Part shown: piece after piece, positions 1 through 44,890 of the stretch
Position numbering within the stretch: the first letter of the stretch is position 1
Layout: each line of letters opens with the position of its first letter
Assembly: GCA_905330235.1 (NCBI GenBank)
Contig: CAJNUA010000046.1
Coordinates: forward strand, 386,707-431,596
DNA from: Rotaria sp.
Lineage: Eukaryota
Length of the DNA stretch: 44,890 nt
Direction of reading: 5' to 3'
The notes under the pieces: model-generated
Seen by the model: only the letters and a program-made list of their open reading frames with translations
What the model was told of the DNA's origin: nothing
The model's database searches: none
Program-made: the position numbers and the translations under genes

Positions 1-220
1 AATAAGGGGTAGAGACATGAAACTTTGGGGTAATATTCACCTACTTACAAGGGATAAGATACCAGAGTTTGAGCATTTTTGAGTTTACTATAAGGAAGAA
101 CGAACAATTTTTCTGAGAGGACTCAAGACTTTTGGATCACCCTTTATGTTTATAGTATTGTTCTTAAACTTCAATAAAAATGATTGTGGACAAAGAAACA
201 ATACTTTCATGAGAAATCAC

Positions 221-1064
221 TGACGAGGGAAGGTTATCAACTGATTCACGCCGTTTTCCGTGATATTTTGTCCATATATTGAAGACAGTATTCTAGAAAA
301 ATCTCTAAGAGAATTGGGACCCATAGGCCTTCCTTCAATAGCTATGACTATTGTAATGATTTTTCGAGCTAGTGCAACGTATTTACTGAAAAATCGTAGA
401 ACAGAATTTCAACCTGAAATTTTGCCCATATGGAGTTCTCGTGGTCACTAGAATACTCTAGAAGTTTCAGTGGAAAAGCATGTTTTCTTCTCATGATATT
501 GCACTGGCGTAGCCAGAAATTTTTAAGTAAAGAGCAATTGTCTAGTTAAACTGTTTTGAGGACTAAGTAGCGATGGCCTATTGTCATCATCTCAAAAAAT
601 CTGTGAGCAATAACTTTTGCAGCACTGACTAACTGTGCTCAGTTCACAAAATCCGCGAGCAGTAAATCTTGGAGCTGTGAGCAATTGCCCAATGACCCAC
701 GGTTGGCTACGCCACTGATGTTGAGTTATTAAGAAACTCAATCTTTTTGCAGCTTATAAATTATGAGACAATTTTTTTGAAGATCAATAACTCGAGAAGC
801 AAGCGTGCCTTTCCATCGAAACTTCTAGAGTATTCTAGTGACCACAAGGACCCCATATAGGCAAAATTTGAGGCTGAAATTCTGTTGTTCGATTTTTCTG
901 TAAATATGTTGCGCTAGCTCGAAAAATCAGTAAAGTAGCCATAGCTACCGAAGGAAGACCTATGGATCCAAGTGCTCTTAGCGATTTTTTTAGAATACTG
1001 TCTCCAAGATATGGACAAAATATCACGAAACACGGCGCCGATCAGTTGGAGACCTTCCCTCGTG
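221..1064. repeat. Large diverged inverted repeat / foldback structure: arms ~221-470 and ~818-1064 (~87% identical), separated by a ~345-bp loop that itself contains short inverted motifs
   Basis: Arm 241-470 is the reverse complement of 818-1045: ctgattcacgccgttttccgtgatattttgtccatat... matches rc ctgatcggcgccgtgtttcgtgatattttgtccatat. The mirrored 63-aa ORFs 260..451 (+) and 835..1026 (-) are a consequence of the inverted repeat, not independent genes. Confidence 0.8.
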
Positions 1065-4000
1065 AGTAGTATTATCAAGACTTCTTCATAGATGATTGAT
1101 TTAATGCTTGTTATTATGATAATTTTGGAAATGTTTACGAAAAAGAAACTTATTCATATCATGAAATCCAAAAGTCGAGCATGTGATAATTCTTTTTCAT
1201 TTATTTTTACGAAAGAACAATTACAACTACAGAAGTTTGCTATATCATTCAATAAATCATTACTTATTTTTCAAGTAATATTTAGTTTTTCAAGACATCC
1301 AATTGTTAGATTTATACACGATGTTACATAAGTTTTGAAGCTTGATAAAATAATTTTATATTCAAACAATGAATGATCTGTAACTGAATCTATCTATACA
1401 AGACTTGAATATTCATATTCATCTTTCGAATCACACATTACTGATTGACATATTCTCCGATGATAATAGTAATATGAATATAAGAATATGATTAACGGTT
1501 TTTTTAAACTAAGCAATAAAATTTTTCTTGTTTTAAAAACAAGACAAATACTATATTTAATAGATACACATATTAAGTAAACAACAGAAAAAAAATTATT
1601 TCAGTAGCACGTATTTGTTCTCCTCTACTACTTTTACTTTTCGAAGTCTCTAAAGAATTTTATCAATTATATTTGCATAATCATTACAAGTTATTTGTCT
1701 CGATTTTTCTGCAACCAAGTTTTTATCTATGCAAAGCTTGAAAATTATTCTGTTCGGTACTTTTTTTAATGCACTTCTCAAACATTTTCAATGGTTTATA
1801 TACTGAATAGATAGTTTCAAATAAGAAAAAAAAAGTAAGAAGAGTGTCTATGACATTGAAATCTTTCGTTCTGCATACGGTGTGATCGTGTATTTTTAGT
1901 TCATTTTAGAATGTTTTCTCCAAAATATAGTATGCGTCACTGTTCATGTACCAAATAGCTCATGAAAAGTCTTAAATACACGGTAACAAGCACTTATTGG
2001 CTCCTATCATGACTTATTTCATGTCAAATGTTTTCGAGGCTTTATTTAAAAAGTCTGAAAAGTCATTTTTTAGATCGTGTCGAAAAATTAATCATTATAT
2101 TGTTACATTTGTATTGCTATTACATATAACCAGTATTATGAATTGAGTACTAGAGTTTTTAATTTTATGTGAAGTATCGTTCCAGTATTGAGAAAAAAAA
2201 ATTTAACACAGTAATTCTATGTACTTCTTCAGAAGTAGATAAGTGAAACTCAAATAAGATGAACCTTTTGTCTATTTCAAATAAATTACATATTTTTATG
2301 CAGCATATGCTAATAAAGGAGTTATATATATGAAGATACCAATAACTTTATCAAAACCTTGTCTTGCACTTTTTTTTAGAGATTCATTACCTGAAGCAAC
2401 AAGAAATTCTAACAAAAAGCTCAGTATGTTCTATTTAACTATTGTGGCTCTCATCTAGATCAATATGTTAGCTTCACATGTAAAAAAATTTCCATTTAAA
2501 TACACATGTATTCCGTCTAACAGAGAATAGTTTCAAGGACATGTTTCACTTTAATGAATTCATTGGTGTACTTTGAGATATCTGAAGTAAAACAAGCACG
2601 TATGACTACGTCTATACCCAGTAATTTGCACAGCTCATTTATAATAGAATTTTTCTCGTGACGATTACTTCAAGAAAACATTTTGTTTAACAACATTTTC
2701 ATTTCTCTTAAAAATGTCGAGTATAAACAACAGTTCAAGTTATGATATACCTTCGATCGATGTCGATCAACAACTATTTTACTTGTGACAATTTTGAGTG
2801 TTTCTTCTTCTAATTCTTCCATCAATTATGTGTTCATTGTTTGGTTTATATGATTTTCTTTTGGATCGAGCCATCTACGAAGCTCTCCATAATCATGTTA
2901 TAATTATTCTTTTTGTTATTGATCTTTTTTACGAATGTACTGATATCTTTTGGTTTATTTATTATTTCCATAACTTGAAACCTCTTTCCACCAACATTGA
3001 CTTTTCGTCTTATTTGAGGATATATTAACTGGACATTCTTTTTTCTATTCAATTTTCACTATATGCTTGGGTTACAATCGAAAGACATATTCTTATCTTT
3101 CATCATCAATTATTATCTACCAGAAAGAAACGTATTTTAGTTCATTATCTGCCACCAGTTATCATAACTATCTATGATCTACTCTTATGTGATAATAGTT
3201 TTTGCCCCACTATGTGCGCATAATTTCGATAATATAACTATACCTAGTTTCTTTTCTTGTATCTTTCAAAACAATGCAATATTTCTGTATGACACCATAT
3301 TTCATGAAATACTACCTACTCTCATCGTTGTTATTTTAAGTGATATTCTTCTGATACGTGTTTTTGTGACAAAAGTATCAGATGCAATGACAGATGAACT
3401 GGAGATAATATCGAAAGATGGCAGTTCAAGTATGATTTATTTCATCTATTTGTCTAATTTTTCCTTTTCTTTATATACTCGTACCATTGCTTCAGCTATG
3501 TGGCGTGGCATGTTATATTATATTGCAGCTGAGTTTTTATCACGTACAGGATTCTTCACTTATTACACTTTACTTCTATTTCCAATAGTTGTCATTGAAT
3601 CATTAGAAGAGCTAAAACAGAAACTCATGAAAACTCTACAGTTTCAATGACAAAGACGTATTGTTCATCGGATGATTAACTTGGTGGCTGTACATTTTGC
3701 AAATAATCGTGTAGTTGTTCATTAAGAAATATGACACAATTGATGGATACATCTTTTGATTTAAAATAAACTTATTTCGTATCAGTAGTATTTTTAAAAC
3801 GTTTAAATTATAGAGGAATCAGTGTATTTTTTTTTAGAACAAAAGATGTGAATGCTGAGTAAGATGTTTATGAAGTTGAATTTTCATTCTAAAAAATCAA
3901 GACAAATCTTGATTCAATATTCTTGTGCATTATCTGATTTATTAATTTCACTCTTGAATAACACATATTAACAAAGCACGAACTATTAGAATATTGTGTT

Positions 4001-4137
4001 TATGATAATGCATTATCCAAAAAGTCATGACAAAAATAACAAGTATCCGTAAACACTACAGACACATACGGATACTAATTCTCAACTATGGTGTTTCGAC
4101 ATTTCGTTGGAAAAACTTGTTTCGAGCGAACATGGAC

Positions 4138-4152
4138 ACACACACACACATC
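4138..4152. repeat. (AC)n microsatellite
   Basis: acacacacacacac. Confidence 0.8.
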
Positions 4153-7100
4153 CGTAGGTATTCAGAGACATCGATTCTGTTCTGTGACTTTCAATTTCTA
4201 CCAAACATTCATTTGCGCTTGGATATGGACACCTACGACAACATACGGTAATCTAGATTATTAAATATGAGAGAATTTTGCTGAAGGAAACCTAAACTAA
4301 CACAATGAATGAATAATGATTCTTGGATATGTGCAAGATTTACATTTCACATGGATAGTGTCATTCGCATGACCAAGCACTCTATTGACTTTGACGTATA
4401 TCGCTAAGCTGAAAAAATAGTCTTGAATATTGACTGATGTTTAGAAATGTGCCACAAGGTAGTTTGAGGTTTTCACTACTATCATTCACGCTTCAGTCAA
4501 ATTCTGACAAAACTTTCGATAAGCTGCGACATGATCTATCGAATCTTACATTTGTCGAGAATTCAAACCGAGTTATGTTAAGAAAACTTTTCTGAAACCT
4601 GTTTCAGATAAGTTCGATGTATGAGAACATTTTAAAATAGAAAATTGTGCTTTCACATCATTATTTAAAAAGGCTTATAAGTTGGAGCGACGTGAGTGGA
4701 GATTTAACATTTTATCATATTCACTTGCCAAGTTTGCACTCATTAGAATAAGTGGAGAGAAAAATGTAGATAATGAAAAGAAAAGGACTCAAAACAGAGA
4801 ACCAACACATCTCTGTAGTTTTTGCTGACGCATGTAAGAATTCCATGCCCTAAATATAGTATTGTCAAAGTTTCAGCGAAGTGTATATCATCGTTTTGGA
4901 GACTTCAAACCCTCTTGTCGCGCAATGCCAAGCATCAGTGTATATTCAAGGTAATTTTTTAAATCCAACAATAAAAATCAAATTAACACAGTACTTGGTC
5001 ATCAGCATGAAGGTATCCATGAAAGATGTAATGCTCAAACTCATTCAAGAACCATTATTCACTATGTTGTTGTAGATTACTATCACCTAAATTCTTTCAC
5101 ATCTGACAATCTAGGTAGCCATGGTTTTTTCTAAGTGTTCATATTCAAGCCCAAATGAATGTTCGGCAGGAAAAGAAAATCACAGTATAGAATCGATGTC
5201 TCTGAATATCTAGAGGTACTCATAGATGTTCACAGTTTTTACAGGTACTGCAATAAAAAAAACGCCGATCATCGGTGAACAATTTAGTTTATTACTAAAA
5301 GAACCTTATAAAAGCGTTTATTGTCACTGTTATCTATCGATTTTGCTTTTGATCTCTTTTGATTTGCTAATGATCGCGTATTTCCATATAAAAAGACAGG
5401 GACATGTGAAAAGAAGAACATGTTAGAGTGACGTAAAATGTCACTGTGACACAAAGATTGTCATTAAAAAAAGAATATAATCAAGTGAAATTTTGAAACC
5501 ATGTAAAAACATATTTTTATCAAATTTGTTCTAATCAAACAAAAACAATTTTTGGTTAGAATGTTTATAAAAATCCAAGGAATGTTACATGTGTATAAAA
5601 CAAAATATGTACTTTTAAGGAGAAGAGAAGATATCATGAATATGCAATTTATCAAACTTAATATCAAATATTTCTATTCAAGAGAATTTTACTATTAAAA
5701 TATATCTCTCGTCAAAAATATTCAATAAATTAGTTCAGATTATATATTAGAGGGACTAATATGCTTATGTTGAGTGAAGTTTAAGGCATGTTTGCTAGCT
5801 CTGCTAATAAAAAATGTTGACAAACAGCTATGAATTCTGCTATTTTCCCCACACCATGTATCGTTATTCGTTTATAATAGTCATATTATACTTATCTAGT
5901 TGACGCTATGATTAGTGACCTGATGAGAAAAAGCGAGTGATTTAGTGCTTCCGTAACATTTTTCGAAGCAGTAATTAGCATAACTCAAATTATTTTTTCT
6001 CATTATGAAGGTCACAAACAGTATTTTTCTTTTGATAGACCATGTAACAATAATACTGTATTCATTTTGTCCATTTTAAATCATCAATGAAAGTAGATGG
6101 CGTGCTAATACTATAAATAAATATTGAACTAACATACGGAACAGTCATGGAAACTCATTTTAAAATTTTCAATAACATTATTAGAGTTATTGGATCTCTA
6201 TTGGGAACTGTAGATGTTTTAGAAAGTAGTCTTATATTTGCAATTGCTATCTAGATCATTCTCTTCATTAGTAGATCGAGATATTGATTGATGTGAATAT
6301 AAAAATAATGTTTATATGATTTTCGATTGTCGTCATAGGTGTTAACAATTCTTTTCAATAGGTCCAAGAACTATCTTGTAAATATTTATCTAAAAAGCTA
6401 ACAACAATTTTTTCAATTATATTTCTTATAATTAAGTCATAGGAAATGTGGAGTATTTTTCATACGTATAAATCTCTTCTCGTGCTTTTTATGACATAAT
6501 TGTTACAATATATGTTTAACTTTCTTGTTACGTAAAATGAAAAGAAAACGAGTAAATCAAACTTTAGTTTACAAATATATAAACAAAATAATTGAGAGAA
6601 ATAATTTTCCCTCTTTTGTCATTCTATGTGAAACAATTTTCTTTATTAAAAAAATATCCTTTTGATAGAAAGCTTTCTTCTTTTATCGACTTATTCTTAT
6701 AATGAAATTCGTCTCTAATGATCTTTTTTTCAAAATATTTTACCTATGAAACCAATTGTATTAGTGTTCAATGGTCAAAATCAATCAAGCAATCAAAGAT
6801 AATGTGATATTATTAAAACCAATGAAACATACTCTTCTCAATAAATGAATAACCATAAACAATATGTGTTCAAAATATACCCACTGGAATTCATTATAGC
6901 CACCAAAACAAGTCTATTGATTCGAGTTAAATAGAAACAAGACGTTTGGAAACAGTGTATGATAATTAATTTATCCCTGAAATATTATTAATTTTAGATA
7001 GTTTTCTTTGATAAAAATGATGATTAACAGACCAAACAAGCGTGAATGTACGTATGACGTGAAGATATTAATTACATCGACATCCACACTCACTTACTTC

Positions 7101-9489
7101 GTTGACTTTATTTTGTGTTACTAGTTTATGAGTAGATATTCTATTTTGTTGAAAATAAAATTTTATAGGTGAAAATTAAATTTTTCTTTAATGTAACATA
7201 TGAATCGATTCGAGATTAGTCTAGGTGAATCTGAGATTGAACGCTAACATATATATGAATAGTATAACAGTTGACACTTATATTCCAAGTAAAATTTTGC
7301 TACGAAGATACAAAGTACCGATACACTTTCTGAGATTTTTAAAATACATTAATGAACAATATTTGTTAATAGGTCATTCGATGCGTTGTCGGGTACATAC
7401 TCTAATTAAGCGTATAATATATTGCATTATGTCAATGGTCAGGTGACTATCCTTATTTTAACGCTATTAAGCTAGTATAGAATATTATTTGAAAAAAAAA
7501 AGTCAAAAGTCATAACATGAACTAAGAAATGCGATCGATAAAGCATCAAATAATCTATTCACAAATATTATTCAAGAATGTATTTAAAAAATATTCAGAA
7601 AGTGTATCAGCACTTTGTATCTACATATTCAGTTTTTTCTTATATTATTAGCGTCTACTCATTTACTATTTATATATATATATGTACATAAATTTGTTCT
7701 AACTATAATATATATTTTATATCAACAATACAGTTTGAATGTATTTTGTTTTTAGTAGTACATTCAAATAAATATTGAAAAATTTTAAAAAATACTTTAA
7801 GACTGAATCATATAATAATCGTTGGTCAGAAGAAGAAAGAAATTCGAAAAAGAATGAAATCTATATCGAAACGGAATTATTTTCTCTATATTTCGATCTT
7901 TTGTGAAAATTCAATAATTCGATAACGAAATAGTTTGATAGGCCAAATTTCTCAGGCTATGTTTCCAGACGTTGACAAGTTAAATGGACATAAATTATTG
8001 AGATTTATTGCCAGGACGCTAAGATTATTAAAATATCCGCACAATAACAAGATTACGTATTTTTCAGAAAGCAATATATCGTACTAATTCGATTCTTTCG
8101 TCACTTGAATTAGTCTTAATTATGATCAATTATATTCCATAGATAAAATGTATCAATGACTATAAGAATATGTATAAAATATTGATAAATATTGGTTGCA
8201 TAATCTGACACACAATACAATACAATACAATGGAGGAACATGGTATAGCGATTAGTATTAAACTCAAATAATCGTCTGAAAATGAAACACTCTTTGAAAA
8301 ATGATCTTCGTTAAATCAAAATATTTTCCAGAGTGAGAATACTACTATATAGATACATCAAATTTGAAGTCAACAGTCACTTTTAAGGAGAGATCTTTTG
8401 TTCGATTTTCCGATCCGAATAAATCGTTTCAACATTGGTTTCATATTTAATGAATTTATTATTTCTGTAGTTACGCCAGAATATTCTCAAAATAAAAATA
8501 TTTCTGTCTAGTAGAAGATTTTCCCTAACAATATTTATTGCAAAAAAAATCATCTAACAACTGAATTCTAAAAGAACGAAAAGAATATTAGAAAAAAGGA
8601 ATAAGTTTATTTTTGGATCATCTTATATTCTGCTCATTTTACGTCTTTGCTATTCTTTTTTTTCATTCGTTATATTGCTGTTTTTTGTATTTCGCCCTAT
8701 TACCTTAGTAAAATGACATCAGTTAACCAATATCAACTGGTTTTGGATGCATATGATTCAAAAAATTTATAATCATCATTATTTATTTTCTTCTATCATT
8801 CAATTTCGAAATGAAGGTTTTTTCTTACGAAAGATTCTTGTCACTTTTCCGATTTGCAATGTATTTACATACATATATTTGATCATTTTAACGTTAATGG
8901 TGAGATAAATGAAAGAGACGCTGCAGTGATCAACGATGATGATCATTATCGGATAGAATATATAACCTTTTTTTGTAACATATTCATTCCAAAAAATTTC
9001 AGCATTTATACTACTTATAGAAATTCAGTTGATTGAAATAATGTTTTAAACAGAAAATGATAAAGAAATATTTTGAAAATAAGATATATATATATACACA
9101 TACAGATAAACTAAAGTCCTTTTTTGATAATCATGTGATTATTAAACAAAAAAATTGTTCAGTCTTATAAATGACCTTTTCAACGCATCATCTACATACA
9201 ATTTTCGATTTTTTAATGTTTTATAACAAACGCATGTCAAGAATTTTTACAACTAATAAAAAAAATAGACTACAAAAAAATCTTCTTAGAATCTTATTCA
9301 TCAGTATAGCATTTTCTTATATTAAACTAAACTTTTGATTACTTTTTAGTGATATAAGTTTTGTATTCGTTTAATTTCAAACTAAATAAAACAAAGAATC
9401 TCATTTTCCGGCTTTTATACGCTCGACAGAACGTTCATATGACAAGTTTGTCAAGCAAGATATAAATTGAAATATCGTCAACTTGTCAT

Positions 9490-9507
9490 GGTGTGTGTGT
9501 GTGTGTT
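9490..9507. repeat. (GT)n microsatellite
   Basis: gtgtgtgtgtgtgtgtg. Confidence 0.8.
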
Positions 9508-10192
9508 ATTCTTTGTATACGAATAATACAAATCATTGAAAAAAGATGCCGATTGGCTTCTTGCATGTCCCTTGATATATATCATTTTGTTTCATTTATT
9601 TTGTGATTGAAGTTTATTATCATAGTTTGAAGGATTCTTCTGAAATAGTTCAATTTCAAATCAATAGTGTTATATAAGAAATAAATGAATTGTTTTACTA
9701 TCAATAAATGTTTTTTTTGTCATTTCAACAGACATGACGAAGGCCAATAATTCGAGTTTCGATTACAATATTGTCTTGTCTAATCATCTATTGTTATAAT
9801 ATCCTTCTTTAATATTGTTTTAGTATTTAGACAATCGTCGAATACATTTTTTTCCTTCATTTCGTCTATCCTTATGAAATCATTTATCTCGATATCCCTG
9901 AATTATACTTGCAAGCGTTACTATCGTTGTCCTTCTGATGTCTCCAGTCATATCAGCTTTTTCTTTCTGTTCATTAATATCAAATCAAAAAGAAAAAATG
10001 ACGCAATATAGACAGAGAAAGAAGAAAAAATGAGCGAGTCCAACCCACCGTTCAGGTAAATGAAGTAGAGGCGTGCCATTGATCACGACTCATAGTACTA
10101 CCCACCATCTTTCTTCATCAATGCGCCTGTTCACCATCATTCAATGGTGAAAGAAAGCCATTAGACTATTAACCGATTCTGTTCGCTCATTC

Positions 10193-10290
10193 AAAAAAAA
10201 AAAAAGAAAAAGAAAGAGGACGAAACAGGGAGGAGAGAAGAGAGAGAGAGCGAAGAGAATGACGGCGAGAAGAAAGAGAGAAGAAAAAAC
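10193..10290. repeat. Polypurine (A/G) tract, poly-A then (GA)n/(GAA)n, ~480 bp upstream of the TGF-beta ATG
   Basis: aaaaaaaaaaaaagaaaaagaaagaggacgaaacagggaggagagaagagagagagagcgaagagaatgacggcgagaagaaagagagaagaaaaaa. Confidence 0.7.
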
Positions 10291-10770
10291 TGCATTCTTC
10301 ATTTATTTATTCATTCATTCATTGATCGTCTTGCCGGTATAATGAACAAGCACGGAAGTAGGTATTCAACAAGAGAATAATTTGTTTTCGATCAATTTTT
10401 AAATTGTTCGTTTTGATCAGGTTTCCATTTTACAAATAAAAAGAAAATTTTCTTCATGATTAAAGACATACATTTAAATAGTAGACATAAGAAACTTTCA
10501 ACCTTGTAAGTTGATAAGTATGGATTGATCTTTTTGAAAAGTAGAGAAGCTTATGAGTAAGTATTGTCATCAAACTGTGATGATCCTTAGCTTAAAATAC
10601 AACTTTCTCATAATGAAAATAAAATTTTTTCTTCTTTTTTTTAATTTCCTTTCGATTAAATCAAATGCATTAGCAAATATTATAGACGTGCTATTTTATT
10701 TTGAACCAAATATTTTCTTTTAACACATTGACTGTTTTGATTTTTAGATGTAATTAAAAGATATTAAAAT

Positions 10771-11044
10771 ATGATCATGTTAACAATTCAGTATTTGATT
10801 ATTTTAATTTGTTTTCAAGTTTGTCATTTATTTGTTCTCCTTGATATTCCATCAAAATCAAATGTATTAAAATATAATGGTGATAAAAAAACATCATCAT
10901 TTCATTTTAAAAATTCATATTATACAATAAGTAATTCAAGTTCATCATCTTTAATTGATTATATGAGAACATTATATGAACAAGAAAAACAAAATGATAT
11001 AAAATCTGATTATAATCTTATACGAGCTCTTGCACCACGTATCG
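10771..11044 (+). CDS. TGF-beta ligand exon 1 (signal peptide + start of prodomain)
   Basis: True ATG at 10771; donor atc g|gtaaga at 11045; phase 1 completed by tt at 12128 (gtt = V). Confidence 0.7.
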
Positions 11045-13140
11045 GTAAGATGATTTTATGAGTTAAATGTGTGTCATATTGGATTAGAATTAAAACAGAA
11101 AAAAAAATGTTGAGTGCTTTTAGACACCCCTATGAGTATGATAATAAATCGATAGATATATATACTTCGTGAAATAAACCAGACGACGAGACACGTTAGT
11201 TTTCGTCATCAGTTCAAAGTAACATGCAATCTATAACAATACATTCAATCATTGAAACTAATTGGTTATAGGAAGCATTGCATTGTTATTAAAAGATTCT
11301 AAATGAATGATTCTTTTTTCTTTGGTTTAGTTATGTCAATCATACACACTTTTTCTTTTTAGAGTTAATTGTCATTTGACGTAATGAATAGGCGGATCAT
11401 TTCTTTTCCGTAGTACATAATGATCAATTGTTGTCTGCTCGTTGACCTATAGTCGCATAATCTTTCTTCTTTTTTCTCGTCATTTCCCATTGAACTATTA
11501 AACAACAAAAACAGATACTCCTGTTTTGTTTAGTTGAAGTAATCTATGTTATAGTAATATAGATAAACAATTATGTATTCCATACAAGTAAATGACCACA
11601 CTCATCTAAGTCAAGTATCATCTTAAGTATGGTCATTGAAGAAAAAAGAAAGAATAACATATTGGACTTTTTTATCAATTGAAACTTGCTTACCGAATAA
11701 AAAAAATGATCAAAGGCACTTCATCTTGATTTATTTTATATTTGATCAATTGTTTGATATAATATGAGCAATCAACTATATGTGCGTCCTTCGTTAAAGA
11801 TCATCTTAGCGATTAATTTTTATTAAAGCTGAATATGATCTTATCACATCTTCTTTATCAAACTCCAGTTCATTGTGACATCTGTCACAAAAAATTTTGC
11901 AAATCTGACATAGTTAATCGATAAATGACTATCTCTTTTATAAGTCTATAGAGAAAAAACATTTTATTTAGATTAAAAAAAATGAAAAGAAAAGAAAAGA
12001 AAAGAAAACCATCATCTGATCGCTTTTCTCACACTATTAATGAATATTTAGTTTTTTGTTAATTGATAAGAAAACTCATCAATAATAAATCAAAGAGTAT
12101 ATTGATAAAAGAAAAGTTTGATTTTAGTTGAAATCGATAATGTTACAATGTACGTCTTTGATTTAAATGTCATTCGTCGTACGGAGAAGATTTATGCTGT
12201 TTCATTACATTTTTATAAACGTCGAACACGTTGGCCAATATCATATTCTTTAAATGAAATTTATTCATCACATCGACTTTCTTCACTTTCTGCTCAAATA
12301 CAATTAGAGCCTGATTCCTATGGTTGGCAATCATTTCCAATAGGTGATGTTATTCAACGTCAAATTAATTATTTAACATTATCGCAAAAATCTGAATATT
12401 TTGGTATAACATTTAAACCAACAGTAACAACAAAAAATCAACGAAGAAATATAATTGAATTAGAAAAATTTAGTGTTTATACACCATTTTTAATTGTTTA
12501 TTCAAATGATTCAAAACATACAAATATTTTTGAAGAATTTATACCAAAAGATTTTGAACAAGATGTCAAATCTTATGAACAATTTGAAACAGAAGTTAAT
12601 AAAAGAAACAGGTTTTTTATTTATTTATTAACAAGAACAAAAACTTTAGAATATAGTTTTTATGTATTAATCATTTTTAGATTGCGACGTTTTATTGAAG
12701 AAAAACAATCAACATTGGATTCAAATACATTTTTATCCAATTGGAATGATTCAATTTCAATTCTTGAACCTGAAACATGTTCAGTAAAACCTTTTGTCGT
12801 TGATTTTTCTGATTTAGGCTTTACTTCATGGATGATTGAACCAAAAAATTTTATGGCTAATTTATGTTCAGGTTCATGTCAAACTAAAGTTAGTTTATTT
12901 ATTCTTGCTAGAAAAAGTGATTTTTAATATATTTTTCTTATTGCTTAGTTAATGACAAATCATGCACTTCTTCAACATTTTCTCCAACGTTTAGGTATTA
13001 GAAATGATATAAATTTACCAAAAGCTGGTTGTGTACCTGAACGTTATTCTTCTTTAACTATGTTTTATAAAAGTTCAGACTATAATTATCTTATCCGTCG
13101 TTTACCTAATATGATTGTCGAAACATGTCATTGTAGATGA
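10771..13140 (+). CDS. TGF-beta/BMP/GDF-family ligand precursor, gene span (4 coding exons: 10771-11044, 12128-12611, 12681-12888, 12949-13140; ~385 aa)
   Basis: N-terminal hydrophobic signal peptide (MIMLTIQYLIILICFQVCHLFVLL), a long prodomain, and a mature domain CSVKPFVVDFSDLGFTSWMIEPKNFMANLCSGSCQTK / LMTNHALLQHFL...AGCVPERYSSLTMFYKSSDYNYLIRRLPNMIVETCHCR* with cystine-knot spacing. Phases are consistent across the GT..AG introns (phase 1, phase 2, phase 0). Confidence 0.8.
12128..12611 (+). CDS. TGF-beta ligand exon 2 (prodomain)
   Basis: Acceptor gattttag|tt at 12127; continuous ORF; ends aac ag|gttttt. Confidence 0.7.
12681..12888 (+). CDS. TGF-beta ligand exon 3 (polybasic furin site KRNRLRR|F + first half of mature domain)
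   Basis: Preceded by a 69-nt AT-rich GT..AG intron (12612-12680) that happens to be in-frame and stop-free. Splicing it creates KRNRLRR immediately before the mature domain. Ends caa act aaa|gttagt. Confidence 0.6.
12949..13140 (+). CDS. TGF-beta ligand exon 4 (second half of mature domain, stop at 13138-13140)
   Basis: Acceptor ttgcttag at 12948; ...GCVPERYSS...ETCHCR*. Confidence 0.8.
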   Translation, partial: LMTNHALLQHFLQRLGIRNDINLPKAGCVPERYSSLTMFYKSSDYNYLIRRLPNMIVETCHCR

Positions 13141-14104
13141 GCACTTTTTTTTCTTTCTTTTTGTTGTCGCTTCTTTTTTTGTATATTTGTGTGCTAATAT
13201 AGATTCGTATTGACAAATGACAAATAAATGTGTGTGTTTAAAATGTTTTGTTTTCGAGAGACGACAAATGAAATGGTATTATAATGAAGGGTACCTCCCA
13301 CCGTCTTTGTAGACCATTTCTGCTTCTCAACAAGATTGTAATCGATCAGGCTGAAGTTTTTATCACAGATAGAACGCTTAAAATAAGCAGACACTTTCGA
13401 GGACAATAGTATCCTACCATGGAGCCACATTCTGATTCATGAGGATCTCCATCAAGTTTTGTCTGGCTGAGCTGAACAGTTTTTTGGAGATACCTAACAC
13501 TACGTTTTACTGGTAATCTTTGAACTTTTTGTAAACCTTTCTGGGTTTGTTTCATGATAAAAATACGTAAAAGTTCGGAGCTAAAATTAGAGATTTTGCT
13601 CTTTAGAAGCCTATAAATGTGATACGAAAGTCAAGATTGAAAGCGGCTGATTCTATCTCTGGATAATACTTGCAAGTATTTGAAGGAAAAATTTCAGCCT
13701 CATTGATTATATTCTTTTCGAGAACCAGAAGTAGTCAAAAATGAGGGGAGGAGTAGATACCCTTAATATTGATTCAAGTAAAAATTATACGGGATAGGGA
13801 TTGTTTGTATGTTTATTCAAAAAATGAATGGTCTATTGAAAAATTAACTTTGCCATATCAATATTCTTCATACATAAGTAAACGAATCGATTAGCGATAC
13901 ATATTTAATATATAATTGCCTTTGGGTAAATATGAAAATGAGATGAATAAGTGCATAAATATAACCGTGTGTAACTTTTTCATTATTTATTTAATAGGAA
14001 AGAAAACTTAAAATATTATGACCGAAGGACGTAAATTGATTTGATTTATTCTGATTTACAAGCAAGGAAAAAATATGTTTGTATAATCTAACAATACGAT
14101 CATG

Positions 14105-15130
14105 TTAATCCTTTAGTTCATTTTTTTCTCGTTGTGCTTCTAGTTTTTTTGTGACAATATCTACAGGATATTTTAATGCTAATCGTCGAATATCATAACT
14201 AAATTCTTCAAAAGTTTCACGCCATAAACGAGCTTCTTCTGGTGTATAATTATAAAAACCATTAGCATTCAAAATACCTTTTCCACCGGCTTTAACAATA
14301 TCATCGATGAGTTTCGGTATTTCAGTGCCATTATGAAGTGTAGGAAGTAAATCTTTCATAACAGAATGATAAGCTGGAATGCCAGTAAGATCCATCCATC
14401 GAAAGCATCCAACTAATGTCATCCAATAACCAGCATTATTACGACATGCTCGATCAACATCGTCAACAGAAGCATATCCATTTTCGACTAAATAAAAAGC
14501 TTCTCGATATAAAGCATACATGAGACGATTCGTAATAAAACCACGAATATCTTTTCGTACGAGTGTTGGTTCTTTAGCCCAGTGATGTGCAAGTTGATAT
14601 AACCATTCAGCTTTTTTTGGATCACTAGTGTCACCACAAATAACTTCTAAAAATCGTGTTGTATGAGATGGTTCAGCCCAATGTAAGCCGAGAAAACGAC
14701 TTGGTATACGAGTTTCTTGTTGAAGAAGACTAATTGGAATGGCTGATGTATTGCTTGTTATAATCGTATGGTCAGCAACAACATTTTCAATATTTTTATA
14801 TACTTGTCTTTTAATTGTGATATCCTCAAGAGTACATTCAATAACTAAGAAAGTATCCTTGAGACGAGTATAATCTTCGGTAATGGTCAGATTTTTGAAG
14901 TAAAAAGCTGGTTGTTCTAAACAAATTTCTTGTTCGAATGATCGAACAAGATGTTCATGAATACGAGCTTCAGCAGTTTCAAGATCGATTGGAAGTGATG
15001 CGATTGCTACAACTGAATGACCAGCTATTAAAAGACAAGTACTAATACTACAGCCCATAAGACCTAAACCAACCACACCGACTGTTATTTGTGCAGGAAC
15101 AATAGTTGAGATATTTTCTTTGGTATCCAT
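14105..15130 (-). CDS. 3-hydroxyacyl-CoA dehydrogenase family protein (NAD-binding Rossmann + HCDH C-terminal domain), intronless, 341 aa
   Basis: Single ORF from a true ATG. GxGxxG motif VGVVGLGLMGCSIS near the N-terminus, a central ...HWAEPSHTTRFLEVI... segment, and a C-terminal half typical of the 3-hydroxyacyl-CoA / 3-hydroxybutyryl-CoA / L-carnitine dehydrogenase family. Confidence 0.8.
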   Translation of the reverse strand: MDTKENISTIVPAQITVGVVGLGLMGCSISTCLLIAGHSVVAIASLPIDLETAEARIHEHLVRSFEQEICLEQPAFYFKNLTITEDYTRLKDTFLVIECTLEDITIKRQVYKNIENVVADHTIITSNTSAIPISLLQQETRIPSRFLGLHWAEPSHTTRFLEVICGDTSDPKKAEWLYQLAHHWAKEPTLVRKDIRGFITNRLMYALYREAFYLVENGYASVDDVDRACRNNAGYWMTLVGCFRWMDLTGIPAYHSVMKDLLPTLHNGTEIPKLIDDIVKAGGKGILNANGFYNYTPEEARLWRETFEEFSYDIRRLALKYPVDIVTKKLEAQREKNELKD

Positions 15131-16029
15131 TATTATCCGTATGTCGTCCTTTAAAAAGATTTTTTTTTAATGTGACTTATTCAACACGATAGAGTAACTC
15201 AAAGAAAAGAATGACACTTTCGAACGCATAAAATTTTATATGATTATATAATATGTCAGAGAAAGAATGTTTACGGTAGCGGCCCTTAGGTTATCAAATT
15301 CGATAAAAGAAAACATACACACAGAAAAGAACAAAAAACACTTGTGACCAAGTATTACAATGAATATCTAGATAAGAAACAAGCAGAGATACAACATATT
15401 TTCCTTCGTTTCTTCGTTATTTTATATACAATTTGATGATATATTAACACCAGTAATTCAAATGCTCATTGACATCTGACAATGATCTATTTATATTGTA
15501 GGTCTCTGGTGTTTCTCTATCATTCTCTATTATAGATTTGTATCAGATGGGTTTAATTAGTTGGTAGAAAAGAAATTCTTAGTTATTATATTTGATTGAA
15601 AGAATTTAGCAACAGCTGTTTTTTGTTCAAAAAATTGTATCAACAAGCATTTCAGTCCAAAAATATATCGAATTATGAAGTGAAATCTTTCTAGCATACA
15701 TTCTCTTCTGTCGCTACTGACTTATTGGAATATAATTTTTCTTTCATATGAAAAAATAAAACATGATAGTCATTAGATTATAAGTTCTACATGAAGGACT
15801 TTCTAATAATCGTTCAAAAATCCTTCGCTGCGAATCAATCGGTGGGTTAACATACTTTATTAGCATTGAAAAAATGTTACTACATGAAAAACTGTTTTAT
15901 TATAGTGCAAAGCAAATTCTTCTTATTTGTATTTTATCGAAACCATATCAAAGACATTTGTGAAAGTGACTAATTTTGATACAGAATTAAGTAATTGTTT
16001 TTTCTGATTGTTTTGAAACATCTCACCGT

Positions 16030-16899
16030 TTAAGATCTAGGAATAGGTTCGAAGATTAATGATAGTTGTTTACCATCACGATAGAATCCACCATTTTGTA
16101 GTTCATTTTGAGGAGTATTGACTGCGTGCAGAATAGAATTAGCACCTATTTCAGGAGAACGAGCATCAGATGCATTTTGCGTCATATCAGTAGCACAATA
16201 TCCTGGAGTCACTGATATGACCAGTAGATTTTTACTAATTGACCATTCACGTGCTTCTATTTGAGTAAGTGCATTTAATGCTGCTTTAGAAATACCATAA
16301 ATTGGAGTGAATGTTTTATTATGATATCCTAAATCTTCAAGTGTGTTTGTTTCGATAGCTGCAATAAAATCTTCAACTAATTGATCAAGTTCTTTTATTG
16401 TTAATGTTGGTGATATATATTTATCTCGAAGAATAGTTGAAGATTCATACAATGCTATCGCACCTACTTGACTAGAAACATTAATAATACGTCCATTTTT
16501 TCTGATCATTGGAAATAATTGTTCATTGAGTAATTTAATGCCATAATAATGAACAGCAAATGTTTTTCGCGCTGCATCAACAGTGAGATCATTTAACAAA
16601 ATTCCAGCATTATTAATGACTATATCCAATTGTCCACCATATTTTTCTTTAATTTCATTAACCATTTGATTGATACTTTCTATTGATAACATGTCCAATT
16701 GAAGAGGATGAACATTGGACGGAGAACCGAGTTGTTCAAATGCATCTTGACCACGCTTTAAATCTCGACTACCAAGAAGAATAACAGTATTGTTCAATGA
16801 TGATTCGTTTAAAAGTTTTTTTACAACATGAAAACCAATGCCTTTATTAGCACCAGTGACAAGAATCACACGTTGTTGTTTTGTTGACAACATGTCCAA
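16030..16899 (-). CDS. Short-chain dehydrogenase/reductase, carbonyl reductase [NADPH]-like, intronless, 289 aa
   Basis: VTGANKGIGFHVVKKLL cofactor-binding motif, NNAGI, catalytic YGISKAALNAL (YxxxK), and a C-terminal TPGYCATDMT segment as in CBR1-type SDRs. True ATG at 16899. Confidence 0.8.
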   Translation of the reverse strand: MDMLSTKQQRVILVTGANKGIGFHVVKKLLNESSLNNTVILLGSRDLKRGQDAFEQLGSPSNVHPLQLDMLSIESINQMVNEIKEKYGGQLDIVINNAGILLNDLTVDAARKTFAVHYYGIKLLNEQLFPMIRKNGRIINVSSQVGAIALYESSTILRDKYISPTLTIKELDQLVEDFIAAIETNTLEDLGYHNKTFTPIYGISKAALNALTQIEAREWSISKNLLVISVTPGYCATDMTQNASDARSPEIGANSILHAVNTPQNELQNGGFYRDGKQLSLIFEPIPRS

Positions 16900-18849
16900 A
16901 GAAGAACAACTATTAATAATTGATAAGAATAAAGTAAAGTAACTAGTTGCTAATGTAAGAAAGAAAAAACTTTGTCATAAAATGTGAAGCTTTTTATTAT
17001 CAAATATTAGTGAAAGACAAGAAGCATGAAAGTCGTCAATGTATTGTAGATAGTGACTTATCTATATTAGTACAATTATTGGCTGTTGGGTTCAAAGAAG
17101 TATTCGGGTTTTCCTACGCATCTTCTTAAGACATGTCTACATTACATAGTTACGTACTGAGAGAAAACAGCCTCTGACAAATGCAACTTCAAGAAATGAA
17201 CTATTTTCTTGCATCATCAAAACATATGCATATCCGTTAAGATCAGTACAATAAGTGGAAAAGCTTGCTAATGCGGTCCTTTTACATTGGAATGTGGAAC
17301 TGATATGTCTTATTTAGTTTCATTATACTAATACAACATACGCAAAGTCTAAAATCCATAAAAAACCATAGTTCTTTTCCAATAATAACCGATTGTCAGC
17401 AAATAGTCTGCCCTTTTTATTTCTAAATTTTGAACCGATATTTTTTCTTTTTTGTTCGATTCACACTATTGTTTTATTTTGTCTTGTTGCTATTTGCTTG
17501 GTATTTATTTGATTTTTATGTGATCTCATTTTCATACTTTATTATTATTTGCATGACTATTGCTTTAATGGACAAATAAGGCTGTTGTACAAATTCATTA
17601 TATTTACAGCAGATCTTAACCATCTATTATGTACCTCGATGAATTCAGAAAGACTGAAATTGACTACTCTCAAAAGCTACAACTTAATCAGTTCATGATT
17701 TTGTGTGATCATATCATAAGACAATTGTGAGAAATTAAAACATTATCTTTGATATTTACTATGTCATTCGTTTATCTGCACAAAAATCGGAAACTACGTT
17801 ATATAGAATATTGAAAAATGTATTTCAGCTATTTAAATTTTAAGAAAAGTTCTGTAATGTTGTAAAACCTTCTAAACGTTGACACAAAACTTCGATTCAA
17901 ATATACACTCACTACTGTGAACGAAAACACAACGTGAGTTCTACAAAGTTAACCGAAGTATTTAGTTTCTTTTACTTTTTATACAAGACAATTGACTTGA
18001 ATTTTTCTGTTAACTATAGTAAACATTGTCGTTAGATCCATTTCAATGAATTTTATCGACAAATACAAATTATTTCAAGAGTATAAAACAATGGAATAAA
18101 TTTTTCTACCAATATAAGTATCAATAGATGTAATTTAGATGAAATGCATTTTGGCTTTTGATCGAGCATAATAAGGTGTATTAGAAATTTCAGGTTATCC
18201 TCAAAATATGTCCTATATTAAGTCTAATAGAATTCGAAAGTTGTTTACAGATCTTTTTTTTAGAACATGTAGGATTGATTTTAGATTTTGGAAATGCAAC
18301 ATAATACATCTTTTTATCATTTCAACAGTAGAAAGCTTTTCATTTGTCCGCTACATAAAGTTGTAATATTATTATAGAACCCAACAAGTAAGGTGAGGGA
18401 TGCTATAATACTAATAACTCGGGTATCGATATTCAAAATATAGCTATTAGAATGCTCATTTAATAAATTCGCGATACCAATATATCTCTAAACTGGCGGT
18501 TTTTAGTGAATATCGTGTCACGGGATAGATACACGACTTGCTACCCACACACAGTGGGGAGCCAGGCGGACATATGCGAAAATATTCTTTTCCAGAATCT
18601 AACTGTTTGCATAGATACATACATATGTGATCTATTATTTCCTAAAATAGCGGCTCTCAAAGTTTTATAGAGCCCAAGAAAAAAGCCTGTCAAGGCTTGG
18701 GCCCAGAAATCAGTATAAATCAAGAAAGTCAAGTCGCAGAGCATTATAACACAATATTCTAGAAGCAAACAATATCACAAAAAACTTGCTCACCTATGAA
18801 CTTTACGGTGAAAAAAAATTATCGTAATCCAATTTAAAATAGATTAGAA

Positions 18850-19660
18850 AACTCGGAATCCCTATGTCGAAATCCTACTCGAAAACCTACCGTTCCGTAT
18901 GTTAAAAACCCTACGAAGAGATCACATCTAATCGAGCGCATATTTTTACCAGATATTCCTGGATATGTATTCTAACTATGGTGATAGCGCCAGCTCATGA
19001 AATCTGTCCTAGGCTGTTTTAGATGGTGCCCAAAAATCCGAGGTCTCTGGGCGAAAATTCGATTTTACACATCTGTACTAGACTTTGAAGGAAAATTAAG
19101 GTGATATTCGGAATCAGCTCGCCGAGCTGTATTGAACCATATACATACAATACTTTTTAAAACAACTTTTTACCCGTTTTCAAAGCAGATCCAGACCCGA
19201 AACCCTGACGTTTTGGATTTTGAAAACCCTACAAAGGGATAAAGTTCGATCGAGCTGAAATTTTTATCAAGTATTGCTGGATATGTATCCTAAATATGGT
19301 AGTAGCGTCAACTCGTGAAACTGTCCCTAGGCTATTCTGCAGGATTCCCAAAAACCCACGGTTTTCGGTAGGAAATCCGGTTTTAGACTTCCATATTACG
19401 TTTTTACGAAAAACTAAGATGTTATTCGAGATCAACTCGTCAAGCTGCATTAGACTATATATGAAAAACATCGTTTTTGTGCAAGTCAATTTTTGATAGA
19501 ATTTAGCGAAAAACGACCGCTCATAGGTTTTTGGTCGAAAAATTCAGTTTTAGTCATTCATGTTACACTTTGAAGAAAAAAGAAGGTGATATTTGAAATC
19601 AGCGCATTAAACTACTTGGAATGATACGTAGCACTACATAATTTTCAAAAAGAAAATTTT
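18850..19660. repeat. Tandem array of ~310-bp units (about 2.6 copies, ~70% identity)
   Basis: The unit segments ...cccaaaaatccgaggtctctgggcgaaaattcgattttacacatctgtactagactttgaaggaaaattaaggtgatattcggaatcagctcgccgagctgtattgaacca... recur at ~18990, ~19330 and ~19500. Confidence 0.65.
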
Positions 19661-19817
19661 TTGAAAAAATGTTTTTTTAAAAAACTTTTATTTTTCTTAA
19701 AACGGTTTTCTGAGCGGTATACTGTCATTTCTAGTCAAATTAAAGCCATTCCTAAGCAAAAAAGCCGTATGTCCACCTGCTTATGTGAAAGCTCCCCACT
19801 GTGCCCCACATTTATAC

Positions 19818-20000
19818 CTGCACCCGCACCCATACCCATACCTATACCAATACCCAGACCCAAACTCATTGCACACCAACACCCACACCCACACCCAAAC
19901 TCATTGCACACCTATACCAATACCCAGACCCAAACTCATTGCACACCAACACCCACACCCACACCCAAACTCATTGCACACCTAAACCCACATCCACATG
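19818..20000. repeat. CACCCA-type minisatellite containing two 60-bp higher-order copies, ~330 bp upstream of the MVP-1 ATG
   Basis: ataccaatacccagacccaaactcattgcacaccaacacccacacccacacccaaactcattgcacacct repeated twice; source of the spurious Pro/His/Thr-rich ORFs 19661..20050. Confidence 0.8.
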
Positions 20001-20324
20001 CTCGCATAGTTTATCATGATTTTATTATTGTTGGAAATTTTTGCTCTTAACTTCGGGTTTTTACCAATGAATCATCCAAAGTAACTTGCGTTTCATGTCA
20101 ACATTTTGTGAGATGAAAAAAGGTTGGCGTTGTGCAATAACAAGAAGCGAAAAAAAATATCGAGTGGATTTTTCTCTTCCCTCTACAGTGGGAGAAACTT
20201 GCCATCATGCACAAATTACGTCTTCACTTCTTACTACTTTCATTCTTTGATTTTTAGAAGAAGACATTTGTTAACACGCATACATAGTTGTTCAGTATCG
20301 TTCATATATAGGAAAATACTTGAT

Positions 20325-20518
20325 ATGAGTGCGATTTCACCAAGTGCTACCGATGGAAAAAATGCTGCAGGACCCGTCTATCGGATTCCACCTTATTATT
20401 ATATACATGTACTGGACCAGAACACCAATATCACGCGGCTCGAAACCGGTCCGAAGACTTTTATTAAGCAGGACAATGAAACGGTCACGGTGGGCCCAGA
20501 AAAAATGATCACCATTCC
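20325..20518 (+). CDS. MVP: MVP-1 exon 1
   Basis: ATG at 20325; [32 protein letters not shown]...MITIP; donor gtgagt; phase 2. Confidence 0.85.
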
Positions 20519-23414
20519 GTGAGTTTCCTATGCGGTAAGACGAAAAAGTAAAATATTATTTTTTATTTCTATAGCCCGCTACATTATTGTATTGTCGAAT
20601 CGCCAGTTGTACGCAACGAGGAAGGTGAAGTAGAATTCGATCAAAATGGTCAACCGAAATTGGTTCATGCTGATATTGATATTCGTCTGACACAGCCTGA
20701 TCAAACTCCGTTTCCTCTCTATCCAGGAGAAATTCTTCGCCAGGTATAATATTTTTAAAACGTTATTTGCTCGCATTAACCATTATTTATAGTCTGTCAC
20801 GGCACTTACAGTTGTCCCAGCTAATTCAGCACTGCGATTAAAAGCTGTACTCGATTTTGAGGATTTGCATAAGGAACAACGACGAGCCGGTGATGAATGG
20901 ATGTTCGAAGGCCCGGCTACCTACATTCCTCGTAAAGAAGTCAATGTCGAACAACAAATTCAAGCAACTATTATTGGTCCTAATCAAGCCATTCGGCTTT
21001 GTGCTAAAAAGGACCTTACTGATCGATCAGGTCAACATCGTGTCACTGGAGAAGAGTGGCTACTCAAGAAGACTGGTGCCTATTTGCCATTAGCCTATGT
21101 AATTTCTCTAGTATTTGTTTTCGTCGTTACCTGTTCATGTCAATCTTATAGGAAACGGTTGTATCAGTTCAAAATGCCTATGCTTTAACTGAGAAAAAAG
21201 CTCTTCATCTTCGAGCCCTTAAAACTTTCATTGACGATTTTGGTGAACAACGTTTGAATGGAGAAGAATGGCTTGTGACGCATGTTGATACGGAAACCCA
21301 CATTCTCAGTATATACGAAGAACTTGTTGCTGTTGTCGATGCAATCACACTCAACTCACGACAGTACTGTGTCATTCTCAATCCAGTTACCGATGGCAAA
21401 CCACAACTCGGACGAAAGGTCGGTATTTTGTCAAAAGATAAATATAAAAAAATATCGTATAGTTATTTTATTTAGAAATTGGTCGTTGGCGAAATATCAT
21501 TCTTTCTCCAACCAGGCGAAAAACTTTTAAAAGGCATTCAAAACGTTTTCATTTTAGGTGAAGACGAAGGTGTTATTGTCAAATGTAATGAAACATTTGA
21601 GGATGCACAAACAAAGAAAGTACGTATTCCGGGTGAACGATGGATGATTCGAGGGCCAACGTAGGTTACTTTTTCTCTCATTACAGAACATTTTGAATAT
21701 ATAGCTATTGTTTTTGAACTCTTAGTGAATATATTCCACCTACTCAAGTCGAAGTTGTCACTCGACGACAAGCAATTCCATTAGATGAAAATGAAGGCGT
21801 CTATGTTCGCAATATTAAAAGTGGCCGTGTTCGAACAGTAGTTGGTGAAACTTACATGTTAACACATGATGAAGAACTTTGGAACAAAGAATTACCCGAA
21901 CAAATCGAATACTTACTAACCCGTGATCCATTGACTGAACGCTATTCTGCCATGCGTGGAACGGTCTCGGTCAACAGTGGATTGACAACTATTGCCTTAA
22001 ATAGTCAATCGAACAGTTCGACATCACTTACTATCAAACGCGCTAAATGGAAATTGATTACATATCGTGTTCCATATAATGCGGCTGTCCAAATCTATGA
22101 TTACAAATTGAAGAAAGCTCGTATTGTTTTCGGTCCGGAACTTGTCATGCTTGAGCCTGATGAACATTTTACTCTGATTTCTTTAAGTGGTGGTATACCC
22201 AAAAAACCTAATCAAGTTAACTCGCTTTGTTTACTACTCGGTCCGAATTTCTTCACTGATAGCATTGACATTGAGACGGCTGATCATGCTCGTCTCTCCC
22301 TTCAACTTGCTTACAGTAAGTTAAAAACACAGAAAAAACATTTAAAAATGTACATCATTGATTATTCTTTATTTGGCAGACTGGCACTTTGAGGTGAAAG
22401 ACATAAATGATACAAAAGAAGCGGCTAAACTCTTTTCAGTACCTGATTTTGTCGGAGATATATGCAAAGCCATAGCTTCACGTATTCGTGGTGCTGTAGC
22501 TAGCACTCAGTTTGATAATTTTCATAAAAATTCCGCTCACATCATTCGTGAGTCTGTGTTTGGTCTTGATGCGAATCAGTGTGTACGCGATCAAATTATC
22601 TTTCCACAAAATAACCTTGTCATTACATCGATCGACATTCAAAATGTTGAGCCTGTCGATATACGTACGCGTGATGCACTACACAAGAGTGTGCAACTGG
22701 CCATTGAAGTATGAACTTAAATTGTTTGCCTTTTCTGCAATGTTAACAACAATTTCTACTTTAGATAACGACGAATTCGCAAGAAGCCGCTGCTAAACAT
22801 GAAGCTTCACGTCGTGAACAAGAAGCTAGAGGTTCCTTAGAACGACAGCGTATCAAAAATGAAGCTGAAGCCGAAAAGATCCGACAAATACTACTCGAAT
22901 CACAAGCCCTATCAGCGGCGATCGAATTAACTGGTCAAACCAAAGCAGAAGCTTTGAGTCGTGCTGAATCGAAGCGTATTGAAGGCGAAACAGCCGTTCA
23001 TCAAGGTATTTACTTTGCTACATTTATATAATGAAAACTTATTCTTTTTCTCGATCCATTGCAGCACGTCGCAAAGCTGAGGCGACCAAAATCGACGATG
23101 AAGCCGAATTGGCCCATTTGAGATTGATACGCGAAGGTGAAATTAGGTTTTTACGCGAACAAAACGAACTAGAAATTAAGAAAAAAGCCGAATTGTCTCG
23201 AATCGAGACTGAAAAATTTAAATTGCAAGTCGAATCAATCGGTACTTCAACTATTCAAAGTATTGCTACATCGGGTCCTGAGACTCAAGTTAAACTTTTG
23301 CAAGCACTCGGAATACAATCGATGCTTGTTACTGATGGCAAAAGTCCAATCAATCTCATGGACTTCGGTCAAGGTCTACTCGGTGGTCTAACAGACCGTC
23401 ATGTAATTAACTAA
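20325..23414 (+). CDS. MVP: Major vault protein paralog 1, gene span (9 coding exons, ~876 aa)
   Basis: Translation aligns end to end with MVP: [14 protein letters not shown]..., the repeat domains, [33 protein letters not shown], the coiled-coil cap helix, and the C-terminal [20 protein letters not shown]. All splice phases are consistent. Confidence 0.9.
20575..20743 (+). CDS. MVP: MVP-1 exon 2
   Basis: Acceptor atag; [56 protein letters not shown]; donor gtataa. Confidence 0.85.
20793..21098 (+). CDS. MVP: MVP-1 exon 3
   Basis: [50 protein letters not shown]...TGAYLPLAY; donor gtaatt. Confidence 0.85.
21152..21418 (+). CDS. MVP: MVP-1 exon 4
   Basis: [26 protein letters not shown]...[18 protein letters not shown]; donor gtcggt. 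Confidence 0.8.
21476..21660 (+). CDS. MVP: MVP-1 exon 5
   Basis: [32 protein letters not shown]...RWMIRGPT; donor gtaggt; phase 2. Confidence 0.85.
21726..22315 (+). CDS. MVP: MVP-1 exon 6
   Basis: [11 protein letters not shown]...[28 protein letters not shown]...[14 protein letters not shown]; donor gtaagt; phase 1. Confidence 0.85.
22380..22708 (+). CDS. MVP: MVP-1 exon 7
   Basis: [41 protein letters not shown]...SVQLAIE; donor gtatga. Confidence 0.9.
22765..23005 (+). CDS. MVP: MVP-1 exon 8
   Basis: [38 protein letters not shown]...ETAVHQ; phase 1. Confidence 0.85.
23065..23414 (+). CDS. MVP: MVP-1 exon 9 (stop at 23412-23414)
   Basis: [26 protein letters not shown]...[47 protein letters not shown]. 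Confidence 0.9.
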
Positions 23415-25643
23415 TTGCAAAAAATTGCTGATAATTACCCATATTCAAGAACATGCATTAGCAAACAACACATTGTTTTATTGTTTTCATAGAAAAAATT
23501 GCTTCCGATATGTCATATTAGGTTTCCCGGTTGTGATACCCGTGTAGTTTGATTATTGTCTTATTCTTTCATAGATTGTTTGAATATTAAGAAAGAATGA
23601 AAATCATGAACTATATTTTAAATGAACTACTCTTTATGGAGATGGAGACTGCCATTATTGTTCATTCAACGATTTATTAAACTAAAATCGAATTTTCCAG
23701 AAAAGTTCATCTATGTGAATAAAATTTTTACGCCAGATTATTGAAAGATACTTTTAACGAAGAGATATAGTCTTTATTGTGATATATCAACGAGACATAT
23801 CTATATTTGTTAGAGTAGTACTGTAAACCTCTCGCAGTACACATCTGCACAATTTTTACCATAAATTCCTGGATGTGTCATAAGTGTTCAATCATGTATA
23901 ACTTACCCGAAGAGGAGTTCTATGTAATGTGAGAAGAAAATTAAAAGTATCTGTTGATGATTCAAAATGAGATGAAGTTTGCATCTTTCTTTCATGGAAA
24001 GATAATTTCTGTGGCTAATTTGTTCTGTTTGTTTTTGTTTACTTTCAATGTAGCGAAGGTATAAAACATTGATCTGATATCTCAACAAAACTTTTAAAAG
24101 TGCAGTAAAATCAAAAGTCTGATCTTGGAAAAATTGATTTTAATGTTCTCTAGTTACTAGGTTTCAGAAAACCTTTAATGAGAAGATGTGTAATTACTTT
24201 CACAATCTTAAATATTTTAAAACGCAACTTACTGTCTCATAGATGAAGTTCTCAAGAAGTAAATGCAGAGATTGCCAACTTCAGAGTTTTATAATAGGTA
24301 GAACATTTAATATAAGCCCAAATAAAGAAGTTTCTTGATCTAATATGGATATATTCTTCTGTTAGAGTATTTTTCAAAATATGTGATCTCTTTGACAGAA
24401 AAAATAAACGAAACAATGAGCTTTCAGAAAAGAGGTGTAAAGTTCTATGCAATGCGACCCGAGATTGAATTCGGAGAAAACTGAAAAAGAAACTCTTGGA
24501 TTGCAAAATTTGCTAAATAATATTTGATATCGATTATTTATAAGAATTTTGGTATTAAAACTTGAGAGAACGCAGTGAACGGTTATTTTTTGAATCAGTT
24601 CATCTATTTTTATTCAATAAAAAGCGTCAACTTTCAACTGATTGTTGGCTGTAGGATTGGGCTCAAATATGATGAATATAATGGACATTTAATACTCCCA
24701 AGCAATGTAAAGGGGCAATAATGGAAGAGAGTTTGTTAATTGCGAGGTTAACTAAGTGTTTCAGGATATGTTTATTGGGACTATCAATATGATCTTACGA
24801 CGCTGACAATAGAACACTTCGACATCAAAGATATGTCGAAGAAACACGAATTAACGCTATAATTAAATCGAGCCGAATATGATATCGAGTTCTGAATCGA
24901 TTCGAATTACTTCTTTTCTTGGTAATCTTCTCGCATCAAATGAGATTTTTCTTCCTCTTCAACCCACGAGACTTGCTATGATTTTTCTAAAACAACATCA
25001 AGAAAGTCATCTGATTAACTTAGATAGATCGATAAAGTGTTCAACAGTTGAAAAGAACAACTAGGTAAGTTCAAATAAAAGAAGGAAAAATTATTGGAAT
25101 ATATCATGAACCCCTGGTTGATACTCGAAACAAACAAGAAATACTGCAACTCGAGAACCTCAATTTCTTCGCCTGCCTAATTTAGAAATTCGAGTTCGAT
25201 TTTCTATTTCTGATAGAAGGGTATTCTAAATTGAAGAAATCATGAGTAAGAGACGATAAAAGTCTTGCAAGAGTAGCACTTCTAAATAGATTATAAATAG
25301 TTGCTATGGTTAAGTGTTTATATTGTCTGATGGATAAGCCTTGTTGACAATGTGATGGATGTAAATATGATCTAAATAGAAATCTAAGGGAAAACGTGAT
25401 TTTCATATTGGAGTTTTCATAAGATTCGTCTGACTCGAATTATTATTGGCATCTTTGGAAATATATCATCATAGGTAATTAATTTATTGTGTTTATCTCA
25501 AAAGGAAATAGTGATGACGAAAAAAACTAAAGTATCATGAAACAAGTACTTTAGTCTTTTTGGAGAAAAAAAGTCATATGACCATGTATTTCTAAAGTGT
25601 TGTATATTTGAACACCTCAGTCTTTTTCGACCAATTACCACTT

Positions 25644-25787
25644 TTAATTGGTCTTCATGGGAAATGTCCCCTGATGAGAATTCGATGATCCACCAATGAG
25701 ATCAACTGCTGTATTGAAAAGATTGATCGGACTGTGACCATCAGTAATTAATGTTGACTTAATGCCGAGAGCTTGAAGAAGTTTAAC
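25644..25787 (-). CDS. MVP: MVP-2 exon 14 (stop 25644-25646)
   Basis: [47 protein letters not shown]. Confidence 0.85.
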
Positions 25788-28700
25788 CTAAAGAGATTAT
25801 TAGACAAACGATTGAGCAACATAAATATGAGGAATATATCTACTTGATTGTCAGGTCCACTAGTGGCAATAGCTTGAATTGTTTGAGATCCTATAGCAGC
25901 CACATGCTCCTTGAATTCTTCGATTTCAATATTAGTAATTCGTTTCGTTTTTTCAATTTCAAGTTCAGATGTTAATTTATCATGTGCCAATTCGAGTTCA
26001 CGTGTTTGCATCAAGCGATCGAGTTCAGTATCAGATTTAATCTTCCCTGCTTCAGCTCGAAGAGTAGCTATTAGAAAAGATCTCGGTCTTCGACTAAAGA
26101 TTTACAAAAACCAATTTCGAACATACCTTGTTCGACAGCTGCGTCTCCCTCGATTATCGCTGCTTCTGCACGCGACTTAGCTTCAGCATGCGATTGGCCA
26201 ACCAATTCTACAGCTGCCGAACGTGCTTGAAGCACCAACAGCTCCTGACGTTCCTTTTCGGCTAGAAAAATTAAGATTACATATATAGTCTATAGAATAA
26301 TATAGGTTAATGGGTAAAGCTCGAAATCAAATGGTAGACGTGGAGTCATGATATTGGAAATTGATGGTCTACAAAGTGTGACAATCTCAGATACAATTTA
26401 CGTCGAATGATTGATATTATTTTATTAGAGTGCGGAAGAATTATGTAAGCTTTATAGATAGGTTCTGAAAGCGACCATATTGATACTTTTAGATGAACAG
26501 AATAAAAATGAAATTTTGTCTTATCTTTTCAAGTTAACATGTAAACAAAGTCGAAACACTATGCTAATCTCTAATACATATACACAAGAGTGCAAAACAA
26601 TAATAATCGTCTACCTTCAGCTTCATCGGTGATCCTTTGTCGTTCCAGATAACCTTTGGCTTCTTGTTGAATTCGTGAAGCCATATGCCTATTAAAAAAA
26701 AACATGAAAATAGTCGTTTTTTTTCTATCTCATCATTTCTTTTACTTGGCTTGAGCTTCTTGTGAGTTAGTCGTTATCTAAAGTAGAATTTTGACAAAGT
26801 CAGATAAATATTTATCGAAAGAGAATTTAATTACTTCAATAGCTAGTTGAACGCTCTTCTGAAGAGCATCTTGTGTTCTTTGATCGACCGGTTTAACGCT
26901 TTGAATATCGATTGAAGTGAGAACAAGATTATTTTGTGTGAAGACAAGTCGATTATTAATTCGCTTGTTTTCATCAATACCAAAAACGGACGTACGGATA
27001 ATTTTGGCCGAATTTTTATGAAAATCGTCAAATGAAATACCAGCAACAGCACCACGAATTTTTGCTGCGACAGTCTTGCAAAAGTCTCCAACAAAATCAG
27101 GTACTGAAAAGAGTTTAGCTACATCTTTGCTATCATTCTTATCGGCAACCTAGAAATAGAAGGCACACTCTTTCTGTTGCTGATTAAAAAATACGATTTC
27201 TCACTTCGAAATACCAACTATAGGACAACTGGAGTGAGAGTCGAGCATGGTCACTCGATTCAATGGTTACGACATCAGTTGAAAACTCCGGTCCAAGCAA
27301 AAGGCACATAGCACGGATTCTGTTTGGAACCTTCGGCTTATCACCGGATAGGTTAAGAATTGTAAATTGCTCATCAGGACCAAGCATAACAAGTTCAGGC
27401 CCGAAAATGATACGAGCGTTTTTAGATTTATAATCATAAATTTGTACACATGCATTATGTGGTACACGATAAGTGATTACTTTTGATTTGTCTCGAGGTG
27501 GAAGCACAGCGATTACTGCTGATTGGTTTTTAAAGTGGCGAACATCAAGTGCAAGTAATTGTTCGACTTCAGTTGGTAATTCTTTTTCCCAGAGTTCTTC
27601 ATTTTCGGTAAGTAGATAGGTACTACCGATAATTGAACGAATTTTGCCCATCTTGACATTACGTACATATATACCTTCGTTTACATCCAATGGAATAGAT
27701 TTTCGTCGATTTACAACCTCAACTTCGATAGCCGGAATATAATCTCTAGGACCTCGAATCATCCAAAGATCACCTGGATTGTGTATTACATTCTCAAAAG
27801 TTAAGAAATAATTTTCAAAGAAAATAAAAAAATTCTACTAACTTTCTCTTCGCTAAATGCTTCGATACATCGAAGAATAAGACCTTCGTCTTCTTCAAGT
27901 ACATACACATCCTGAATACCGTTGGCAAACTTCTCACCTGGCTGCAGAAAAAAGATCGCTTCACCCTAGTCGAAAACGCCCTCATTAGTGGAATAACATT
28001 AATAATAGTAACAGCCATACTTTAACAAGTTTTTTCTTTCCTAGCTGAGGTTTACCGTTTGAGCCGACTGGATCAATAATGATACAATATTGGAGAGAAT
28101 GAAGTACGGTAACCGGAACAATATCAACCACCTATTAATTATTTTTTAAGTGTTTTAAGTGATAGTAGACAAAGAAGAAGAAAAAACCTCTTCATAAACA
28201 TCGGGTATATATGTTTCAGCATCGTTAGCATATACCAACCATTCTTCACCATGAAGACGTTTACGTTTGAATATATCAACAAATGTTCGTAAAGCACGAA
28301 TGTGAAGAGCTTTCTAAACATGCAGTTATAATGAATAACAACAAATAGTATTTATTTCGTTGGCTCATACTTTGTCGGTTAACACGTAGGCCTTGACAAT
28401 CGAAACAACTTCTTCGTAAGCCGATGGTAAATAAGAACCAACCATTTGAATGAGCCATTCTTCACCTGCTTCACGCTCAATACCGTTTCTGTCAATCATT
28501 TTCTTTTTAGCACGCAGACGAATCGCTTCATTCGGTTTCAAAATATTAGCTTGAATTTCCCTATCAACATGAACTTCTTTGCGTGGGAAATAGGTTCCTA
28601 AAAAAATGAATATGAAAATCAATAACGAAATCTTATTGAGTCTGTTTTATATGTCAGCGTTGCAGTAGTGCATCATTTTCAATTTCTGAACTAACAGTAT

Positions 28701-29259
28701 CGTATCGAACCTGGTCCCTCAAAGAGAAATTCTTCACCAGCGTGAACTTCTTGGCCATTGTCATCAACAAAATCAAGTACAGCACGTAGACGAAGAGCTC
28801 TATTGGGCTCGACTACTTGAAGTGGGCTGACAGCTTTTCTGAGTACTTCACCAGGATAGAGCGGAAATGGATCTTGAGAAAATCGAATTTCAATATCCGA
28901 ATGAAACAATTTGACTTGACCATTCGCATCAATAACAATTTCACTGTCATTGCCGCGTACAACTGGGTTTTCAATAACACAATAGTGACGAGGGCTGTAA
29001 AAATCAAAATGAAACAATCAATAGAATTATAAAGACTACATACGGAATAATTAACATGCGTTCTGGTCCAATTAGAACTTTTTCATGATCTTGTTTAACA
29101 AATGTCTGTGGGCCAACTTCAAGATGAGTAACGTTTGTATTTTGATCGAGTACATGGACATAGTAGAATGGTAGAATTCGGTAAACTAAATAGAAATATC
29201 ATCATAAATACTATTGCGGAGACGAAATACTCACCACCAGTAACTTCCGAACAGGCCAT
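25644..29259 (-). CDS. MVP: Major vault protein paralog 2, gene span (14 coding exons, ~849 aa), convergent with MVP-1
   Basis: Minus-strand translation reads MACSEVTG|[32 protein letters not shown]..., LSYSWYFE|[37 protein letters not shown]..., and ...[33 protein letters not shown]...*. Total coding length is 2550 nt with consistent phases. Confidence 0.85.
25844..26067 (-). CDS. MVP: MVP-2 exon 13
   Basis: [75 protein letters not shown]; donor gtagat. Confidence 0.85.
26127..26261 (-). CDS. MVP: MVP-2 exon 12
   Basis: [45 protein letters not shown] + g; donor gtatgt. Confidence 0.8.
26615..26688 (-). CDS. MVP: MVP-2 exon 11
   Basis: (K)[24 protein letters not shown] + g; acceptor ttaatag; donor gtagac. 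Confidence 0.7.
26746..26777 (-). CDS. MVP: MVP-2 exon 10 (32-nt micro-exon)
   Basis: [10 protein letters not shown] + aa; acceptor ctttag; donor gtaaaa; needed to keep frame between exons 9 and 11. Confidence 0.65.
26835..27149 (-). CDS. MVP: MVP-2 exon 9
   Basis: [57 protein letters not shown]...QKSVQLAIE; donor gtaatt. Confidence 0.9.
27205..27792 (-). CDS. MVP: MVP-2 exon 8 (588 nt)
   Basis: [27 protein letters not shown]...[36 protein letters not shown]...[15 protein letters not shown]; donor gtgaga. Confidence 0.85.
27843..27965 (-). CDS. MVP: MVP-2 exon 7
   Basis: [41 protein letters not shown]; donor gttagt. Confidence 0.8.
28021..28131 (-). CDS. MVP: MVP-2 exon 6
   Basis: [37 protein letters not shown]; donor gtatgg. 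Confidence 0.8.
28188..28313 (-). CDS. MVP: MVP-2 exon 5
   Basis: [42 protein letters not shown]; non-consensus donor gag|gttttt. Confidence 0.7.
28371..28597 (-). CDS. MVP: MVP-2 exon 4
   Basis: [75 protein letters not shown]; donor gtatga. Confidence 0.85.
28711..28994 (-). CDS. MVP: MVP-2 exon 3
   Basis: [95 protein letters not shown]. Confidence 0.85.
29044..29185 (-). CDS. MVP: MVP-2 exon 2
   Basis: Acceptor ctatttag; (V)[47 protein letters not shown]; donor gtatgt; phase 2 (shared with the MVP-1 intron 1 position). Confidence 0.8.
29235..29259 (-). CDS. MVP: MVP-2 exon 1 (ATG 29257-29259)
   Basis: MACSEVTG + g; donor gtgagt. Confidence 0.65.
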
Positions 29260-29379
29260 AATAGTGACTGCTTTCTCTGAAATTATTATTAATCTACAGG
29301 AAGAAATACATCCGTAAACGTATTCGCATAGGCAGAATAGATTTCATGTTTGTGCAAGAGCTGGCCAACAAAAACTGAG

Positions 29380-29940
29380 GTAATACGCATGCTACTCGCC
29401 TGATAGATGTTTCCGCGACAGTTGCTCTTCGGACACTTACTCCTTGAACAGTTACTCTTGCGACATTTACTTCCATGAATAGTAGCTCTTTAGAAACACT
29501 TGCTTCCCAACGATATTTAACAGAACCATTACTGATTACAAGAACAAATATAAATGAGTATAAGTGTGGATGGAATACAGGATATGGGTGGGATATGGGC
29601 CTTAGTGTAGGTGTGGGTATGAATTTAGAGAAAATCCACACCCACACCCATCCACCACGCCCAATCTTACACCGATTTATAACTATTTTACCTTTCTCTT
29701 AGCTTATAATAATCTATAATTATTCAAAAGTTATTTGAGAATTTTTAATGCGTCGCTCACGGTTGCAGTACAACTGTCTGGGAGTAAGTGTCGCGTTAGC
29801 AACTGTTCAGAGTCACAATGCCGTTGGAGAGCAACCGCTACTATGCAGCAAGTATTGCGAGAGCAACTCTTCTGGAAACAAGTGTCCCTGGAGAGCAAGC
29901 GCTTGGGGAACAACTGTTATAGGAACATCTGCCAGGAAAG
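29380..29940. repeat. Composite palindromic repeat: 3 tandem ~31-bp units (acagttgctcttcggacacttactccttga...) - (TGGGTG/CACCCA)n core 29566-29670 - inverted copies of the same ~31-bp unit (ggagagcaaccgctactatgcagcaagtattgcgagagcaactc...)
   Basis: The motif gcgacagttgctc on the left and its reverse complement gagcaactgt... on the right flank a GT/CA-rich core; the structure lies 120-680 bp upstream of the MVP-2 ATG (29259, minus strand). Confidence 0.65.
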
Positions 29941-32900
29941 CATTCGCCATTAAGCAAAAACAAACGTTTTGAACTGCTTACGAACTGACAAAAAGAGTGG
30001 TTTTACTCTCATCATATTTCAAAGCTTTGGAAAGAACTGAAGAACAATAAAAAGCAAGTGGTTATGCGAGAAAGATAAGAGCACCATGAGACGATTATTA
30101 CATTCACTTTTTCATACACTGCGAACTTGTCCATGAAACGCGCCAATTATGATTAATACAAACTGCATTGCAAATATTCGTGCAACATGCTGTGGGTTAA
30201 AAAATTTACCTCCCAATTTTTGTTGGAAAGAAGTAACAAAAGTAAGAAGCGTATGAGTCAGCGATGGGTTTTTTTCTTTCCATATTTGTTTTTCATGTTC
30301 GTTTGAAGTAAGAATTCAAAGGACTGTCGAGACCAATTTTTTACCATTTCATAATCACGAACAACACACGTGATTATTTGAGGAGATGAAAAGTTCAGAA
30401 AGCTTTTGAAATATTTTTTTATACGCATCTTTAGAAAAGCACTTTGTAGCTTAGTAAAAGTTCATAGAATTTTTACTTCAAGTCAATTTATCGAATCGAC
30501 TAGTATATTGGATAAGAGACCGAAAGCGGCTTTTTTTCTATTGTTTGCTTTGGGTGCTAAGTTTCACGCAGGCATGTAACAAAGCTACTACGTCGAGATG
30601 ACGCTACCATGAAAATCAGTAGAAAGCAATAAATCGACATCCAATCAAAATATCCTTCATATCTTACTTCTCAAAATCTAATTTTTATCTTAAGATCGAT
30701 AAATTATACGTTTTTTTTTCTCGCTTATTGAAGAAAACGAGCAAAATATCTAGACGAAACACTGAAATCGTTGTTCCTAATCTGATTATCATTCTAGCTG
30801 GAAAAGAAAACTCATCTAGGAAAAAGCGGAAGAAATTCATTTTACTACGTACATCACATGTGCTACATTGCCACTGATTGAGCAGAAAAATCTGAGACAT
30901 CTACTAGTAGTTCTAGTTATCGAGTCTGACCAGAGATTCATCTTTCCAAATCTCTAGAAACTTGAAACAAAGCTATAAAGTTCTATACTCCAATGTTAGA
31001 AGCTCATTTGTCTTGCTGCCCAGCTTTTTGTCGAAGCATCAAACGCAAATAATTGAATTCAAAAGCTTTCTAGGCTTTCTTTCAGGGAACGATCTACTGA
31101 TATGAAAATTTTTGAAAACTAGAAAAGATTCTTGAGGATTCTTGTACAAAAGTTATGCGAATTCTTTGCTGCTCTAATGTACTCTGATATTAGAACATGA
31201 CACACAACATTCGATGAAGAAAGCTATAAGCTATTGATTGACCAAGTTTTTCTTTATACGGCAACCGATTGTTTGCGATAAAAAATCGCGCATATTACGA
31301 ACAACCCACCAAATCCAATAGTAAAGCTTTATGCATCTCTTTTTACTCATCTTTATTCTTTTATCAACATATAATATATATTTATATATCAATCGATGCG
31401 GAGCCATATAGGCTATTGCATTGTAGCGGTTACTGTTTCTAGATAGGCGATCGGCTACGCTGAGAAATCTCAAAGCGTGCAAATGCCCTAGATAGTCATT
31501 TAGTGTAGCTTAGTCCAAGGTGTGTTGTCCTCATTCAGCCATTTGCTGGACGATAAAATATATATCAATCAATACAAAATCCAGTGAACCTTTGATTGGA
31601 TCGGCTCACGCCTTGTATCAAGTATTTTGACACAAGCCCTAATTAAATTAGAAAACTGTAATACGAGATGTTCAACATTTTTTGAGAATCTCAAATTTTT
31701 CACCACAATTGATCCTTTTCAAGAAACCAGTCTTCTTCATAGAGAATCCAGAAGTTTGATCATTTGTTTCTTGGTATTTCAAGTTCCAGTAAACGAATGC
31801 ATGAGAATAGCAAAGGATGTACACGGCTGTCATATAGAAGTTTTAAAAGATCTTTGCCAGTTTCAAGCAGATTTTATATACAGGCAGATTCTTTGCTGAG
31901 AAAACAACCTGTTTATTGAGTATCGCAGAAGGTTTTCCATCAAATACATATTGTATGCCTCAATAGAGGACTAGACAACAACAGGAATAGATCTGGCATT
32001 CAATAGTATAGAATCTTAACAGGCCTTTGCTGATTTTTAGAAATTTCTCACATGGGAACATGCTTGCTAGAGAGACTTACGGGCGTAAATAATATTTGAA
32101 TTGTTACTGAATCGAATGATATTATGTATGCATCAAATTCTCTGACGGAATCCGATAATTCTTTATGGTTTTCAGCGATCCGTTTTTGGTAGTTGGATTC
32201 CAGTTTTGTTTGAGCATCGAAATCTCAATGGGGTCCAGTGATTAGGTCATACTAAAATCGATTGATTGCTGCTATCACTTGAGAAATAACTTCAACAAAG
32301 ATGAATTGAAAAGCCTCACAAAGTTCATTGTGTTGTTCAATGATACTCTCTCTGAAGACAAGATAAAACATAATGGGCTCTCTATTAAATCTCTTTGGTT
32401 CATTCGTTTTATCAATTGCTCAATTTAAGTATGACGATGTCAGAAAGAACAACTTTTCACACCAATATCTTCTAATTATATTCAGATGAAACCTTATGCA
32501 GTAGAATTCTTCATTGTCTACACGTGTGATTAATTAGTTTCTTTTGAAACATGAACATCATAAGTTGGCTGAGTTTCTTCTGATTACTGCCTGCAATCGG
32601 TTATTTAGTTGAGCGTATCATTTTCATGAAGCTCTACAGTACTTTCAGTGGAACACACGATCGATTTTATAATCACTGGCACGGCAAACTCTCCAATAAT
32701 GATCAACCTAACAAGTTCTTCAATTCATAGAAATCGTTACACGAATATTTTCATTTTCAACCAAAGATCTCCATGGAATGTTGAAAACTATCGATTTCCA
32801 AACATCGGCGCAATGCACTCGCCCACATAGGCTGTAGATGTACTGAGTTGGTCGAGTAAATGCTTCAGTTAGTGGGCCTCAACACTTTCAACCTCAAATT

Positions 32901-34150
32901 AATATTGTCGGCCTAAGTCAATCGATAAATTTGATGACATTCGACATAATGAAGGCTTGGAGACTGACGATCGAAAAATCCAATCTCTAAAGTTCCTAAT
33001 CACTAGTAAAAAGAATTTGTTTTTTTTTCATCTAACATTATTTTTTTTTAGGCCAATCGATCGTTCATCACCATCAGCATGGCGAATTTTCCAATATAAA
33101 CTACTGGTACTATGAATCAGCCAATACAGACAATCATCTCATATCGACTGAAATAAGGTCAGCAGACGAACTATATAGCCGTGCTACTTGGTGCGTCTGC
33201 TGTGTGTATCGGTTTGTCTTCGGTGCTCCAAACTATAGCGAAGCACGAATGAAGTACCGTTCTTTATTCGAATTTCACTGTAATTTGCTGCACTTGTACT
33301 TTTGAGCACTAAAGTGTAAATTTTTCCCCTTGGATCGTTCCATTGGTCTTTAGCAGAGTAAAGGAGCGTAGGGTAGAGTTAGAGTACGTAGAAACGGACG
33401 CATATGAGGACGTGGCATAAACGGGAACTATCAACTAAGCAGACGAGTGTACCACGGTCATCTGTTGATGAATATATTGAAAAAAACCGGACCTTCAAAT
33501 CGGAGCTAGCAGAATTCAGAGTGGGAATATACTACTGAGATCCGTTTTCGTTCTTCTTCCTTCAGAAAAACTTTCGTTGGGTTATTTATTTGCATTATAT
33601 CATGACTATTTCTTTGTCATGACAAAGACAATGCTTTTCTCATAGCATTCGCAAATAAAGACGATGACAGTATTTTCCCCTATTATCGAATTCAAATCTT
33701 TGAAAGCAAAAAAAATGATTGCTACCGCTTTCTTTGACATTTATGAAGGCTTATTGATTCAATAACTCAAAAAATGCACTGTTCTTTTATCATACAAACA
33801 AATAACTCAAAAAAGTTGGCGTAAATTCGCATCACAATTTGTAAATCAATCAATTTTCATCCGTATCTTTCTCTATGCATGGTCATTTTTCTCAATATTT
33901 TTTATAGAAAGATTCTGTCGATCCTTGGACATTTTGACTACTCATTAACTATGAGCTAAATTCGTCATCTTACAAAGTACTCTAGTATCCTATTTTATCC
34001 GCAAATGACTTGAAACATCATAGCACACCCGAAAGCAAAATAGTATAGCATAGTTGTATTCTTAATTGGAAAAACTATAATATTGACACACTCAATATCG
34101 ATTAATAGCTGAAAGATTTTTTCAAACACCTCAACAAGACTGTTGTCAGA

Positions 34151-34255
34151 TCACTCTTTTGCTTTCAGTTCATAATTTCTTCTGAGTAAAGTCTCCACTA
34201 TTTCAATTACATCGCCTCCGACTTCATTAAGATGAAGGTCTATCATGATTAGTGT
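34151..34255 (-). CDS. LRR exon 22 (terminal) TLIMIDLHLNEVGGDVIEIVETLLRRNYELKAKE*
   Basis: Stop TGA at 34151-34153. Confidence 0.8.
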   Translation of the reverse strand, partial: TLIMIDLHLNEVGGDVIEIVETLLRRNYELKAKE

Positions 34256-37156
34256 CTAATGATAGTAAAGATGTGAATCAGTGATAGAAAGAGAGTAAAA
34301 AGACTACCGTGTTTTTACGTAAAATATTAGCGAGATATTCTGCACCTTTGTCCGTGATCTCATTAAGTCGAAGATTCAATGTAGTGAGTGTCTTTTATTT
34401 TTAAGAAAAAAAATTCGAACTAGATGAAGATTGAATGAAGGTCACCGTATTATGTCGTAGTGCATCAGCGAGATGTTCTGCCCCTTTGTCTCCTATTCGA
34501 TGCGATTGAAGATCCAATGAAATGAGTGTCTGTAAATACAAGAAATGTTAGCTGTACGATGTAATGAGAAAGACGAAGTCACTTTGTCGTTTCGAATTTT
34601 GATTGCTGCTCCAACAGCTGCACAATATCCACTCTGATTATGGCTCAGGTCTAATGTCATGAGTGTCTGTATAAATGAGAATATGGATGTGAAAACGGAC
34701 GAAAACAAAAGTCAGTGTTACAGTATTATTTTGTAATGCATTGGCGAGATGTTGGGCACCTTTGTCTCCTATTTCGTTGAATCGAAGATCGAGCGTGGTG
34801 AGTGTCTGCATAGTGAAAAGTGCTTGATCGTAAGAATCACCACAACAGAAAAAGATTCACTGTATTGTTCTGCAAAGCATCACCCAGATGTTGCGCTCCT
34901 TTATTTCCTATTTGATTCCCTCCCAAAGCATCACCTAGTATCAGAGTGGTCAGTGCCTATATGTACAAGATGAGATACGTATAAGAGAGATGATATGAGT
35001 GAAGATCACCGTGTTATTTCTTAAGGCATCAGAGAGATACTGGGTTCCTTTGTCTCCGATTTGATTGTTCCAGAGAATCAATGTGCTAAGCGTCTGTATT
35101 GTGAGGAAAAGAATCATTTTACGGCCAATGAATGGAAAGTGTTACTGTATTATTTCGCAAAGCATTGGCAAGATATTGTGCTCCTTTGTGTTGAATTTTA
35201 TTGTTCCAGAGATTCAGTGTCTTCAGTGTCTGTGAAGACAAGAACATCAAAATAAGAGAGAACTGGTATACTGATAGATACCATGTTATTACGTAAAGCG
35301 TCAGCAAGATGTTGTGTTCCTTTATCTCCGACTTGATTATTCCACAGATCCAACACTGTCAGTGTCTACGTAGAGATGAAAAGCAATATGAGAAATATGA
35401 GGCGGCAAGGACAAAATTACATTATCATTATAAATTTTTACAGCAGCTCCAACAGCTACACAAAATCCACTTCTATTGCGACTAAGTTCTAATGTTGTGA
35501 GTGTCTGTGTTTCAAACCGATGACGAATATGAGATACATTAACAACGTATAACAGTTACTGTATTATTTCGTAGGGCATCAGCAAGCCGCTGTGCTCCGT
35601 TGTTTCCCACATAATTCAATTGAAGATCCAATGTAGTGAGCGTCTGTATACACAAAGCAAAAGATGAACACAAGAAGGATGAAAAGAGAACGAAGGTAAC
35701 TGTATTATTTCGTAATGTCTCAGCAAAATGTCGTGCTCCTTTGTCCCCGATTTGGTTGTTACCGAGAATTAGCGTAGTGAGTGTCTTTATACAGGAGAAG
35801 ATGAGCTGGGAAAAGTAGTAAAGAGAAAACTTCGCTGACTGTATTATATTTTAAAGCATCAGCTAGATGTTGTGCTCCTTTGTCTTCAATATGATTGTTC
35901 CAGAGATTCAGTGCCGTTAGTGCCTGTTCAGATGAGAATATAAAATCGAGAACGACTAAATAGAACGAAAGTCACCTTGTTTTCTCTTAAAGTATCAGCG
36001 AGATATTGCACCCCTACGTCTCCGAGTTGATTATTCCAGAGATTTAGCGTTCTAAGTGTCTGCATGTAGATGGAAACTAATATGAAAACCATGAAGAAAG
36101 AATTAGTAAATCACTTTGTCGTTTTGGATCTTGGCACATGCTCCAACACCTAAACAAAATCCATTGCCTTTATCACTCAACTCCAGTGTAGTAAGGGTCT
36201 GTGTCAATGACAAGATATGTATCAAACAGAGTGAAAAGAGAGACAAATCCTCACTGTGTTGTTTCGTAGTGTGTTAATGAAATATTGAGCACCTTTGTCT
36301 CCTATCTCGTTGAATCGAAGATCCAATTTAGTAAGTGTCTGTTGTTTTTAGAAAGAAAAAGAATTCGAACTACATTAGGATAGAATGAAGGTCACCGTAT
36401 TATGTCGTAGTGCATCAGCGAGATATTCTGCACCTTTGTCTCCTATTCGATGCGATTGAAGATCCAACGAAATGAGTGTCTGTAAAAAGAAGAAATGTTA
36501 GCTGTATGGTGTGATGAGAAAGACAAAGTCACTTTGTCGTTTCGAATTTTGATTGCTGCTCCAACAGATGCACAATATCCGCTCTGATTATGGCTCAGAT
36601 CTAATGTAATGAGCGTCTGTACAAATGAGAATATGGGTATGAAAAAGGATTAAAAAAAGCTCAGGATCACAGTATTATTTTGTAATGCATTGGCGAAATG
36701 TTGGGCACCTTTGTCTCCTATTTCGTTGAATCGAAGATCGAGCGTAATGAGTGCCTGTGTTTTAAGAAAGTAAAGAATATGAACCAGATAACAAAAGAGT
36801 AAAGATTACTGTATTATTTCGTAAAGCATCAGCAAGATATTGTGCACCTCTATCTCTGATTTGATTGTATTGTAGATACAATGTGGTGACAGTCTGTGGT
36901 AGGACAAGAAAATTAATATAGAAAGATGAAGAGAGCATTTAGATCACCGTATTATTTCGTAAGACTTGAGCAATACTTTGTATTTCTATATCACCAATAT
37001 GATTGGATTGAAAATCCACCATGGTCAGTGTCTGTGTGTGGAAGAGAAGGGGAATATGAAATCGACAATGAGAAAGAGAATCACTGTATTATTTTGTAAG
37101 AAACCAGCGAGGTCTTGCCCTTTTTTGTGACCGATTCGATTCGATTGGAGATCCAT
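34151..37156 (-). CDS. Ribonuclease-inhibitor-type leucine-rich-repeat protein (NLR-C-terminal-like LRR domain), 22 coding exons, ~622 aa. Exons: 37085-37156, 36948-37031, 36810-36893, 36671-36754, 36533-36616, 36396-36479, 36255-36338, 36115-36198, 35976-36059, 35840-35923, 35701-35784, 35560-35643, 35421-35504, 35282-35365, 35146-35229, 35010-35093, 34861-34956, 34722-34805, 34583-34666, 34446-34529, 34308-34391, 34151-34255
   Basis: Each exon is bounded by ag|aca ctc ... aat aca|gtga and encodes exactly one 28-aa repeat with the consensus TLTTLDLxxNxIGDKGAQYLADALRNNT (the RI-like LxxLxLxxNxIgdxGaxxLaxaLxxN). The introns between them are 50-66 nt. The last exon ends ...EVGGDVIEIVETLLRRNYELKAKE*. 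The first ATG at 37154-37156 lies inside a degenerate repeat that is itself preceded by a strong polypyrimidine/AG acceptor, so the true 5' end may lie further upstream. Confidence 0.85.
34308..34391 (-). CDS. LRR exon 21 TLTTLNLRLNEITDKGAEYLANILRKNT
   Basis: 84 nt, phase 0/0. Confidence 0.8.
34446..34529 (-). CDS. LRR exon 20 TLISLDLQSHRIGDKGAEHLADALRHNT
   Basis: 84 nt, phase 0/0. Confidence 0.8.
34583..34666 (-). CDS. LRR exon 19 TLMTLDLSHNQSGYCAAVGAAIKIRNDK (variant repeat)
   Basis: 84 nt, phase 0/0. Confidence 0.8.
34722..34805 (-). CDS. LRR exon 18 TLTTLDLRFNEIGDKGAQHLANALQNNT
   Basis: 84 nt, phase 0/0. Confidence 0.8.
34861..34956 (-). CDS. LRR exon 17 ALTTLILGDALGGNQIGNKGAQHLGDALQNNT (96-nt, 32-aa repeat)
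   Basis: The only exon with a 4-aa insertion. Confidence 0.75.
35010..35093 (-). CDS. LRR exon 16 TLSTLILWNNQIGDKGTQYLSDALRNNT
   Basis: 84 nt, phase 0/0. Confidence 0.8.
35146..35229 (-). CDS. LRR exon 15 TLKTLNLWNNKIQHKGAQYLANALRNNT
   Basis: 84 nt; agrees with the ORF-track frame 35119..35307. Confidence 0.85.
35282..35365 (-). CDS. LRR exon 14 TLTVLDLWNNQVGDKGTQHLADALRNNM
   Basis: 84 nt, phase 0/0. Confidence 0.8.
35421..35504 (-). CDS. LRR exon 13 TLTTLELSRNRSGFCVAVGAAVKIYNDN (variant repeat)
   Basis: 84 nt, phase 0/0. Confidence 0.8.
35560..35643 (-). CDS. LRR exon 12 TLTTLDLQLNYVGNNGAQRLADALRNNT
   Basis: 84 nt, phase 0/0. Confidence 0.75.
35701..35784 (-). CDS. LRR exon 11 TLTTLILGNNQIGDKGARHFAETLRNNT
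   Basis: 84 nt; donor gttacc (weak). Confidence 0.75.
35840..35923 (-). CDS. LRR exon 10 ALTALNLWNNHIEDKGAQHLADALKYNT
   Basis: 84 nt, phase 0/0. Confidence 0.8.
35976..36059 (-). CDS. LRR exon 9 TLRTLNLWNNQLGDVGVQYLADTLRENK
   Basis: 84 nt, phase 0/0. Confidence 0.8.
36115..36198 (-). CDS. LRR exon 8 TLTTLELSDKGNGFCLGVGACAKIQNDK (variant repeat)
   Basis: 84 nt, phase 0/0. Confidence 0.8.
36255..36338 (-). CDS. LRR exon 7 TLTKLDLRFNEIGDKGAQYFINTLRNNT
   Basis: 84 nt, phase 0/0. Confidence 0.8.
36396..36479 (-). CDS. LRR exon 6 TLISLDLQSHRIGDKGAEYLADALRHNT
   Basis: 84 nt; near-copy of exon 20. Confidence 0.8.
36533..36616 (-). CDS. LRR exon 5 TLITLDLSHNQSGYCASVGAAIKIRNDK (Cys-containing variant repeat)
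   Basis: 84 nt; near-copy of exon 19. Confidence 0.8.
36671..36754 (-). CDS. LRR exon 4 ALITLDLRFNEIGDKGAQHFANALQNNT
   Basis: 84 nt, phase 0/0; near-copy of exon 18. Confidence 0.8.
36810..36893 (-). CDS. LRR exon 3 TVTTLYLQYNQIRDRGAQYLADALRNNT
   Basis: 84 nt, phase 0/0. Confidence 0.8.
36948..37031 (-). CDS. LRR exon 2 TLTMVDFQSNHIGDIEIQSIAQVLRNNT
   Basis: 84 nt, phase 0/0, ag..gt. Confidence 0.8.
37085..37156 (-). CDS. LRR gene exon 1 (provisional start) MDLQSNRIGHKKGQDLAGFLQNNT
   Basis: ATG preceded by an in-frame TAG that doubles as a possible acceptor AG. Confidence 0.6.
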
Positions 37157-38880
37157 TATGGCGTGTATCTATTTACGGGCGAAAGCGAAGAAAATGGAAG
37201 AAGTTAAAAATAAATAACAGGCAGCTTGTTATTTGATAAGATTTCGAAAAGACCTTGTTTCACTAGGGAGTGACCATTGTTGCATATTTCTAACATTTAT
37301 GTAGGGGCTCAATATGATTTGTGAGAGAAACTGAAATCAAATTTATCTGTCAAATTGATTGGAATATGAGTCTAGTTTTTCGCATTAATTTTGGTTTTTC
37401 TATATTTGTTCAGTACACTTCATGTTAAAACGCTCCGGCTACTCTCATATGAAAGAGAACTTCTTACCGCTTCAGATGAGGAAAAGGACTTTTTAAATTT
37501 GTGTTTCAGTCCATGTTTGAAACTCAATGAACCATAAAGCTGCAAAACACTTAGGCAAAGTTTTCTAGAAAACTCACGATTGTTCTGGTATTAAACATCA
37601 AATATGCAATCGCTTTTCGTTATCTGAACGAGGATACATCTATCTATTCGAATAAAAAACCTCGCTATTCACTAGAAGAAACTATATCGAAAAACGGATT
37701 ATTTGGATTTGAACAATTTAGTTAAAAAGAAAGTTTTACATAGATGCACGAATACACATGCAATTTGTACTTTAGTGAATTCATATACTTTTATCCAACA
37801 TGCTTGTACTATCATGTGCAAGGTCAAAGAACCTAGAACGAGTGTGAACATGTATGTATGGGCCTGGATGCAAATGGAACCAATATGCAAACCAACATCC
37901 GCCTACACTCTTGCCTTACTTTTCCGATTAATTGTATATGAATAACCGTTGTATATTAATAAGAATGTGTTTATTTTTAGAGGTTTTCGATAGAATGGCC
38001 GGCATTTTTGCTCTTGGCGAAGTGATTCTATAAGTCTGAATAACATATATATTTCGTTGATTACAGGCTGTCATTATATTAGAATGATCAGTTTCAAAAT
38101 ATTGGAACAATTCGATCAATTAGTGTATGATGATGACCATTTTCCCATACAAAATAAATTTATTGTGTCATTGTTCTTTCGTTATTTTATTCCAAATTTT
38201 TGTAAAAGTCTGCACAACGAATAAGTGTTCGCGCGAACAACTATCCTACACCCCTATATGTTAACCTCAAAAAGAGTTTCTTTTCTTAGAAAAATCGATT
38301 CTTTTCTTGGAGGACACGGGACGGTCTGAAACCTATGTTACTTCAATTTTGAGACAATTGTTATGCTTGCAAAATAATTTCCATGATGGACGAAAAAACA
38401 TCTTTCTATTCTTCATGTTTATGAAGAACAAACAATTTGTGAGAGAAAACAGTCCTTACCTGTCGACAGCTCGAAAAGTGGCAAAATAAAATCGTGCTTG
38501 CTTCATCTCAATGCAATCTTATGTATACACAACAGGTGGGAAACAGGCTTTCGTTCGTTCGTACGCGAAGTATTTTGTTTCTGCTGACGCAGCTTTACGT
38601 CAACATGGAAGAAACCATCACGACGGGAACAATCCAGAAGCCAAAATAATAAGGTTTTTTTCTAATTAGATTGTTCTGTAGTTGTGCAGTGTCAAGATCT
38701 TGACACTGAAAAGATGAGGTTCTGGACAAACTTCTTATTCATTTTTGGAGGGCATGGTAAGTTCCGCTTTCCAGGAAATTCAAAAATGGCTACACCTCAA
38801 GTGCAGGAGATTGCAACAAGCAGTATTAATGTGAGAATGTCTGGAGATAATTTTCATATATAAAGGCAAACTTTATATTA

Positions 38881-38985
38881 TGGGTTGGATTGGGTTGGGT
38901 TTGGTTGGAATGGGTTGGGTTGGATTCGGTTGGGTTGGGTTGGGTTGGGTTGGGTTGGGCCGGAATAGGTTGGGTTCGGTTGGGA
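38881..38985. repeat. (TTGGG)n-like pentanucleotide array (tgggt/tggat/ttggt units)
   Basis: tgggttgggttgggttgggttgggttgggc... Confidence 0.8.
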
Positions 38986-39259
38986 AATTCATTTTCGCTT
39001 ACAAGTAATTATAGATAATATGTACATTTATTGAGGTTGCCATAGGGCAAACTTAAGTTCGGAATTCAATTTTAGCTGACACCCATAAATTGCCTGCCAG
39101 CTTCTGCAAGTAGTTGCTGCCTGACATTTGGTCATCCAAGACGCTACCAACAGCTATTAATCAAAATCTAGACGCACCGAGCACAACGCCCCCATGCAAA
39201 CTGGAACCCATCATCGCACTCAGATCCACAAGCCATATCACACCAACACCGTCAACTTC

Positions 39260-39525
39260 ACCCACACACAAATCCCACACATACACCGACACACAAATCC
39301 CACACATACACCCACACACAAATCCCACACATACACCCACACACAAAGCCCACACATACACCCACACACAAATCCCACACATACACCCACACACCGGCCC
39401 ATACATCAACACCCACATACCGACCCATACATCAACACCCACACACCGACCCATACATCAACACCCACATACCGACCCATACATCAACACCCACACACCG
39501 ACCCATACATCAACACCCACACCCT
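39260..39525. repeat. Two adjacent minisatellites: 24-bp unit cacacaaatcccacacatacaccc (x4) followed by a ~28-bp unit acaccgacccatacatcaacacccacat (x4)
   Basis: Read directly; generates the spurious His/Thr/Pro-rich ORFs 39114..39694. Confidence 0.8.
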
Positions 39526-39918
39526 CGAGAGTCCTTCAGTGCTACCCACACTAAGATATGTGGTGTCTGAGTGTTCTTTCTCAGAACTTGATTTAAACAC
39601 CGTTTGTGTTATGCGCTATTTGCTAGATATTGTTAATCGCTGGTGGTCCGTTGTACTGTTTTGTGATCCATGTTGGTCCCTGGTATCTTATTAATAAGAA
39701 AAAAGGATAAACATAATTATAGTCACTTGTAGTTCACGGTTACTTTTTCGATTGTTTCGGATTATTTTGTAATTCATATCCGTCATCCAATGTCCACACT
39801 CACACCCATACCATAATGAAGCTTTTGAAAACAGTGTGTAATAACATAAATTTTCTGACCCAATCTAATCCACTCCCGATGAATATAGATATATATTTAC
39901 AAATAAAAATGAATTTCT

Positions 39919-39943
39919 CAACCCAACCCAATCCAATCCCAAC
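39919..39943. repeat. Short (CAACCC/CAATCC) block, inverted relative to the (TTGGG)n array at 38881
   Basis: aacccaacccaatccaatcccaac. Confidence 0.5.
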
Positions 39944-40169
39944 TTAGACTTCAACTTCATTTCTGTATGTTTTTCAATTAGACGAGTCTTCCCTGATTAT
40001 CCTTAAAAGCATTAGATTAAATTTCCATGAAATTTCCCCTATAGTCACTTTATTTGAATTTGCTGGAAAGCGGAATTTACCATCGCATGCATTTTTGTGA
40101 TCTCTTTGAAAGTACGGTTGATAAGTGAAAACTGAAGTAAATCTAGATGGTAACACAAACGTTGCTATC

Positions 40170-40535
40170 CAGACAGATGCTCCCGCGACAGTTGCTCTCC
40201 ATCGACACAGGTATGAGTGTTGGTGTGAGTTTCGATGCAGGTGTGGCTGTGGGTCTCAGTGTACGTGCGAATGCAATTGTGCGCGTTAGTGTGAAAGTGG
40301 GTGCGGGTGTGGATGTAGGCATGGATGAAGAGATGACGGGCATTCATACCCACAGCCATAGCCTCCCCAATATCCGCACACACCCACACTGGTCTCTTGA
40401 ACTTGTGGGTGTGAGTCGGTGTGCGGGAAGATGTGGCTGTGGATGTGAATGTTCATTGCTTCTTCATCTATCTACACCCACACCCGTGTCGCTGAGAAAC
40501 AACTGTCGCAGAAGCAACTGTCTGCGGCGCATCTT
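40170..40535. repeat. Second member of the inverted-flank GT/CA element family: ccgcgacagttgctctcc - (TGGGTG)n / (CACCCA) core - gagaaacaactgtcgcagaagcaactgtctgcggcg
   Basis: Same flanking motif (gcgacagttg and its reverse complement) as 29380-29940. Confidence 0.6.
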
Positions 40536-41831
40536 TCATCGAATAGAACTAGCTTTTCATTTTTTCCAAAATTGGATTTAGAAAACACGTCTGGTGATTT
40601 ACGTGGTTTTGATGTCACCAAATTTTCTTTTCATTATATAACCATGACAATCAGTATTGAGCCTAAATATTTTCTACTAATTTATGTTATAATCTATGAC
40701 AAGTCTTTTTTCCTTATCTATAGTCTTCCTCAGGTATTGTCAGTAAATTGTTTAATCTTCGTTCCATTTGATTTTGTTATGGACTAATAGAGCTGGGTCG
40801 GTTGATCAGAAATATTACATTTTTTTCGAAATCATTTCAGAAAGAAGGAAGATTCGAAGCTCTTCTTTTTGTAGTCCAATTTGAAATCGAATTCTTCTCT
40901 GCTTTTGAGTTCATAATTGAATGTCGGACTACTATATACATTTTGAAAGACATTATTCTTCGTTATGTTAGTATCATTGTCGAAATTCATAGTTAAATAA
41001 ATGTGGAAACCTCGGATTTAGATCCGAGAGTTATGTGTACTTCAAAAAGTGAATTAGACAGATGAGTCATCCTAGAATGTGTGGACATCAAAATTATCCT
41101 GGCAAATCTTTCCTATAAACACTTGACTTCTATTGGCTATTGCTCACCCAATATGACTTGGGGGCGAATACAGCTCAGATTCGAACTCGTCGTCTTGATT
41201 TACCTTAAGAAAGTCGTTTTTTTCTATCAGTTGATTTATATTGGTTACCCCTCAACCAACAGGATTTCGAGGTAAGTGGAGTACAGATTCGAGTTCTCCA
41301 GTCCAGAAAACCTCAAAGTATCATCTCTGTGATCAGAAGACTGAGCTCTAATTGTGGATCAATTAGACTGTGGACGAAAACAGAACCAATTTCCGTTTAG
41401 TTATCTTTGTAATCGTTGAGTTAATCTTCTTGTTTCTTTATGTTTTATATGGGCGTGTAAAGCCGACCTGATACCCCAAGATATATTTGCTGATATAGCT
41501 TCAACTATTTATCGGAAAAATAGGCTTTTTTTACTAGTTGTACTTTGCATATAGTACTACTCATCGGACACTATTTGAGGTTTATATTACTTAGAATGAG
41601 AGCTGATGAGTACGTCCTTATGATTATTATGCTACATGTGCTTCATATCGTATTTATTACCATCTCGTTCTCAGTGTATATCTCGTTCCTGATAAGGTTT
41701 TATCCATTCTCTCGTGTGTTTACATTCTAGTCACACCACATTTCTCCTAACTTTGATTTTTTTTCTTTCTCTGTCTTTCATTTTACTGAATGCACTCTCA
41801 CACAATAGCAAACGCTCACTAACTTCGTATT

Positions 41832-42075
41832 ATGTTCTCTCCACAACTTGAATGGAGTTGTTCTCGATGTCGATCTACCATGTTTGATCGCCGGAAGTAT
41901 TGTACCGATTGTCATTCTATGTTAAGTTGGACATGTATTGGTTCGAAAAAATCTGGTTTGTACACAAATTATTATCATCGTCGTGACAATTGTATTTATT
42001 GTACACCAGAACTCGAAGAAGAAAAACAACGGAATATGAAGGAAAAGCAACAACAGTTTCGAACTTTGGATGACA
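41832..42075 (+). CDS. Harbinger-like transposase exon 1 (Cys/His-rich N-terminus)
   Basis: ATG at 41832; CSRCRSTMFDRRKYCTDCHSMLSWTCIGSKKSGLYTNYYHRRDNCIYCTPELEEE...; donor a|gtaagt at 42076; phase 1. Confidence 0.6.
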
Positions 42076-42132
42076 GTAAGTAATATTACTTTTCTCAGTT
42101 TACACATGCACTTCTGGTTCCGTTGTTTTTAG

Positions 42133-43028
42133 AACAACATCCGTGGTTAGAATGGGGACGTAGCAATGAATCTTGCCTACAACATACCGGGCATGACGTT
42201 GAACAAGTACAACAACTATATTCTATGTGTGAACAAGCACTTATAAACTACTGCTCTCACCGGAGCGAACAACATTTAGACAGTACTATGACACCATATT
42301 TATCTCCTATGAATTTGCTGTTAGTTACATTATGGTACTTAAAACACTACCATTCTGAACGCTATATTGCTACAGAAGCGAATTTGACGCAAAAGGGAGT
42401 GAATTATTTCTTATCATCGATTCTGGATATTTTACATTCCTGTGTATATCCGGAGTTAGTTTCACTACCTGTTGATCTAGCGAGCAGAAGAACACCACAT
42501 GGACCTGAACGACAACATAAACTAATCGTTGATTCGACTTTTATTGCAATACCTGAACCTTATGATTCAGAAGAACGTAAAGCATATTATCATGCAAAAA
42601 GTCCAACAAATTATGCATTAAAAGTTCAAATAGCTTGCAATTTTCTTCATCGAATTGTTCATGTATCCAAATGCTATCATGGAAGTGTACATGACATTAC
42701 AATTCTAAGAGATTCAAGTCTATTAGAACACGTAAACGACTCTGTACAAATTATTGCAGACAAAGGATACATTGGTGAAGAAAATGTAGTTACTCCAAGA
42801 AAAAAACCTCATTGACGTGAATTAACAGATGAAGATAAAGATTTTAATCGTGATATTAATAGTGCAAGAGCAGCTATTGAAAATATTAACCAGCGTCTTA
42901 AAAGTTATGCTATTCTTGATGATGTTTATAGAGGAGCTATCGATAACTTCCATAAAGCAACACAAATTGTACAAGTCGTTTCTGCTCTGTGTAATTTGAA
43001 CTTAAATAAACATCCTATTGGTAGATAA
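42133..43028 (+). pseudogene. Harbinger-like transposase exon 2 (DDE_Tnp_4 core) interrupted by a single in-frame TGA at 42813-42815
   Basis: Acceptor ttttag at 42132, with phase completing aaa. The core reads ...KLIVDSTFIAIPEPYDSEERKAYYHAKSPTNYALKVQIACNFLHRIVHVSKCYHGSVHDITILRDSSLLEHVNDSVQIIADKGYIGEENVVTPRKKPH*RELTDEDKDFNRDINSARAAIENINQRLKSYAILDDVYRG...IGR*. It contains the HARBI1/PIF signature (D...NxKxxHSxxVQ..C..., PGSxHD, xDxGY, then LTxEDxxFNRxIxxxRxxIExxxxRLK) and continues in the same frame after the stop. Confidence 0.7.
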
Positions 43029-43654
43029 AAACAACGATAAGCTGTATTTGTTCATTTACTAGTTGAAAAGGAAACTTTGCTACTGATGTTTCGTATTGAT
43101 TTAAAATTCTTAGTAGCATACAGTGTACGTTAATAAATACGATATGAAGCACATGTAGCATAATAATCATAAGGACGTACTCATCAGCTCTCATTCTAAG
43201 TAATATAAACCTCAAATAGTGTCCGATGAGTAGTACTATATGTAAGGTACAACTAGTAAAAAAATCATATTTTTCCGATAAACAGTTGAAGCTATATCAG
43301 CAAATATATCTTGGGGTATCACGTCGCCTTCTCACGCCCATATACCATTTTGTAGCTCGTGAAATTCTCTGTCGAATGGTATATAATAGTTGGAGTTTTA
43401 TTTGATTATGATAGTAAAAGCTTTTTACGAAAGTGAGAATAGGTCGATTTTCCTATAGGAAGCCATAGGGAAAAATTACTATTTTTGCAATAACTCAGGA
43501 ACGGCTCGGCCAGTCATGCTCATCTTCGAACTCGACCGAGATATTGTTAAGACTGAACTGTGTAGAAAATTTCATCGCAATCGAACTCTCCTTTCAAAAG
43601 TTATCGTGTAAACGGCTGGACGGTCGGCCGGACGGACTCACTGACCGATTCTAG

Positions 43655-43680
43655 AGTGTACTCACTTTTTGAGTACACAA
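43655..43680. repeat. Perfect 9-bp-stem palindrome gtgtactca-cttttt-tgagtacac
   Basis: agagtgtactcactttttgagtacacaaaaag. Confidence 0.6.
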
Positions 43681-43683
43681 AAA

Positions 43684-43915
43684 GATTTCCTTGGCCGAAA
43701 AAATCGAGTTCGAAATTTTGAAAATCTGACTTCAGATTCGGATTCCCCGACTCTGATTTATTTTCGTCAACCTTTATACAACATCATTACTTTCTCAAAA
43801 AATATTTCCTTCACCGGAAAAATTCAACTGAAAATATTGAAGAACCTACTTCAGATTCGGATTCCTCGACTCTGAATTACCTTCGGTCAAACTTTATAAT
43901 GTTCTTTAATCCCAC
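43684..43915. repeat. Two tandem ~118-bp units
   Basis: ...cttcagattcggattccccgactctgatttattttcgtcaacctttataca... matches ...cttcagattcggattcctcgactctgaattaccttcggtcaaactttataat... Confidence 0.65.
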
Positions 43916-44082
43916 GACCTTTGACTTGCCACAAACATACAGACACACAGACCAGCCCATTTTATTTTATATGGCCCTCCCTTCAATTGAGGGAATAAGC
44001 TCACGAAACGAGCTAACTTTAAGATGCAAAACAGTAATTTACAAAAGTTAGATATAGATGTGAAAGATTCCGAGTAGCTCGG

Positions 44083-44190
44083 ATTGGATAGGAATGGATA
44101 GGAATGGATGGGAATGAATGGGAATGGCTGGGAATGTATAGGAATGGCTGGGAATGGCTAGGAATGGATGGGAATGCCAGAGAATGCCCG
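44083..44190. repeat. (GGAATGGNTG)n 10-bp tandem array, ~10 copies
   Basis: ggataggaatggataggaatggatgggaatgaatgggaatggctgggaatgtataggaatggctgggaatggctaggaatggatgggaatgccag; no unique spacers, so not a CRISPR array. Confidence 0.8.
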
Positions 44191-44586
44191 AATGAGTTTT
44201 TTCCCCCATGCGTAAAACACTTAAGACAAAATGTTACGAAAACGGACACAGAGACAGTTCGAAAATTATTCAACAAGCAGGTTAAAATTTTTTCGTTCTC
44301 TGTACATTTCAATTATTGAATAACAAAGATCTTATTATTTTTACTAACTTGGTGTTTATAGTGTTTGGTATGTACTTTAGAAAGTTTCAAATGAAAATTC
44401 AAATATGTTGGATTTTTATTTAAAAAAACCAATCAGAATGTATGACTCTTCACTATCTTAAAATCATTCAAAAAGTAAATAACCATACATTTTTCTTCAA
44501 CAAGTAGTCAAAAGATTTGATTGCTTCAACCTCACGCGATCGATCACATGCAGCAATTCAAAAGCTGGATTAACAAATTATTTCAG

Positions 44587-44716
44587 GGTGTGGGTGTGGG
44601 TGTGGATAAATAGAAGAGCAGCACACACCCACACCCACACCACACACCCCACACCCACACCCACACCCACACCCACACCCACACCCACACCCACACCCAC
44701 ACCCACACCCACACCC
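44587..44716. repeat. Palindromic (GGGTGT)3 - 17 bp - (CACACC)~18 block
   Basis: gggtgtgggtgtgggtgtgg ataaatagaagagcagca cacacccacacccacacc...; the left part is the reverse complement of the right repeat unit. Confidence 0.8.
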
Positions 44717-44736
44717 TCGGGATTACCCTGGGTTCT

Positions 44737-44890
44737 CAGGTCCCATTATTCGGCTTTACTCTTGGATCATCAAGCCCTACTGTTAGGGGTTATCGTTAGC
44801 TTCTCAAGTCGTAGTATTGGAAGTACTCTTGGGTCCTCAACTCCTACTGTCGAGGGTACCCTTGGATCCTCAAGTTCTACCGTTGTGGGT
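44737..44890. repeat. 33-bp tandem repeat (>=4.5 units) running off the window end
   Basis: ctcttggatcatcaagccctactgttaggggtta / tcgttagcttctcaagtcgtagtattggaagta / ctcttgggtcctcaactcctactgtcgagggtac / ccttggatcctcaagttctaccgttgtgggt. Confidence 0.7.

What the first reader, a model, noticed from the sequence alone, without database searches (positions are those of the whole stretch)
10771..13140. Divergent TGF-beta-family ligand lacking the inter-chain cysteine, whose furin site exists only if a 69-nt in-frame AT-rich intron is removed
The mature domain (CSVKPFVVDFSDLGFTSWMIEPKNFMANLCSGSCQTK LMTNHALLQHF ... AGCVPERYSS ... ETCHCR*) has the cystine-knot spacing but only six cysteines. The position that is normally CC is GC, so the intermolecular disulfide cysteine is absent, as in GDF9 / BMP15 / Lefty-type ligands that signal as non-covalent dimers. 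C-x-G-x-C is followed by QTK rather than the usual P-F.

The 69-nt segment 12612-12680 (GT...AG, 80% AT) is in-frame and stop-free. It can therefore be read through, giving a hydrophobic insert FFIYLLTRTKTLEYSFYVLIIF, or spliced, giving a clean polybasic processing site EVNKRNRLRR|FIEEKQ directly ahead of the mature domain. A single splice choice would then decide whether the precursor can be furin-cleaved, which makes this a candidate intron-retention switch.

A long polypurine (GA)n/(GAA)n tract lies ~480 bp upstream of the ATG.
Basis: partly seen in the sequence, partly recalled or inferred. Interest (0 to 1): 0.6.

Follow-up and report, generated by a model that had tools for sequence, protein, structure and literature searches.

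The report
Cysteine-less BMP3-like ligand, ordinary intron
This is a real, already-annotated growth-factor gene of a bdelloid rotifer, a BMP3-like TGF-beta ligand that has lost the cysteine normally linking its two chains, but the proposed intron switch is not supported: the cleavage motif is encoded whether or not the intron is removed, and the intron is in frame in this species only by accident.

Summary
The window comes from Rotaria sp. Silwood2. The spliced 385-aa product is identical to a GenBank "unnamed protein product".

**Confirmed**
- The gene has four exons (10771-13140, + strand) and a Pfam TGF_beta domain (E=1e-23).
- It has six knot cysteines, with Gly (GGT, 13027-13029) at the inter-chain cysteine position.
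- The loss is real. The position is Gly or Ser in all Rotaria and Adineta orthologues, dN/dS is 0.03-0.4, and deeper bdelloids and Brachionus keep CC.
- The closest relatives are BMP3/GDF10, not GDF9/BMP15.

**Not confirmed**
- The claim that the furin site exists only after splicing is wrong. The intron is phase 2, and both exon 2 and the intron end in AG. The AGA codon is therefore rebuilt, and RLRR|F is present in both the spliced and the retained forms.
- The 69-nt intron is typical for bdelloids (median 55-67 nt).
- Its in-frame, stop-free state is not conserved: 70 nt in Silwood1, 85 in R. sordida, 74 in R. magnacalcarata, 56 and 61 in Adineta. Some lineages lack the intron.
- It evolves like neutral intron sequence.
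- Transcript contigs from two other bdelloid lineages have it spliced out.
- Chance expectation for an in-frame, stop-free intron is about 3-4%.

**Side observation:** non-coding blocks upstream of the gene and in intron 1 are strikingly conserved.

The parts
9900..10600 (.). Conserved non-coding block upstream of the ATG. It probably holds the promoter and 5' UTR, and includes a TATAAT-like element at 10338-10343 inside a ~130-nt stretch that is nearly invariant.
   Evidence: In a five-species alignment, 10300-10399 is 95% invariant and 10100-10199 is 90% invariant. Mismatches show no 3-nt periodicity. The block is also conserved in ten bdelloid lineages.
10186..10295 (+).
   Evidence: The tract is 85% purine. 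Its sequence and length vary, but a purine-rich tract is present at the same place in all ten orthologous loci, flanked by invariant blocks.
10771..11044 (+). Exon 1: start codon, hydrophobic signal-peptide-like N-terminus (aa 1-25), and the start of the prodomain. Orthologues are annotated from the second in-frame ATG at 10777.
   Evidence: Translation. The highest Kyte-Doolittle 15-residue windows start at aa 9-10 (mean 2.73). The exon1-exon2 junction APRI|VEIDN is seen in cDNA-like contigs of P0005 and P0007.
11045..12127 (+). Intron 1: phase 1, 1083 nt, GTAAGA...TTTTAG. Its first ~650-750 nt are a conserved non-coding element.
   Evidence: A long first intron is also present in the Silwood1, R. 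magnacalcarata, R. sordida, A. steineri and A. vaga loci, as aligned or inferred from their gene spans. In L002 the gap between the exon-1 and exon-2 matches is about 900 nt. No Rfam match was significant; the best was mir-7360 at E=0.76.
12128..12611 (+). Exon 2: the most conserved part of the prodomain, including the invariant HFYKRRTRWP (RRTR codons at 12220-12231).
   Evidence: Alignment A1. dN/dS is 0.10-0.32 against five orthologues.
12612..12680 (+). Intron 2: phase 2, 69 nt, GTTTTT...TTTTAG, 86% A+T. It is in frame and stop-free in this species only among the annotated genomes.
12610..12690 (+). Proprotein-convertase motif R253-L-R-R256. The first Arg codon is split AG|A across intron 2; the remaining codons are 12682-12690. 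Cleavage would release a 129-aa C-terminal fragment beginning at F257 (12691).
   Evidence: R253 and R256 are invariant in 13 bdelloid homologues. The motif is present in both the spliced and the retained translations.
12681..12888 (+). Exon 3: cleavage site, N-terminal arm of the mature peptide, knot cysteines C286, C315 and C319 (CSGSC), and finger 1.
12889..12948 (+). Intron 3: phase 0, 60 nt, GTTAGT...GCTTAG, with an in-frame stop. It sits where the pre-helix loop is 5 residues shorter than in Didymodactylos and BMP3.
   Evidence: The junction CQTK|LMTNHA type is confirmed by cDNA-like contigs of two other lineages.
12949..13140 (+). Exon 4: wrist helix (TNHALLQ), finger 2, cysteines C350, C382 and C384, and the stop codon.
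   Evidence: dN/dS is 0.03-0.40.
13027..13029 (+). GGT (Gly349) at the position of the inter-chain cysteine. The next codon, TGT (13030-13032), is knot cysteine C350.
   Evidence: Codon survey: GGT or GGA in Rotaria and Adineta, TCG in the P0005 lineage, TGT in the P0007 lineage. CC is found in Didymodactylos and Brachionus.

Best explanation
**What is shown**
- 10771-13140 is a conventional four-exon gene of the bdelloid rotifer Rotaria sp. Silwood2.
- It encodes a secreted TGF-beta-family pre-pro-protein of the BMP branch, most similar to BMP3/GDF10.

**How it most likely works (inferred from family knowledge)**
1. A signal peptide directs secretion.
2. All three introns are removed constitutively.
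3. A furin-type convertase cuts after R253-L-R-R256 and releases a 129-aa C-terminal domain.
4. That domain folds as a cystine-knot monomer with three intramolecular disulfides. By homology to BMP2/BMP3 these are C286-C350, C315-C382 and C319-C384.
5. The fourth cysteine of the canonical seven is Gly, so the ligand must associate as a non-covalent dimer, as GDF9 and BMP15 do. It cannot form a disulfide-linked dimer.

**Further points**
- The wrist region, which binds the type I receptor, carries two other clade-specific changes: a pre-helix loop shortened by 5 residues and Phe for the first conserved Trp. This suggests altered or weak type I receptor engagement. That would fit a BMP3-like role in which the ligand sequesters the type II receptor and modulates signalling, but this was not tested.
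- Intron 2 is an ordinary short bdelloid intron. Its 3n, stop-free state in this species is a neutral accident of indels in A/T runs.
- If the intron were retained, the RLRR motif would still be there.
For: **Identity**
- The spliced protein is an exact match to NCBI CAF2497398.1 and related entries from Rotaria sp. Silwood2.

**Family**
- Pfam TGF_beta E=1.2e-23.
- The AlphaFold model has pLDDT 94.8, and its best PDB fold match is BMP-3 2qcq (E=5e-11, TM 0.84).

**Subfamily**
- BMP3 is the best solved-structure sequence hit: 79.6 bits against 61.7 for BMP2. With the bdelloid profile the scores are 96.1 against 79.8.
- An exhaustive profile search puts BMP3 (Merluccius), BMP3/GDF10 (Branchiostoma) and 'bone morphogenetic 3' (Brachionus plicatilis) among the best-scoring named non-bdelloid proteins.
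- In a neighbour-joining tree, bdelloids group with Brachionus BMP3 in 125 of 150 bootstraps and with GDF9/BMP15 in only 4 of 150.
- In the full tree the BMP3-type clade of 63 tips contains the bdelloids. Every tip that is not Cys at this position is a bdelloid.

**The cysteine loss is real and the gene is functional**
- Codon survey; two Silwood2 assemblies; dN/dS 0.03-0.4.

**Cleavage site**
- R253 and R256 are invariant. RLRR is present in both isoforms.

**The intron is ordinary**
- Orthologue lengths are 70, 85, 74, 56, 61, 56, 50, 63, 87 and 62 nt. Most shift the frame or contain stops, and five to six lineages have no intron at all.
- Intron identity to Adineta is 55-57%, against 78-91% for exons.
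- Chance of a stop-free frame is 9-13%.
- The bdelloid median intron is 55-67 nt (PMC5916493).
- Spliced transcript contigs were found for two lineages. One of them has an orthologous 87-nt intron that is also in frame and open.

**Non-covalent behaviour of cysteine-less ligands**
- PMC6953019.
Against: - No RNA data for Rotaria sp. Silwood2 were available, so constitutive splicing in this species is inferred from relatives.
- The donor GTTTTT is a poor match to the metazoan GTRAGT consensus (my own knowledge), and weak donors favour retention.
- The exclusive grouping with human BMP3 has weak bootstrap support (45 of 150).
- ADMP, Lefty and GDF3 references were not included in the tree.
- Five of ten orthologous introns are stop-free in the entering frame, against 1.6 expected (nominal P=0.007). 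I attribute this to small numbers, shared ancestry and ascertainment, but cannot prove it.
- Dimerisation mode, receptor binding and convertase cleavage are inferred, not tested.
Confidence: 0.8

Rival explanations
1. One reading: intron 2 is a regulated retention switch. Splicing creates the furin site, and retention yields a precursor that cannot be cleaved.
For: - In this species the intron is 3n, stop-free and has a weak-looking donor.
- A retained transcript would escape nonsense-mediated decay.
- The 69-nt sequence is identical in two Silwood2 assemblies.
Against: - RLRR|F is encoded in the retained form too, so the premise fails.
- The nearest relatives have 70-, 85- and 74-nt versions that shift the frame or stop.
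- The intron is absent in several lineages.
- There is no peptide conservation, and the intron diverges at a neutral-like rate.
- Transcript contigs in two other lineages are spliced.
- No retained-form ORF is on record.
Confidence: 0.03
2. A weaker version: selection keeps this intron open in the entering frame in many bdelloids. Occasional retention would then be tolerated, or would produce a variant prodomain C-terminus that tunes convertase efficiency.
For: - Five of ten introns with DNA in hand are stop-free in the entering frame, against 1.6 expected (P=0.007 nominal).
- Several metagenome lineages (P0010, P0011, P0012, P0014, P0018) are 3n and open.
Against: - Among eight annotated genomes only Silwood2 is both 3n and open.
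- The metagenome proteins were found as long prokaryote-style ORFs, which biases the sample toward open introns.
- L012, a close relative of P0010, differs by one nucleotide and shifts the frame.
- The test was post hoc and the lineages are partly non-independent.
- The inserted peptides are unrelated apart from their composition.
Confidence: 0.06
3. The missing cysteine is an artefact or marks a decaying pseudogene.
For: None beyond the a priori rarity of cysteine loss. The GGT codon is one substitution away from TGT.
Against: - The same Gly codon is found in independent assemblies of at least six species, and Ser in two more.
- Third-position-biased substitutions and dN/dS of 0.03-0.4 hold in both the prodomain and the mature domain.
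- The reading frame and splice sites are intact.
- The cysteine-less sequences form one clade (127 of 150 bootstraps).
Confidence: 0.01
4. The gene is not a BMP3/GDF10 orthologue. It would instead be a rotifer-specific, fast-evolving BMP-branch ligand (for example derived from ADMP, Nodal or BMP2/4) whose resemblance to BMP3 is convergent or a long-branch effect.
For: - The exclusive clade with human BMP3 has only 45 of 150 bootstraps.
- Identity to BMP3 is 37-45%, against 32-38% for BMP2 and Nodal.
- The prodomain does not reach Pfam TGFb_propeptide at E no more than 1 and, at 256 aa, is shorter than I recall for vertebrate BMP3 (own knowledge).
- ADMP was not in the labelled reference set.
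Against: - BMP3 wins by 15-18 bits in two independent sequence searches and in the fold search.
- The best-scoring named proteins in the exhaustive search are BMP3/GDF10, including the monogonont rotifer protein annotated as BMP3.
- There are shared motifs: CSGxCQ, CVPEK/RxSSL and PNMxVExCxCR (alignment).
- bmp3 is a standard spiralian ligand (PMC13121700).
Confidence: 0.2

Closest known systems
BMP3 / GDF10 (vertebrate BMP-3, PDB 2qcq; amphioxus and spiralian bmp3)
   Same: - BMP3 is the best sequence and fold match.
- Spacing is the same from C1 to C2 and from C5 to C6.
- Shared motifs are CSGxCQ, CVPE[KR]xSSL and PNMxVExCxCR.
- It has an RXXR-type cleavage site and the C-terminal CxCR.
   Different: - The inter-chain cysteine is replaced by Gly.
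- The pre-helix loop is 5 residues shorter.
- The first conserved Trp of GW..W is Phe.
- The precursor is 385 aa with a 256-aa pre-pro region, shorter than I recall for vertebrate BMP3 (own knowledge).
- Phylogenetic support for orthology is weak.
Brachionus plicatilis 'bone morphogenetic 3' (RNA19336.1, P0059)
   Same: - It is the sister group of the bdelloid clade in the neighbour-joining tree (125 of 150 bootstraps).
- It shares the rotifer-specific features ...F.SWIIEPK... (Phe for the first Trp) and LPDM/NMxV.EC.CR.
   Different: - It keeps the CC pair.
- It has a longer pre-helix loop and a longer precursor (518 aa).
GDF9 / BMP15 (and, from my own knowledge, GDF3 and Lefty1/2): ligands without the inter-chain cysteine
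   Same: - They have six-cysteine mature domains with a small residue at the C4 position. Human GDF9 and BMP15, as recalled from memory, have Ser there.
- They are expected to form non-covalent dimers that can exchange subunits outside the cell (PMC6953019).
   Different: - They are not orthologous. Identity is 26-33% and they group together in only 4 of 150 bootstraps.
- The loss here occurred independently inside bdelloid rotifers, after the split from the P0007 lineage and from Didymodactylos, which keep CC.
In-frame, stop-free retained introns ('exitron'-like, or 3n introns that escape NMD)
   Same: The intron is 3n and stop-free with a weak-looking donor, so a retained transcript would be translatable.
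   Different: - The property is not conserved even among congeners.
- There is no coding-type constraint.
- No retention has been observed.
- The functional motif it was supposed to gate is unaffected.

Membership tests
TGF-beta superfamily ligand | C-terminal domain of about 100-110 aa matching the TGF_beta profile, ending in CxCx | tested here: met
   PF00019 E=1.2e-23 at 84.2 bits (cut-off 27), covering aa 286-384 and profile positions 2-104 of 104. The protein ends in CHCR.
TGF-beta superfamily ligand | Six knot cysteines with canonical spacing (C1, CxGxC, C5, CxC) | tested here: met
   Cysteines are at 286, 315, 319, 350, 382 and 384. They align column for column with BMP3 and BMP2. C36, G38, C71, C103 and C105 are invariant in 86 sequences.
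TGF-beta superfamily ligand | Cystine-knot growth-factor fold (two fingers plus a wrist helix) | tested here: met
   AlphaFold2 with an 86-sequence alignment gave pLDDT 94.8. All top Foldseek PDB hits are BMP, GDF or activin at TM 0.7-0.84. An earlier model from 8 sequences was unusable (pLDDT 38.6).
TGF-beta superfamily ligand | Signal peptide, prodomain and a dibasic or RXXR convertase site ahead of the mature domain | tested here: met
   The N-terminus is hydrophobic (KD15 2.73). RLRR at 253-256 is invariant R..R in 13 homologues. Cleavage itself cannot be tested here. Pfam TGFb_propeptide was not detected in this protein; it is weak in the Didymodactylos homologues.
TGF-beta superfamily ligand | Seventh cysteine (C4) forming the inter-chain disulfide | tested here: not met
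   Gly349 (GGT, 13027-13029). This feature is not obligatory for membership, because GDF9 and BMP15 also lack it (PMC6953019).
BMP3/GDF10 subfamily | Closest similarity to BMP3/GDF10 among all family members | tested here: met
   BMP3 is the top PDB sequence hit by 15-18 bits and the top fold hit. The best-scoring named non-bdelloid proteins in the exhaustive search are BMP3/GDF10. Identity is highest to BMP3 for every bdelloid sequence.
BMP3/GDF10 subfamily | Monophyly with bona fide BMP3/GDF10 in a supported phylogeny | tested here: inconclusive
   The full neighbour-joining tree places the bdelloids in a 63-tip BMP3-type clade. Bootstrap support for the exclusive clade with human BMP3 is only 45 of 150, against 125 of 150 with Brachionus BMP3. 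No maximum-likelihood tree was made and there were no ADMP references.
BMP3/GDF10 subfamily | Binding of the type II receptor (ActRIIB) without productive type I receptor signalling (antagonist behaviour; own knowledge of vertebrate BMP3) | not testable with these tools
   This needs binding and reporter assays. The only hint from sequence is the altered wrist loop.
GDF9/BMP15-type ligands | Absence of the inter-chain cysteine | tested here: met
   Gly at the C4 position.
GDF9/BMP15-type ligands | Orthology or phylogenetic affinity to GDF9/BMP15 | tested here: not met
   Identity is 26-33%.
Regulated in-frame intron retention (exitron-like switch) | 3n length and absence of in-frame stops | tested here: met
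   The intron is 69 nt with no stop in the phase-2 frame. This holds for this species only.
Regulated in-frame intron retention (exitron-like switch) | Conservation of the frame and of the encoded peptide in related species | tested here: not met
   Orthologous introns are 70, 85, 74, 56, 61 and 62 nt, with stops or frameshifts, in seven other annotated genomes. Several lineages have no intron. The peptides are unrelated, and identity to Adineta is 55-57%.
Regulated in-frame intron retention (exitron-like switch) | Retention changes a functional element (here, presence of the furin site) | tested here: not met
   RLRR is present in both the 385-aa and the 408-aa products.
Regulated in-frame intron retention (exitron-like switch) | Retained transcripts observed | tested here: inconclusive
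   No exact retained ORF is on record. Transcript contigs from two other lineages are spliced. No RNA data were available for Silwood2.

The most novel reading that the evidence does not exclude
Intron 2 would be kept translatable (open and often 3n) in a subset of bdelloid lineages more often than chance allows. Its occasional retention would yield a precursor with a variable hydrophobic and basic insert directly upstream of the unchanged RLRR site, tuning convertase access or prodomain release of a disulfide-free BMP3-type ligand.
Probability: 0.05. Interest if true: 0.5.

Novelty: new member of a known kind. Interest (0 to 1): 0.22.

Why it matters
- The gene itself is ordinary and already deposited as an unnamed product. 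The proposed splice switch does not hold up.
- What remains is modest but real. A BMP3-type ligand lost its inter-chain disulfide within bdelloid rotifers. In my sample of 63 BMP3-type sequences this is the only such loss. It came together with a truncated wrist loop.
- This gives a natural, independently evolved counterpart to GDF9/BMP15 for asking what covalent linkage contributes to BMP-family signalling.
- It is also a marker for dating changes in BMP signalling in an asexual, developmentally little-studied phylum. I found no paper on rotifer TGF-beta ligands.
- The conserved non-coding blocks around exon 1 may be of more practical value. They are candidate cis-regulatory elements that have been preserved across bdelloid families.

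Tried and rejected
1. **Profile search with the mature domain in the word-indexed protein database.** It returned only 62-aa rotifer exon-4 fragments and gave no subfamily information. I replaced it with the exhaustive representative search and looked up names afterwards.
2. **First AlphaFold run on an 8-sequence alignment.** pLDDT was 38.6 and the model was unusable. I repeated it with 86 sequences.
3. **Exact look-up of the read-through ORF 12148-12924.** It is not on record, so this gives no evidence for or against retention.
4. **Rfam scan of 9300-13700.** Nothing was significant. The mir-7360 hit in intron 1 has E=0.76 and I dismiss it.
5. **Metagenome scan for more loci.** It returned only 9 loci, too few for an unbiased census of the intron.
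6. **Literature search for rotifer TGF-beta or BMP3.** Nothing relevant was found.
7. **The 3n and open introns in metagenome-derived proteins as possible evidence of selection.** I rejected this as decisive because those proteins were ascertained as long uninterrupted ORFs, and because a sister contig (L012) differs by one nucleotide and shifts the frame.
8. **P0017's extra SVTSEDEPAA as a possible read-through intron.** I rejected this because its composition is not intron-like. It is more likely a longer coding linker with no intron.
9. **The Schistosoma bovis (P0052) and myostatin-like (P0051) proteins that scored high.** They carry activin/GDF8-type CC..C N-termini and did not group with the bdelloids, so I did not pursue them.


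Full report
**1. What is in the sequence**

Reading and translating 10000-13600 gives a clean four-exon gene on the + strand.

| Feature | Coordinates | Notes |
|---|---|---|
| Exon 1 | 10771-11044 | |
| Intron 1 | 11045-12127 | 1083 nt, phase 1 |
| Exon 2 | 12128-12611 | |
| Intron 2 | 12612-12680 | 69 nt, phase 2, GTTTTT...TTTTAG, 86% A+T |
| Exon 3 | 12681-12888 | |
| Intron 3 | 12889-12948 | 60 nt, phase 0, contains a stop |
| Exon 4 | 12949-13140 | |

- The spliced product is 385 aa. It is an exact match to GenBank proteins CAF2497398.1 and related entries, 'unnamed protein product [Rotaria sp. Silwood2]'. The window is therefore bdelloid rotifer DNA, and this gene model is already in the public annotation.
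- Pfam finds TGF_beta at aa 286-384 (E=1.2e-23).
- The C-terminal region has exactly six cysteines (286, 315, 319, 350, 382, 384). It reads KAGCVPE where the family normally has CC.
- The polypurine tract at 10186-10295 is 85% purine.
- All the descriptive parts of the finding are therefore correct.

**2. The furin claim is wrong**

- Intron 2 is phase 2. Exon 2 ends ...AAC AG and exon 3 begins A TTG CGA CGT, so the spliced codon is AG|A = Arg. This gives KRNRLRR|FIEE.
- The intron itself ends ...TTTTTAG. In the unspliced reading the last two intron bases plus the same A again make AGA, giving ...VLIIFRLRR|FIEE.
- The minimal proprotein-convertase motif R-X-[K/R]-R (established knowledge) is therefore RLRR in both products.
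- Retention would only move the additional upstream basic residues (KRNR) 23 residues away.
- R253 and R256 are invariant in 13 bdelloid homologues.

**3. Is the intron special?**

It is not special by size. Bdelloid median intron length is 55-67 nt, with most introns between 30 and 100 nt (PMC5916493).

It is not special by chance either. Of shuffles of this intron, 9-13% are stop-free in frame. Multiplying by 1/3 for 3n length gives roughly 3-4% of such introns.

It is not special by conservation. I recovered orthologous loci from seven other annotated bdelloid genomes and from metagenome or Logan contigs and mapped the intron in each.

| Lineage | Intron 2 | State |
|---|---|---|
| Silwood2 (window) | 69 nt | In frame, stop-free. 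Identical in a second assembly that is 99.7% identical overall |
| Silwood1 (95% protein identity) | 70 nt | Frameshift and stops |
| R. sordida | 85 nt | Frameshift |
| R. magnacalcarata | 74 nt | Stop |
| A. steineri | 56 nt | Frameshift |
| A. vaga | 61 nt | Stops |
| A. ricciae | not measured | Frameshift, inferred from P0019 |
| D. carnosus | 62 nt | Stop; lies a few codons further 3' in a longer linker |
| Metagenome L012 | 56 nt | Frameshift |
| Metagenome L015 | 50 nt | Stop |
| Metagenome L009/L011 | 63 nt | In frame, open |
| L002 | 87 nt | In frame, open |
| L008, L010, P0013, P0015, P0016 | none | No intron at this position |

- Identity of intron 2 to the Adineta orthologues is 55-57%. 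That is similar to intron 3 (47-53%), and far below the flanking exons at 78-91%.
- The read-through peptides of different lineages share only F/L/I/K/Y-rich composition.
- For the lineage with the 87-nt in-frame open intron, a 1273-nt Logan contig (L001) carries the uninterrupted 395-aa ORF with all three introns removed. It aligns exon by exon to the genomic contig L002.
- Four cDNA-like contigs of another lineage (P0005) are likewise fully spliced.
- The exact read-through ORF of the window is not on record anywhere.
- There are no RNA data for Silwood2 itself, so splicing in this species is inferred.

One residual oddity remains. Five of the ten introns with DNA in hand are stop-free in the entering frame, against 1.6 expected (nominal P=0.007), and several metagenome-derived proteins imply 3n open introns. 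I rate this as weak, for four reasons:
- The test is post hoc.
- The metagenome proteins were ascertained as long uninterrupted ORFs.
- A sister contig of one of them differs by a single nucleotide and shifts the frame.
- Among eight annotated genomes only the window species is both 3n and open.

**4. The missing cysteine is real, and where it arose**

| Lineage | Codon or residue at the C4 position |
|---|---|
| Both Silwood2 assemblies, Silwood1, R. sordida (two divergent copies), R. magnacalcarata, A. steineri, metagenome loci L008 and L015 | GGT (Gly) |
| A. vaga | GGA (Gly) |
| A. ricciae | Ser |
| P0005 lineage | TCG (Ser) |
| P0007 lineage | TGT (Cys retained) |
| Didymodactylos carnosus, P0024, monogonont Brachionus plicatilis | CC pair retained |

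- The cysteine-less sequences form one clade (127 of 150 bootstraps).
- Substitutions are concentrated at third codon positions, and dN/dS is 0.03-0.40 for the prodomain and mature exons. The gene is therefore under purifying selection after the loss.
- Two further changes are shared by the cysteine-less clade and by the P0007 lineage, which keeps CC. The pre-helix loop after CxGxC is five residues shorter (CQTK-LMTNHA against CEFQHIRSSKSTNHA in Didymodactylos and CQFPMPKSLKPSNHA in BMP3). The first conserved Trp of the GW..W motif is Phe.
- The shortening sits on both exon edges of intron 3, and the short form is confirmed by the cDNA-like contigs.

**5. Which ligand is it?**

- Against all PDB sequences the best match is BMP-3 (2qcq) at 79.6 bits, against 61.7 for BMP-2. 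With a profile of eight bdelloid mature domains the scores are 96.1 against 79.8.
- An exhaustive HMM search of 1.8 billion representatives, followed by name look-up, puts these among the best-scoring named non-bdelloid proteins: BMP3 (Merluccius), BMP3-like/GDF10 (Branchiostoma), 'bone morphogenetic 3' (Brachionus plicatilis), a Ciona TGF-beta ligand and a Capitella protein with BMP3 motifs.
- An AlphaFold2 model built with 86 sequences has pLDDT 94.8. Its top Foldseek PDB hit is again BMP-3 (TM 0.84, 38% identity).
- In a neighbour-joining tree of 164 mature domains the bdelloids are monophyletic and sister to Brachionus BMP3. They sit inside a 63-tip clade whose members are BMP3-like by nearest reference. 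In that clade the only non-Cys residues at C4 are the seven bdelloid sequences.

Bootstrap support on an 84-taxon subset:

| Grouping | Bootstraps (of 150) |
|---|---|
| Bdelloid monophyly | 139 |
| Bdelloids plus Brachionus BMP3, excluding all human references | 125 |
| Exclusive clade with human BMP3 | 45 |
| With GDF9/BMP15 | 4 |

BMP2 and BMP3 agree with the alignments printed.
- I therefore call the protein BMP3-like with moderate confidence, and exclude GDF9/BMP15 affinity with good confidence.
- bmp3 is one of the four standard spiralian BMP ligands (PMC13121700).

**6. How it most likely works**

Shown:
- The gene structure, the domain and fold, the conserved RxRR site, the six-cysteine pattern, the purifying selection and the BMP3-like similarity.

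Inferred from established family knowledge:
- Secretion through the N-terminal hydrophobic signal.
- Convertase cleavage after RLRR, releasing a 129-aa mature domain.
- Three intramolecular knot disulfides. By homology these are C286-C350, C315-C382 and C319-C384.
- Association as a non-covalent dimer, because the cysteine that forms the only inter-chain bond is absent. GDF9 and BMP15 do the same, and can therefore exchange subunits outside the cell (PMC6953019).

Speculative:
- The wrist changes reduce type I receptor engagement. The ligand would then act, like vertebrate BMP3 (my own knowledge), mainly by occupying type II receptors.

**7. Context and things seen in passing**

- A convergent, intronless 3-hydroxyacyl-CoA dehydrogenase gene (14108-15130, minus strand) follows the ligand gene. 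It is syntenic in all Rotaria and Adineta loci examined.
- Two non-coding blocks are conserved as well as, or better than, the exons across Rotaria, Adineta and deeper lineages. They are 9900-10600 upstream of the ATG and 11045-11700 in intron 1. They show no codon periodicity, whereas introns 2 and 3 and the 3' intergenic DNA are not conserved.
- Stretch 10300-10399 is 95% invariant in five species and contains a TATAAT-like element.
- The polypurine tract lies between two invariant blocks. It varies in sequence but is purine-rich in all ten loci.
- These blocks look like a conserved promoter or 5' UTR plus intronic enhancer elements. Rfam finds nothing there.

**8. Verdict**

Its headline mechanism rests on a misreading: the furin motif survives retention.
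- Comparative data show an ordinary, fast-evolving and sometimes absent intron.
- The cysteine-less ligand is genuine. It is best described as a derived BMP3-type ligand of Rotaria and Adineta, a new member of the known class of disulfide-free TGF-beta ligands.
- Interest is low to modest.

Noticed in passing
window 9900-10600 and 11045-11700: These non-coding blocks are conserved as strongly as, or more strongly than, the coding exons across Rotaria, Adineta and deeper bdelloid lineages. 10300-10399 is 95% invariant in five species and 10100-10199 is 90% invariant. There is no 3-nt periodicity, while introns 2 and 3 and the 3' intergenic DNA are unconserved. They are candidate cis-regulatory elements or a conserved 5' UTR of a developmental ligand gene. 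Inverted TTGATCG/CGATCAA motifs lie at 10321-10327 and 10389-10395.
   Followed up: partly
window 10186-10295: The polypurine tract varies in sequence and length between species. It is nevertheless present as a purine-rich tract at the same position in all ten orthologous loci, sandwiched between invariant blocks and about 45 nt upstream of a conserved TATAAT-like element (10338-10343). This suggests a compositional (GAGA-type) promoter element.
   Followed up: partly
window 11045-12127: Intron 1 is about 1 kb. A long first intron is also present in the other orthologous loci examined (about 0.9 kb in L002), although the typical bdelloid intron is 55-67 nt. Only its last ~300 nt are unconserved, and these include an (AAAAG)n repeat at 11975-12008.
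   Followed up: partly
window 12220-12231 (aa 123-126, within invariant HFYKRRTRWP): The exon-2 part of the prodomain is unusually conserved for a TGF-beta prodomain (88-96% nucleotide identity to the four orthologues compared). It contains a second RXXR motif (RRTR) that is nearly invariant in bdelloids. This could be a second convertase site or a structural element.
   Followed up: no
window 12880-12960 (edges of intron 3); L025 2960-3020: The pre-helix (wrist) loop is 5 residues shorter than in Didymodactylos and BMP3. The missing residues map to both exon edges flanking the phase-0 intron 3 (CQTK|LMTNHA against CEFQHIR|SSKSTNHA). This is compatible with splice-site sliding or small deletions. 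The first conserved Trp of GW..W is Phe in Brachionus and in most bdelloid homologues, but not in Didymodactylos or P0024.
   Followed up: partly
L008, L010 (and proteins P0013, P0015, P0016): Intron 2 is absent in several bdelloid lineages that keep introns 1 and 3, so there is presence/absence variation of this intron within the class. Five of ten orthologous introns are stop-free in the entering frame against 1.6 expected (nominal P=0.007). This is unexplained and is probably due to ascertainment and small numbers.
   Followed up: partly
window 14108-15130 (-) and 16033-16899 (-): An intronless 3-hydroxyacyl-CoA dehydrogenase gene (341 aa) lies convergent to the ligand gene and is syntenic in all Rotaria and Adineta loci examined. 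Next to it is an intronless short-chain dehydrogenase ORF (289 aa).
   Followed up: partly
window 21856-22389 (+) and 27187-27762 (-): Two major vault protein gene fragments (Vault_3, Vault_4 and MVP_shoulder domains) lie in opposite orientation about 5 kb apart. This may be an inverted duplication.
   Followed up: no
window 42123-42812 (+): An ORF with a DDE_Tnp_4 / DDE_Tnp_1 transposase domain (PIF/Harbinger-like), probably a transposable element.
   Followed up: no
window 19828-19998, 38881-38984, 39259-39522, 44624-44716: There are C/A-rich tandem repeats (units such as ACCCAC..., a 25-26-nt CACCCACACAC... unit, and CACACC) and a (TGGGT)n array. They coincide with strong GC-skew excursions in the composition profile (-0.22 at 19-20 kb and -0.43 at 39-40 kb). 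Their nature was not examined.
   Followed up: no

Follow-up and report, generated by a model that had tools for sequence, protein, structure and literature searches.

A conserved tail-to-tail pair of major vault protein genes with divergent intron patterns in bdelloid rotifers

The major vault protein (MVP) is usually encoded by a single-copy gene in animals. Dictyostelium discoideum carries two MVP paralogs, MvpA and MvpB, which are both vault components, and we know of no conserved tail-to-tail layout or intron-pattern contrast for them. The Dictyostelium paralogs are highly similar to each other, and in Trypanosoma brucei three divergent MVP paralogs enter one shell (PMC12547018). The bdelloid rotifer Adineta vaga is reported to have at least five radiation-induced MVP genes, which are over-expressed on radiation and rehydration, in a study that contains no description of subfamilies, linkage or gene structure (PMC10809525). 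Divergence of exon-intron structure is the general rule for duplicates (Xu et al. 2012 PNAS, as cited in PMC3464624), and the alpha-tubulin classes of bdelloids are markedly unlike in how many introns they have and where these lie, whereas their monogonont counterpart has none (PMC3464624).

Here we describe two MVP genes, MVP-1 and MVP-2, in a 44,890-nt stretch of DNA (the window) from the bdelloid rotifer Rotaria sp. Silwood2. Their products are 59% identical, within the roughly 55-60% given by the initial annotation. As with T. brucei MVP1, MVP2 and MVP3, several divergent full-length MVP paralogs have long been kept in one lineage. However, T. brucei is a protist, no linked convergent arrangement is described for its genes, its paralogs are more divergent than the rotifer subfamilies, and their co-assembly has been demonstrated, whereas for the rotifer we purely infer it. 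The rotifer pair resembles that of Dictyostelium in the presence of two paralogs in one organism and differs from it in how far they have diverged. With A. vaga it shares a bdelloid host and an expanded MVP family, and the A. vaga genes are stress-responsive (PMC10809525).

Gene models and domain content

Both models were built by hand and then re-derived independently by a protein-to-genome spliced aligner written for this analysis.

20325-23414, + strand: MVP-1 gene, start to stop codon, 9 coding exons, 876 aa
20325-20518, 20575-20743, 20793-21098, 21152-21418, 21476-21660, 21726-22315, 22380-22708, 22765-23005, 23065-23414, + strand: MVP-1 exons
23415-25643, no strand: intergenic spacer between the stop codons, with both 3' ends, 2,229 nt
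25644-29259, - strand: MVP-2 gene, start to stop codon, 14 coding exons, 849 aa
29259-29235, 29185-29044, 28994-28711, 28597-28371, 28313-28188, 28131-28021, 27965-27843, 27792-27205, 27149-26835, 26777-26746, 26688-26615, 26261-26127, 26067-25844, 25787-25644, - strand: MVP-2 exons

These models bear out the initial description of two complete, tail-to-tail MVP genes with 8 and 13 introns and stop codons ~2.2 kb apart (ending at 23414 and 25644). The reading frames are clean in both genes, and GT-AG borders are present at 21 of 21 introns. MVP-1 introns are 49-65 nt long; in MVP-2, twelve introns measure 49-113 nt and one measures 353 nt, and exon 1 has 25 nt. The modelled MVP-1 matches the annotated Silwood2 protein P0001 at 100% identity, and the MVP-1 protein threaded onto the MVP-2 locus by spliced alignment gives the same 13 introns. 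The spacer is colinear with that of Rotaria sp. Silwood1 at ~72-74% identity, below that of the exons, and has neither an Rfam nor a tRNA match.

Both proteins score far over the curated cut-offs for the four vault repeat families PF01505, PF17794, PF17795 and PF17796 (Pfam bit scores for MVP-1/MVP-2: Vault 210/211, Vault_2 106/109, Vault_3 115/107, Vault_4 78/61), and MVP_shoulder (PF11978) reaches 176 bits in MVP-1 and 162 bits in MVP-2. MVP-1 residues 17-868 align to residues 18-863 of rat MVP, and residues 8-838 of MVP-2 to the human and rat proteins, each in a single stretch with E=0. With a shoulder followed by cap-helix and cap-ring, both proteins are colinear with solved MVP structures. 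Neither product has lost an MVP domain and both evolve under purifying selection (see below), so the two most likely form vault shells, whether jointly in one particle or each in its own, by analogy with the MVP paralogs of the trypanosome and Dictyostelium. The shared shell of T. brucei would be the best model for the retention of both rotifer subfamilies. Vault shells have 78 subunits and associate with vault RNA, TEP1 and vPARP; searching the window, and the window alone, for Rfam vault RNA gave no match.

MVP-2 as a functional gene

Three features of MVP-2 stand out from the rest of the model.

26746-26777, - strand: 32-nt micro-exon (MVP-2 exon 10), encoding 10 aa plus 2 nt
28132-28187, - strand: MVP-2 intron 5, 56 nt, phase 0, donor GTTTTT
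26262-26614, - strand: MVP-2 intron 11, unusually long, 353 nt

The micro-exon and the non-consensus donor, along with the short exon 1, could indicate that MVP-2 is a decaying or mis-spliced pseudogene and that the 14-exon frame is over-fitted. Public MVP-2 gene models also disagree (787, 709 and 394 aa), the automatic annotation P0122 lacks residues 269-346 and 495-556 of the present model, and MVP-2 codon bias is weak (ENC 46.5). However, the 849-codon frame is clean across 13 GT-AG introns, and spliced alignment of the paralogous protein independently yields the same structure. The same 13 intron positions and an intact ORF are present in Silwood1, at a second Silwood2 locus (L015) and in R. 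socialis, which makes the structure identical in four genes from three Rotaria species. Compared with Silwood1, dN/dS is 0.17 for MVP-2 and 0.12 for MVP-1 (0.10-0.13 for other ortholog pairs), and exon conservation exceeds intron conservation in both genes.

The micro-exon, correctly placed by the initial annotation, is 97% identical to that of Silwood1, while its flanking introns are 79% and 72% identical. Both Didymodactylos MVP-2 genes have a 32-nt exon at the same place, and P0122 contains it too. Of its flanks, intron 9 occupies a bdelloid-only position and intron 10 an ancestral one (Lottia, Saccoglossus, Nematostella). The GTTTTT donor, confirmed at 28187, is kept in Silwood1 and corresponds to GTAGAT in L015 and GTGTGT in R. 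socialis; the position of intron 5 is also occupied in Lottia and Nematostella. P0122 skips exons 6-7 after this donor, which would delete 78 aa of repeat domains, but the Silwood1 annotation P0121 matches model residues 19-840, including the stretch past the donor. Four JGI metatranscriptome contigs (L019-L022; 73-79% nucleotide identity), derived from related species and not from this one, contain intron-free MVP-2-type ORFs colinear with the model. The ORFs of L019 and L021 are uninterrupted over 841 and 839 aa, and L019 is colinear across all predicted junctions, exon 1 and micro-exon included.

Together, the dN/dS ratio, the identical structure in three Rotaria species and the colinear related transcripts already largely refute decay, which we regard as extremely unlikely, and support the proposal that MVP-2 is a functional paralog. 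Conservation predicts that exon 1 (25 nt), the micro-exon and the GTTTTT donor are all used in this very gene. The present model corrects the public MVP-2 gene models. The long intron 11 measures 356 nt in Silwood1 (71% identical) and just 53-66 nt in the B-lineage genes introduced below; neither the window nor the fetched loci contain a further copy of it, and Rfam gives no match.

The convergent pair across bdelloids

MVP forms a gene family in bdelloids. In Rotaria sp. Silwood2 it comprises at least four or five lineages of MVP-1 type and two genes of MVP-2 type, and many further bdelloid MVPs exist. The remark that two MVP genes are unusual because most animals have one therefore fails for this group. 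The convergent MVP-1/MVP-2 pair was found in three Silwood2 assemblies, and a second such pair lies at L015 in the same genome. Related genomes keep the arrangement as well, including Silwood1, R. socialis, two Didymodactylos carnosus loci and a moss-metagenome contig (L036). Far from being peculiar to this locus, the pair forms a conserved unit which has itself been duplicated. The protein sets of Adineta steineri and A. ricciae yielded only MVP-1-type genes, as did locus L017.

In neighbour-joining trees (bipartition bootstrap, ~840 columns), the MVP-1 and MVP-2 clades receive 100% support each. Since Didymodactylos falls inside both, the duplication predates the bdelloid crown; with the pairing conserved across species, this upholds the idea of an old duplicate pair kept in linkage. 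Brachionus, a monogonont, joins MVP-2 at 74% only, a value that does not fix the order of the duplication and the bdelloid-monogonont split. Within both subtrees, two lineages, A and B, split in parallel with 95-100% support, and their synonymous divergence is similar (dS 1.33 for MVP-1 and 1.07 for MVP-2).

Comparison of the flanks of five loci (L008, L015, L017, L006 and L011) with the window by tblastx found no shared neighbour genes, and the A and B pairs do not have the conserved flanking gene order of ohnologs dating from the ancient genome duplication in bdelloids. Because shared flank synteny is absent, duplication as a unit is read from the parallel tree topology and not from neighbours; this topology and the similar dS suggest such a duplication without identifying its mechanism. 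The sole flank match to the window in these loci is a transposon (window ~40980-43690).

Intron positions and the history of the pair

Exactly three intron sites coincide in position and phase between the two genes, as first proposed: ..IIP-P (phase 2), ..LAIE (phase 0) and ..AV(H/E)Q (phase 1). MVP-2 had been said to read through four MVP-1 intron sites, which is a miscount, as MVP-1 has five private sites. Two of these sit 4-5 codons from a different MVP-2 intron (LGRK/K in MVP-1 versus LVK/G in MVP-2, and LAY(N) phase 1 versus FE/V phase 0).

For polarisation, we combined an intron-position matrix with a protein alignment, using Lottia, Saccoglossus and Nematostella as outgroups. MVP-2 introns 3, 4, 5, 6, 7, 10 and 13 match introns of one or more of these outgroups in both position and phase, in gap-free conserved alignment. 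They make up seven of the ten introns that MVP-2 does not share with MVP-1, among them intron 5 with its GTTTTT donor and intron 10, just after the micro-exon. The only such match in MVP-1 is intron 2 (after EILRQ), shared with Lottia and both Didymodactylos paralogs; introns 3, 4 and 5 are confined to MVP-1 of Rotaria and Adineta. Lineage-specific positions number four in MVP-1 and three in MVP-2. The single private intron of Brachionus MVP makes it of no use for polarising.

One of the MVP-1-specific positions lies in a crowded neighbourhood.

22316-22379, + strand: MVP-1 intron 6, inside the Asn codon of LAYNWHFE, phase 1

This intron is found in the window gene and in Silwood1 and R. socialis MVP-1 only, and is absent from L015 MVP-1 and from Adineta. 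A 14-nt segment here takes introns at four alternative positions across the MVP family. Besides this phase-1 site, the same codon is split in phase 2 in Didymodactylos, the outgroup intron (phase 2) follows one codon further on, and that of MVP-2 (phase 0) lies 5 codons downstream.

With seven of its ten unshared introns ancestral to metazoans, MVP-2 is the conservative copy, and the asymmetry would mainly reflect loss in MVP-1, plus the few lineage-specific positions. The ten introns that the initial annotation called MVP-2's own are indeed absent from MVP-1, but most are not novelties; likewise, the structures differ as sharply as it stated, but through MVP-1 loss more than through extensive gain and loss. 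Mapping introns onto an orthologue alignment, a check it had suggested, thus identifies seven ancestral introns in MVP-2 and one in MVP-1. As in alpha-tubulin (PMC3464624), old bdelloid paralogs differ in introns and the monogonont ortholog is intronless or nearly so. Unlike alpha-tubulin, the MVP paralogs are physically paired and outgroups resolve the polarity, with one copy conservative and the other re-patterned.

The initial annotation could also be taken to imply that MVP-2 is a hotspot of recent intron insertion. It does have 13 introns against 8, ten of them without a counterpart in its neighbour, and if the one-intron Brachionus gene reflected an intron-poor rotifer ancestor, bdelloid introns would be gains. 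This is nevertheless very unlikely given the positions and phases shared with a mollusc, a hemichordate and/or a cnidarian. Moreover, Didymodactylos MVP-2 has five of the seven ancestral positions and its MVP-1 retains the FEGP one, environmental MVP-2 genes carry nested intron subsets, which fits loss, and no intron resembles another intron or a repeat. In blastn-short searches that compared all 21 introns with the window and with 59 loci, looking for introner- or transposon-derived gain, only orthologous introns were found, with no likeness among non-homologous introns or to dispersed repeats.

Loss in MVP-1 could alternatively have been complete from the start, if MVP-1 were a retrocopy, an intronless cDNA inserted beside its parent that acquired all its introns later. 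Active reverse transcriptases are present in bdelloid genomes, most ancestral introns are missing from MVP-1, and of its eight positions four occur nowhere else. However, the ancestral intron after EILRQ is kept in all MVP-1-type genes, Didymodactylos MVP-1 keeps the ancestral FEGP-G phase-1 intron, and four further positions are common to Didymodactylos MVP-1 and MVP-2. The original MVP-1 thus contained introns, parental ones among them, and an origin as a retrocopy is most improbable. Partial cDNA-mediated loss of runs of MVP-1 introns is possible.

The introns after IIP-P and AV(H/E)Q are missing in both Didymodactylos paralogs and all outgroups, which requires parallel loss or parallel gain, and two other positions have the reverse pattern, being present in both Didymodactylos paralogs and neither Rotaria paralog. 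Some such introns, common to both paralogs in one bdelloid lineage only, may represent parallel gain at the same site. The three shared positions, or the likeness of the pair at large, could also stem from gene conversion still under way between the inverted paralogs, in place of common ancestry, and the L015 pair has a very high fraction of identical codons over residues 470-680. But a control comparison across species and subfamilies, of Adineta MVP-1 with Silwood2 L015 MVP-2, is equally high, so the signal is one of shared strong codon bias (ENC ~32). In protein windows around shared introns, orthologs (0.73-0.85) are closer than paralogs (0.47-0.67), and between the two window genes, introns at shared positions resemble each other no more than shuffled sequences do. 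With no conversion signal in the codon-identity, protein-window and intron-similarity comparisons, we give conversion very little credence.

The tree and the conservation of gene order lead us to propose the following history. The tail-to-tail pair would stem from a single local duplication, in inverted orientation, on the bdelloid stem before Didymodactylos diverged; it would have stayed linked ever since and been duplicated again as a unit before the Rotaria/Adineta split; the window would hold the faster-evolving A copy. The pre-duplication gene was probably intron-rich, with ancestral metazoan introns and a few gains from the rotifer or bdelloid stem. MVP-2 would have kept seven ancestral introns and MVP-1 one, losing the rest, and the four MVP-1 and three MVP-2 positions seen nowhere else would be lineage-specific gains or short relocations. 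That two functional, anciently separated bdelloid MVP subfamilies arose in this way, through inverted duplication, linked retention and mainly differential intron loss, is in our judgement highly probable.

A bolder possibility, which we hold to be rather unlikely, is that bdelloid vaults are built from two obligatorily co-inherited MVP subfamilies, with the tail-to-tail unit kept since before the radiation of the group and duplicated as a unit. Within a unit, the two partners have the same codon-bias and rate regime, which, with the retention of the unit, would be in keeping with a heteromeric shell or with stoichiometric co-expression. If true, two-subfamily vaults may be tied to the radiation and desiccation response that induces bdelloid MVPs.

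As an instance of duplicates diverging in gene structure, the pair is genuine but modest. It does not overturn current understanding, as exon-intron divergence of duplicates and MVP paralogy are documented elsewhere, but it offers a clean, polarised example of intron evolution: MVP-2 appears to have frozen the ancestral structure while its sequence diverged more, and MVP-1 appears to have stayed nearer in sequence to other animals while losing most old introns and taking up four new positions. Two old, linked and selectively kept MVP subfamilies, with radiation-induced copies in a relative, constitute a natural system for asking if animal vaults are ever heteromeric and if there is a link between vault expansion and extreme stress tolerance.

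Two complete convergent MVP genes

Six-frame inspection revealed two runs of MVP-like open segments, at 20200-23500 on the plus strand and 29400-25500 on the minus strand, and joining the segments at GT-AG sites gave a clean reading frame for each gene.

Gene models of the two major vault protein (MVP) genes
20325-23414, plus strand: MVP-1, 9 exons, 876 aa, 8 introns of 49-65 nt
29259-25644, minus strand: MVP-2, 14 exons, 849 aa, 13 introns (twelve of 49-113 nt, one of 353 nt)

Both hand-joined models were recovered by a custom protein-to-genome spliced aligner (BLOSUM62, three intron phases, GT/GC-AG sites). Threading the MVP-1 protein on the MVP-2 locus again yielded all 13 introns; both peculiarities pointed out in the initial annotation, the 32-nt exon (26746-26777) and the GTTTTT donor (28187), are recovered by this alignment with the paralogous protein. 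The two proteins are 59% identical over their full length, contain Vault, Vault_2/3/4 and MVP_shoulder domains, and align end to end with the solved rat and human MVPs (E=0). The stop codon of MVP-1 ends at 23414, and that of MVP-2 at 25644. Together, the models, the identity, the domains, the alignments to solved structures and the stop positions confirm the convergent pair of complete MVP genes first recognized by eye; the gene models are sound and the finding is real. No third MVP fragment was detected in the window by tblastn. Two extra “introns” were rejected as artefacts of cross-paralog guidance in variable loops: an in-frame one of 48 nt in one Didymodactylos MVP-1 model, and one of 63 nt seen when MVP-2 guides the MVP-1 locus.

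The public models of MVP-2 conflict, with 787, 709 and 394 aa in three assemblies (L001 15320-18935, L002 15321-18936 and L003 15321-17328, corresponding to 25644-29259 of the window). The 709-aa model (P0122) lacks residues 495-556 and exons 6-7, which directly follow the GTTTTT donor. The Silwood1 ortholog model is fused with an upstream LRR-containing region. These public models all depart from the 849-aa model, which is the one colinear with all orthologs.

Between Rotaria sp. Silwood2 and Silwood1, dN/dS (Nei-Gojobori) comes to 0.12 in MVP-1 and 0.17 in MVP-2, and other ortholog pairs give 0.10-0.13. Exon identity between the two is 84-97%, the divergent first and last exons of MVP-2 excepted, and intron identity is 66-85%; the micro-exon is 97% identical and its flanking introns 79% and 72%. 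All 13 MVP-2 intron positions are the same in Silwood1, in R. socialis and at a second Silwood2 locus (L015). The GTTTTT donor is kept in Silwood1, while L015 and R. socialis have GTAGAT and GTGTGT there. An MVP-2-type ORF runs without interruption in each of two JGI metatranscriptome contigs (841 aa in L019, 839 aa in L021), and the L019 alignment is gap-free over every predicted MVP-2 junction, that of exons 1 and 2 and the two at the micro-exon among them. Since these contigs derive from related species (73-79% nucleotide identity), they support, without proving, the splicing of MVP-2 in the window. Selection acts on both MVP genes, and in relatives the splicing of MVP-2 follows the model.

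Intron polarity in MVP-1 and MVP-2

To obtain outgroup structures, each annotated protein was threaded on its own locus in three intron-rich outgroups, Lottia (12 introns), Saccoglossus (12) and Nematostella (16), and in Brachionus (1). All intron positions were then placed on a single alignment, in which no gaps interrupt the relevant columns and conservation is high.

Distribution of MVP-1 and MVP-2 introns
MVP-2 intron 3: FEGP-G, phase 1; matches Lottia, Saccoglossus and Nematostella
MVP-2 intron 4: between LTDK and K; matches Lottia, Saccoglossus and Nematostella
MVP-2 intron 10: phase 2, after the micro-exon; matches Lottia, Saccoglossus and Nematostella
MVP-2 intron 5: between YEE and V, GTTTTT donor; matches Lottia and Nematostella
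MVP-2 intron 6: between LVK and G; matches Saccoglossus and Nematostella
MVP-2 intron 13: between DNQ and V; matches Saccoglossus and Nematostella
MVP-2 intron 7: exact match in Lottia; phase-0 intron 1-5 columns off in Saccoglossus and Nematostella, in a gapped stretch
MVP-2 introns 1 and 8: confined to Rotaria-type MVP-2, with intron 8 recurring in environmental contigs L036 and L039
MVP-2 intron 11: bdelloid MVP-2 only, including one Didymodactylos copy
MVP-2 introns 2, 9 and 12 (MVP-1 introns 1, 7 and 8): the three positions common to both paralogs
MVP-1 intron 2: after EILRQ, the only ancestral one; matches Lottia and both Didymodactylos paralogs
MVP-1 introns 3, 4 and 5: Rotaria/Adineta MVP-1 only
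MVP-1 intron 6: only in the A lineage (window genes and close orthologs) and R. socialis

Seven of the 13 MVP-2 introns are ancestral. The introns peculiar to MVP-2 could be read as gains, a reading not borne out, as ancestral introns matched in Lottia, Saccoglossus and/or Nematostella are retained there. MVP-2 is structurally conservative and MVP-1 is re-patterned; the MVP-1 intron sites through which MVP-2 reads number five, four having been a miscount. At the protein level, MVP-2 is slightly more diverged, with 62-66% identity to other animals versus 65-71% for MVP-1.

Every bdelloid MVP has the shared intron after LAIE and no outgroup does; this intron was probably gained before the duplication. 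It bounds, with ancestral intron 10, the 32-nt exon, which is also found in Didymodactylos MVP-2. Neither Didymodactylos paralog and no outgroup has an intron at the two other shared positions, after IIP-P and AV(H/E)Q. Most simply read, both introns were present before the duplication and then lost in Didymodactylos, although parallel gain may be an alternative. Protein windows flanking the shared introns favour orthology, against gene conversion, and no similarity was found between introns at shared positions.

In environmental MVP-2 genes the same positions recur as nested subsets, of 11, 8 and 5 introns, which indicates ongoing loss. Across the family, four different intron positions fall within 14 nt around LSYNWHFE. 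In the monogonont Brachionus calyciflorus, the only MVP intron (66 nt) sits where no other sampled species has one, a case of near-complete intron loss compared with the 12-16 introns of Lottia, Saccoglossus and Nematostella.

As to how MVP-1 came to differ, an origin as a retrocopy was rejected because ancestral introns are kept. The new MVP-1 sites lie 1-16 codons from lost ancestral ones, as if introns had been relocated; however, with ancestral introns about every 49 columns, such distances are expected by chance. No similarity that would indicate an origin from introners or repeats was found for the private introns. The 353-nt intron and the 2.2-kb spacer between the genes match only the orthologous regions of Silwood1, and neither contains Rfam or tRNA matches.

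Age and spread of the convergent pair

MVP-1 is 100% identical to an annotated Silwood2 protein (P0001), and many more bdelloid MVPs match it at 72-90% identity, from Rotaria sp. Silwood1/2, R. sordida, R. socialis, R. magnacalcarata, Adineta steineri, A. ricciae and Didymodactylos carnosus. The tree contains at least four or five separate MVP-1-type lineages from Silwood2 alone. MVP-2 orthologs are 88% (Silwood1), 78% (R. socialis) and 70-71% (Didymodactylos) identical. A transcriptome study of Adineta vaga reports over-expression of five MVP genes after radiation or rehydration (PMC10809525). The initial annotation considered a second MVP gene exceptional; this holds for animals in general but, given these five genes and the many MVPs of Rotaria, Adineta and Didymodactylos, fails for bdelloids, in which MVP is a multigene family.

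In a neighbour-joining tree (54 sequences, 840 columns, Kimura distances, 200 bipartition bootstraps), bdelloid MVP-1 and MVP-2 each form a clade with 100% support, and in each clade Didymodactylos is sister to the Rotaria (plus Adineta) sequences. Since Didymodactylos lies inside both clades, the duplication is placed before the deepest sampled bdelloid split; judged from these sequences, it is old and bdelloid-wide. All rotifer MVPs are monophyletic (100%). Brachionus groups with MVP-2 at only 74% support, and the duplication may thus fall on either side of the monogonont split.

The same convergent pair, for which related genomes were to be checked, is present in several of them.

Occurrence of the tail-to-tail pair
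Silwood2: three assemblies
Silwood1: gene models separated by 2.8 kb
R. socialis: three assemblies
Didymodactylos: two separate loci
Silwood2 second locus, L015: 884-aa MVP-1-type gene opposite an 839-aa MVP-2-type gene
Moss-metagenome contig, L036: MVP-2-type gene and the converging tail of an MVP-1-type gene

At an Adineta steineri locus (L017), the MVP-1-type gene stands alone, with no MVP-2 remnant within 8 kb, and no Adineta MVP-2-type protein is among the best hits.

Both subtrees contain the long-branched A lineage (the window genes and their Silwood1, R. sordida and R. magnacalcarata orthologs) and a sister B lineage (L015, R. socialis and environmental sequences, with Adineta too for MVP-1). 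The A-versus-B dS values of the two genes are similar (1.33 and 1.07), which suggests that both genes were duplicated together, as one unit. The flanking genes offer no confirmation, as the only element common to the A and B pairs is a transposon.

Transposon in the window
42123-42815, plus strand: transposase ORF with a DDE_Tnp_4 / DDE_Tnp_1 domain, PIF/Harbinger-like; the wider element spans about 40980-43690

Related sequence lies near other MVP loci (L015, about 2100-2930; L008, about 6220-6500); it is a dispersed element, not synteny. The convergent pair is a conserved unit that was probably itself duplicated.

Both genes of the L015 pair and the A. steineri MVP-1-type gene show extreme codon bias (ENC 31-33, GC3 0.06-0.10), whereas in both window genes the bias is weak (ENC 46-48, GC3 0.27-0.31) and the branches are longer. 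Partners within one pair share the same regime, which suggests differing expression level or local mutation bias between pairs. The identical-codon profile of the L015 pair is striking and could point to gene conversion between the inverted paralogs. However, a cross-species, cross-subfamily control has the same profile, and with an ENC of about 32 (about 47 for the window pair) the signal is attributed to shared codon bias; gene conversion was rejected.

Surroundings of the pair and comparison with known systems

C/A-rich arrays and intronless ORFs in the window
14105-15130, minus strand: 3-hydroxyacyl-CoA dehydrogenase ORF, 341 aa, uninterrupted
16030-16899, minus strand: short-chain dehydrogenase ORF, 289 aa, uninterrupted, adjoining the preceding ORF
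19810-19998: tandem array, 70-nt unit x2.1 with ACACCCACACCCACACCC, 330-500 nt upstream of the MVP-1 start
29570-29660: inverted GGGTG/CACCC patch, about 310-400 nt upstream of the MVP-2 start
38881-38984: tandem array, (TGGGT)x21
39259-39522: tandem array, 25/26-nt CACCCACACA unit x10
44624-44716: tandem array, (CACACC)x15

Permuting the complement of TGTGGG, the telomeric repeat reported for bdelloids, gives (CACACC)n, and the C/A-rich arrays may thus be interstitial telomere-like tracts. Degenerate repeats of the motif CAGTTGCTCT...ACACTTAC occur upstream of MVP-2 (29415-29490 and 29800-29930) and at 40161-40207; the repeat is a 30-nt unit x2.4 at 29418-29490, with more copies up to 29870. 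Its core has 8 matches (at most 1 mismatch) in the window versus 2.0 expected, which is of marginal significance, 1 of 100 shuffles having reached 8. Neither dehydrogenase ORF contains an intron, whereas genes nearby have many; metabolic genes without introns are classic candidates for horizontal transfer in bdelloids.

Beyond animals, Dictyostelium has two MVPs. MVP paralogs of Trypanosoma brucei co-assemble in one shell (PMC12547018), and a survey of MVP evolution noted duplications in kinetoplastids and ciliates (PMC3762200). Old bdelloid paralogs of alpha-tubulin diverge markedly in intron number and position, and their monogonont ortholog is intronless (PMC3464624). In the literature searched, we came across no account of the bdelloid MVP-1/MVP-2 split, its conserved convergent pair or its intron history. 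The MVP pair is a well-resolved example of known processes.

What the first reader, a model, noticed from the sequence alone, without database searches (positions are those of the whole stretch)
34151..37156. LRR gene built as one ribonuclease-inhibitor-type repeat per exon (21 x 84 nt, all phase 0-0), with periodic Cys-containing variant repeats and a recent 3-exon internal duplication
On the minus strand, 22 consecutive exons each encode exactly one 28-aa RI-like LRR (TLTTLDLxxNxIGDKGAQYLADALRNNT). They are separated by 50-66-nt introns with stereotyped borders (ag|acactc ... aataca|gtgac). This is a textbook symmetric-exon module array that can expand or contract by unequal crossing over without disturbing the reading frame.

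Two further layers of structure are visible. Every 3rd to 6th exon is a distinct variant repeat lacking the IGDKGA loop and carrying a conserved cysteine (TL.TL.LS.N.SG(Y/F)C..VGAA.KI.ND(K/N)); these are exons 5, 8, 13 and 19. The block of exons 4-5-6 plus its introns (~36396-36780) is ~95% identical at the nucleotide level to exons 18-19-20 plus their introns (~34420-34830). That identity indicates a very recent intragenic segmental duplication or gene conversion.

No NACHT or other N-terminal domain was found in the window. The provisional ATG (37156) sits inside a degenerate repeat preceded by a strong polypyrimidine-AG acceptor, so the gene may continue upstream. It could be the LRR sensor arm of an NLR-type innate-immunity protein.
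Basis: seen in the sequence. Interest (0 to 1): 0.7.

Follow-up and report, generated by a model that had tools for sequence, protein, structure and literature searches.

The report
Rotifer LRR gene, one repeat per exon
This is a real, apparently intact bdelloid-rotifer gene made of 22 small exons, nearly all encoding one ribonuclease-inhibitor-type leucine-rich repeat; it belongs to a known, greatly expanded rotifer gene family and shows no sign of being part of an NLR immune receptor.

Summary
On the minus strand, 37168-34151, there are 22 consecutive phase-0 exons: 20 of 84 nt, one of 96 nt and a 105-nt terminal exon. The 21 GT-AG introns are 52-57 nt long. The spliced protein matches Pfam LRR_6 at E=7.6e-83. 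Exons 5, 8, 13 and 19 are a distinct Cys-containing repeat type.

Exons 4-6 and 18-20 are 95% identical. Their introns are only 79-89% identical (dS 0.11, dN/dS 0.29). The copy event is therefore not very recent, and the exons are under constraint.

The closest relatives are Adineta and Rotaria (bdelloid rotifer) proteins. Four paralogues examined (one LRR-only; the others with ART, F-box or U-box/kinase N-termini) have the same 84-nt phase-0 exon plan. The Cys-variant repeat was found only in bdelloid proteins.

Vertebrate NLRC3 also has one repeat per 84-nt exon, but its intron lies elsewhere, in phase 2 inside the beta-strand.

No NACHT or other N-terminal domain lies in the 7.7 kb upstream, and none of the source-named rotifer relatives among the top 120 hits carries NACHT. 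The most likely reading is an LRR-only binding protein, possibly spliced-leader trans-spliced at exon 1. A 5'-truncated copy is the main rival. It is a new member of a known kind and of modest interest.

The parts
34151..37168 (-). Whole LRR gene as modelled. It has 22 exons and 21 introns and a 1881-nt spliced ORF. Translation from the ATG at 37156 gives 622 aa.
   Evidence: Pfam LRR_6 E=7.6e-83; exon-profile nhmmer hits fall only here
37169..37220 (-). Polypyrimidine tract plus AG acceptor directly upstream of exon 1. The acceptor TAG is also an in-frame stop. It is a candidate spliced-leader trans-splice acceptor, or the relic of a lost upstream intron.
   Evidence: Sequence read. Spliced-leader trans-splicing is reported on more than 50% of bdelloid mRNAs (PMC1925144). 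Its use at this site is an inference.
37085..37168 (-). Exon 1, a degenerate LRR (IHAIMDLQSNRIGHKKGQDLAGFLQNNT). The first in-frame ATG is at 37156-37154, in the context gccataATGg.
   Evidence: E=4e-16
36948..37031 (-). Exon 2, 84 nt, a degenerate canonical LRR.
36810..36893 (-). Exon 3, 84 nt, canonical LRR.
36671..36754 (-). Exon 4, 84 nt, canonical LRR of the 'RFNEIGDKGAQ' type. It marks the start of duplicated block A.
36533..36616 (-). Exon 5, 84 nt, Cys-variant LRR (TLITLDLSHNQSGYCASVGAAIKIRNDK).
36396..36479 (-). Exon 6, 84 nt, canonical LRR. It is the last exon of duplicated block A.
36255..36338 (-). Exon 7, 84 nt, canonical LRR of the RFNEIG type.
36115..36198 (-). Exon 8, 84 nt, Cys-variant LRR (TLTTLELSDKGNGFCLGVGACAKIQNDK).
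35976..36059 (-). Exon 9, 84 nt, canonical LRR of the 'LWNN' type.
35840..35923 (-). Exon 10, 84 nt, canonical LRR of the 'LWNN' type.
35701..35784 (-). Exon 11, 84 nt, canonical LRR.
35560..35643 (-). Exon 12, 84 nt, canonical LRR.
35421..35504 (-). Exon 13, 84 nt, Cys-variant LRR (TLTTLELSRNRSGFCVAVGAAVKIYNDN).
35282..35365 (-). Exon 14, 84 nt, canonical LRR of the 'LWNN' type.
35146..35229 (-). Exon 15, 84 nt, canonical LRR of the 'LWNN' type.
35010..35093 (-). Exon 16, 84 nt, canonical LRR of the 'LWNN' type.
34861..34956 (-). Exon 17, 96 nt (32 aa). It is a canonical LRR with a 12-nt in-frame insertion, GGTGATGCTTTG, copied from nt 73-84 of the same exon.
34722..34805 (-). Exon 18, 84 nt, 95% identical to exon 4. 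It marks the start of duplicated block B.
34583..34666 (-). Exon 19, 84 nt, Cys-variant LRR, 94% identical to exon 5.
34446..34529 (-). Exon 20, 84 nt, 96% identical to exon 6.
34308..34391 (-). Exon 21, 84 nt, canonical LRR, 74% identical to exon 7.
34151..34255 (-). Exon 22, the terminal half-repeat cap (TLIMIDLHLNEVGGDVIEIVETLLRRNYELKAKE) plus the TGA stop at 34153-34151.
   Evidence: Paralogues end with comparable short caps.
36339..36754 (-). Copied block A: exon 4 to the end of intron 6.
   Evidence: Alignment A1
34392..34805 (-). Copied block B: exon 18 to the end of intron 20. Against block A the exons are 240/252 identical and the introns 79-89% identical.

Best explanation
This is a member of the large bdelloid-rotifer expansion of ribonuclease-inhibitor-type (LRR_6) leucine-rich-repeat genes.

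**Gene plan.** In this family every 28-residue repeat is its own 84-nt phase-0 exon. The roughly 55-nt intron falls exactly at the repeat boundary (..NNT|TLT..), in the loop between the helix of one repeat and the beta-strand of the next.

**This copy.** It encodes only the LRR solenoid, about 21.5 repeats, or 622 aa from the ATG at 37156. It has no effector domain. It most likely acts as a stand-alone protein-binding horseshoe: a binder, regulator or decoy that works through its concave beta-sheet face, where the most variable positions (3, 4, 6, 8, 9, 11) lie.

**5' end (inferred).** The 5' end is most simply explained by spliced-leader trans-splicing onto the acceptor at 37168/37169.

**Array evolution.** The array evolves by in-frame exon-unit copying, through unequal recombination or ectopic gene conversion. 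Exons 4-6 versus 18-20 are one such event, followed by purifying selection.

**Variant repeats.** Four repeats are a bdelloid-specific variant (consensus TLxxLxLxxNPGxYCxxVxAAIxIxNDK). It keeps the strand-helix unit but replaces the IGDxGA loop and shifts the helix's hydrophobic register.

**Shown versus inferred.** Shown here: gene structure, family membership, lineage restriction of the variant within the sequences sampled, and constraint on the exons. Inferred: expression, trans-splicing, binding function and partner.
For: **Structure and family.**
- Exon/intron structure and intact ORF.
- LRR_6 at E=7.6e-83.
- The best homologues are Adineta and Rotaria proteins.
- A neighbouring MVP gene is most similar to bdelloid and metagenome rotifer fragments (81-82%).

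**The same plan in paralogues.** The identical 84-nt phase-0 exon plan, with the intron at NNx|TLT, is seen in:
- A. steineri, LRR-only (L001);
- A. ricciae, ART-LRR (L004);
- R. socialis, F-box-LRR (L005);
- R. magnacalcarata, U-box/kinase-LRR (L007).

**LRR-only reading.**
- There are no further LRR exons and no N-terminal domain anywhere in the window.
- An LRR-only paralogue model exists (P0001).
- All 42 splice-site dinucleotides are intact.

**Constraint.** Between the copied blocks the exons differ at 12/252 positions and the introns at 22/160 (p=0.0016), with dN/dS 0.29.

**Binding face.** The highest per-position variability is at LRR positions 3, 4, 6, 8, 9 and 11.

**Variant repeat.**
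- Cys15 is invariant and Val18 nearly so across 20 copies.
- The variant occurs only in bdelloid proteins: 11 of 120 hits plus one of 136 representatives.
- The AF2 model of paralogue P0003 keeps strand and helix at the same positions in 3 of 4 variant repeats.

**Trans-splicing background.** Spliced-leader trans-splicing is common in bdelloids (PMC1925144).
Against: - No transcript data exist, so neither expression nor the 5' end is shown.
- Exon 1 is a degenerate repeat that looks like a former internal exon.
- In the three domain-bearing paralogues examined, coding exons lie 44 nt to about 1.2 kb upstream of the first LRR exon, whereas here the upstream 7.7 kb holds minisatellites and a transposon. 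That fits loss of the 5' part.
- The P0001 'LRR-only' model comes from automatic annotation and has suspiciously long gaps.
- The species' own proteome is not in the databases, so no orthologue could confirm the gene model.
Its confidence in variant repeats is lower, and one of the four is disordered.
Confidence: 0.6

Rival explanations
1. It is a 5'-truncated gene fragment. On this reading, an F-box-, RING-, ART- or kinase-LRR family member lost its N-terminal effector exon through a rearrangement or transposon-associated break. What remains is an LRR array that is either not expressed or expressed only by accident.
For: - Exon 1 is a degenerate repeat with an internal-type acceptor.
- Domain-bearing paralogues have their N-terminal exons close upstream.
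- Here the upstream 7.7 kb holds only minisatellites and a Harbinger-type DDE_Tnp_4 element with 214-nt terminal inverted repeats.
- No N-terminal homology is found.
Against: - All 22 exons are open and all 21 introns keep GT..AG.
- The copied exons show dN/dS 0.29 and are significantly better conserved than their introns. This constraint may, however, predate a recent truncation.
- A good-context ATG follows directly after an in-frame stop.
- LRR-only family members are annotated elsewhere.
Confidence: 0.3
2. It is the LRR sensor arm of an NLR (NACHT-LRR) innate-immunity receptor whose NACHT exon lies outside the window.
For: - The RI-type LRRs are 36-39% identical to vertebrate NLRC3 and 40-42% identical to coral NLRC3-like LRR domains.
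- Vertebrate NLRC3 also has one LRR per 84-nt exon.
- The exon 1 acceptor allows an upstream exon.
Against: - There is no NACHT, or any homologue N-terminus, in the 7.7 kb upstream or elsewhere in the window.
- Introns of this gene and its four examined relatives are mostly about 55 nt (the longest gap in an annotated model is about 1.2 kb), so an intron longer than 7.7 kb would be exceptional.
- None of the source-named rotifer relatives in the top 120 carries NACHT. The NACHT-bearing hits with a readable origin are coral or vertebrate, and the one unnamed metagenome hit examined is an uninterrupted ORF.
- The intron position differs from the one conserved in vertebrate NLRs (PMC6642158).
Confidence: 0.04
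3. The internal copy, or the array as a whole, is an assembly artefact caused by collapsed, expanded or mis-joined repeats.
For: Tandem repeat arrays are prone to mis-assembly. Bdelloid genomes also contain diverged homologous copies that assemblers can mix (general knowledge).
Against: - The two blocks differ at 5% of exon and 11-21% of intron positions, including indels. They are not duplicated reads of one sequence.
- They are separated by 11 exons that are each distinct (52-81% pairwise identity among the canonical ones), and their flanks are unrelated.
- Frame, splice sites and intron lengths are uniform across all junctions.
- The same architecture occurs in four independently assembled genomes.
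Confidence: 0.03

Closest known systems
Bdelloid-rotifer RI-like LRR multigene family. Examples are Adineta/Rotaria 'RNI-like', F-box-LRR, ART-LRR, RING/B-box-LRR and U-box-kinase-LRR proteins. LRR expansions in A. vaga are noted in PMC3846280.
   Same: - Best sequence matches are 39-53% identical.
- The 28-aa LRR_6 repeats are identical in type.
- The 84-nt phase-0 exon per repeat, the intron position and the roughly 55-nt introns are the same.
- The same Cys-variant repeat is encoded as its own exon.
- There is a short terminal cap exon.
   Different: - This copy has no N-terminal effector domain within 7.7 kb.
- No orthologue above about 50% identity is in the databases.
- Its variant repeats read NQSG(Y/F)C rather than the commoner NPGSYC.
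Vertebrate NLRC3/NOD-type NLR LRR domains, which show strict exonic modularity of RI-type LRRs (Hoss et al. 2019, PMC6642158).
   Same: - They have RI-type 28-aa repeats.
- There is one repeat per 84-nt exon with symmetric phase, so exon gain, loss or skipping keeps the frame (tiger NLRC3).
- LRR identity to this gene is 36-39%.
   Different: - The NLRC3 intron is phase 2, inside the beta-strand codon (LxxL|x|L). The rotifer intron is phase 0 at the repeat boundary, about 17 nt away.
- NLRC3 introns are 0.3-2.7 kb against about 55 nt here.
- NLRC3 has NACHT; this gene does not.
- NLRC3 has no Cys-variant repeat.
Mammalian ribonuclease inhibitor RNH1.
   Same: - It is an LRR-only RI-type horseshoe with two alternating repeat types, one of them Cys-containing.
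- It is among the best solved-structure matches (3tsr E=4.8e-35).
- It is built by exon duplication (general knowledge: Haigis et al. 2002, not read here).
   Different: - By analogy with NLRP3, whose 171-nt exons encode a 28 + 29-aa repeat pair (PMC6642158), and from the author's recollection, RNH1 exons hold two repeats; this was not checked here.
- Here there is one 28-aa repeat per exon.
- Variant repeats are irregularly spaced (every 3-6 repeats) and have a different motif.
Ectocarpus LRR-ROCO / NB-ARC-TPR 'exon shuffling' receptors (Zambounis et al. 2012, PMC3341825).
   Same: There is one repeat per phase-0 exon of constant length, and the arrays are diversified by exon duplication and shuffling.
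   Different: - Those are 72-nt exons encoding 24-aa LRRs, a different length class from the 28-aa RI-type repeats here.
- They are fused to ROC-COR.
- Brown algae are an unrelated lineage, so the resemblance is convergent.
Mortierellaceae 'RNI-like' proteins and the metagenome NACHT-LRR protein P0002.
   Same: Sequence similarity of the canonical repeats is equally high, at 37-44%.
   Different: - The LRR domain is encoded in one large exon or ORF, with no per-repeat introns.
- There is no Cys-variant repeat.

Membership tests
RI-type (ribonuclease-inhibitor-like) LRR proteins, Pfam LRR_6 | Tandem 28-29-aa repeats matching LxxLxLxx(N/C)xLxxxgoxxLxxoLxxxxx, scoring above the Pfam LRR_6 gathering threshold. 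| tested here: met
   LRR_6 scores 266.6 bits against a cut-off of 23.4, E=7.6e-83. Repeat logo. The best PDB matches are RI-like proteins and RNH1.
RI-type (ribonuclease-inhibitor-like) LRR proteins, Pfam LRR_6 | A curved beta-strand/alpha-helix solenoid fold. | tested here: inconclusive
   The spliced protein itself could not be submitted. The AF2 model of paralogue P0003 gives regular strand(4-6)/helix(14-26) units at pLDDT 63-95 across the LRR part, apart from one disordered variant repeat.
Bdelloid RI-LRR multigene family | Closest relatives are bdelloid (Adineta/Rotaria) proteins. | tested here: met
   The flanking MVP gene points to a bdelloid genome.
Bdelloid RI-LRR multigene family | One LRR per 84-nt phase-0 exon, with the intron at NNx|TLx and introns of about 45-67 nt. 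| tested here: met
   Window. Paralogues L001, L004, L005 and L007.
Bdelloid RI-LRR multigene family | Interspersed Cys-variant repeat (..N(P/x)Gx(Y/F)CxxVxAAIxIxNDK) encoded as its own exon. | tested here: met
   Exons 5, 8, 13 and 19. Alignment A5 shows C15 invariant. The variant is present in 12 bdelloid proteins and in none of about 240 non-bdelloid or unnamed hits.
NLR (NACHT/NB-ARC + LRR) receptors | A NACHT or NB-ARC NTPase domain N-terminal to the LRRs in the same gene. | tested here: not met
   No match to any homologue's N-terminus appears anywhere in the window. No sizeable minus-strand ORF lies upstream. Domains beyond the window edge, more than 7.7 kb away, are not testable.
NLR (NACHT/NB-ARC + LRR) receptors | Exon border at the conserved position inside the LRR beta-strand (PMC6642158). 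| tested here: not met
   The rotifer border is phase 0 at the repeat boundary. Tiger NLRC3 is phase 2 within the beta-strand codon.
F-box/LRR (SCF substrate receptor) or RING/U-box-LRR E3 adaptors | An F-box, RING, B-box or U-box domain upstream of the LRRs. | tested here: not met
   tblastn with F-box, RING/B-box and U-box-bearing rotifer paralogues found nothing. Pfam found nothing in the upstream ORFs.
Symmetric-exon (modular) repeat arrays capable of in-frame exon gain, loss or skipping | Consecutive exons of equal length, a multiple of 3, all in the same phase. | tested here: met
   There are 20 exons of 84 nt and one of 96 nt, all phase 0-0. One three-exon copy event is documented.
Symmetric-exon (modular) repeat arrays capable of in-frame exon gain, loss or skipping | Actual alternative splicing, or exon-number polymorphism between individuals. 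| not testable with these tools
   No transcript or population data are available.

The most novel reading that the evidence does not exclude
Bdelloid rotifers may have built a NACHT-less recognition repertoire on their own version of the exon-per-repeat LRR array, which arose independently of the vertebrate NLR one given its different intron position and phase.

- The array is attached to interchangeable effectors (F-box, RING/B-box, U-box-kinase, ART, caspase) or left bare as LRR-only regulators like this gene.
- Specificity would be diversified by in-frame exon copying, gene conversion and possibly exon skipping.
- The bdelloid-only Cys-variant repeat, with its invariant Cys15, would serve as a functional punctuation module, for example a hinge or curvature change, a redox or acylation site, or a docking site, rather than a neutral variant.
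Probability: 0.12. Interest if true: 0.6.

Novelty: new member of a known kind. Interest (0 to 1): 0.3.

Why it matters
On its own this is one more copy from a known lineage-specific LRR expansion, and exon-per-repeat LRR arrays are already described in vertebrate NLRs and brown algae. Three points have some wider value.

1. The rotifer arrays place their introns at a different site and phase from vertebrate NLRs. Modular LRR exon arrays have therefore probably been assembled more than once in animals.

2. A second repeat type with an invariant cysteine appears confined to bdelloids. It travels with the LRR module across genes that have unrelated N-terminal domains. This gives a handle for tracing how the family was built and a concrete residue to mutate.

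3. In the rotifer relatives sampled, these LRRs are joined to ubiquitin-ligase, ADP-ribosyltransferase, kinase and caspase domains rather than to NACHT. That bears on how an asexual animal with heavy pathogen pressure organises intracellular recognition.

Tried and rejected
1. **Looking for an N-terminal domain.** None of these searches found one:
   - six-frame ORF lists for 37-44.9 kb;
   - three-frame reading of 37169-39300;
   - tblastn of 120 full-length homologues against the window with the array masked (the best hit, E=0.048, is noise);
   - Pfam on the two 63-aa upstream ORFs;
   - an nhmmer exon profile to look for decayed LRR exons.

No orthologous locus was obtained.

Paralogue P0003 was modelled instead. 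Its ART domain was poorly predicted and is not used.

4. **Profile search with the Cys-variant repeat.** A 28-aa profile was too short. Its distribution was judged instead by pattern-scanning 120 + 136 hit sequences and one cluster look-up.

5. **Coral NLRC3-like loci** (P0008, P0022), A. vaga P0005 and a RING/B-box paralogue (P0031) were not on record. The intron position in non-vertebrate NLRs therefore remains untested.

6. **Species identification** through the neighbouring MVP gene gave only 81-82% best identity. The source is a bdelloid, but the species is unresolved.

7. **Assembly artefact** was rejected for the duplication, because the copies are diverged and have distinct flanks.

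Full report
**1. What is there.** I read the minus strand of 33800-37600. I then screened for AG|ORF|GT units and assembled them into a gene model.
- The model has 22 consecutive exons from 37168 to 34151: 20 of 84 nt, exon 17 of 96 nt, and a terminal exon of 105 nt ending in TGA (34153-34151).
- Every exon starts and ends on a codon boundary (phase 0-0).
- The 21 introns are 52-57 nt long and all are GT..AG. The borders are stereotyped, (c/t/a)ag|AC(A/G)CT at the acceptor and AAYACR|gtra at the donor.
- The joined ORF is 1881 nt.
- Each 84-nt exon encodes one 28-residue repeat, T-L-T-T-L-D-L-x-x-N-x-I-G-D-K-G-A-Q-Y-L-A-D-A-L-R-N-N-T.
- The spliced protein matches Pfam LRR_6 at 266.6 bits, E=7.6e-83.
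- A DNA profile of the exons finds all 22 units (E=4e-24 to 5e-05) and nothing else in the window. The array is sharply bounded and far beyond chance.
- The extra 12 nt of exon 17 (GGTGATGCTTTG, nt 22-33) are an exact copy of nt 73-84 of the same exon.

**2. Two repeat types.**
- Exons 5, 8, 13 and 19 encode TLxTLxLSxNxSG(Y/F)CxxVGAAxKIxND(K/N).
- At the DNA level they are 65-74% identical to each other (94% for the 5/19 pair) but only 33-51% identical to canonical exons.
- The variant is not peculiar to this gene. It recurs in 11 of the 120 best homologues, and all 11 are named Adineta or Rotaria proteins.
- It also recurs in one of 136 further cluster representatives found with P0001. That protein is a Rotaria F-box protein.
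- None of the fungal, coral or vertebrate hits, nor any unnamed metagenome hit, has it.
- In an alignment of 20 copies, Cys15 is invariant, and T1, L5, L7, N10 and V18 are at least 90% conserved.
- A profile search with the motif alone failed for lack of length. 'Bdelloid-only' therefore rests on about 256 sampled relatives, not on an exhaustive scan.
- In an AlphaFold2 model of the A. ricciae paralogue P0003, the LRR part has pLDDT mostly 63-95. Three of its four variant repeats keep a strand at repeat positions 4-6 and a helix at 14-26, like canonical repeats, though with lower confidence. The fourth is disordered.
- The variant keeps G13, A21, N26 and the beta-strand, but replaces the IGDxGA loop and shifts the helix's hydrophobic positions (C15, V18, I22, I24 instead of I12, A17, L20, L24). 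This is read directly from the sequences.

**3. The internal copy.**
- Exon pairs 4/18, 5/19 and 6/20 are 95, 94 and 96% identical (240/252). Introns 4/18, 5/19 and 6/20 are 79, 89 and 82% identical.
- Intron pair 3/17 is at background level (57% against a median of 60%). Exon pair 7/21 is 74% identical and intron pair 7/21 is 59%.
- The high-identity tract therefore runs from the start of exon 4/18 to about the end of intron 6/20: 36754-36339 against 34805-34392, roughly 415 nt.
- A Nei-Gojobori count gives dS 0.108, dN 0.032 and dN/dS 0.29. Intron substitutions are 22/160. Exons are significantly better conserved than introns (Fisher p=0.0016, or 6e-5 if indel columns are counted).
- Two conclusions follow. 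The event is not 'very recent' and is not an assembly duplication. The exons have been under purifying selection since it happened.
- The two copies are separated by 11 unrelated exons and the tract is short with sharp edges. Ectopic gene conversion between pre-existing repeats of the same types is therefore at least as likely as a segmental duplication. The data do not decide between them.
- Older traces of the same unit exist. An 'RFNEIG'-type exon precedes the variant in three of four cases (exons 4-5, 7-8, 18-19).

**4. Organism and family.**
- The best protein matches are unnamed or 'RNI-like' proteins of Adineta steineri, A. ricciae, A. vaga, Rotaria socialis, R. magnacalcarata and R. 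sordida, at 39-53% identity. Mortierellaceae RNI-like proteins, coral NLRC3-like proteins, vertebrate NLRC3 and metagenome NACHT-LRR proteins follow.
- A fragment of the neighbouring major-vault-protein gene is 81-82% identical to metagenome fragments and a Rotaria fragment, 70-78% to Adineta and 62% to Brachionus.
- The window is therefore from a bdelloid rotifer whose own proteome is not in the database.
- Expansion of LRR and other repeat-protein families in bdelloids is already on record (PMC3846280).

**5. The exon plan is family-wide and differs from that of vertebrate NLRs.** I mapped five homologues onto their genomic loci. Four rotifer genes from four species have the same plan: 84-nt phase-0 exons, one LRR each, intron between ..NNx and TLx.., and introns mostly of 44-67 nt. 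Where Cys-variant repeats occur, each is usually its own exon. The four genes are:
- the LRR-only model P0001 (L001);
- the ART-LRR protein P0003 (L004);
- the F-box-LRR protein P0006 (L005);
- the U-box/kinase-LRR protein P0021 (L007).

Tiger NLRC3 (L002) also has one LRR per 84-nt exon. There, each exon carries 1 + 81 + 2 nt, so the intron is phase 2 and splits the codon of the residue between L5 and L7 of the beta-strand. This agrees with the report that the exon border in human NLRs always lies at the same place within the beta-sheet (PMC6642158).

The rotifer intron lies about 17 nt away, in phase 0, in the helix-to-strand loop. A Mortierella homologue has its LRR region in one large exon (L003), and a metagenome NACHT-LRR is one uninterrupted ORF (L006). 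The one-repeat-per-exon design in rotifers is thus most simply a separate amplification of a differently cut founder exon. This is an inference. Intron positions in cnidarian NLRC3-like genes could not be obtained.

**6. The 5' end and the NLR idea.**
- Exon 1 (IHAIMDLQSNRIGHKKGQDLAGFLQNNT) is a degenerate repeat in the same phase as the others. A long pyrimidine tract and a TAG precede it, and that TAG is both the acceptor and an in-frame stop.
- The first ATG (37156) has an A at -3 and a G at +4.
- Upstream, 37169-44890 contains no minus-strand ORF longer than about 97 aa, and the longest lie within simple repeats. It contains minisatellites at 38881-38984, 39259-39522 and 40161-40207.
- It also contains a PIF/Harbinger-type element: a DDE_Tnp_4 ORF at 42123-42815 (E=2.4e-15) between 214-nt, 96%-matching inverted repeats at 41446-41659 and 43131-43344.
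- tblastn with all 120 homologues found nothing outside the array.
- Among the rotifer relatives named by their source, the N-terminal domains are F-box, RING/B-box, U-box plus kinase, ART or caspase, or there is none. NACHT appears only in coral, vertebrate and unnamed metagenome hits. The NLR reading is therefore not supported.
- Two readings remain.
  - (a) It is a genuine LRR-only gene. Its mRNA either starts in the former intron or, as in more than half of bdelloid mRNAs, receives the spliced leader at this acceptor (PMC1925144). This is an inference.
  - (b) It is a 5'-truncated copy.
- The intact ORF, the 42 intact splice-site dinucleotides, dN/dS of 0.29 and a natural-looking C-terminal cap exon favour (a). 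The degenerate first repeats and the repeat- and transposon-filled upstream region keep (b) alive.

**7. How it most likely works.**
- As in all LRR solenoids, the conserved L/N positions form the core, and the x positions of LxxLxLxxNx line the concave sheet.
- Among the 16 canonical repeats here, the highest entropies are at positions 3, 4, 6, 8, 9 and 11 (1.6-2.4 bits), against at most 0.9 bits at the scaffold positions 2, 5, 7, 10, 12, 24 and 27. That is the usual signature of a binding surface.
- The best solved-structure relatives are LRR-only binders or NLR LRR domains: an RI-like axonemal protein (9y6s, E=2.9e-45), RNH1, LRRC34, NOD2 and NLRPs.
- I therefore propose a cytosolic LRR-only binder or regulator. 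No signal peptide or transmembrane segment stands out in the sequence, though none was searched for.
- The gene plan lets the array grow, shrink, convert or skip units without breaking the frame. The partner and the biological role are unknown.

**8. Verdict.** The 'modular symmetric-exon LRR array' reading is right, while the 'NLR arm' and 'very recent duplication' readings are not supported. It is a new member of a known kind. Two modestly new side-findings came out of it: the bdelloid-restricted Cys-variant repeat, and the non-homologous intron position relative to vertebrate NLRs.

Noticed in passing
window 20124-23414 (+) and 25748-29017 (-): Two major-vault-protein genes lie tail to tail. 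ORFs on both strands match Vault_3, Vault_4 and MVP_shoulder. CA/CCCAC-rich minisatellites lie near the outer (5') end of each gene (19828-19998 and 29415-29490).
   Followed up: partly
window 41446-43344: A PIF/Harbinger-type DNA transposon. It has 214-nt terminal inverted repeats (96% complementary) at 41446-41659 and 43131-43344. These enclose a zinc-ribbon ORF (41832-42083) and a DDE_Tnp_4 ORF (42123-42815, E=2.4e-15) that appears to be cut short.
   Followed up: partly
window 14105-15130 (-) and 16030-16899 (-): Two long uninterrupted ORFs: a 3-hydroxyacyl-CoA dehydrogenase (341 aa) and a short-chain dehydrogenase (289 aa). The LRR gene in the same window is broken by ~55-nt introns (as are its paralogues in other rotifer genomes), so the lack of introns here makes them candidates for horizontally acquired genes, as is common in bdelloids.
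   Followed up: no
window 38881-38984, 39259-39522, 40161-40207, 44081-44176, 44624-44716 (also 19828-19998 and 29415-29490): Related C/A-rich or G/T-rich minisatellites (TGGGT, CACCCACACAC.., CACACC, GGAATGGATG) recur in intergenic stretches and give a strong local GC skew (-0.43 at 39-40 kb). Their origin and role are unknown.
   Followed up: no
window 34861-34956 (exon 17): The only exon that is not 84 nt owes its extra 12 nt to an exact intra-exon copy of GGTGATGCTTTG (nt 22-33 = nt 73-84). This inserts 'GDAL' into the strand-to-helix loop and keeps the frame.
   Followed up: yes
L001 6001-13757 (A. steineri, P0001): In this paralogue a two-exon unit, one canonical repeat plus one Cys-variant repeat, recurs seven times. 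The units are separated by 328-1165-nt gaps in the annotated model, and several borders in that model are non-canonical. The public gene model probably skips exons or merges copies.
   Followed up: partly
L006 301-3471 (TARA metagenome, P0002): A 1056-aa NACHT-LRR protein encoded as one uninterrupted ORF is the second-best hit to the rotifer LRRs, at 39% identity. Canonical RI-type repeats of this kind are shared at similar identity by bacteria-like metagenome sequences, Mortierellaceae fungi, corals and vertebrates.
   Followed up: no
window 12118-12927 (+): An ORF with a partial TGF-beta-like domain at its C-terminus (E=5.9e-09). It is probably one exon of a TGF-beta family ligand gene.
   Followed up: no

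What the first reader, a model, noticed from the sequence alone, without database searches (positions are those of the whole stretch)
41449..43342. Nearly intact PIF/Harbinger-like transposon with unusually long (~210 bp) TIRs and a transposase disabled by a single in-frame TGA
The element is only ~1.9 kb, yet it carries a 2-exon DDE_Tnp_4 transposase (~380 aa) with a Cys/His-rich N-terminal exon and a complete catalytic core. The reading frame continues cleanly for 70 more codons after the lone TGA at 42813-42815, up to the conserved LTxEDKDFNRxI...RLK tail, so inactivation is very recent or is a sequencing error. Alternatively the codon may be decoded, since TGA is W in some genetic codes and Sec elsewhere.

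The TIRs are ~96% identical over ~210 bp, far longer than the 14-50 bp typical of PIF/Harbinger. No second ORF for a Myb/SANT partner protein, which canonical Harbingers need, is visible between the TIRs.

The transposase may therefore work alone or rely on a trans-acting partner. The long TIRs suggest a foldback-like variant of the superfamily.
Basis: partly seen in the sequence, partly recalled or inferred. Interest (0 to 1): 0.6.

Follow-up and report, generated by a model that had tools for sequence, protein, structure and literature searches.

The report
Dead IS5-like transposon copy in rotifer
This is a real, full-length but decayed copy of a small cut-and-paste DNA transposon from a family common in bdelloid rotifers; it is closer to bacterial IS5 elements than to PIF/Harbinger, and its stop codon is an ordinary Gly-to-stop mutation.

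Summary
A ~1.9 kb element (41446-43344) has 214-nt inverted ends that are 96% identical. It carries a two-exon gene for a DDE_Tnp_4 transposase of 378 codons with one in-frame TGA.

- **Host:** Rotaria sp. Silwood2, a bdelloid rotifer.
- **Family:** more than 130 homologous proteins exist in Rotaria, Adineta and Didymodactylos. Intact copies are 372-387 aa.
- **Element size:** related elements are 1.85-2.03 kb with TIRs of up to 219 nt that align across the family, so this copy is not a deletion derivative or a foldback oddity.
- **The TGA:** it replaces GGA (Gly) found in a 98% and a 90% identical copy. It is a nonsense mutation, not recoding.
- **Decay:** the copy also carries derived changes at conserved residues (D251N, G277S). 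It differs from the 98% copy at 10 nonsynonymous and 1 synonymous codon.
- **Classification:** the family profile scores bacterial IS5 transposases at 60-79 bits, Harbinger at 7-30 and ISL2EU at 10-19. A tree places it in its own clade, whose members share an N-terminal zinc-finger motif.
- **Flanks:** they read (T)ATAT, not TWA.

It probably belongs with IS5_Av of Adineta vaga. That link rests on my memory of the 2009 paper and could not be checked.

The parts
41446..41450 (.). Left flank TATAT. This is either the target-site duplication (AT/TA, or ATAT) or the outermost bases of the TIR. The sequence is palindromic, so the two cannot be told apart.
   Evidence: 23 of 26 family termini have 'at' next to GGG, and 19 of 26 have 'atat'.
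41451..41659 (+). Left terminal inverted repeat. It starts GGGCGTG and contains the conserved blocks GATACCCC, a T7 block (GGC-T7-ACTAGTTGTA in this arm, which has two changes in the upstream TGA) and ATATAGTACTA..ATC.
   Evidence: 214-nt inverted repeat, 96%; 26 family ends align over ~215 nt.
41660..41831 (+). Region between the left TIR and the start codon. It is presumed to hold the promoter and 5' UTR (inferred).
   Evidence: Coordinates. No test was run.
41832..42075 (+). Exon 1. It encodes the N-terminal Cys/His-rich module (CxxC...CxxC, then C...H-x3-C-x2-C), a putative zinc-binding DNA-recognition domain.
   Evidence: H50, C54 and C57 are invariant and C35 is nearly invariant, even in 25-34% identical relatives. 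The AlphaFold2 model has pLDDT 69-87 over residues 1-60.
42076..42132 (+). Spliceosomal intron (GTAAGT...TTTTAG, 57 nt, phase 1).
   Evidence: One search shows the same position and GTAAGT/TAG boundaries in 8 related loci, with lengths of 57-114 nt.
42133..43029 (+). Exon 2. It encodes an HTH_Tnp_4-like region (aa 138-183, 42300-42437) and the DDE_Tnp_4 catalytic domain (aa 214-369, 42528-42995). The stop codon is TAA at 43027-43029.
   Evidence: DDE_Tnp_4 E = 2.5e-29; HTH_Tnp_4 is weak here at E = 0.073 but reaches 1e-8 in relatives.
42813..42815 (+). Premature TGA at codon 309, derived from GGA (Gly). It cuts the protein off before the catalytic E331.
   Evidence: GGA in L043 (98% identical copy) and L044 (90% copy). 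'KKPHGRELT' in the homologues.
42639..42641 (+). Derived AAT (Asn) in place of the near-invariant GAT (Asp251).
42717..42719 (+). Derived AGT (Ser) in place of the near-invariant GGT (Gly277).
43131..43339 (-). Right terminal inverted repeat. An AATAAA at 43133-43138 is a possible polyadenylation signal (inferred).
43340..43344 (.). Right flank ATATA, the counterpart of the left TATAT.

Best explanation
The feature is one inactivated but structurally complete copy of a single-gene cut-and-paste DNA transposon. The family is multi-copy in bdelloid rotifers, and the window comes from Rotaria sp. Silwood2.

The family belongs to the IS5/PHIS (DDE_Tnp_4) superfamily. Within it, it forms its own eukaryotic lineage, closer by profile score to prokaryotic IS5-type transposases than to PIF/Harbinger or ISL2EU. 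It is probably the lineage first seen as IS5_Av in Adineta vaga.

**Inferred mechanism for intact members**
- One protein carries its own DNA-binding modules: an N-terminal Cys/His zinc module encoded by exon 1, and an HTH_Tnp_4 region. It also carries an RNase-H-like D-D-E catalytic core.
- The protein would recognise conserved sequence blocks spread over the ~215-nt TIRs and excise the element.
- It would then reinsert into TA-rich (ATAT-like) targets with a short duplication of 2-4 bp.
- No Myb/SANT partner would be needed.

**This copy**
It cannot make active enzyme. A GGA-to-TGA mutation at codon 309 removes the catalytic Glu, and further derived changes hit conserved residues. It could move only if an intact copy elsewhere supplied transposase, and even then its TIRs have diverged by 4%.

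**Shown:** structure, family membership, the origin of the stop codon, the decay, TIR conservation, and the conserved intron.
**Inferred:** the DNA-binding role of the zinc module, the TSD length, and the activity of intact copies.
For: - **Structure and domains:**
- **Host:** the 3-hydroxyacyl-CoA dehydrogenase ORF of the window is identical to Rotaria sp. Silwood2 proteins.
- **Family size and intact members:** 131 and 142 hits in two searches, all named hits from bdelloids, with full-length proteins of 372-387 aa.
- **Same architecture elsewhere:**
  - L002, R. sordida: 1961 bp, TIR 219 nt, 98.6% identical.
  - L005, R. magnacalcarata: 2033 bp, TIR 219 nt.
  - L008: 1983 bp.
  - L007: 2030 bp.
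  - L004, A. ricciae: 1854 bp.
  - L011: 1940 bp, TIR 209 nt.
- **TIR conservation:** 26 TIR ends align over ~215 nt with conserved blocks.
- **Stop codon:** TGA here is GGA in the 98% and 90% copies. Differences from the 98% copy are 10 nonsynonymous to 1 synonymous.
- **Invariant D215, D291 and E331**.
- **Classification:** profile scores are IS5 60-79 bits, Harbinger 7-30 and ISL2EU 10-19. The best NCBIfam model is transpos_IS5_4. tblastn gives 25-29% identity to cyanobacterial and actinobacterial IS5/IS1182 transposases. The tree shows a clade with 100% bootstrap, separate from Harbinger.
- **Zinc motif:** conserved in 25-34% identical relatives.
- **Intron:** position and GT-AG boundaries are conserved.
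- **Fold:** the best Foldseek match of the model is Tn5 transposase (prob 0.97).
Against: - No transposition, transcription or splicing data are available.
- The TSD could not be fixed. The flanking ATAT is palindromic, two copies (L004, L005) have AA at one end, and no empty site was available.
- The tree is a rough NJ tree on 283 columns, with reference sequences taken from a machine-read supplementary PDF. Deep branching between the family, ISL2EU and bacterial IS5 is unresolved.
- The link to IS5_Av rests on my recollection of the 2009 abstract (213-bp TIRs). The paper and its sequence could not be retrieved, and no Adineta vaga protein appeared among the listed hits.
- The AlphaFold2 model is of moderate quality only (pLDDT 67.5).
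Confidence: 0.85

Rival explanations
1. It is a canonical PIF/Harbinger transposon that has lost its Myb/SANT partner ORF or relies on one supplied in trans.
For: Pfam DDE_Tnp_4 is the domain of PIF/Harbinger and HARBI1. The TIRs begin with G, as is common in that group.
Against: - The family profile gives only 7-30 bits to eight fish and amphioxus Harbinger transposases, against 60-79 bits to bacterial IS5 transposases.
- Harbinger forms a separate clade with 100% bootstrap.
- None of the full-size relatives has room for a second ORF.
- The flanks are (T)ATAT, not TWA.
Confidence: 0.05
2. It is a member of ISL2EU, the animal group with AT duplications, GG termini and TIRs of up to 259 bp.
For: The termini start GG, are flanked by AT in 23 of 26 ends, and the TIR length lies within the ISL2EU range of 6-259 bp.
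Against: - No THAP domain is found.
- There is no second ORF (YqaJ exonuclease) and no room for one.
- The element is 1.9 kb, against an average of ~4.8 kb.
- ISL2EU transposases score only 10-19 bits against the family profile and do not group with it.
- The bases around the AT are T..A, not the A|AT|T target reported for ISL2EU.
Confidence: 0.07
3. It is a recent horizontal transfer of a bacterial IS5-family insertion sequence into the rotifer genome.
For: Of the reference sets tested, bacterial IS5 transposases score highest against the family profile. Bdelloids are known for acquiring foreign genes, and IS5_Av was first discussed in these terms.
Against: - A conserved spliceosomal intron is present.
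- A zinc-finger exon is present that the three bacterial IS5 transposases compared here do not share.
- Identity to bacterial proteins is only 25-29%, and all scores fall below the NCBIfam cut-offs.
- Many diverged copies (55-80% identity) occur in at least seven bdelloid species.
- Distant relatives carry chromodomains, a domain typical of eukaryotic chromatin proteins.
Confidence: 0.03
4. The TGA is not a lesion. Either it is a sequencing or assembly error, or it is read through or recoded (Sec or Trp), so the copy is functional.
For: The reading frame continues cleanly for 69 sense codons after the TGA to a conserved C-terminus.
Against: - The homologous codon is GGA (Gly), not TGG, TGT or TGC, in close DNA copies.
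- ORFs elsewhere in the window end in TGA in the ordinary way. That test is weak.
- The same copy carries four other derived nonsynonymous changes, two at near-invariant residues. Its difference from the 98% copy is almost all nonsynonymous (10 to 1), which is the signature of a pseudogene.
- A base-call error cannot be excluded without reads, but it would not restore the other changes.
Confidence: 0.05

Closest known systems
IS5_Av of Adineta vaga (Gladyshev & Arkhipova 2009, Mol Biol Evol 26:1921; cited in PMC3673617 and PMC10045372)
   Same: - The host is a bdelloid rotifer.
- The transposase is IS5-like and the element has a single transposase gene.
- From my memory of the abstract, the TIRs are 213 bp, matching the 214-219 nt measured here.
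- It was found in a telomeric region. This window also carries telomere-like (TGTGGG)n arrays.
   Different: IS5_Av was reported as single-copy and transcriptionally silent in A. vaga. The family here has many diverged copies in Rotaria, including intact ones. Whether IS5_Av has the intron and the zinc-finger exon is unknown to me. Sequence identity could not be tested because neither the paper nor the sequence is held.
Prokaryotic IS5-family insertion sequences (NCBIfam transpos_IS5_4; IS5/IS1182-annotated transposases of cyanobacteria and actinobacteria)
   Same: They share the HTH_Tnp_4 plus DDE_Tnp_4 core, with 25-29% identity over aa 101-372. Of the reference sets tested they score highest against the family profile (60-79 bits). 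They also have a single ORF and short target duplications.
   Different: The element here has a eukaryotic host, a spliceosomal intron, an extra N-terminal zinc module and ~215-nt TIRs. Its scores fall below the curated IS5 cut-offs (69 bits against 140).
ISL2EU (PHIS superfamily; PMC4482050)
   Same: GG termini, an AT dinucleotide next to the ends, long TIRs possible (up to 259 bp), and animal hosts.
   Different: ISL2EU transposases carry THAP, and the elements have a second ORF (YqaJ) and average ~4.8 kb. The transposases are only distantly similar to this family (10-19 bits) and fall in a separate clade.
PIF/Harbinger (PHIS superfamily; PMC4482050)
   Same: DDE_Tnp_4 catalytic domain and the cut-and-paste TIR element design.
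   Different: Harbinger makes TWA duplications, needs a Myb/SANT partner ORF, averages ~4.1 kb, and 93% of its TIRs are under 60 bp. Its transposases form a separate, strongly supported clade.

Membership tests
IS5/PHIS superfamily (DDE_Tnp_4 cut-and-paste transposons) | Transposase with a full DDE_Tnp_4 domain | tested here: met
   Pfam PF13359, E = 2.5e-29, profile positions 1-158 of 158.
IS5/PHIS superfamily (DDE_Tnp_4 cut-and-paste transposons) | Conserved D-D-E catalytic triad | tested here: met
   D215, D291 and E331 are invariant across the family. In this copy E331 lies after the premature stop.
IS5/PHIS superfamily (DDE_Tnp_4 cut-and-paste transposons) | Terminal inverted repeats bounding the element | tested here: met
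   214-nt inverted repeat, 96% identical. The same holds in related loci.
IS5/PHIS superfamily (DDE_Tnp_4 cut-and-paste transposons) | Short target-site duplication (0-4 bp) | tested here: inconclusive
   The flanks are (T)ATAT on both sides in most copies. This fits 2 or 4 bp, but the sequence is palindromic and no empty site was available.
IS5/PHIS superfamily (DDE_Tnp_4 cut-and-paste transposons) | RNase-H-like transposase fold related to IS4/Tn5 | tested here: inconclusive
   The AlphaFold2 model has pLDDT 67.5. The best PDB match is Tn5 transposase (prob 0.97), but E = 0.015 and TM is about 0.3.
PIF/Harbinger sensu stricto | 3-bp TWA target-site duplication | tested here: not met
   No boundary choice gives TTA or TAA on both sides of the window copy or of L002, L007 and L008.
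PIF/Harbinger sensu stricto | Second ORF encoding a Myb/SANT DNA-binding protein | tested here: not met
   Only 172 and 101 nt between the TIRs are not taken by the transposase gene. The same holds for the 1.85-2.03 kb relatives.
PIF/Harbinger sensu stricto | Transposase groups with Harbinger transposases | tested here: not met
   Only 7-30 bits against the family profile. The Harbinger clade has 100% bootstrap and excludes the family.
ISL2EU | AT duplication and GG termini | tested here: inconclusive
   GGGCGTG termini are flanked by 'at' in 23 of 26 ends. The surrounding bases are T..A, not A..T, and the TSD is unproven.
ISL2EU | THAP domain in the transposase | tested here: not met
   No THAP hit at E <= 1. 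The N-terminal module has a different Cys/His pattern.
ISL2EU | Second ORF (YqaJ-type exonuclease) | tested here: not met
   There is no room for one.
ISL2EU | Transposase groups with ISL2EU transposases | tested here: not met
   Only 10-19 bits, and a separate branch in the tree.
Prokaryotic IS5 family | Transposase reaches the curated IS5 model cut-off | tested here: not met
   The best model is NF033581 transpos_IS5_4, at 69 bits against a cut-off of 140.
Prokaryotic IS5 family | Uninterrupted bacterial-type gene in a prokaryotic genome | tested here: not met
   A conserved GT-AG intron is present, and the host is Rotaria sp. Silwood2.
IS5_Av-type bdelloid element | Sequence similarity to IS5_Av and ~213-bp TIRs | not testable with these tools
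   Neither the paper nor the sequence is held. TIRs here measure 214-219 nt. The 213-bp figure comes from my memory of the abstract.
Foldback elements | Very long TIRs built of tandem sub-repeats that make up most of the element | tested here: not met
   The TIRs make up 22% of the element, and Tandem Repeats Finder reports nothing inside them.

The most novel reading that the evidence does not exclude
The Rotaria family, its conserved intron, its zinc-finger exon and its distant relatives (some with chromodomains) show that IS5_Av-type elements are a genuine and so far unnamed eukaryotic lineage of the IS5/PHIS superfamily. The lineage uses a single protein with a built-in zinc-finger DNA-binding domain and ~215-nt multi-block TIRs. 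This would settle the question left open in 2009, whether IS5_Av was a failed bacterial transfer or a rare eukaryotic superfamily, in favour of the second. It would also show that the lineage multiplied in Rotaria while staying single-copy in Adineta vaga.
Probability: 0.35. Interest if true: 0.5.

Novelty: new member of a known kind. Interest (0 to 1): 0.3.

Why it matters
The individual copy is an ordinary dead transposon and matters little. The family behind it is of moderate interest to transposon specialists for three reasons:
- It is a compact, one-protein member of the IS5/PHIS superfamily that does without the Myb-like partner of Harbinger elements.
- It keeps unusually long and well-conserved TIRs.
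- It bears on whether the IS5-like element described in Adineta vaga was a bacterial import or part of a eukaryotic lineage.

Intact copies, such as the R. sordida element with 98.6% identical TIRs, would be candidates for a small single-component transposition system.

Tried and rejected
1. **Reading the IS5_Av paper.** Tried by PMC id and by DOI; it is not held. Citing papers give only one-line summaries.
2. **Naming the hosts of the distant relatives.** Two cluster look-ups and a third protein search with P0188 returned only unnamed metagenome or Logan sequences.
3. **Searching from the Adineta ricciae protein to pull out an A. vaga homologue.** None appeared among the 120 listed hits.
4. 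**Looking for a paralogous empty site in the window to fix the TSD.** None was found.
6. **Testing whether the element sits next to telomeric repeats.** Exact (TGTGGG)n runs lie near the element in only 2 of 12 loci, so this idea was rejected.
7. **Other searches.** The Rfam scan of the window found nothing. The bacterial promoter and terminator scan was at chance level and is irrelevant for a eukaryote. The sequence search of solved structures gave nothing meaningful.
8. **First bootstrap tree.** It timed out and was redone with a faster distance method.
9. **Contig of the chromodomain relative P0188.** No DNA was available.
Full report
**Observation**

The repeat finder reports inverted arms at 41446-41659 and 43131-43344, 214 nt long and 96% complementary. 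There are nine mismatches. A local BLAST gives E = 7e-97 for the pair and finds no other copy in the window.

Joining 41832-42075 to 42133-43029 across a GTAAGT...TTTTAG intron of 57 nt gives 378 codons, with one internal TGA at 42813-42815 and a terminal TAA. Pfam matches DDE_Tnp_4 over its full length (profile 1-158 of 158, residues 214-369, E = 2.5e-29), straight across the stop. It also gives a weaker DDE_Tnp_1 match (5e-15) and a marginal HTH_Tnp_4 match. The transposase gene fills 1198 of the 1471 nt between the TIRs, so a partner ORF cannot fit.

**Host and context**

The window is AT-rich (33.7% G+C). It carries several interstitial arrays of telomere-like TGTGGG/CCCACA repeats. The intronless 3-hydroxyacyl-CoA dehydrogenase ORF at 14105-15130 is identical to proteins of Rotaria sp. 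Silwood2. The host is therefore a bdelloid rotifer.

**A large family with the same architecture**

A protein search returned 131 relatives. Every named hit comes from a bdelloid: Rotaria sordida, R. sp. Silwood1 and Silwood2, R. magnacalcarata, R. socialis, Adineta ricciae or Didymodactylos carnosus. The full-length proteins are 372-386 aa and cover 99-100% of the query at 65-78% identity (repeated from the A. ricciae protein). This confirms the two-exon model.

DNA around several of these genes shows the same element:

| Locus | Species | Element size | TIR |
|---|---|---|---|
| L002 | R. sordida | 1961 bp | 219 nt, 98.6% identical |
| L005 | R. magnacalcarata | 2033 bp | 219 nt, 96% |
| L008 | Rotaria sp. 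Silwood2 | 1983 bp | ~219 nt, 80% |
| L007 | R. sordida | 2030 bp | at least 145 nt, 98.6% |
| L004 | A. ricciae | 1854 bp | at least 152 nt, 93% |
| L011 | moss metagenome | 1940 bp | 209 nt, 97.6% |

About 1.9-2.0 kb is therefore the full size of the element.

Twenty-six TIR ends from 19 loci and the window align over about 215 nt. The conserved blocks are:
- GGGCGTG at the tip;
- GRTACCCC about 20 nt in;
- AGAAAAATNTGA-T7-ACCAGTTRTA;
- ATATARTGCTA..GATC.

The long TIR is thus a conserved, presumably functional trait of the family. It is not a foldback-like accident, and Tandem Repeats Finder sees no sub-repeats in it.

The intron sits at the same place with GTAAGT/TAG boundaries in at least eight loci, and its length is 57-114 nt.

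**The TGA**

In the protein alignment the stop lies at a Gly in the motif 'KKPHGRELT' in nearly all of the 17 homologues. At the DNA level the codon is GGA in a 98% identical copy from Rotaria sp. Silwood2 (L043) and in a 90% identical metagenomic copy (L044). So it is a G-to-T nonsense mutation, not a Trp or Sec codon.

The stop lies upstream of the catalytic Glu. D215, D291 and E331 are invariant.

The copy is also otherwise worn:
- At sites where L043 and L044 agree, the window has derived D251N, G277S, a Gly-to-Asp change (42918) and an Arg-to-Gly change (43020).
- Window and L043 differ at 10 nonsynonymous codons and 1 synonymous codon.
- Eight residues conserved in at least 90% of the family are changed in the window copy, some of them shared with its closest relatives.
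- The two TIR arms have diverged by 4.2%.

'Disabled by a single TGA, very recently' is therefore too generous. A base-call error at 42813 cannot be excluded without reads, but it would not change the picture of decay.

**Classification**

I built a profile from 14 full-length rotifer proteins and scored reference transposases against it.

| Reference set | Source | Score against the family profile |
|---|---|---|
| Three IS5/IS1182-annotated transposases (cyanobacterial and actinobacterial plasmids) | | 60-79 bits |
| Eight fish and amphioxus Harbinger transposases | supplement of PMC9179366, | 7-30 bits |
| Three ISL2EU transposases | same supplement | 10-19 bits |

The best NCBIfam model is transpos_IS5_4, well below its cut-off at 69 bits against 140.

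A neighbour-joining tree (283 columns, 100 bootstraps) recovers Harbinger as a 100% clade. It also recovers a separate 100% clade holding the rotifer family and a set of unnamed metagenomic relatives. ISL2EU and the bacterial IS5 sequences lie elsewhere, and the deep order is unresolved.

An exhaustive profile search found 4229 relatives at E <= 1e-3 and 66 at E <= 1e-30. Among the more distant ones (25-34% identity), several share the N-terminal Cys/His motif, with H50, C54 and C57 invariant and C35 nearly so. Three of them carry a C-terminal extension that reads as a chromodomain; Pfam confirms it in one (E = 5e-6).

One such relative sits on a 2184-nt contig whose two ends form a 43-nt inverted repeat reading CCACACATGGGCC...CCCC. 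This echoes the rotifer terminus ATGGGCGTG...CCCC.

Taken together, the family is a eukaryotic lineage of the IS5/PHIS superfamily. It is neither Harbinger nor ISL2EU in the strict sense, and it is not a fresh bacterial import. It has a conserved spliceosomal intron, a zinc-finger exon, many diverged copies in several host species, and only 25-29% identity to bacterial proteins.

**Ends and target**

Next to GGG the flank reads 'at' in 23 of 26 ends and 'atat' in 19 of 26. In the window the flanks are TATAT|GGGCG...CGCCC|ATATA.

Because (AT)n is its own reverse complement, these bases can be read in several ways:
- a 2-bp AT or TA duplication;
- a 4-bp ATAT duplication;
- part of the TIR.

Two copies (L004, L005) have AA at one end. 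No boundary gives TWA on both sides.

According to the PHIS survey (PMC4482050):
- Harbinger makes TWA duplications, and 93% of its TIRs are under 60 bp (range 5-1042 bp).
- ISL2EU makes AT duplications, has GG termini and has TIRs of 6-259 bp, but it carries THAP and a YqaJ ORF in ~4.8 kb elements.

The ends here look ISL2EU-like, while the protein and coding capacity do not.

**Mechanism (inferred)**

Intact members encode one protein with three parts:
- an N-terminal double Cys/His module (AlphaFold2 pLDDT 69-87 over residues 1-60);
- an HTH_Tnp_4 region (significant in relatives);
- a DDE core, whose model most resembles Tn5 transposase among solved structures (prob 0.97, E = 0.015).

The likely mode is classic cut-and-paste transposition, in three steps. 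The built-in DNA-binding modules recognise the conserved TIR blocks. The DDE core then cleaves at the GGG termini. Finally the element integrates into ATAT-like sites. This would explain why no Myb-like partner is needed. None of it was tested experimentally.

**Relation to what is known**

Gladyshev & Arkhipova (2009) described IS5_Av, a single-copy, transcriptionally silent IS5-like transposon in Adineta vaga. Later papers cite it as a likely prokaryote-to-eukaryote transfer.

From my memory of the abstract, IS5_Av has 213-bp TIRs. The authors also offered the alternative that it is the only known member of a rare eukaryotic superfamily.

The match in host group, IS5 affinity and TIR length makes it likely that the present family is the same lineage. 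I could not retrieve the paper or the sequence, so this remains a lead and not a test. The large survey of bdelloid transposons (PMC7943196) does not mention Harbinger, PIF or IS5 in its text.

**Verdict**

- **The feature** is real and correctly delimited, but it is an ordinary decayed transposon copy.
The superfamily, the absence of a partner ORF and the full length are right. The Harbinger label, the recoding idea, the 'single recent hit' and the foldback idea are not.
- **Novelty** is that of a new member of a known kind. It is a modest lead that this lineage is a distinct, multi-copy eukaryotic branch of IS5-like elements.

Noticed in passing
window 19840-19998, 38881-38984, 39259-39522, 44585-44718: Several interstitial arrays of telomere-like repeats (TGTGGG/CCCACA and degenerate variants of 25-70 nt period). 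I know TGTGGG as the bdelloid telomeric repeat, so this may be a subtelomere-like, repeat-rich region. Near related elements such repeats occur in only 2 of 12 loci, so they are not linked to the transposon.
   Followed up: partly
window 20560-22711 and 26832-29009: Two copies of a Major Vault Protein gene lie in inverted orientation (Vault_3, Vault_4 and MVP_shoulder hits at 21856-22392 on the + strand and 27184-27762 on the - strand). They are joined by a diverged inverted duplication (arms 72-73% identical) around a ~4 kb centre.
   Followed up: partly
window 14105-15130 (-) and 16030-16899 (-): Two neighbouring long uninterrupted ORFs: a 3-hydroxyacyl-CoA dehydrogenase (341 aa) and a short-chain dehydrogenase (289 aa). 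They stand out against the short-exon genes around them and could be candidates for horizontally acquired genes. Their origin was not examined.
   Followed up: no
window 43679-43885 and 44081-44176: Just to the right of the element lie two diverged 88-nt repeat copies (78% identical, starts 119 nt apart) and a 10-nt tandem array (GGAATGGATG, 9.6 copies). Their nature is unknown.
   Followed up: no
L043 (Rotaria sp. Silwood2 contig CAJOBM010039177.1) 1-1329: This is the closest DNA copy (98%), but it is rearranged. Positions 1-982 match element 42335-43316, and positions 978-1329 then jump back to element 42153-42504. This suggests a tandem or nested arrangement, or an assembly artefact.
   Followed up: no
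P0175, P0188, P0189 (metagenome/Logan proteins); L045 1-2184: Distant relatives (25-35% identity) share the N-terminal Cys/His motif without the insertion that other relatives show at the intron position. All three carry a C-terminal extension that reads as a chromodomain (Pfam-supported for P0175 only). L045 ends in a 43-nt inverted repeat containing ATGGGCC...CCCC. The host organisms are unknown.
   Followed up: partly
P0059, P0061, P0114, P0117, P0118 (Rotaria annotated proteins): Some annotated rotifer proteins fuse this transposase to unrelated domains (reverse transcriptase, NHL repeats, TIR domain). These are probably gene-model chimeras at insertion sites rather than real fusions.
   Followed up: no
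P0122, P0141, P0160, P0167, P0023 (alignment A3/A1 columns ~100-146): Several proteins called by prokaryotic gene finders carry an insertion exactly at the intron position. It looks like a read-through translation of an unspliced, stop-free intron, which would mean the intron position is older than the rotifer family.
   Followed up: no
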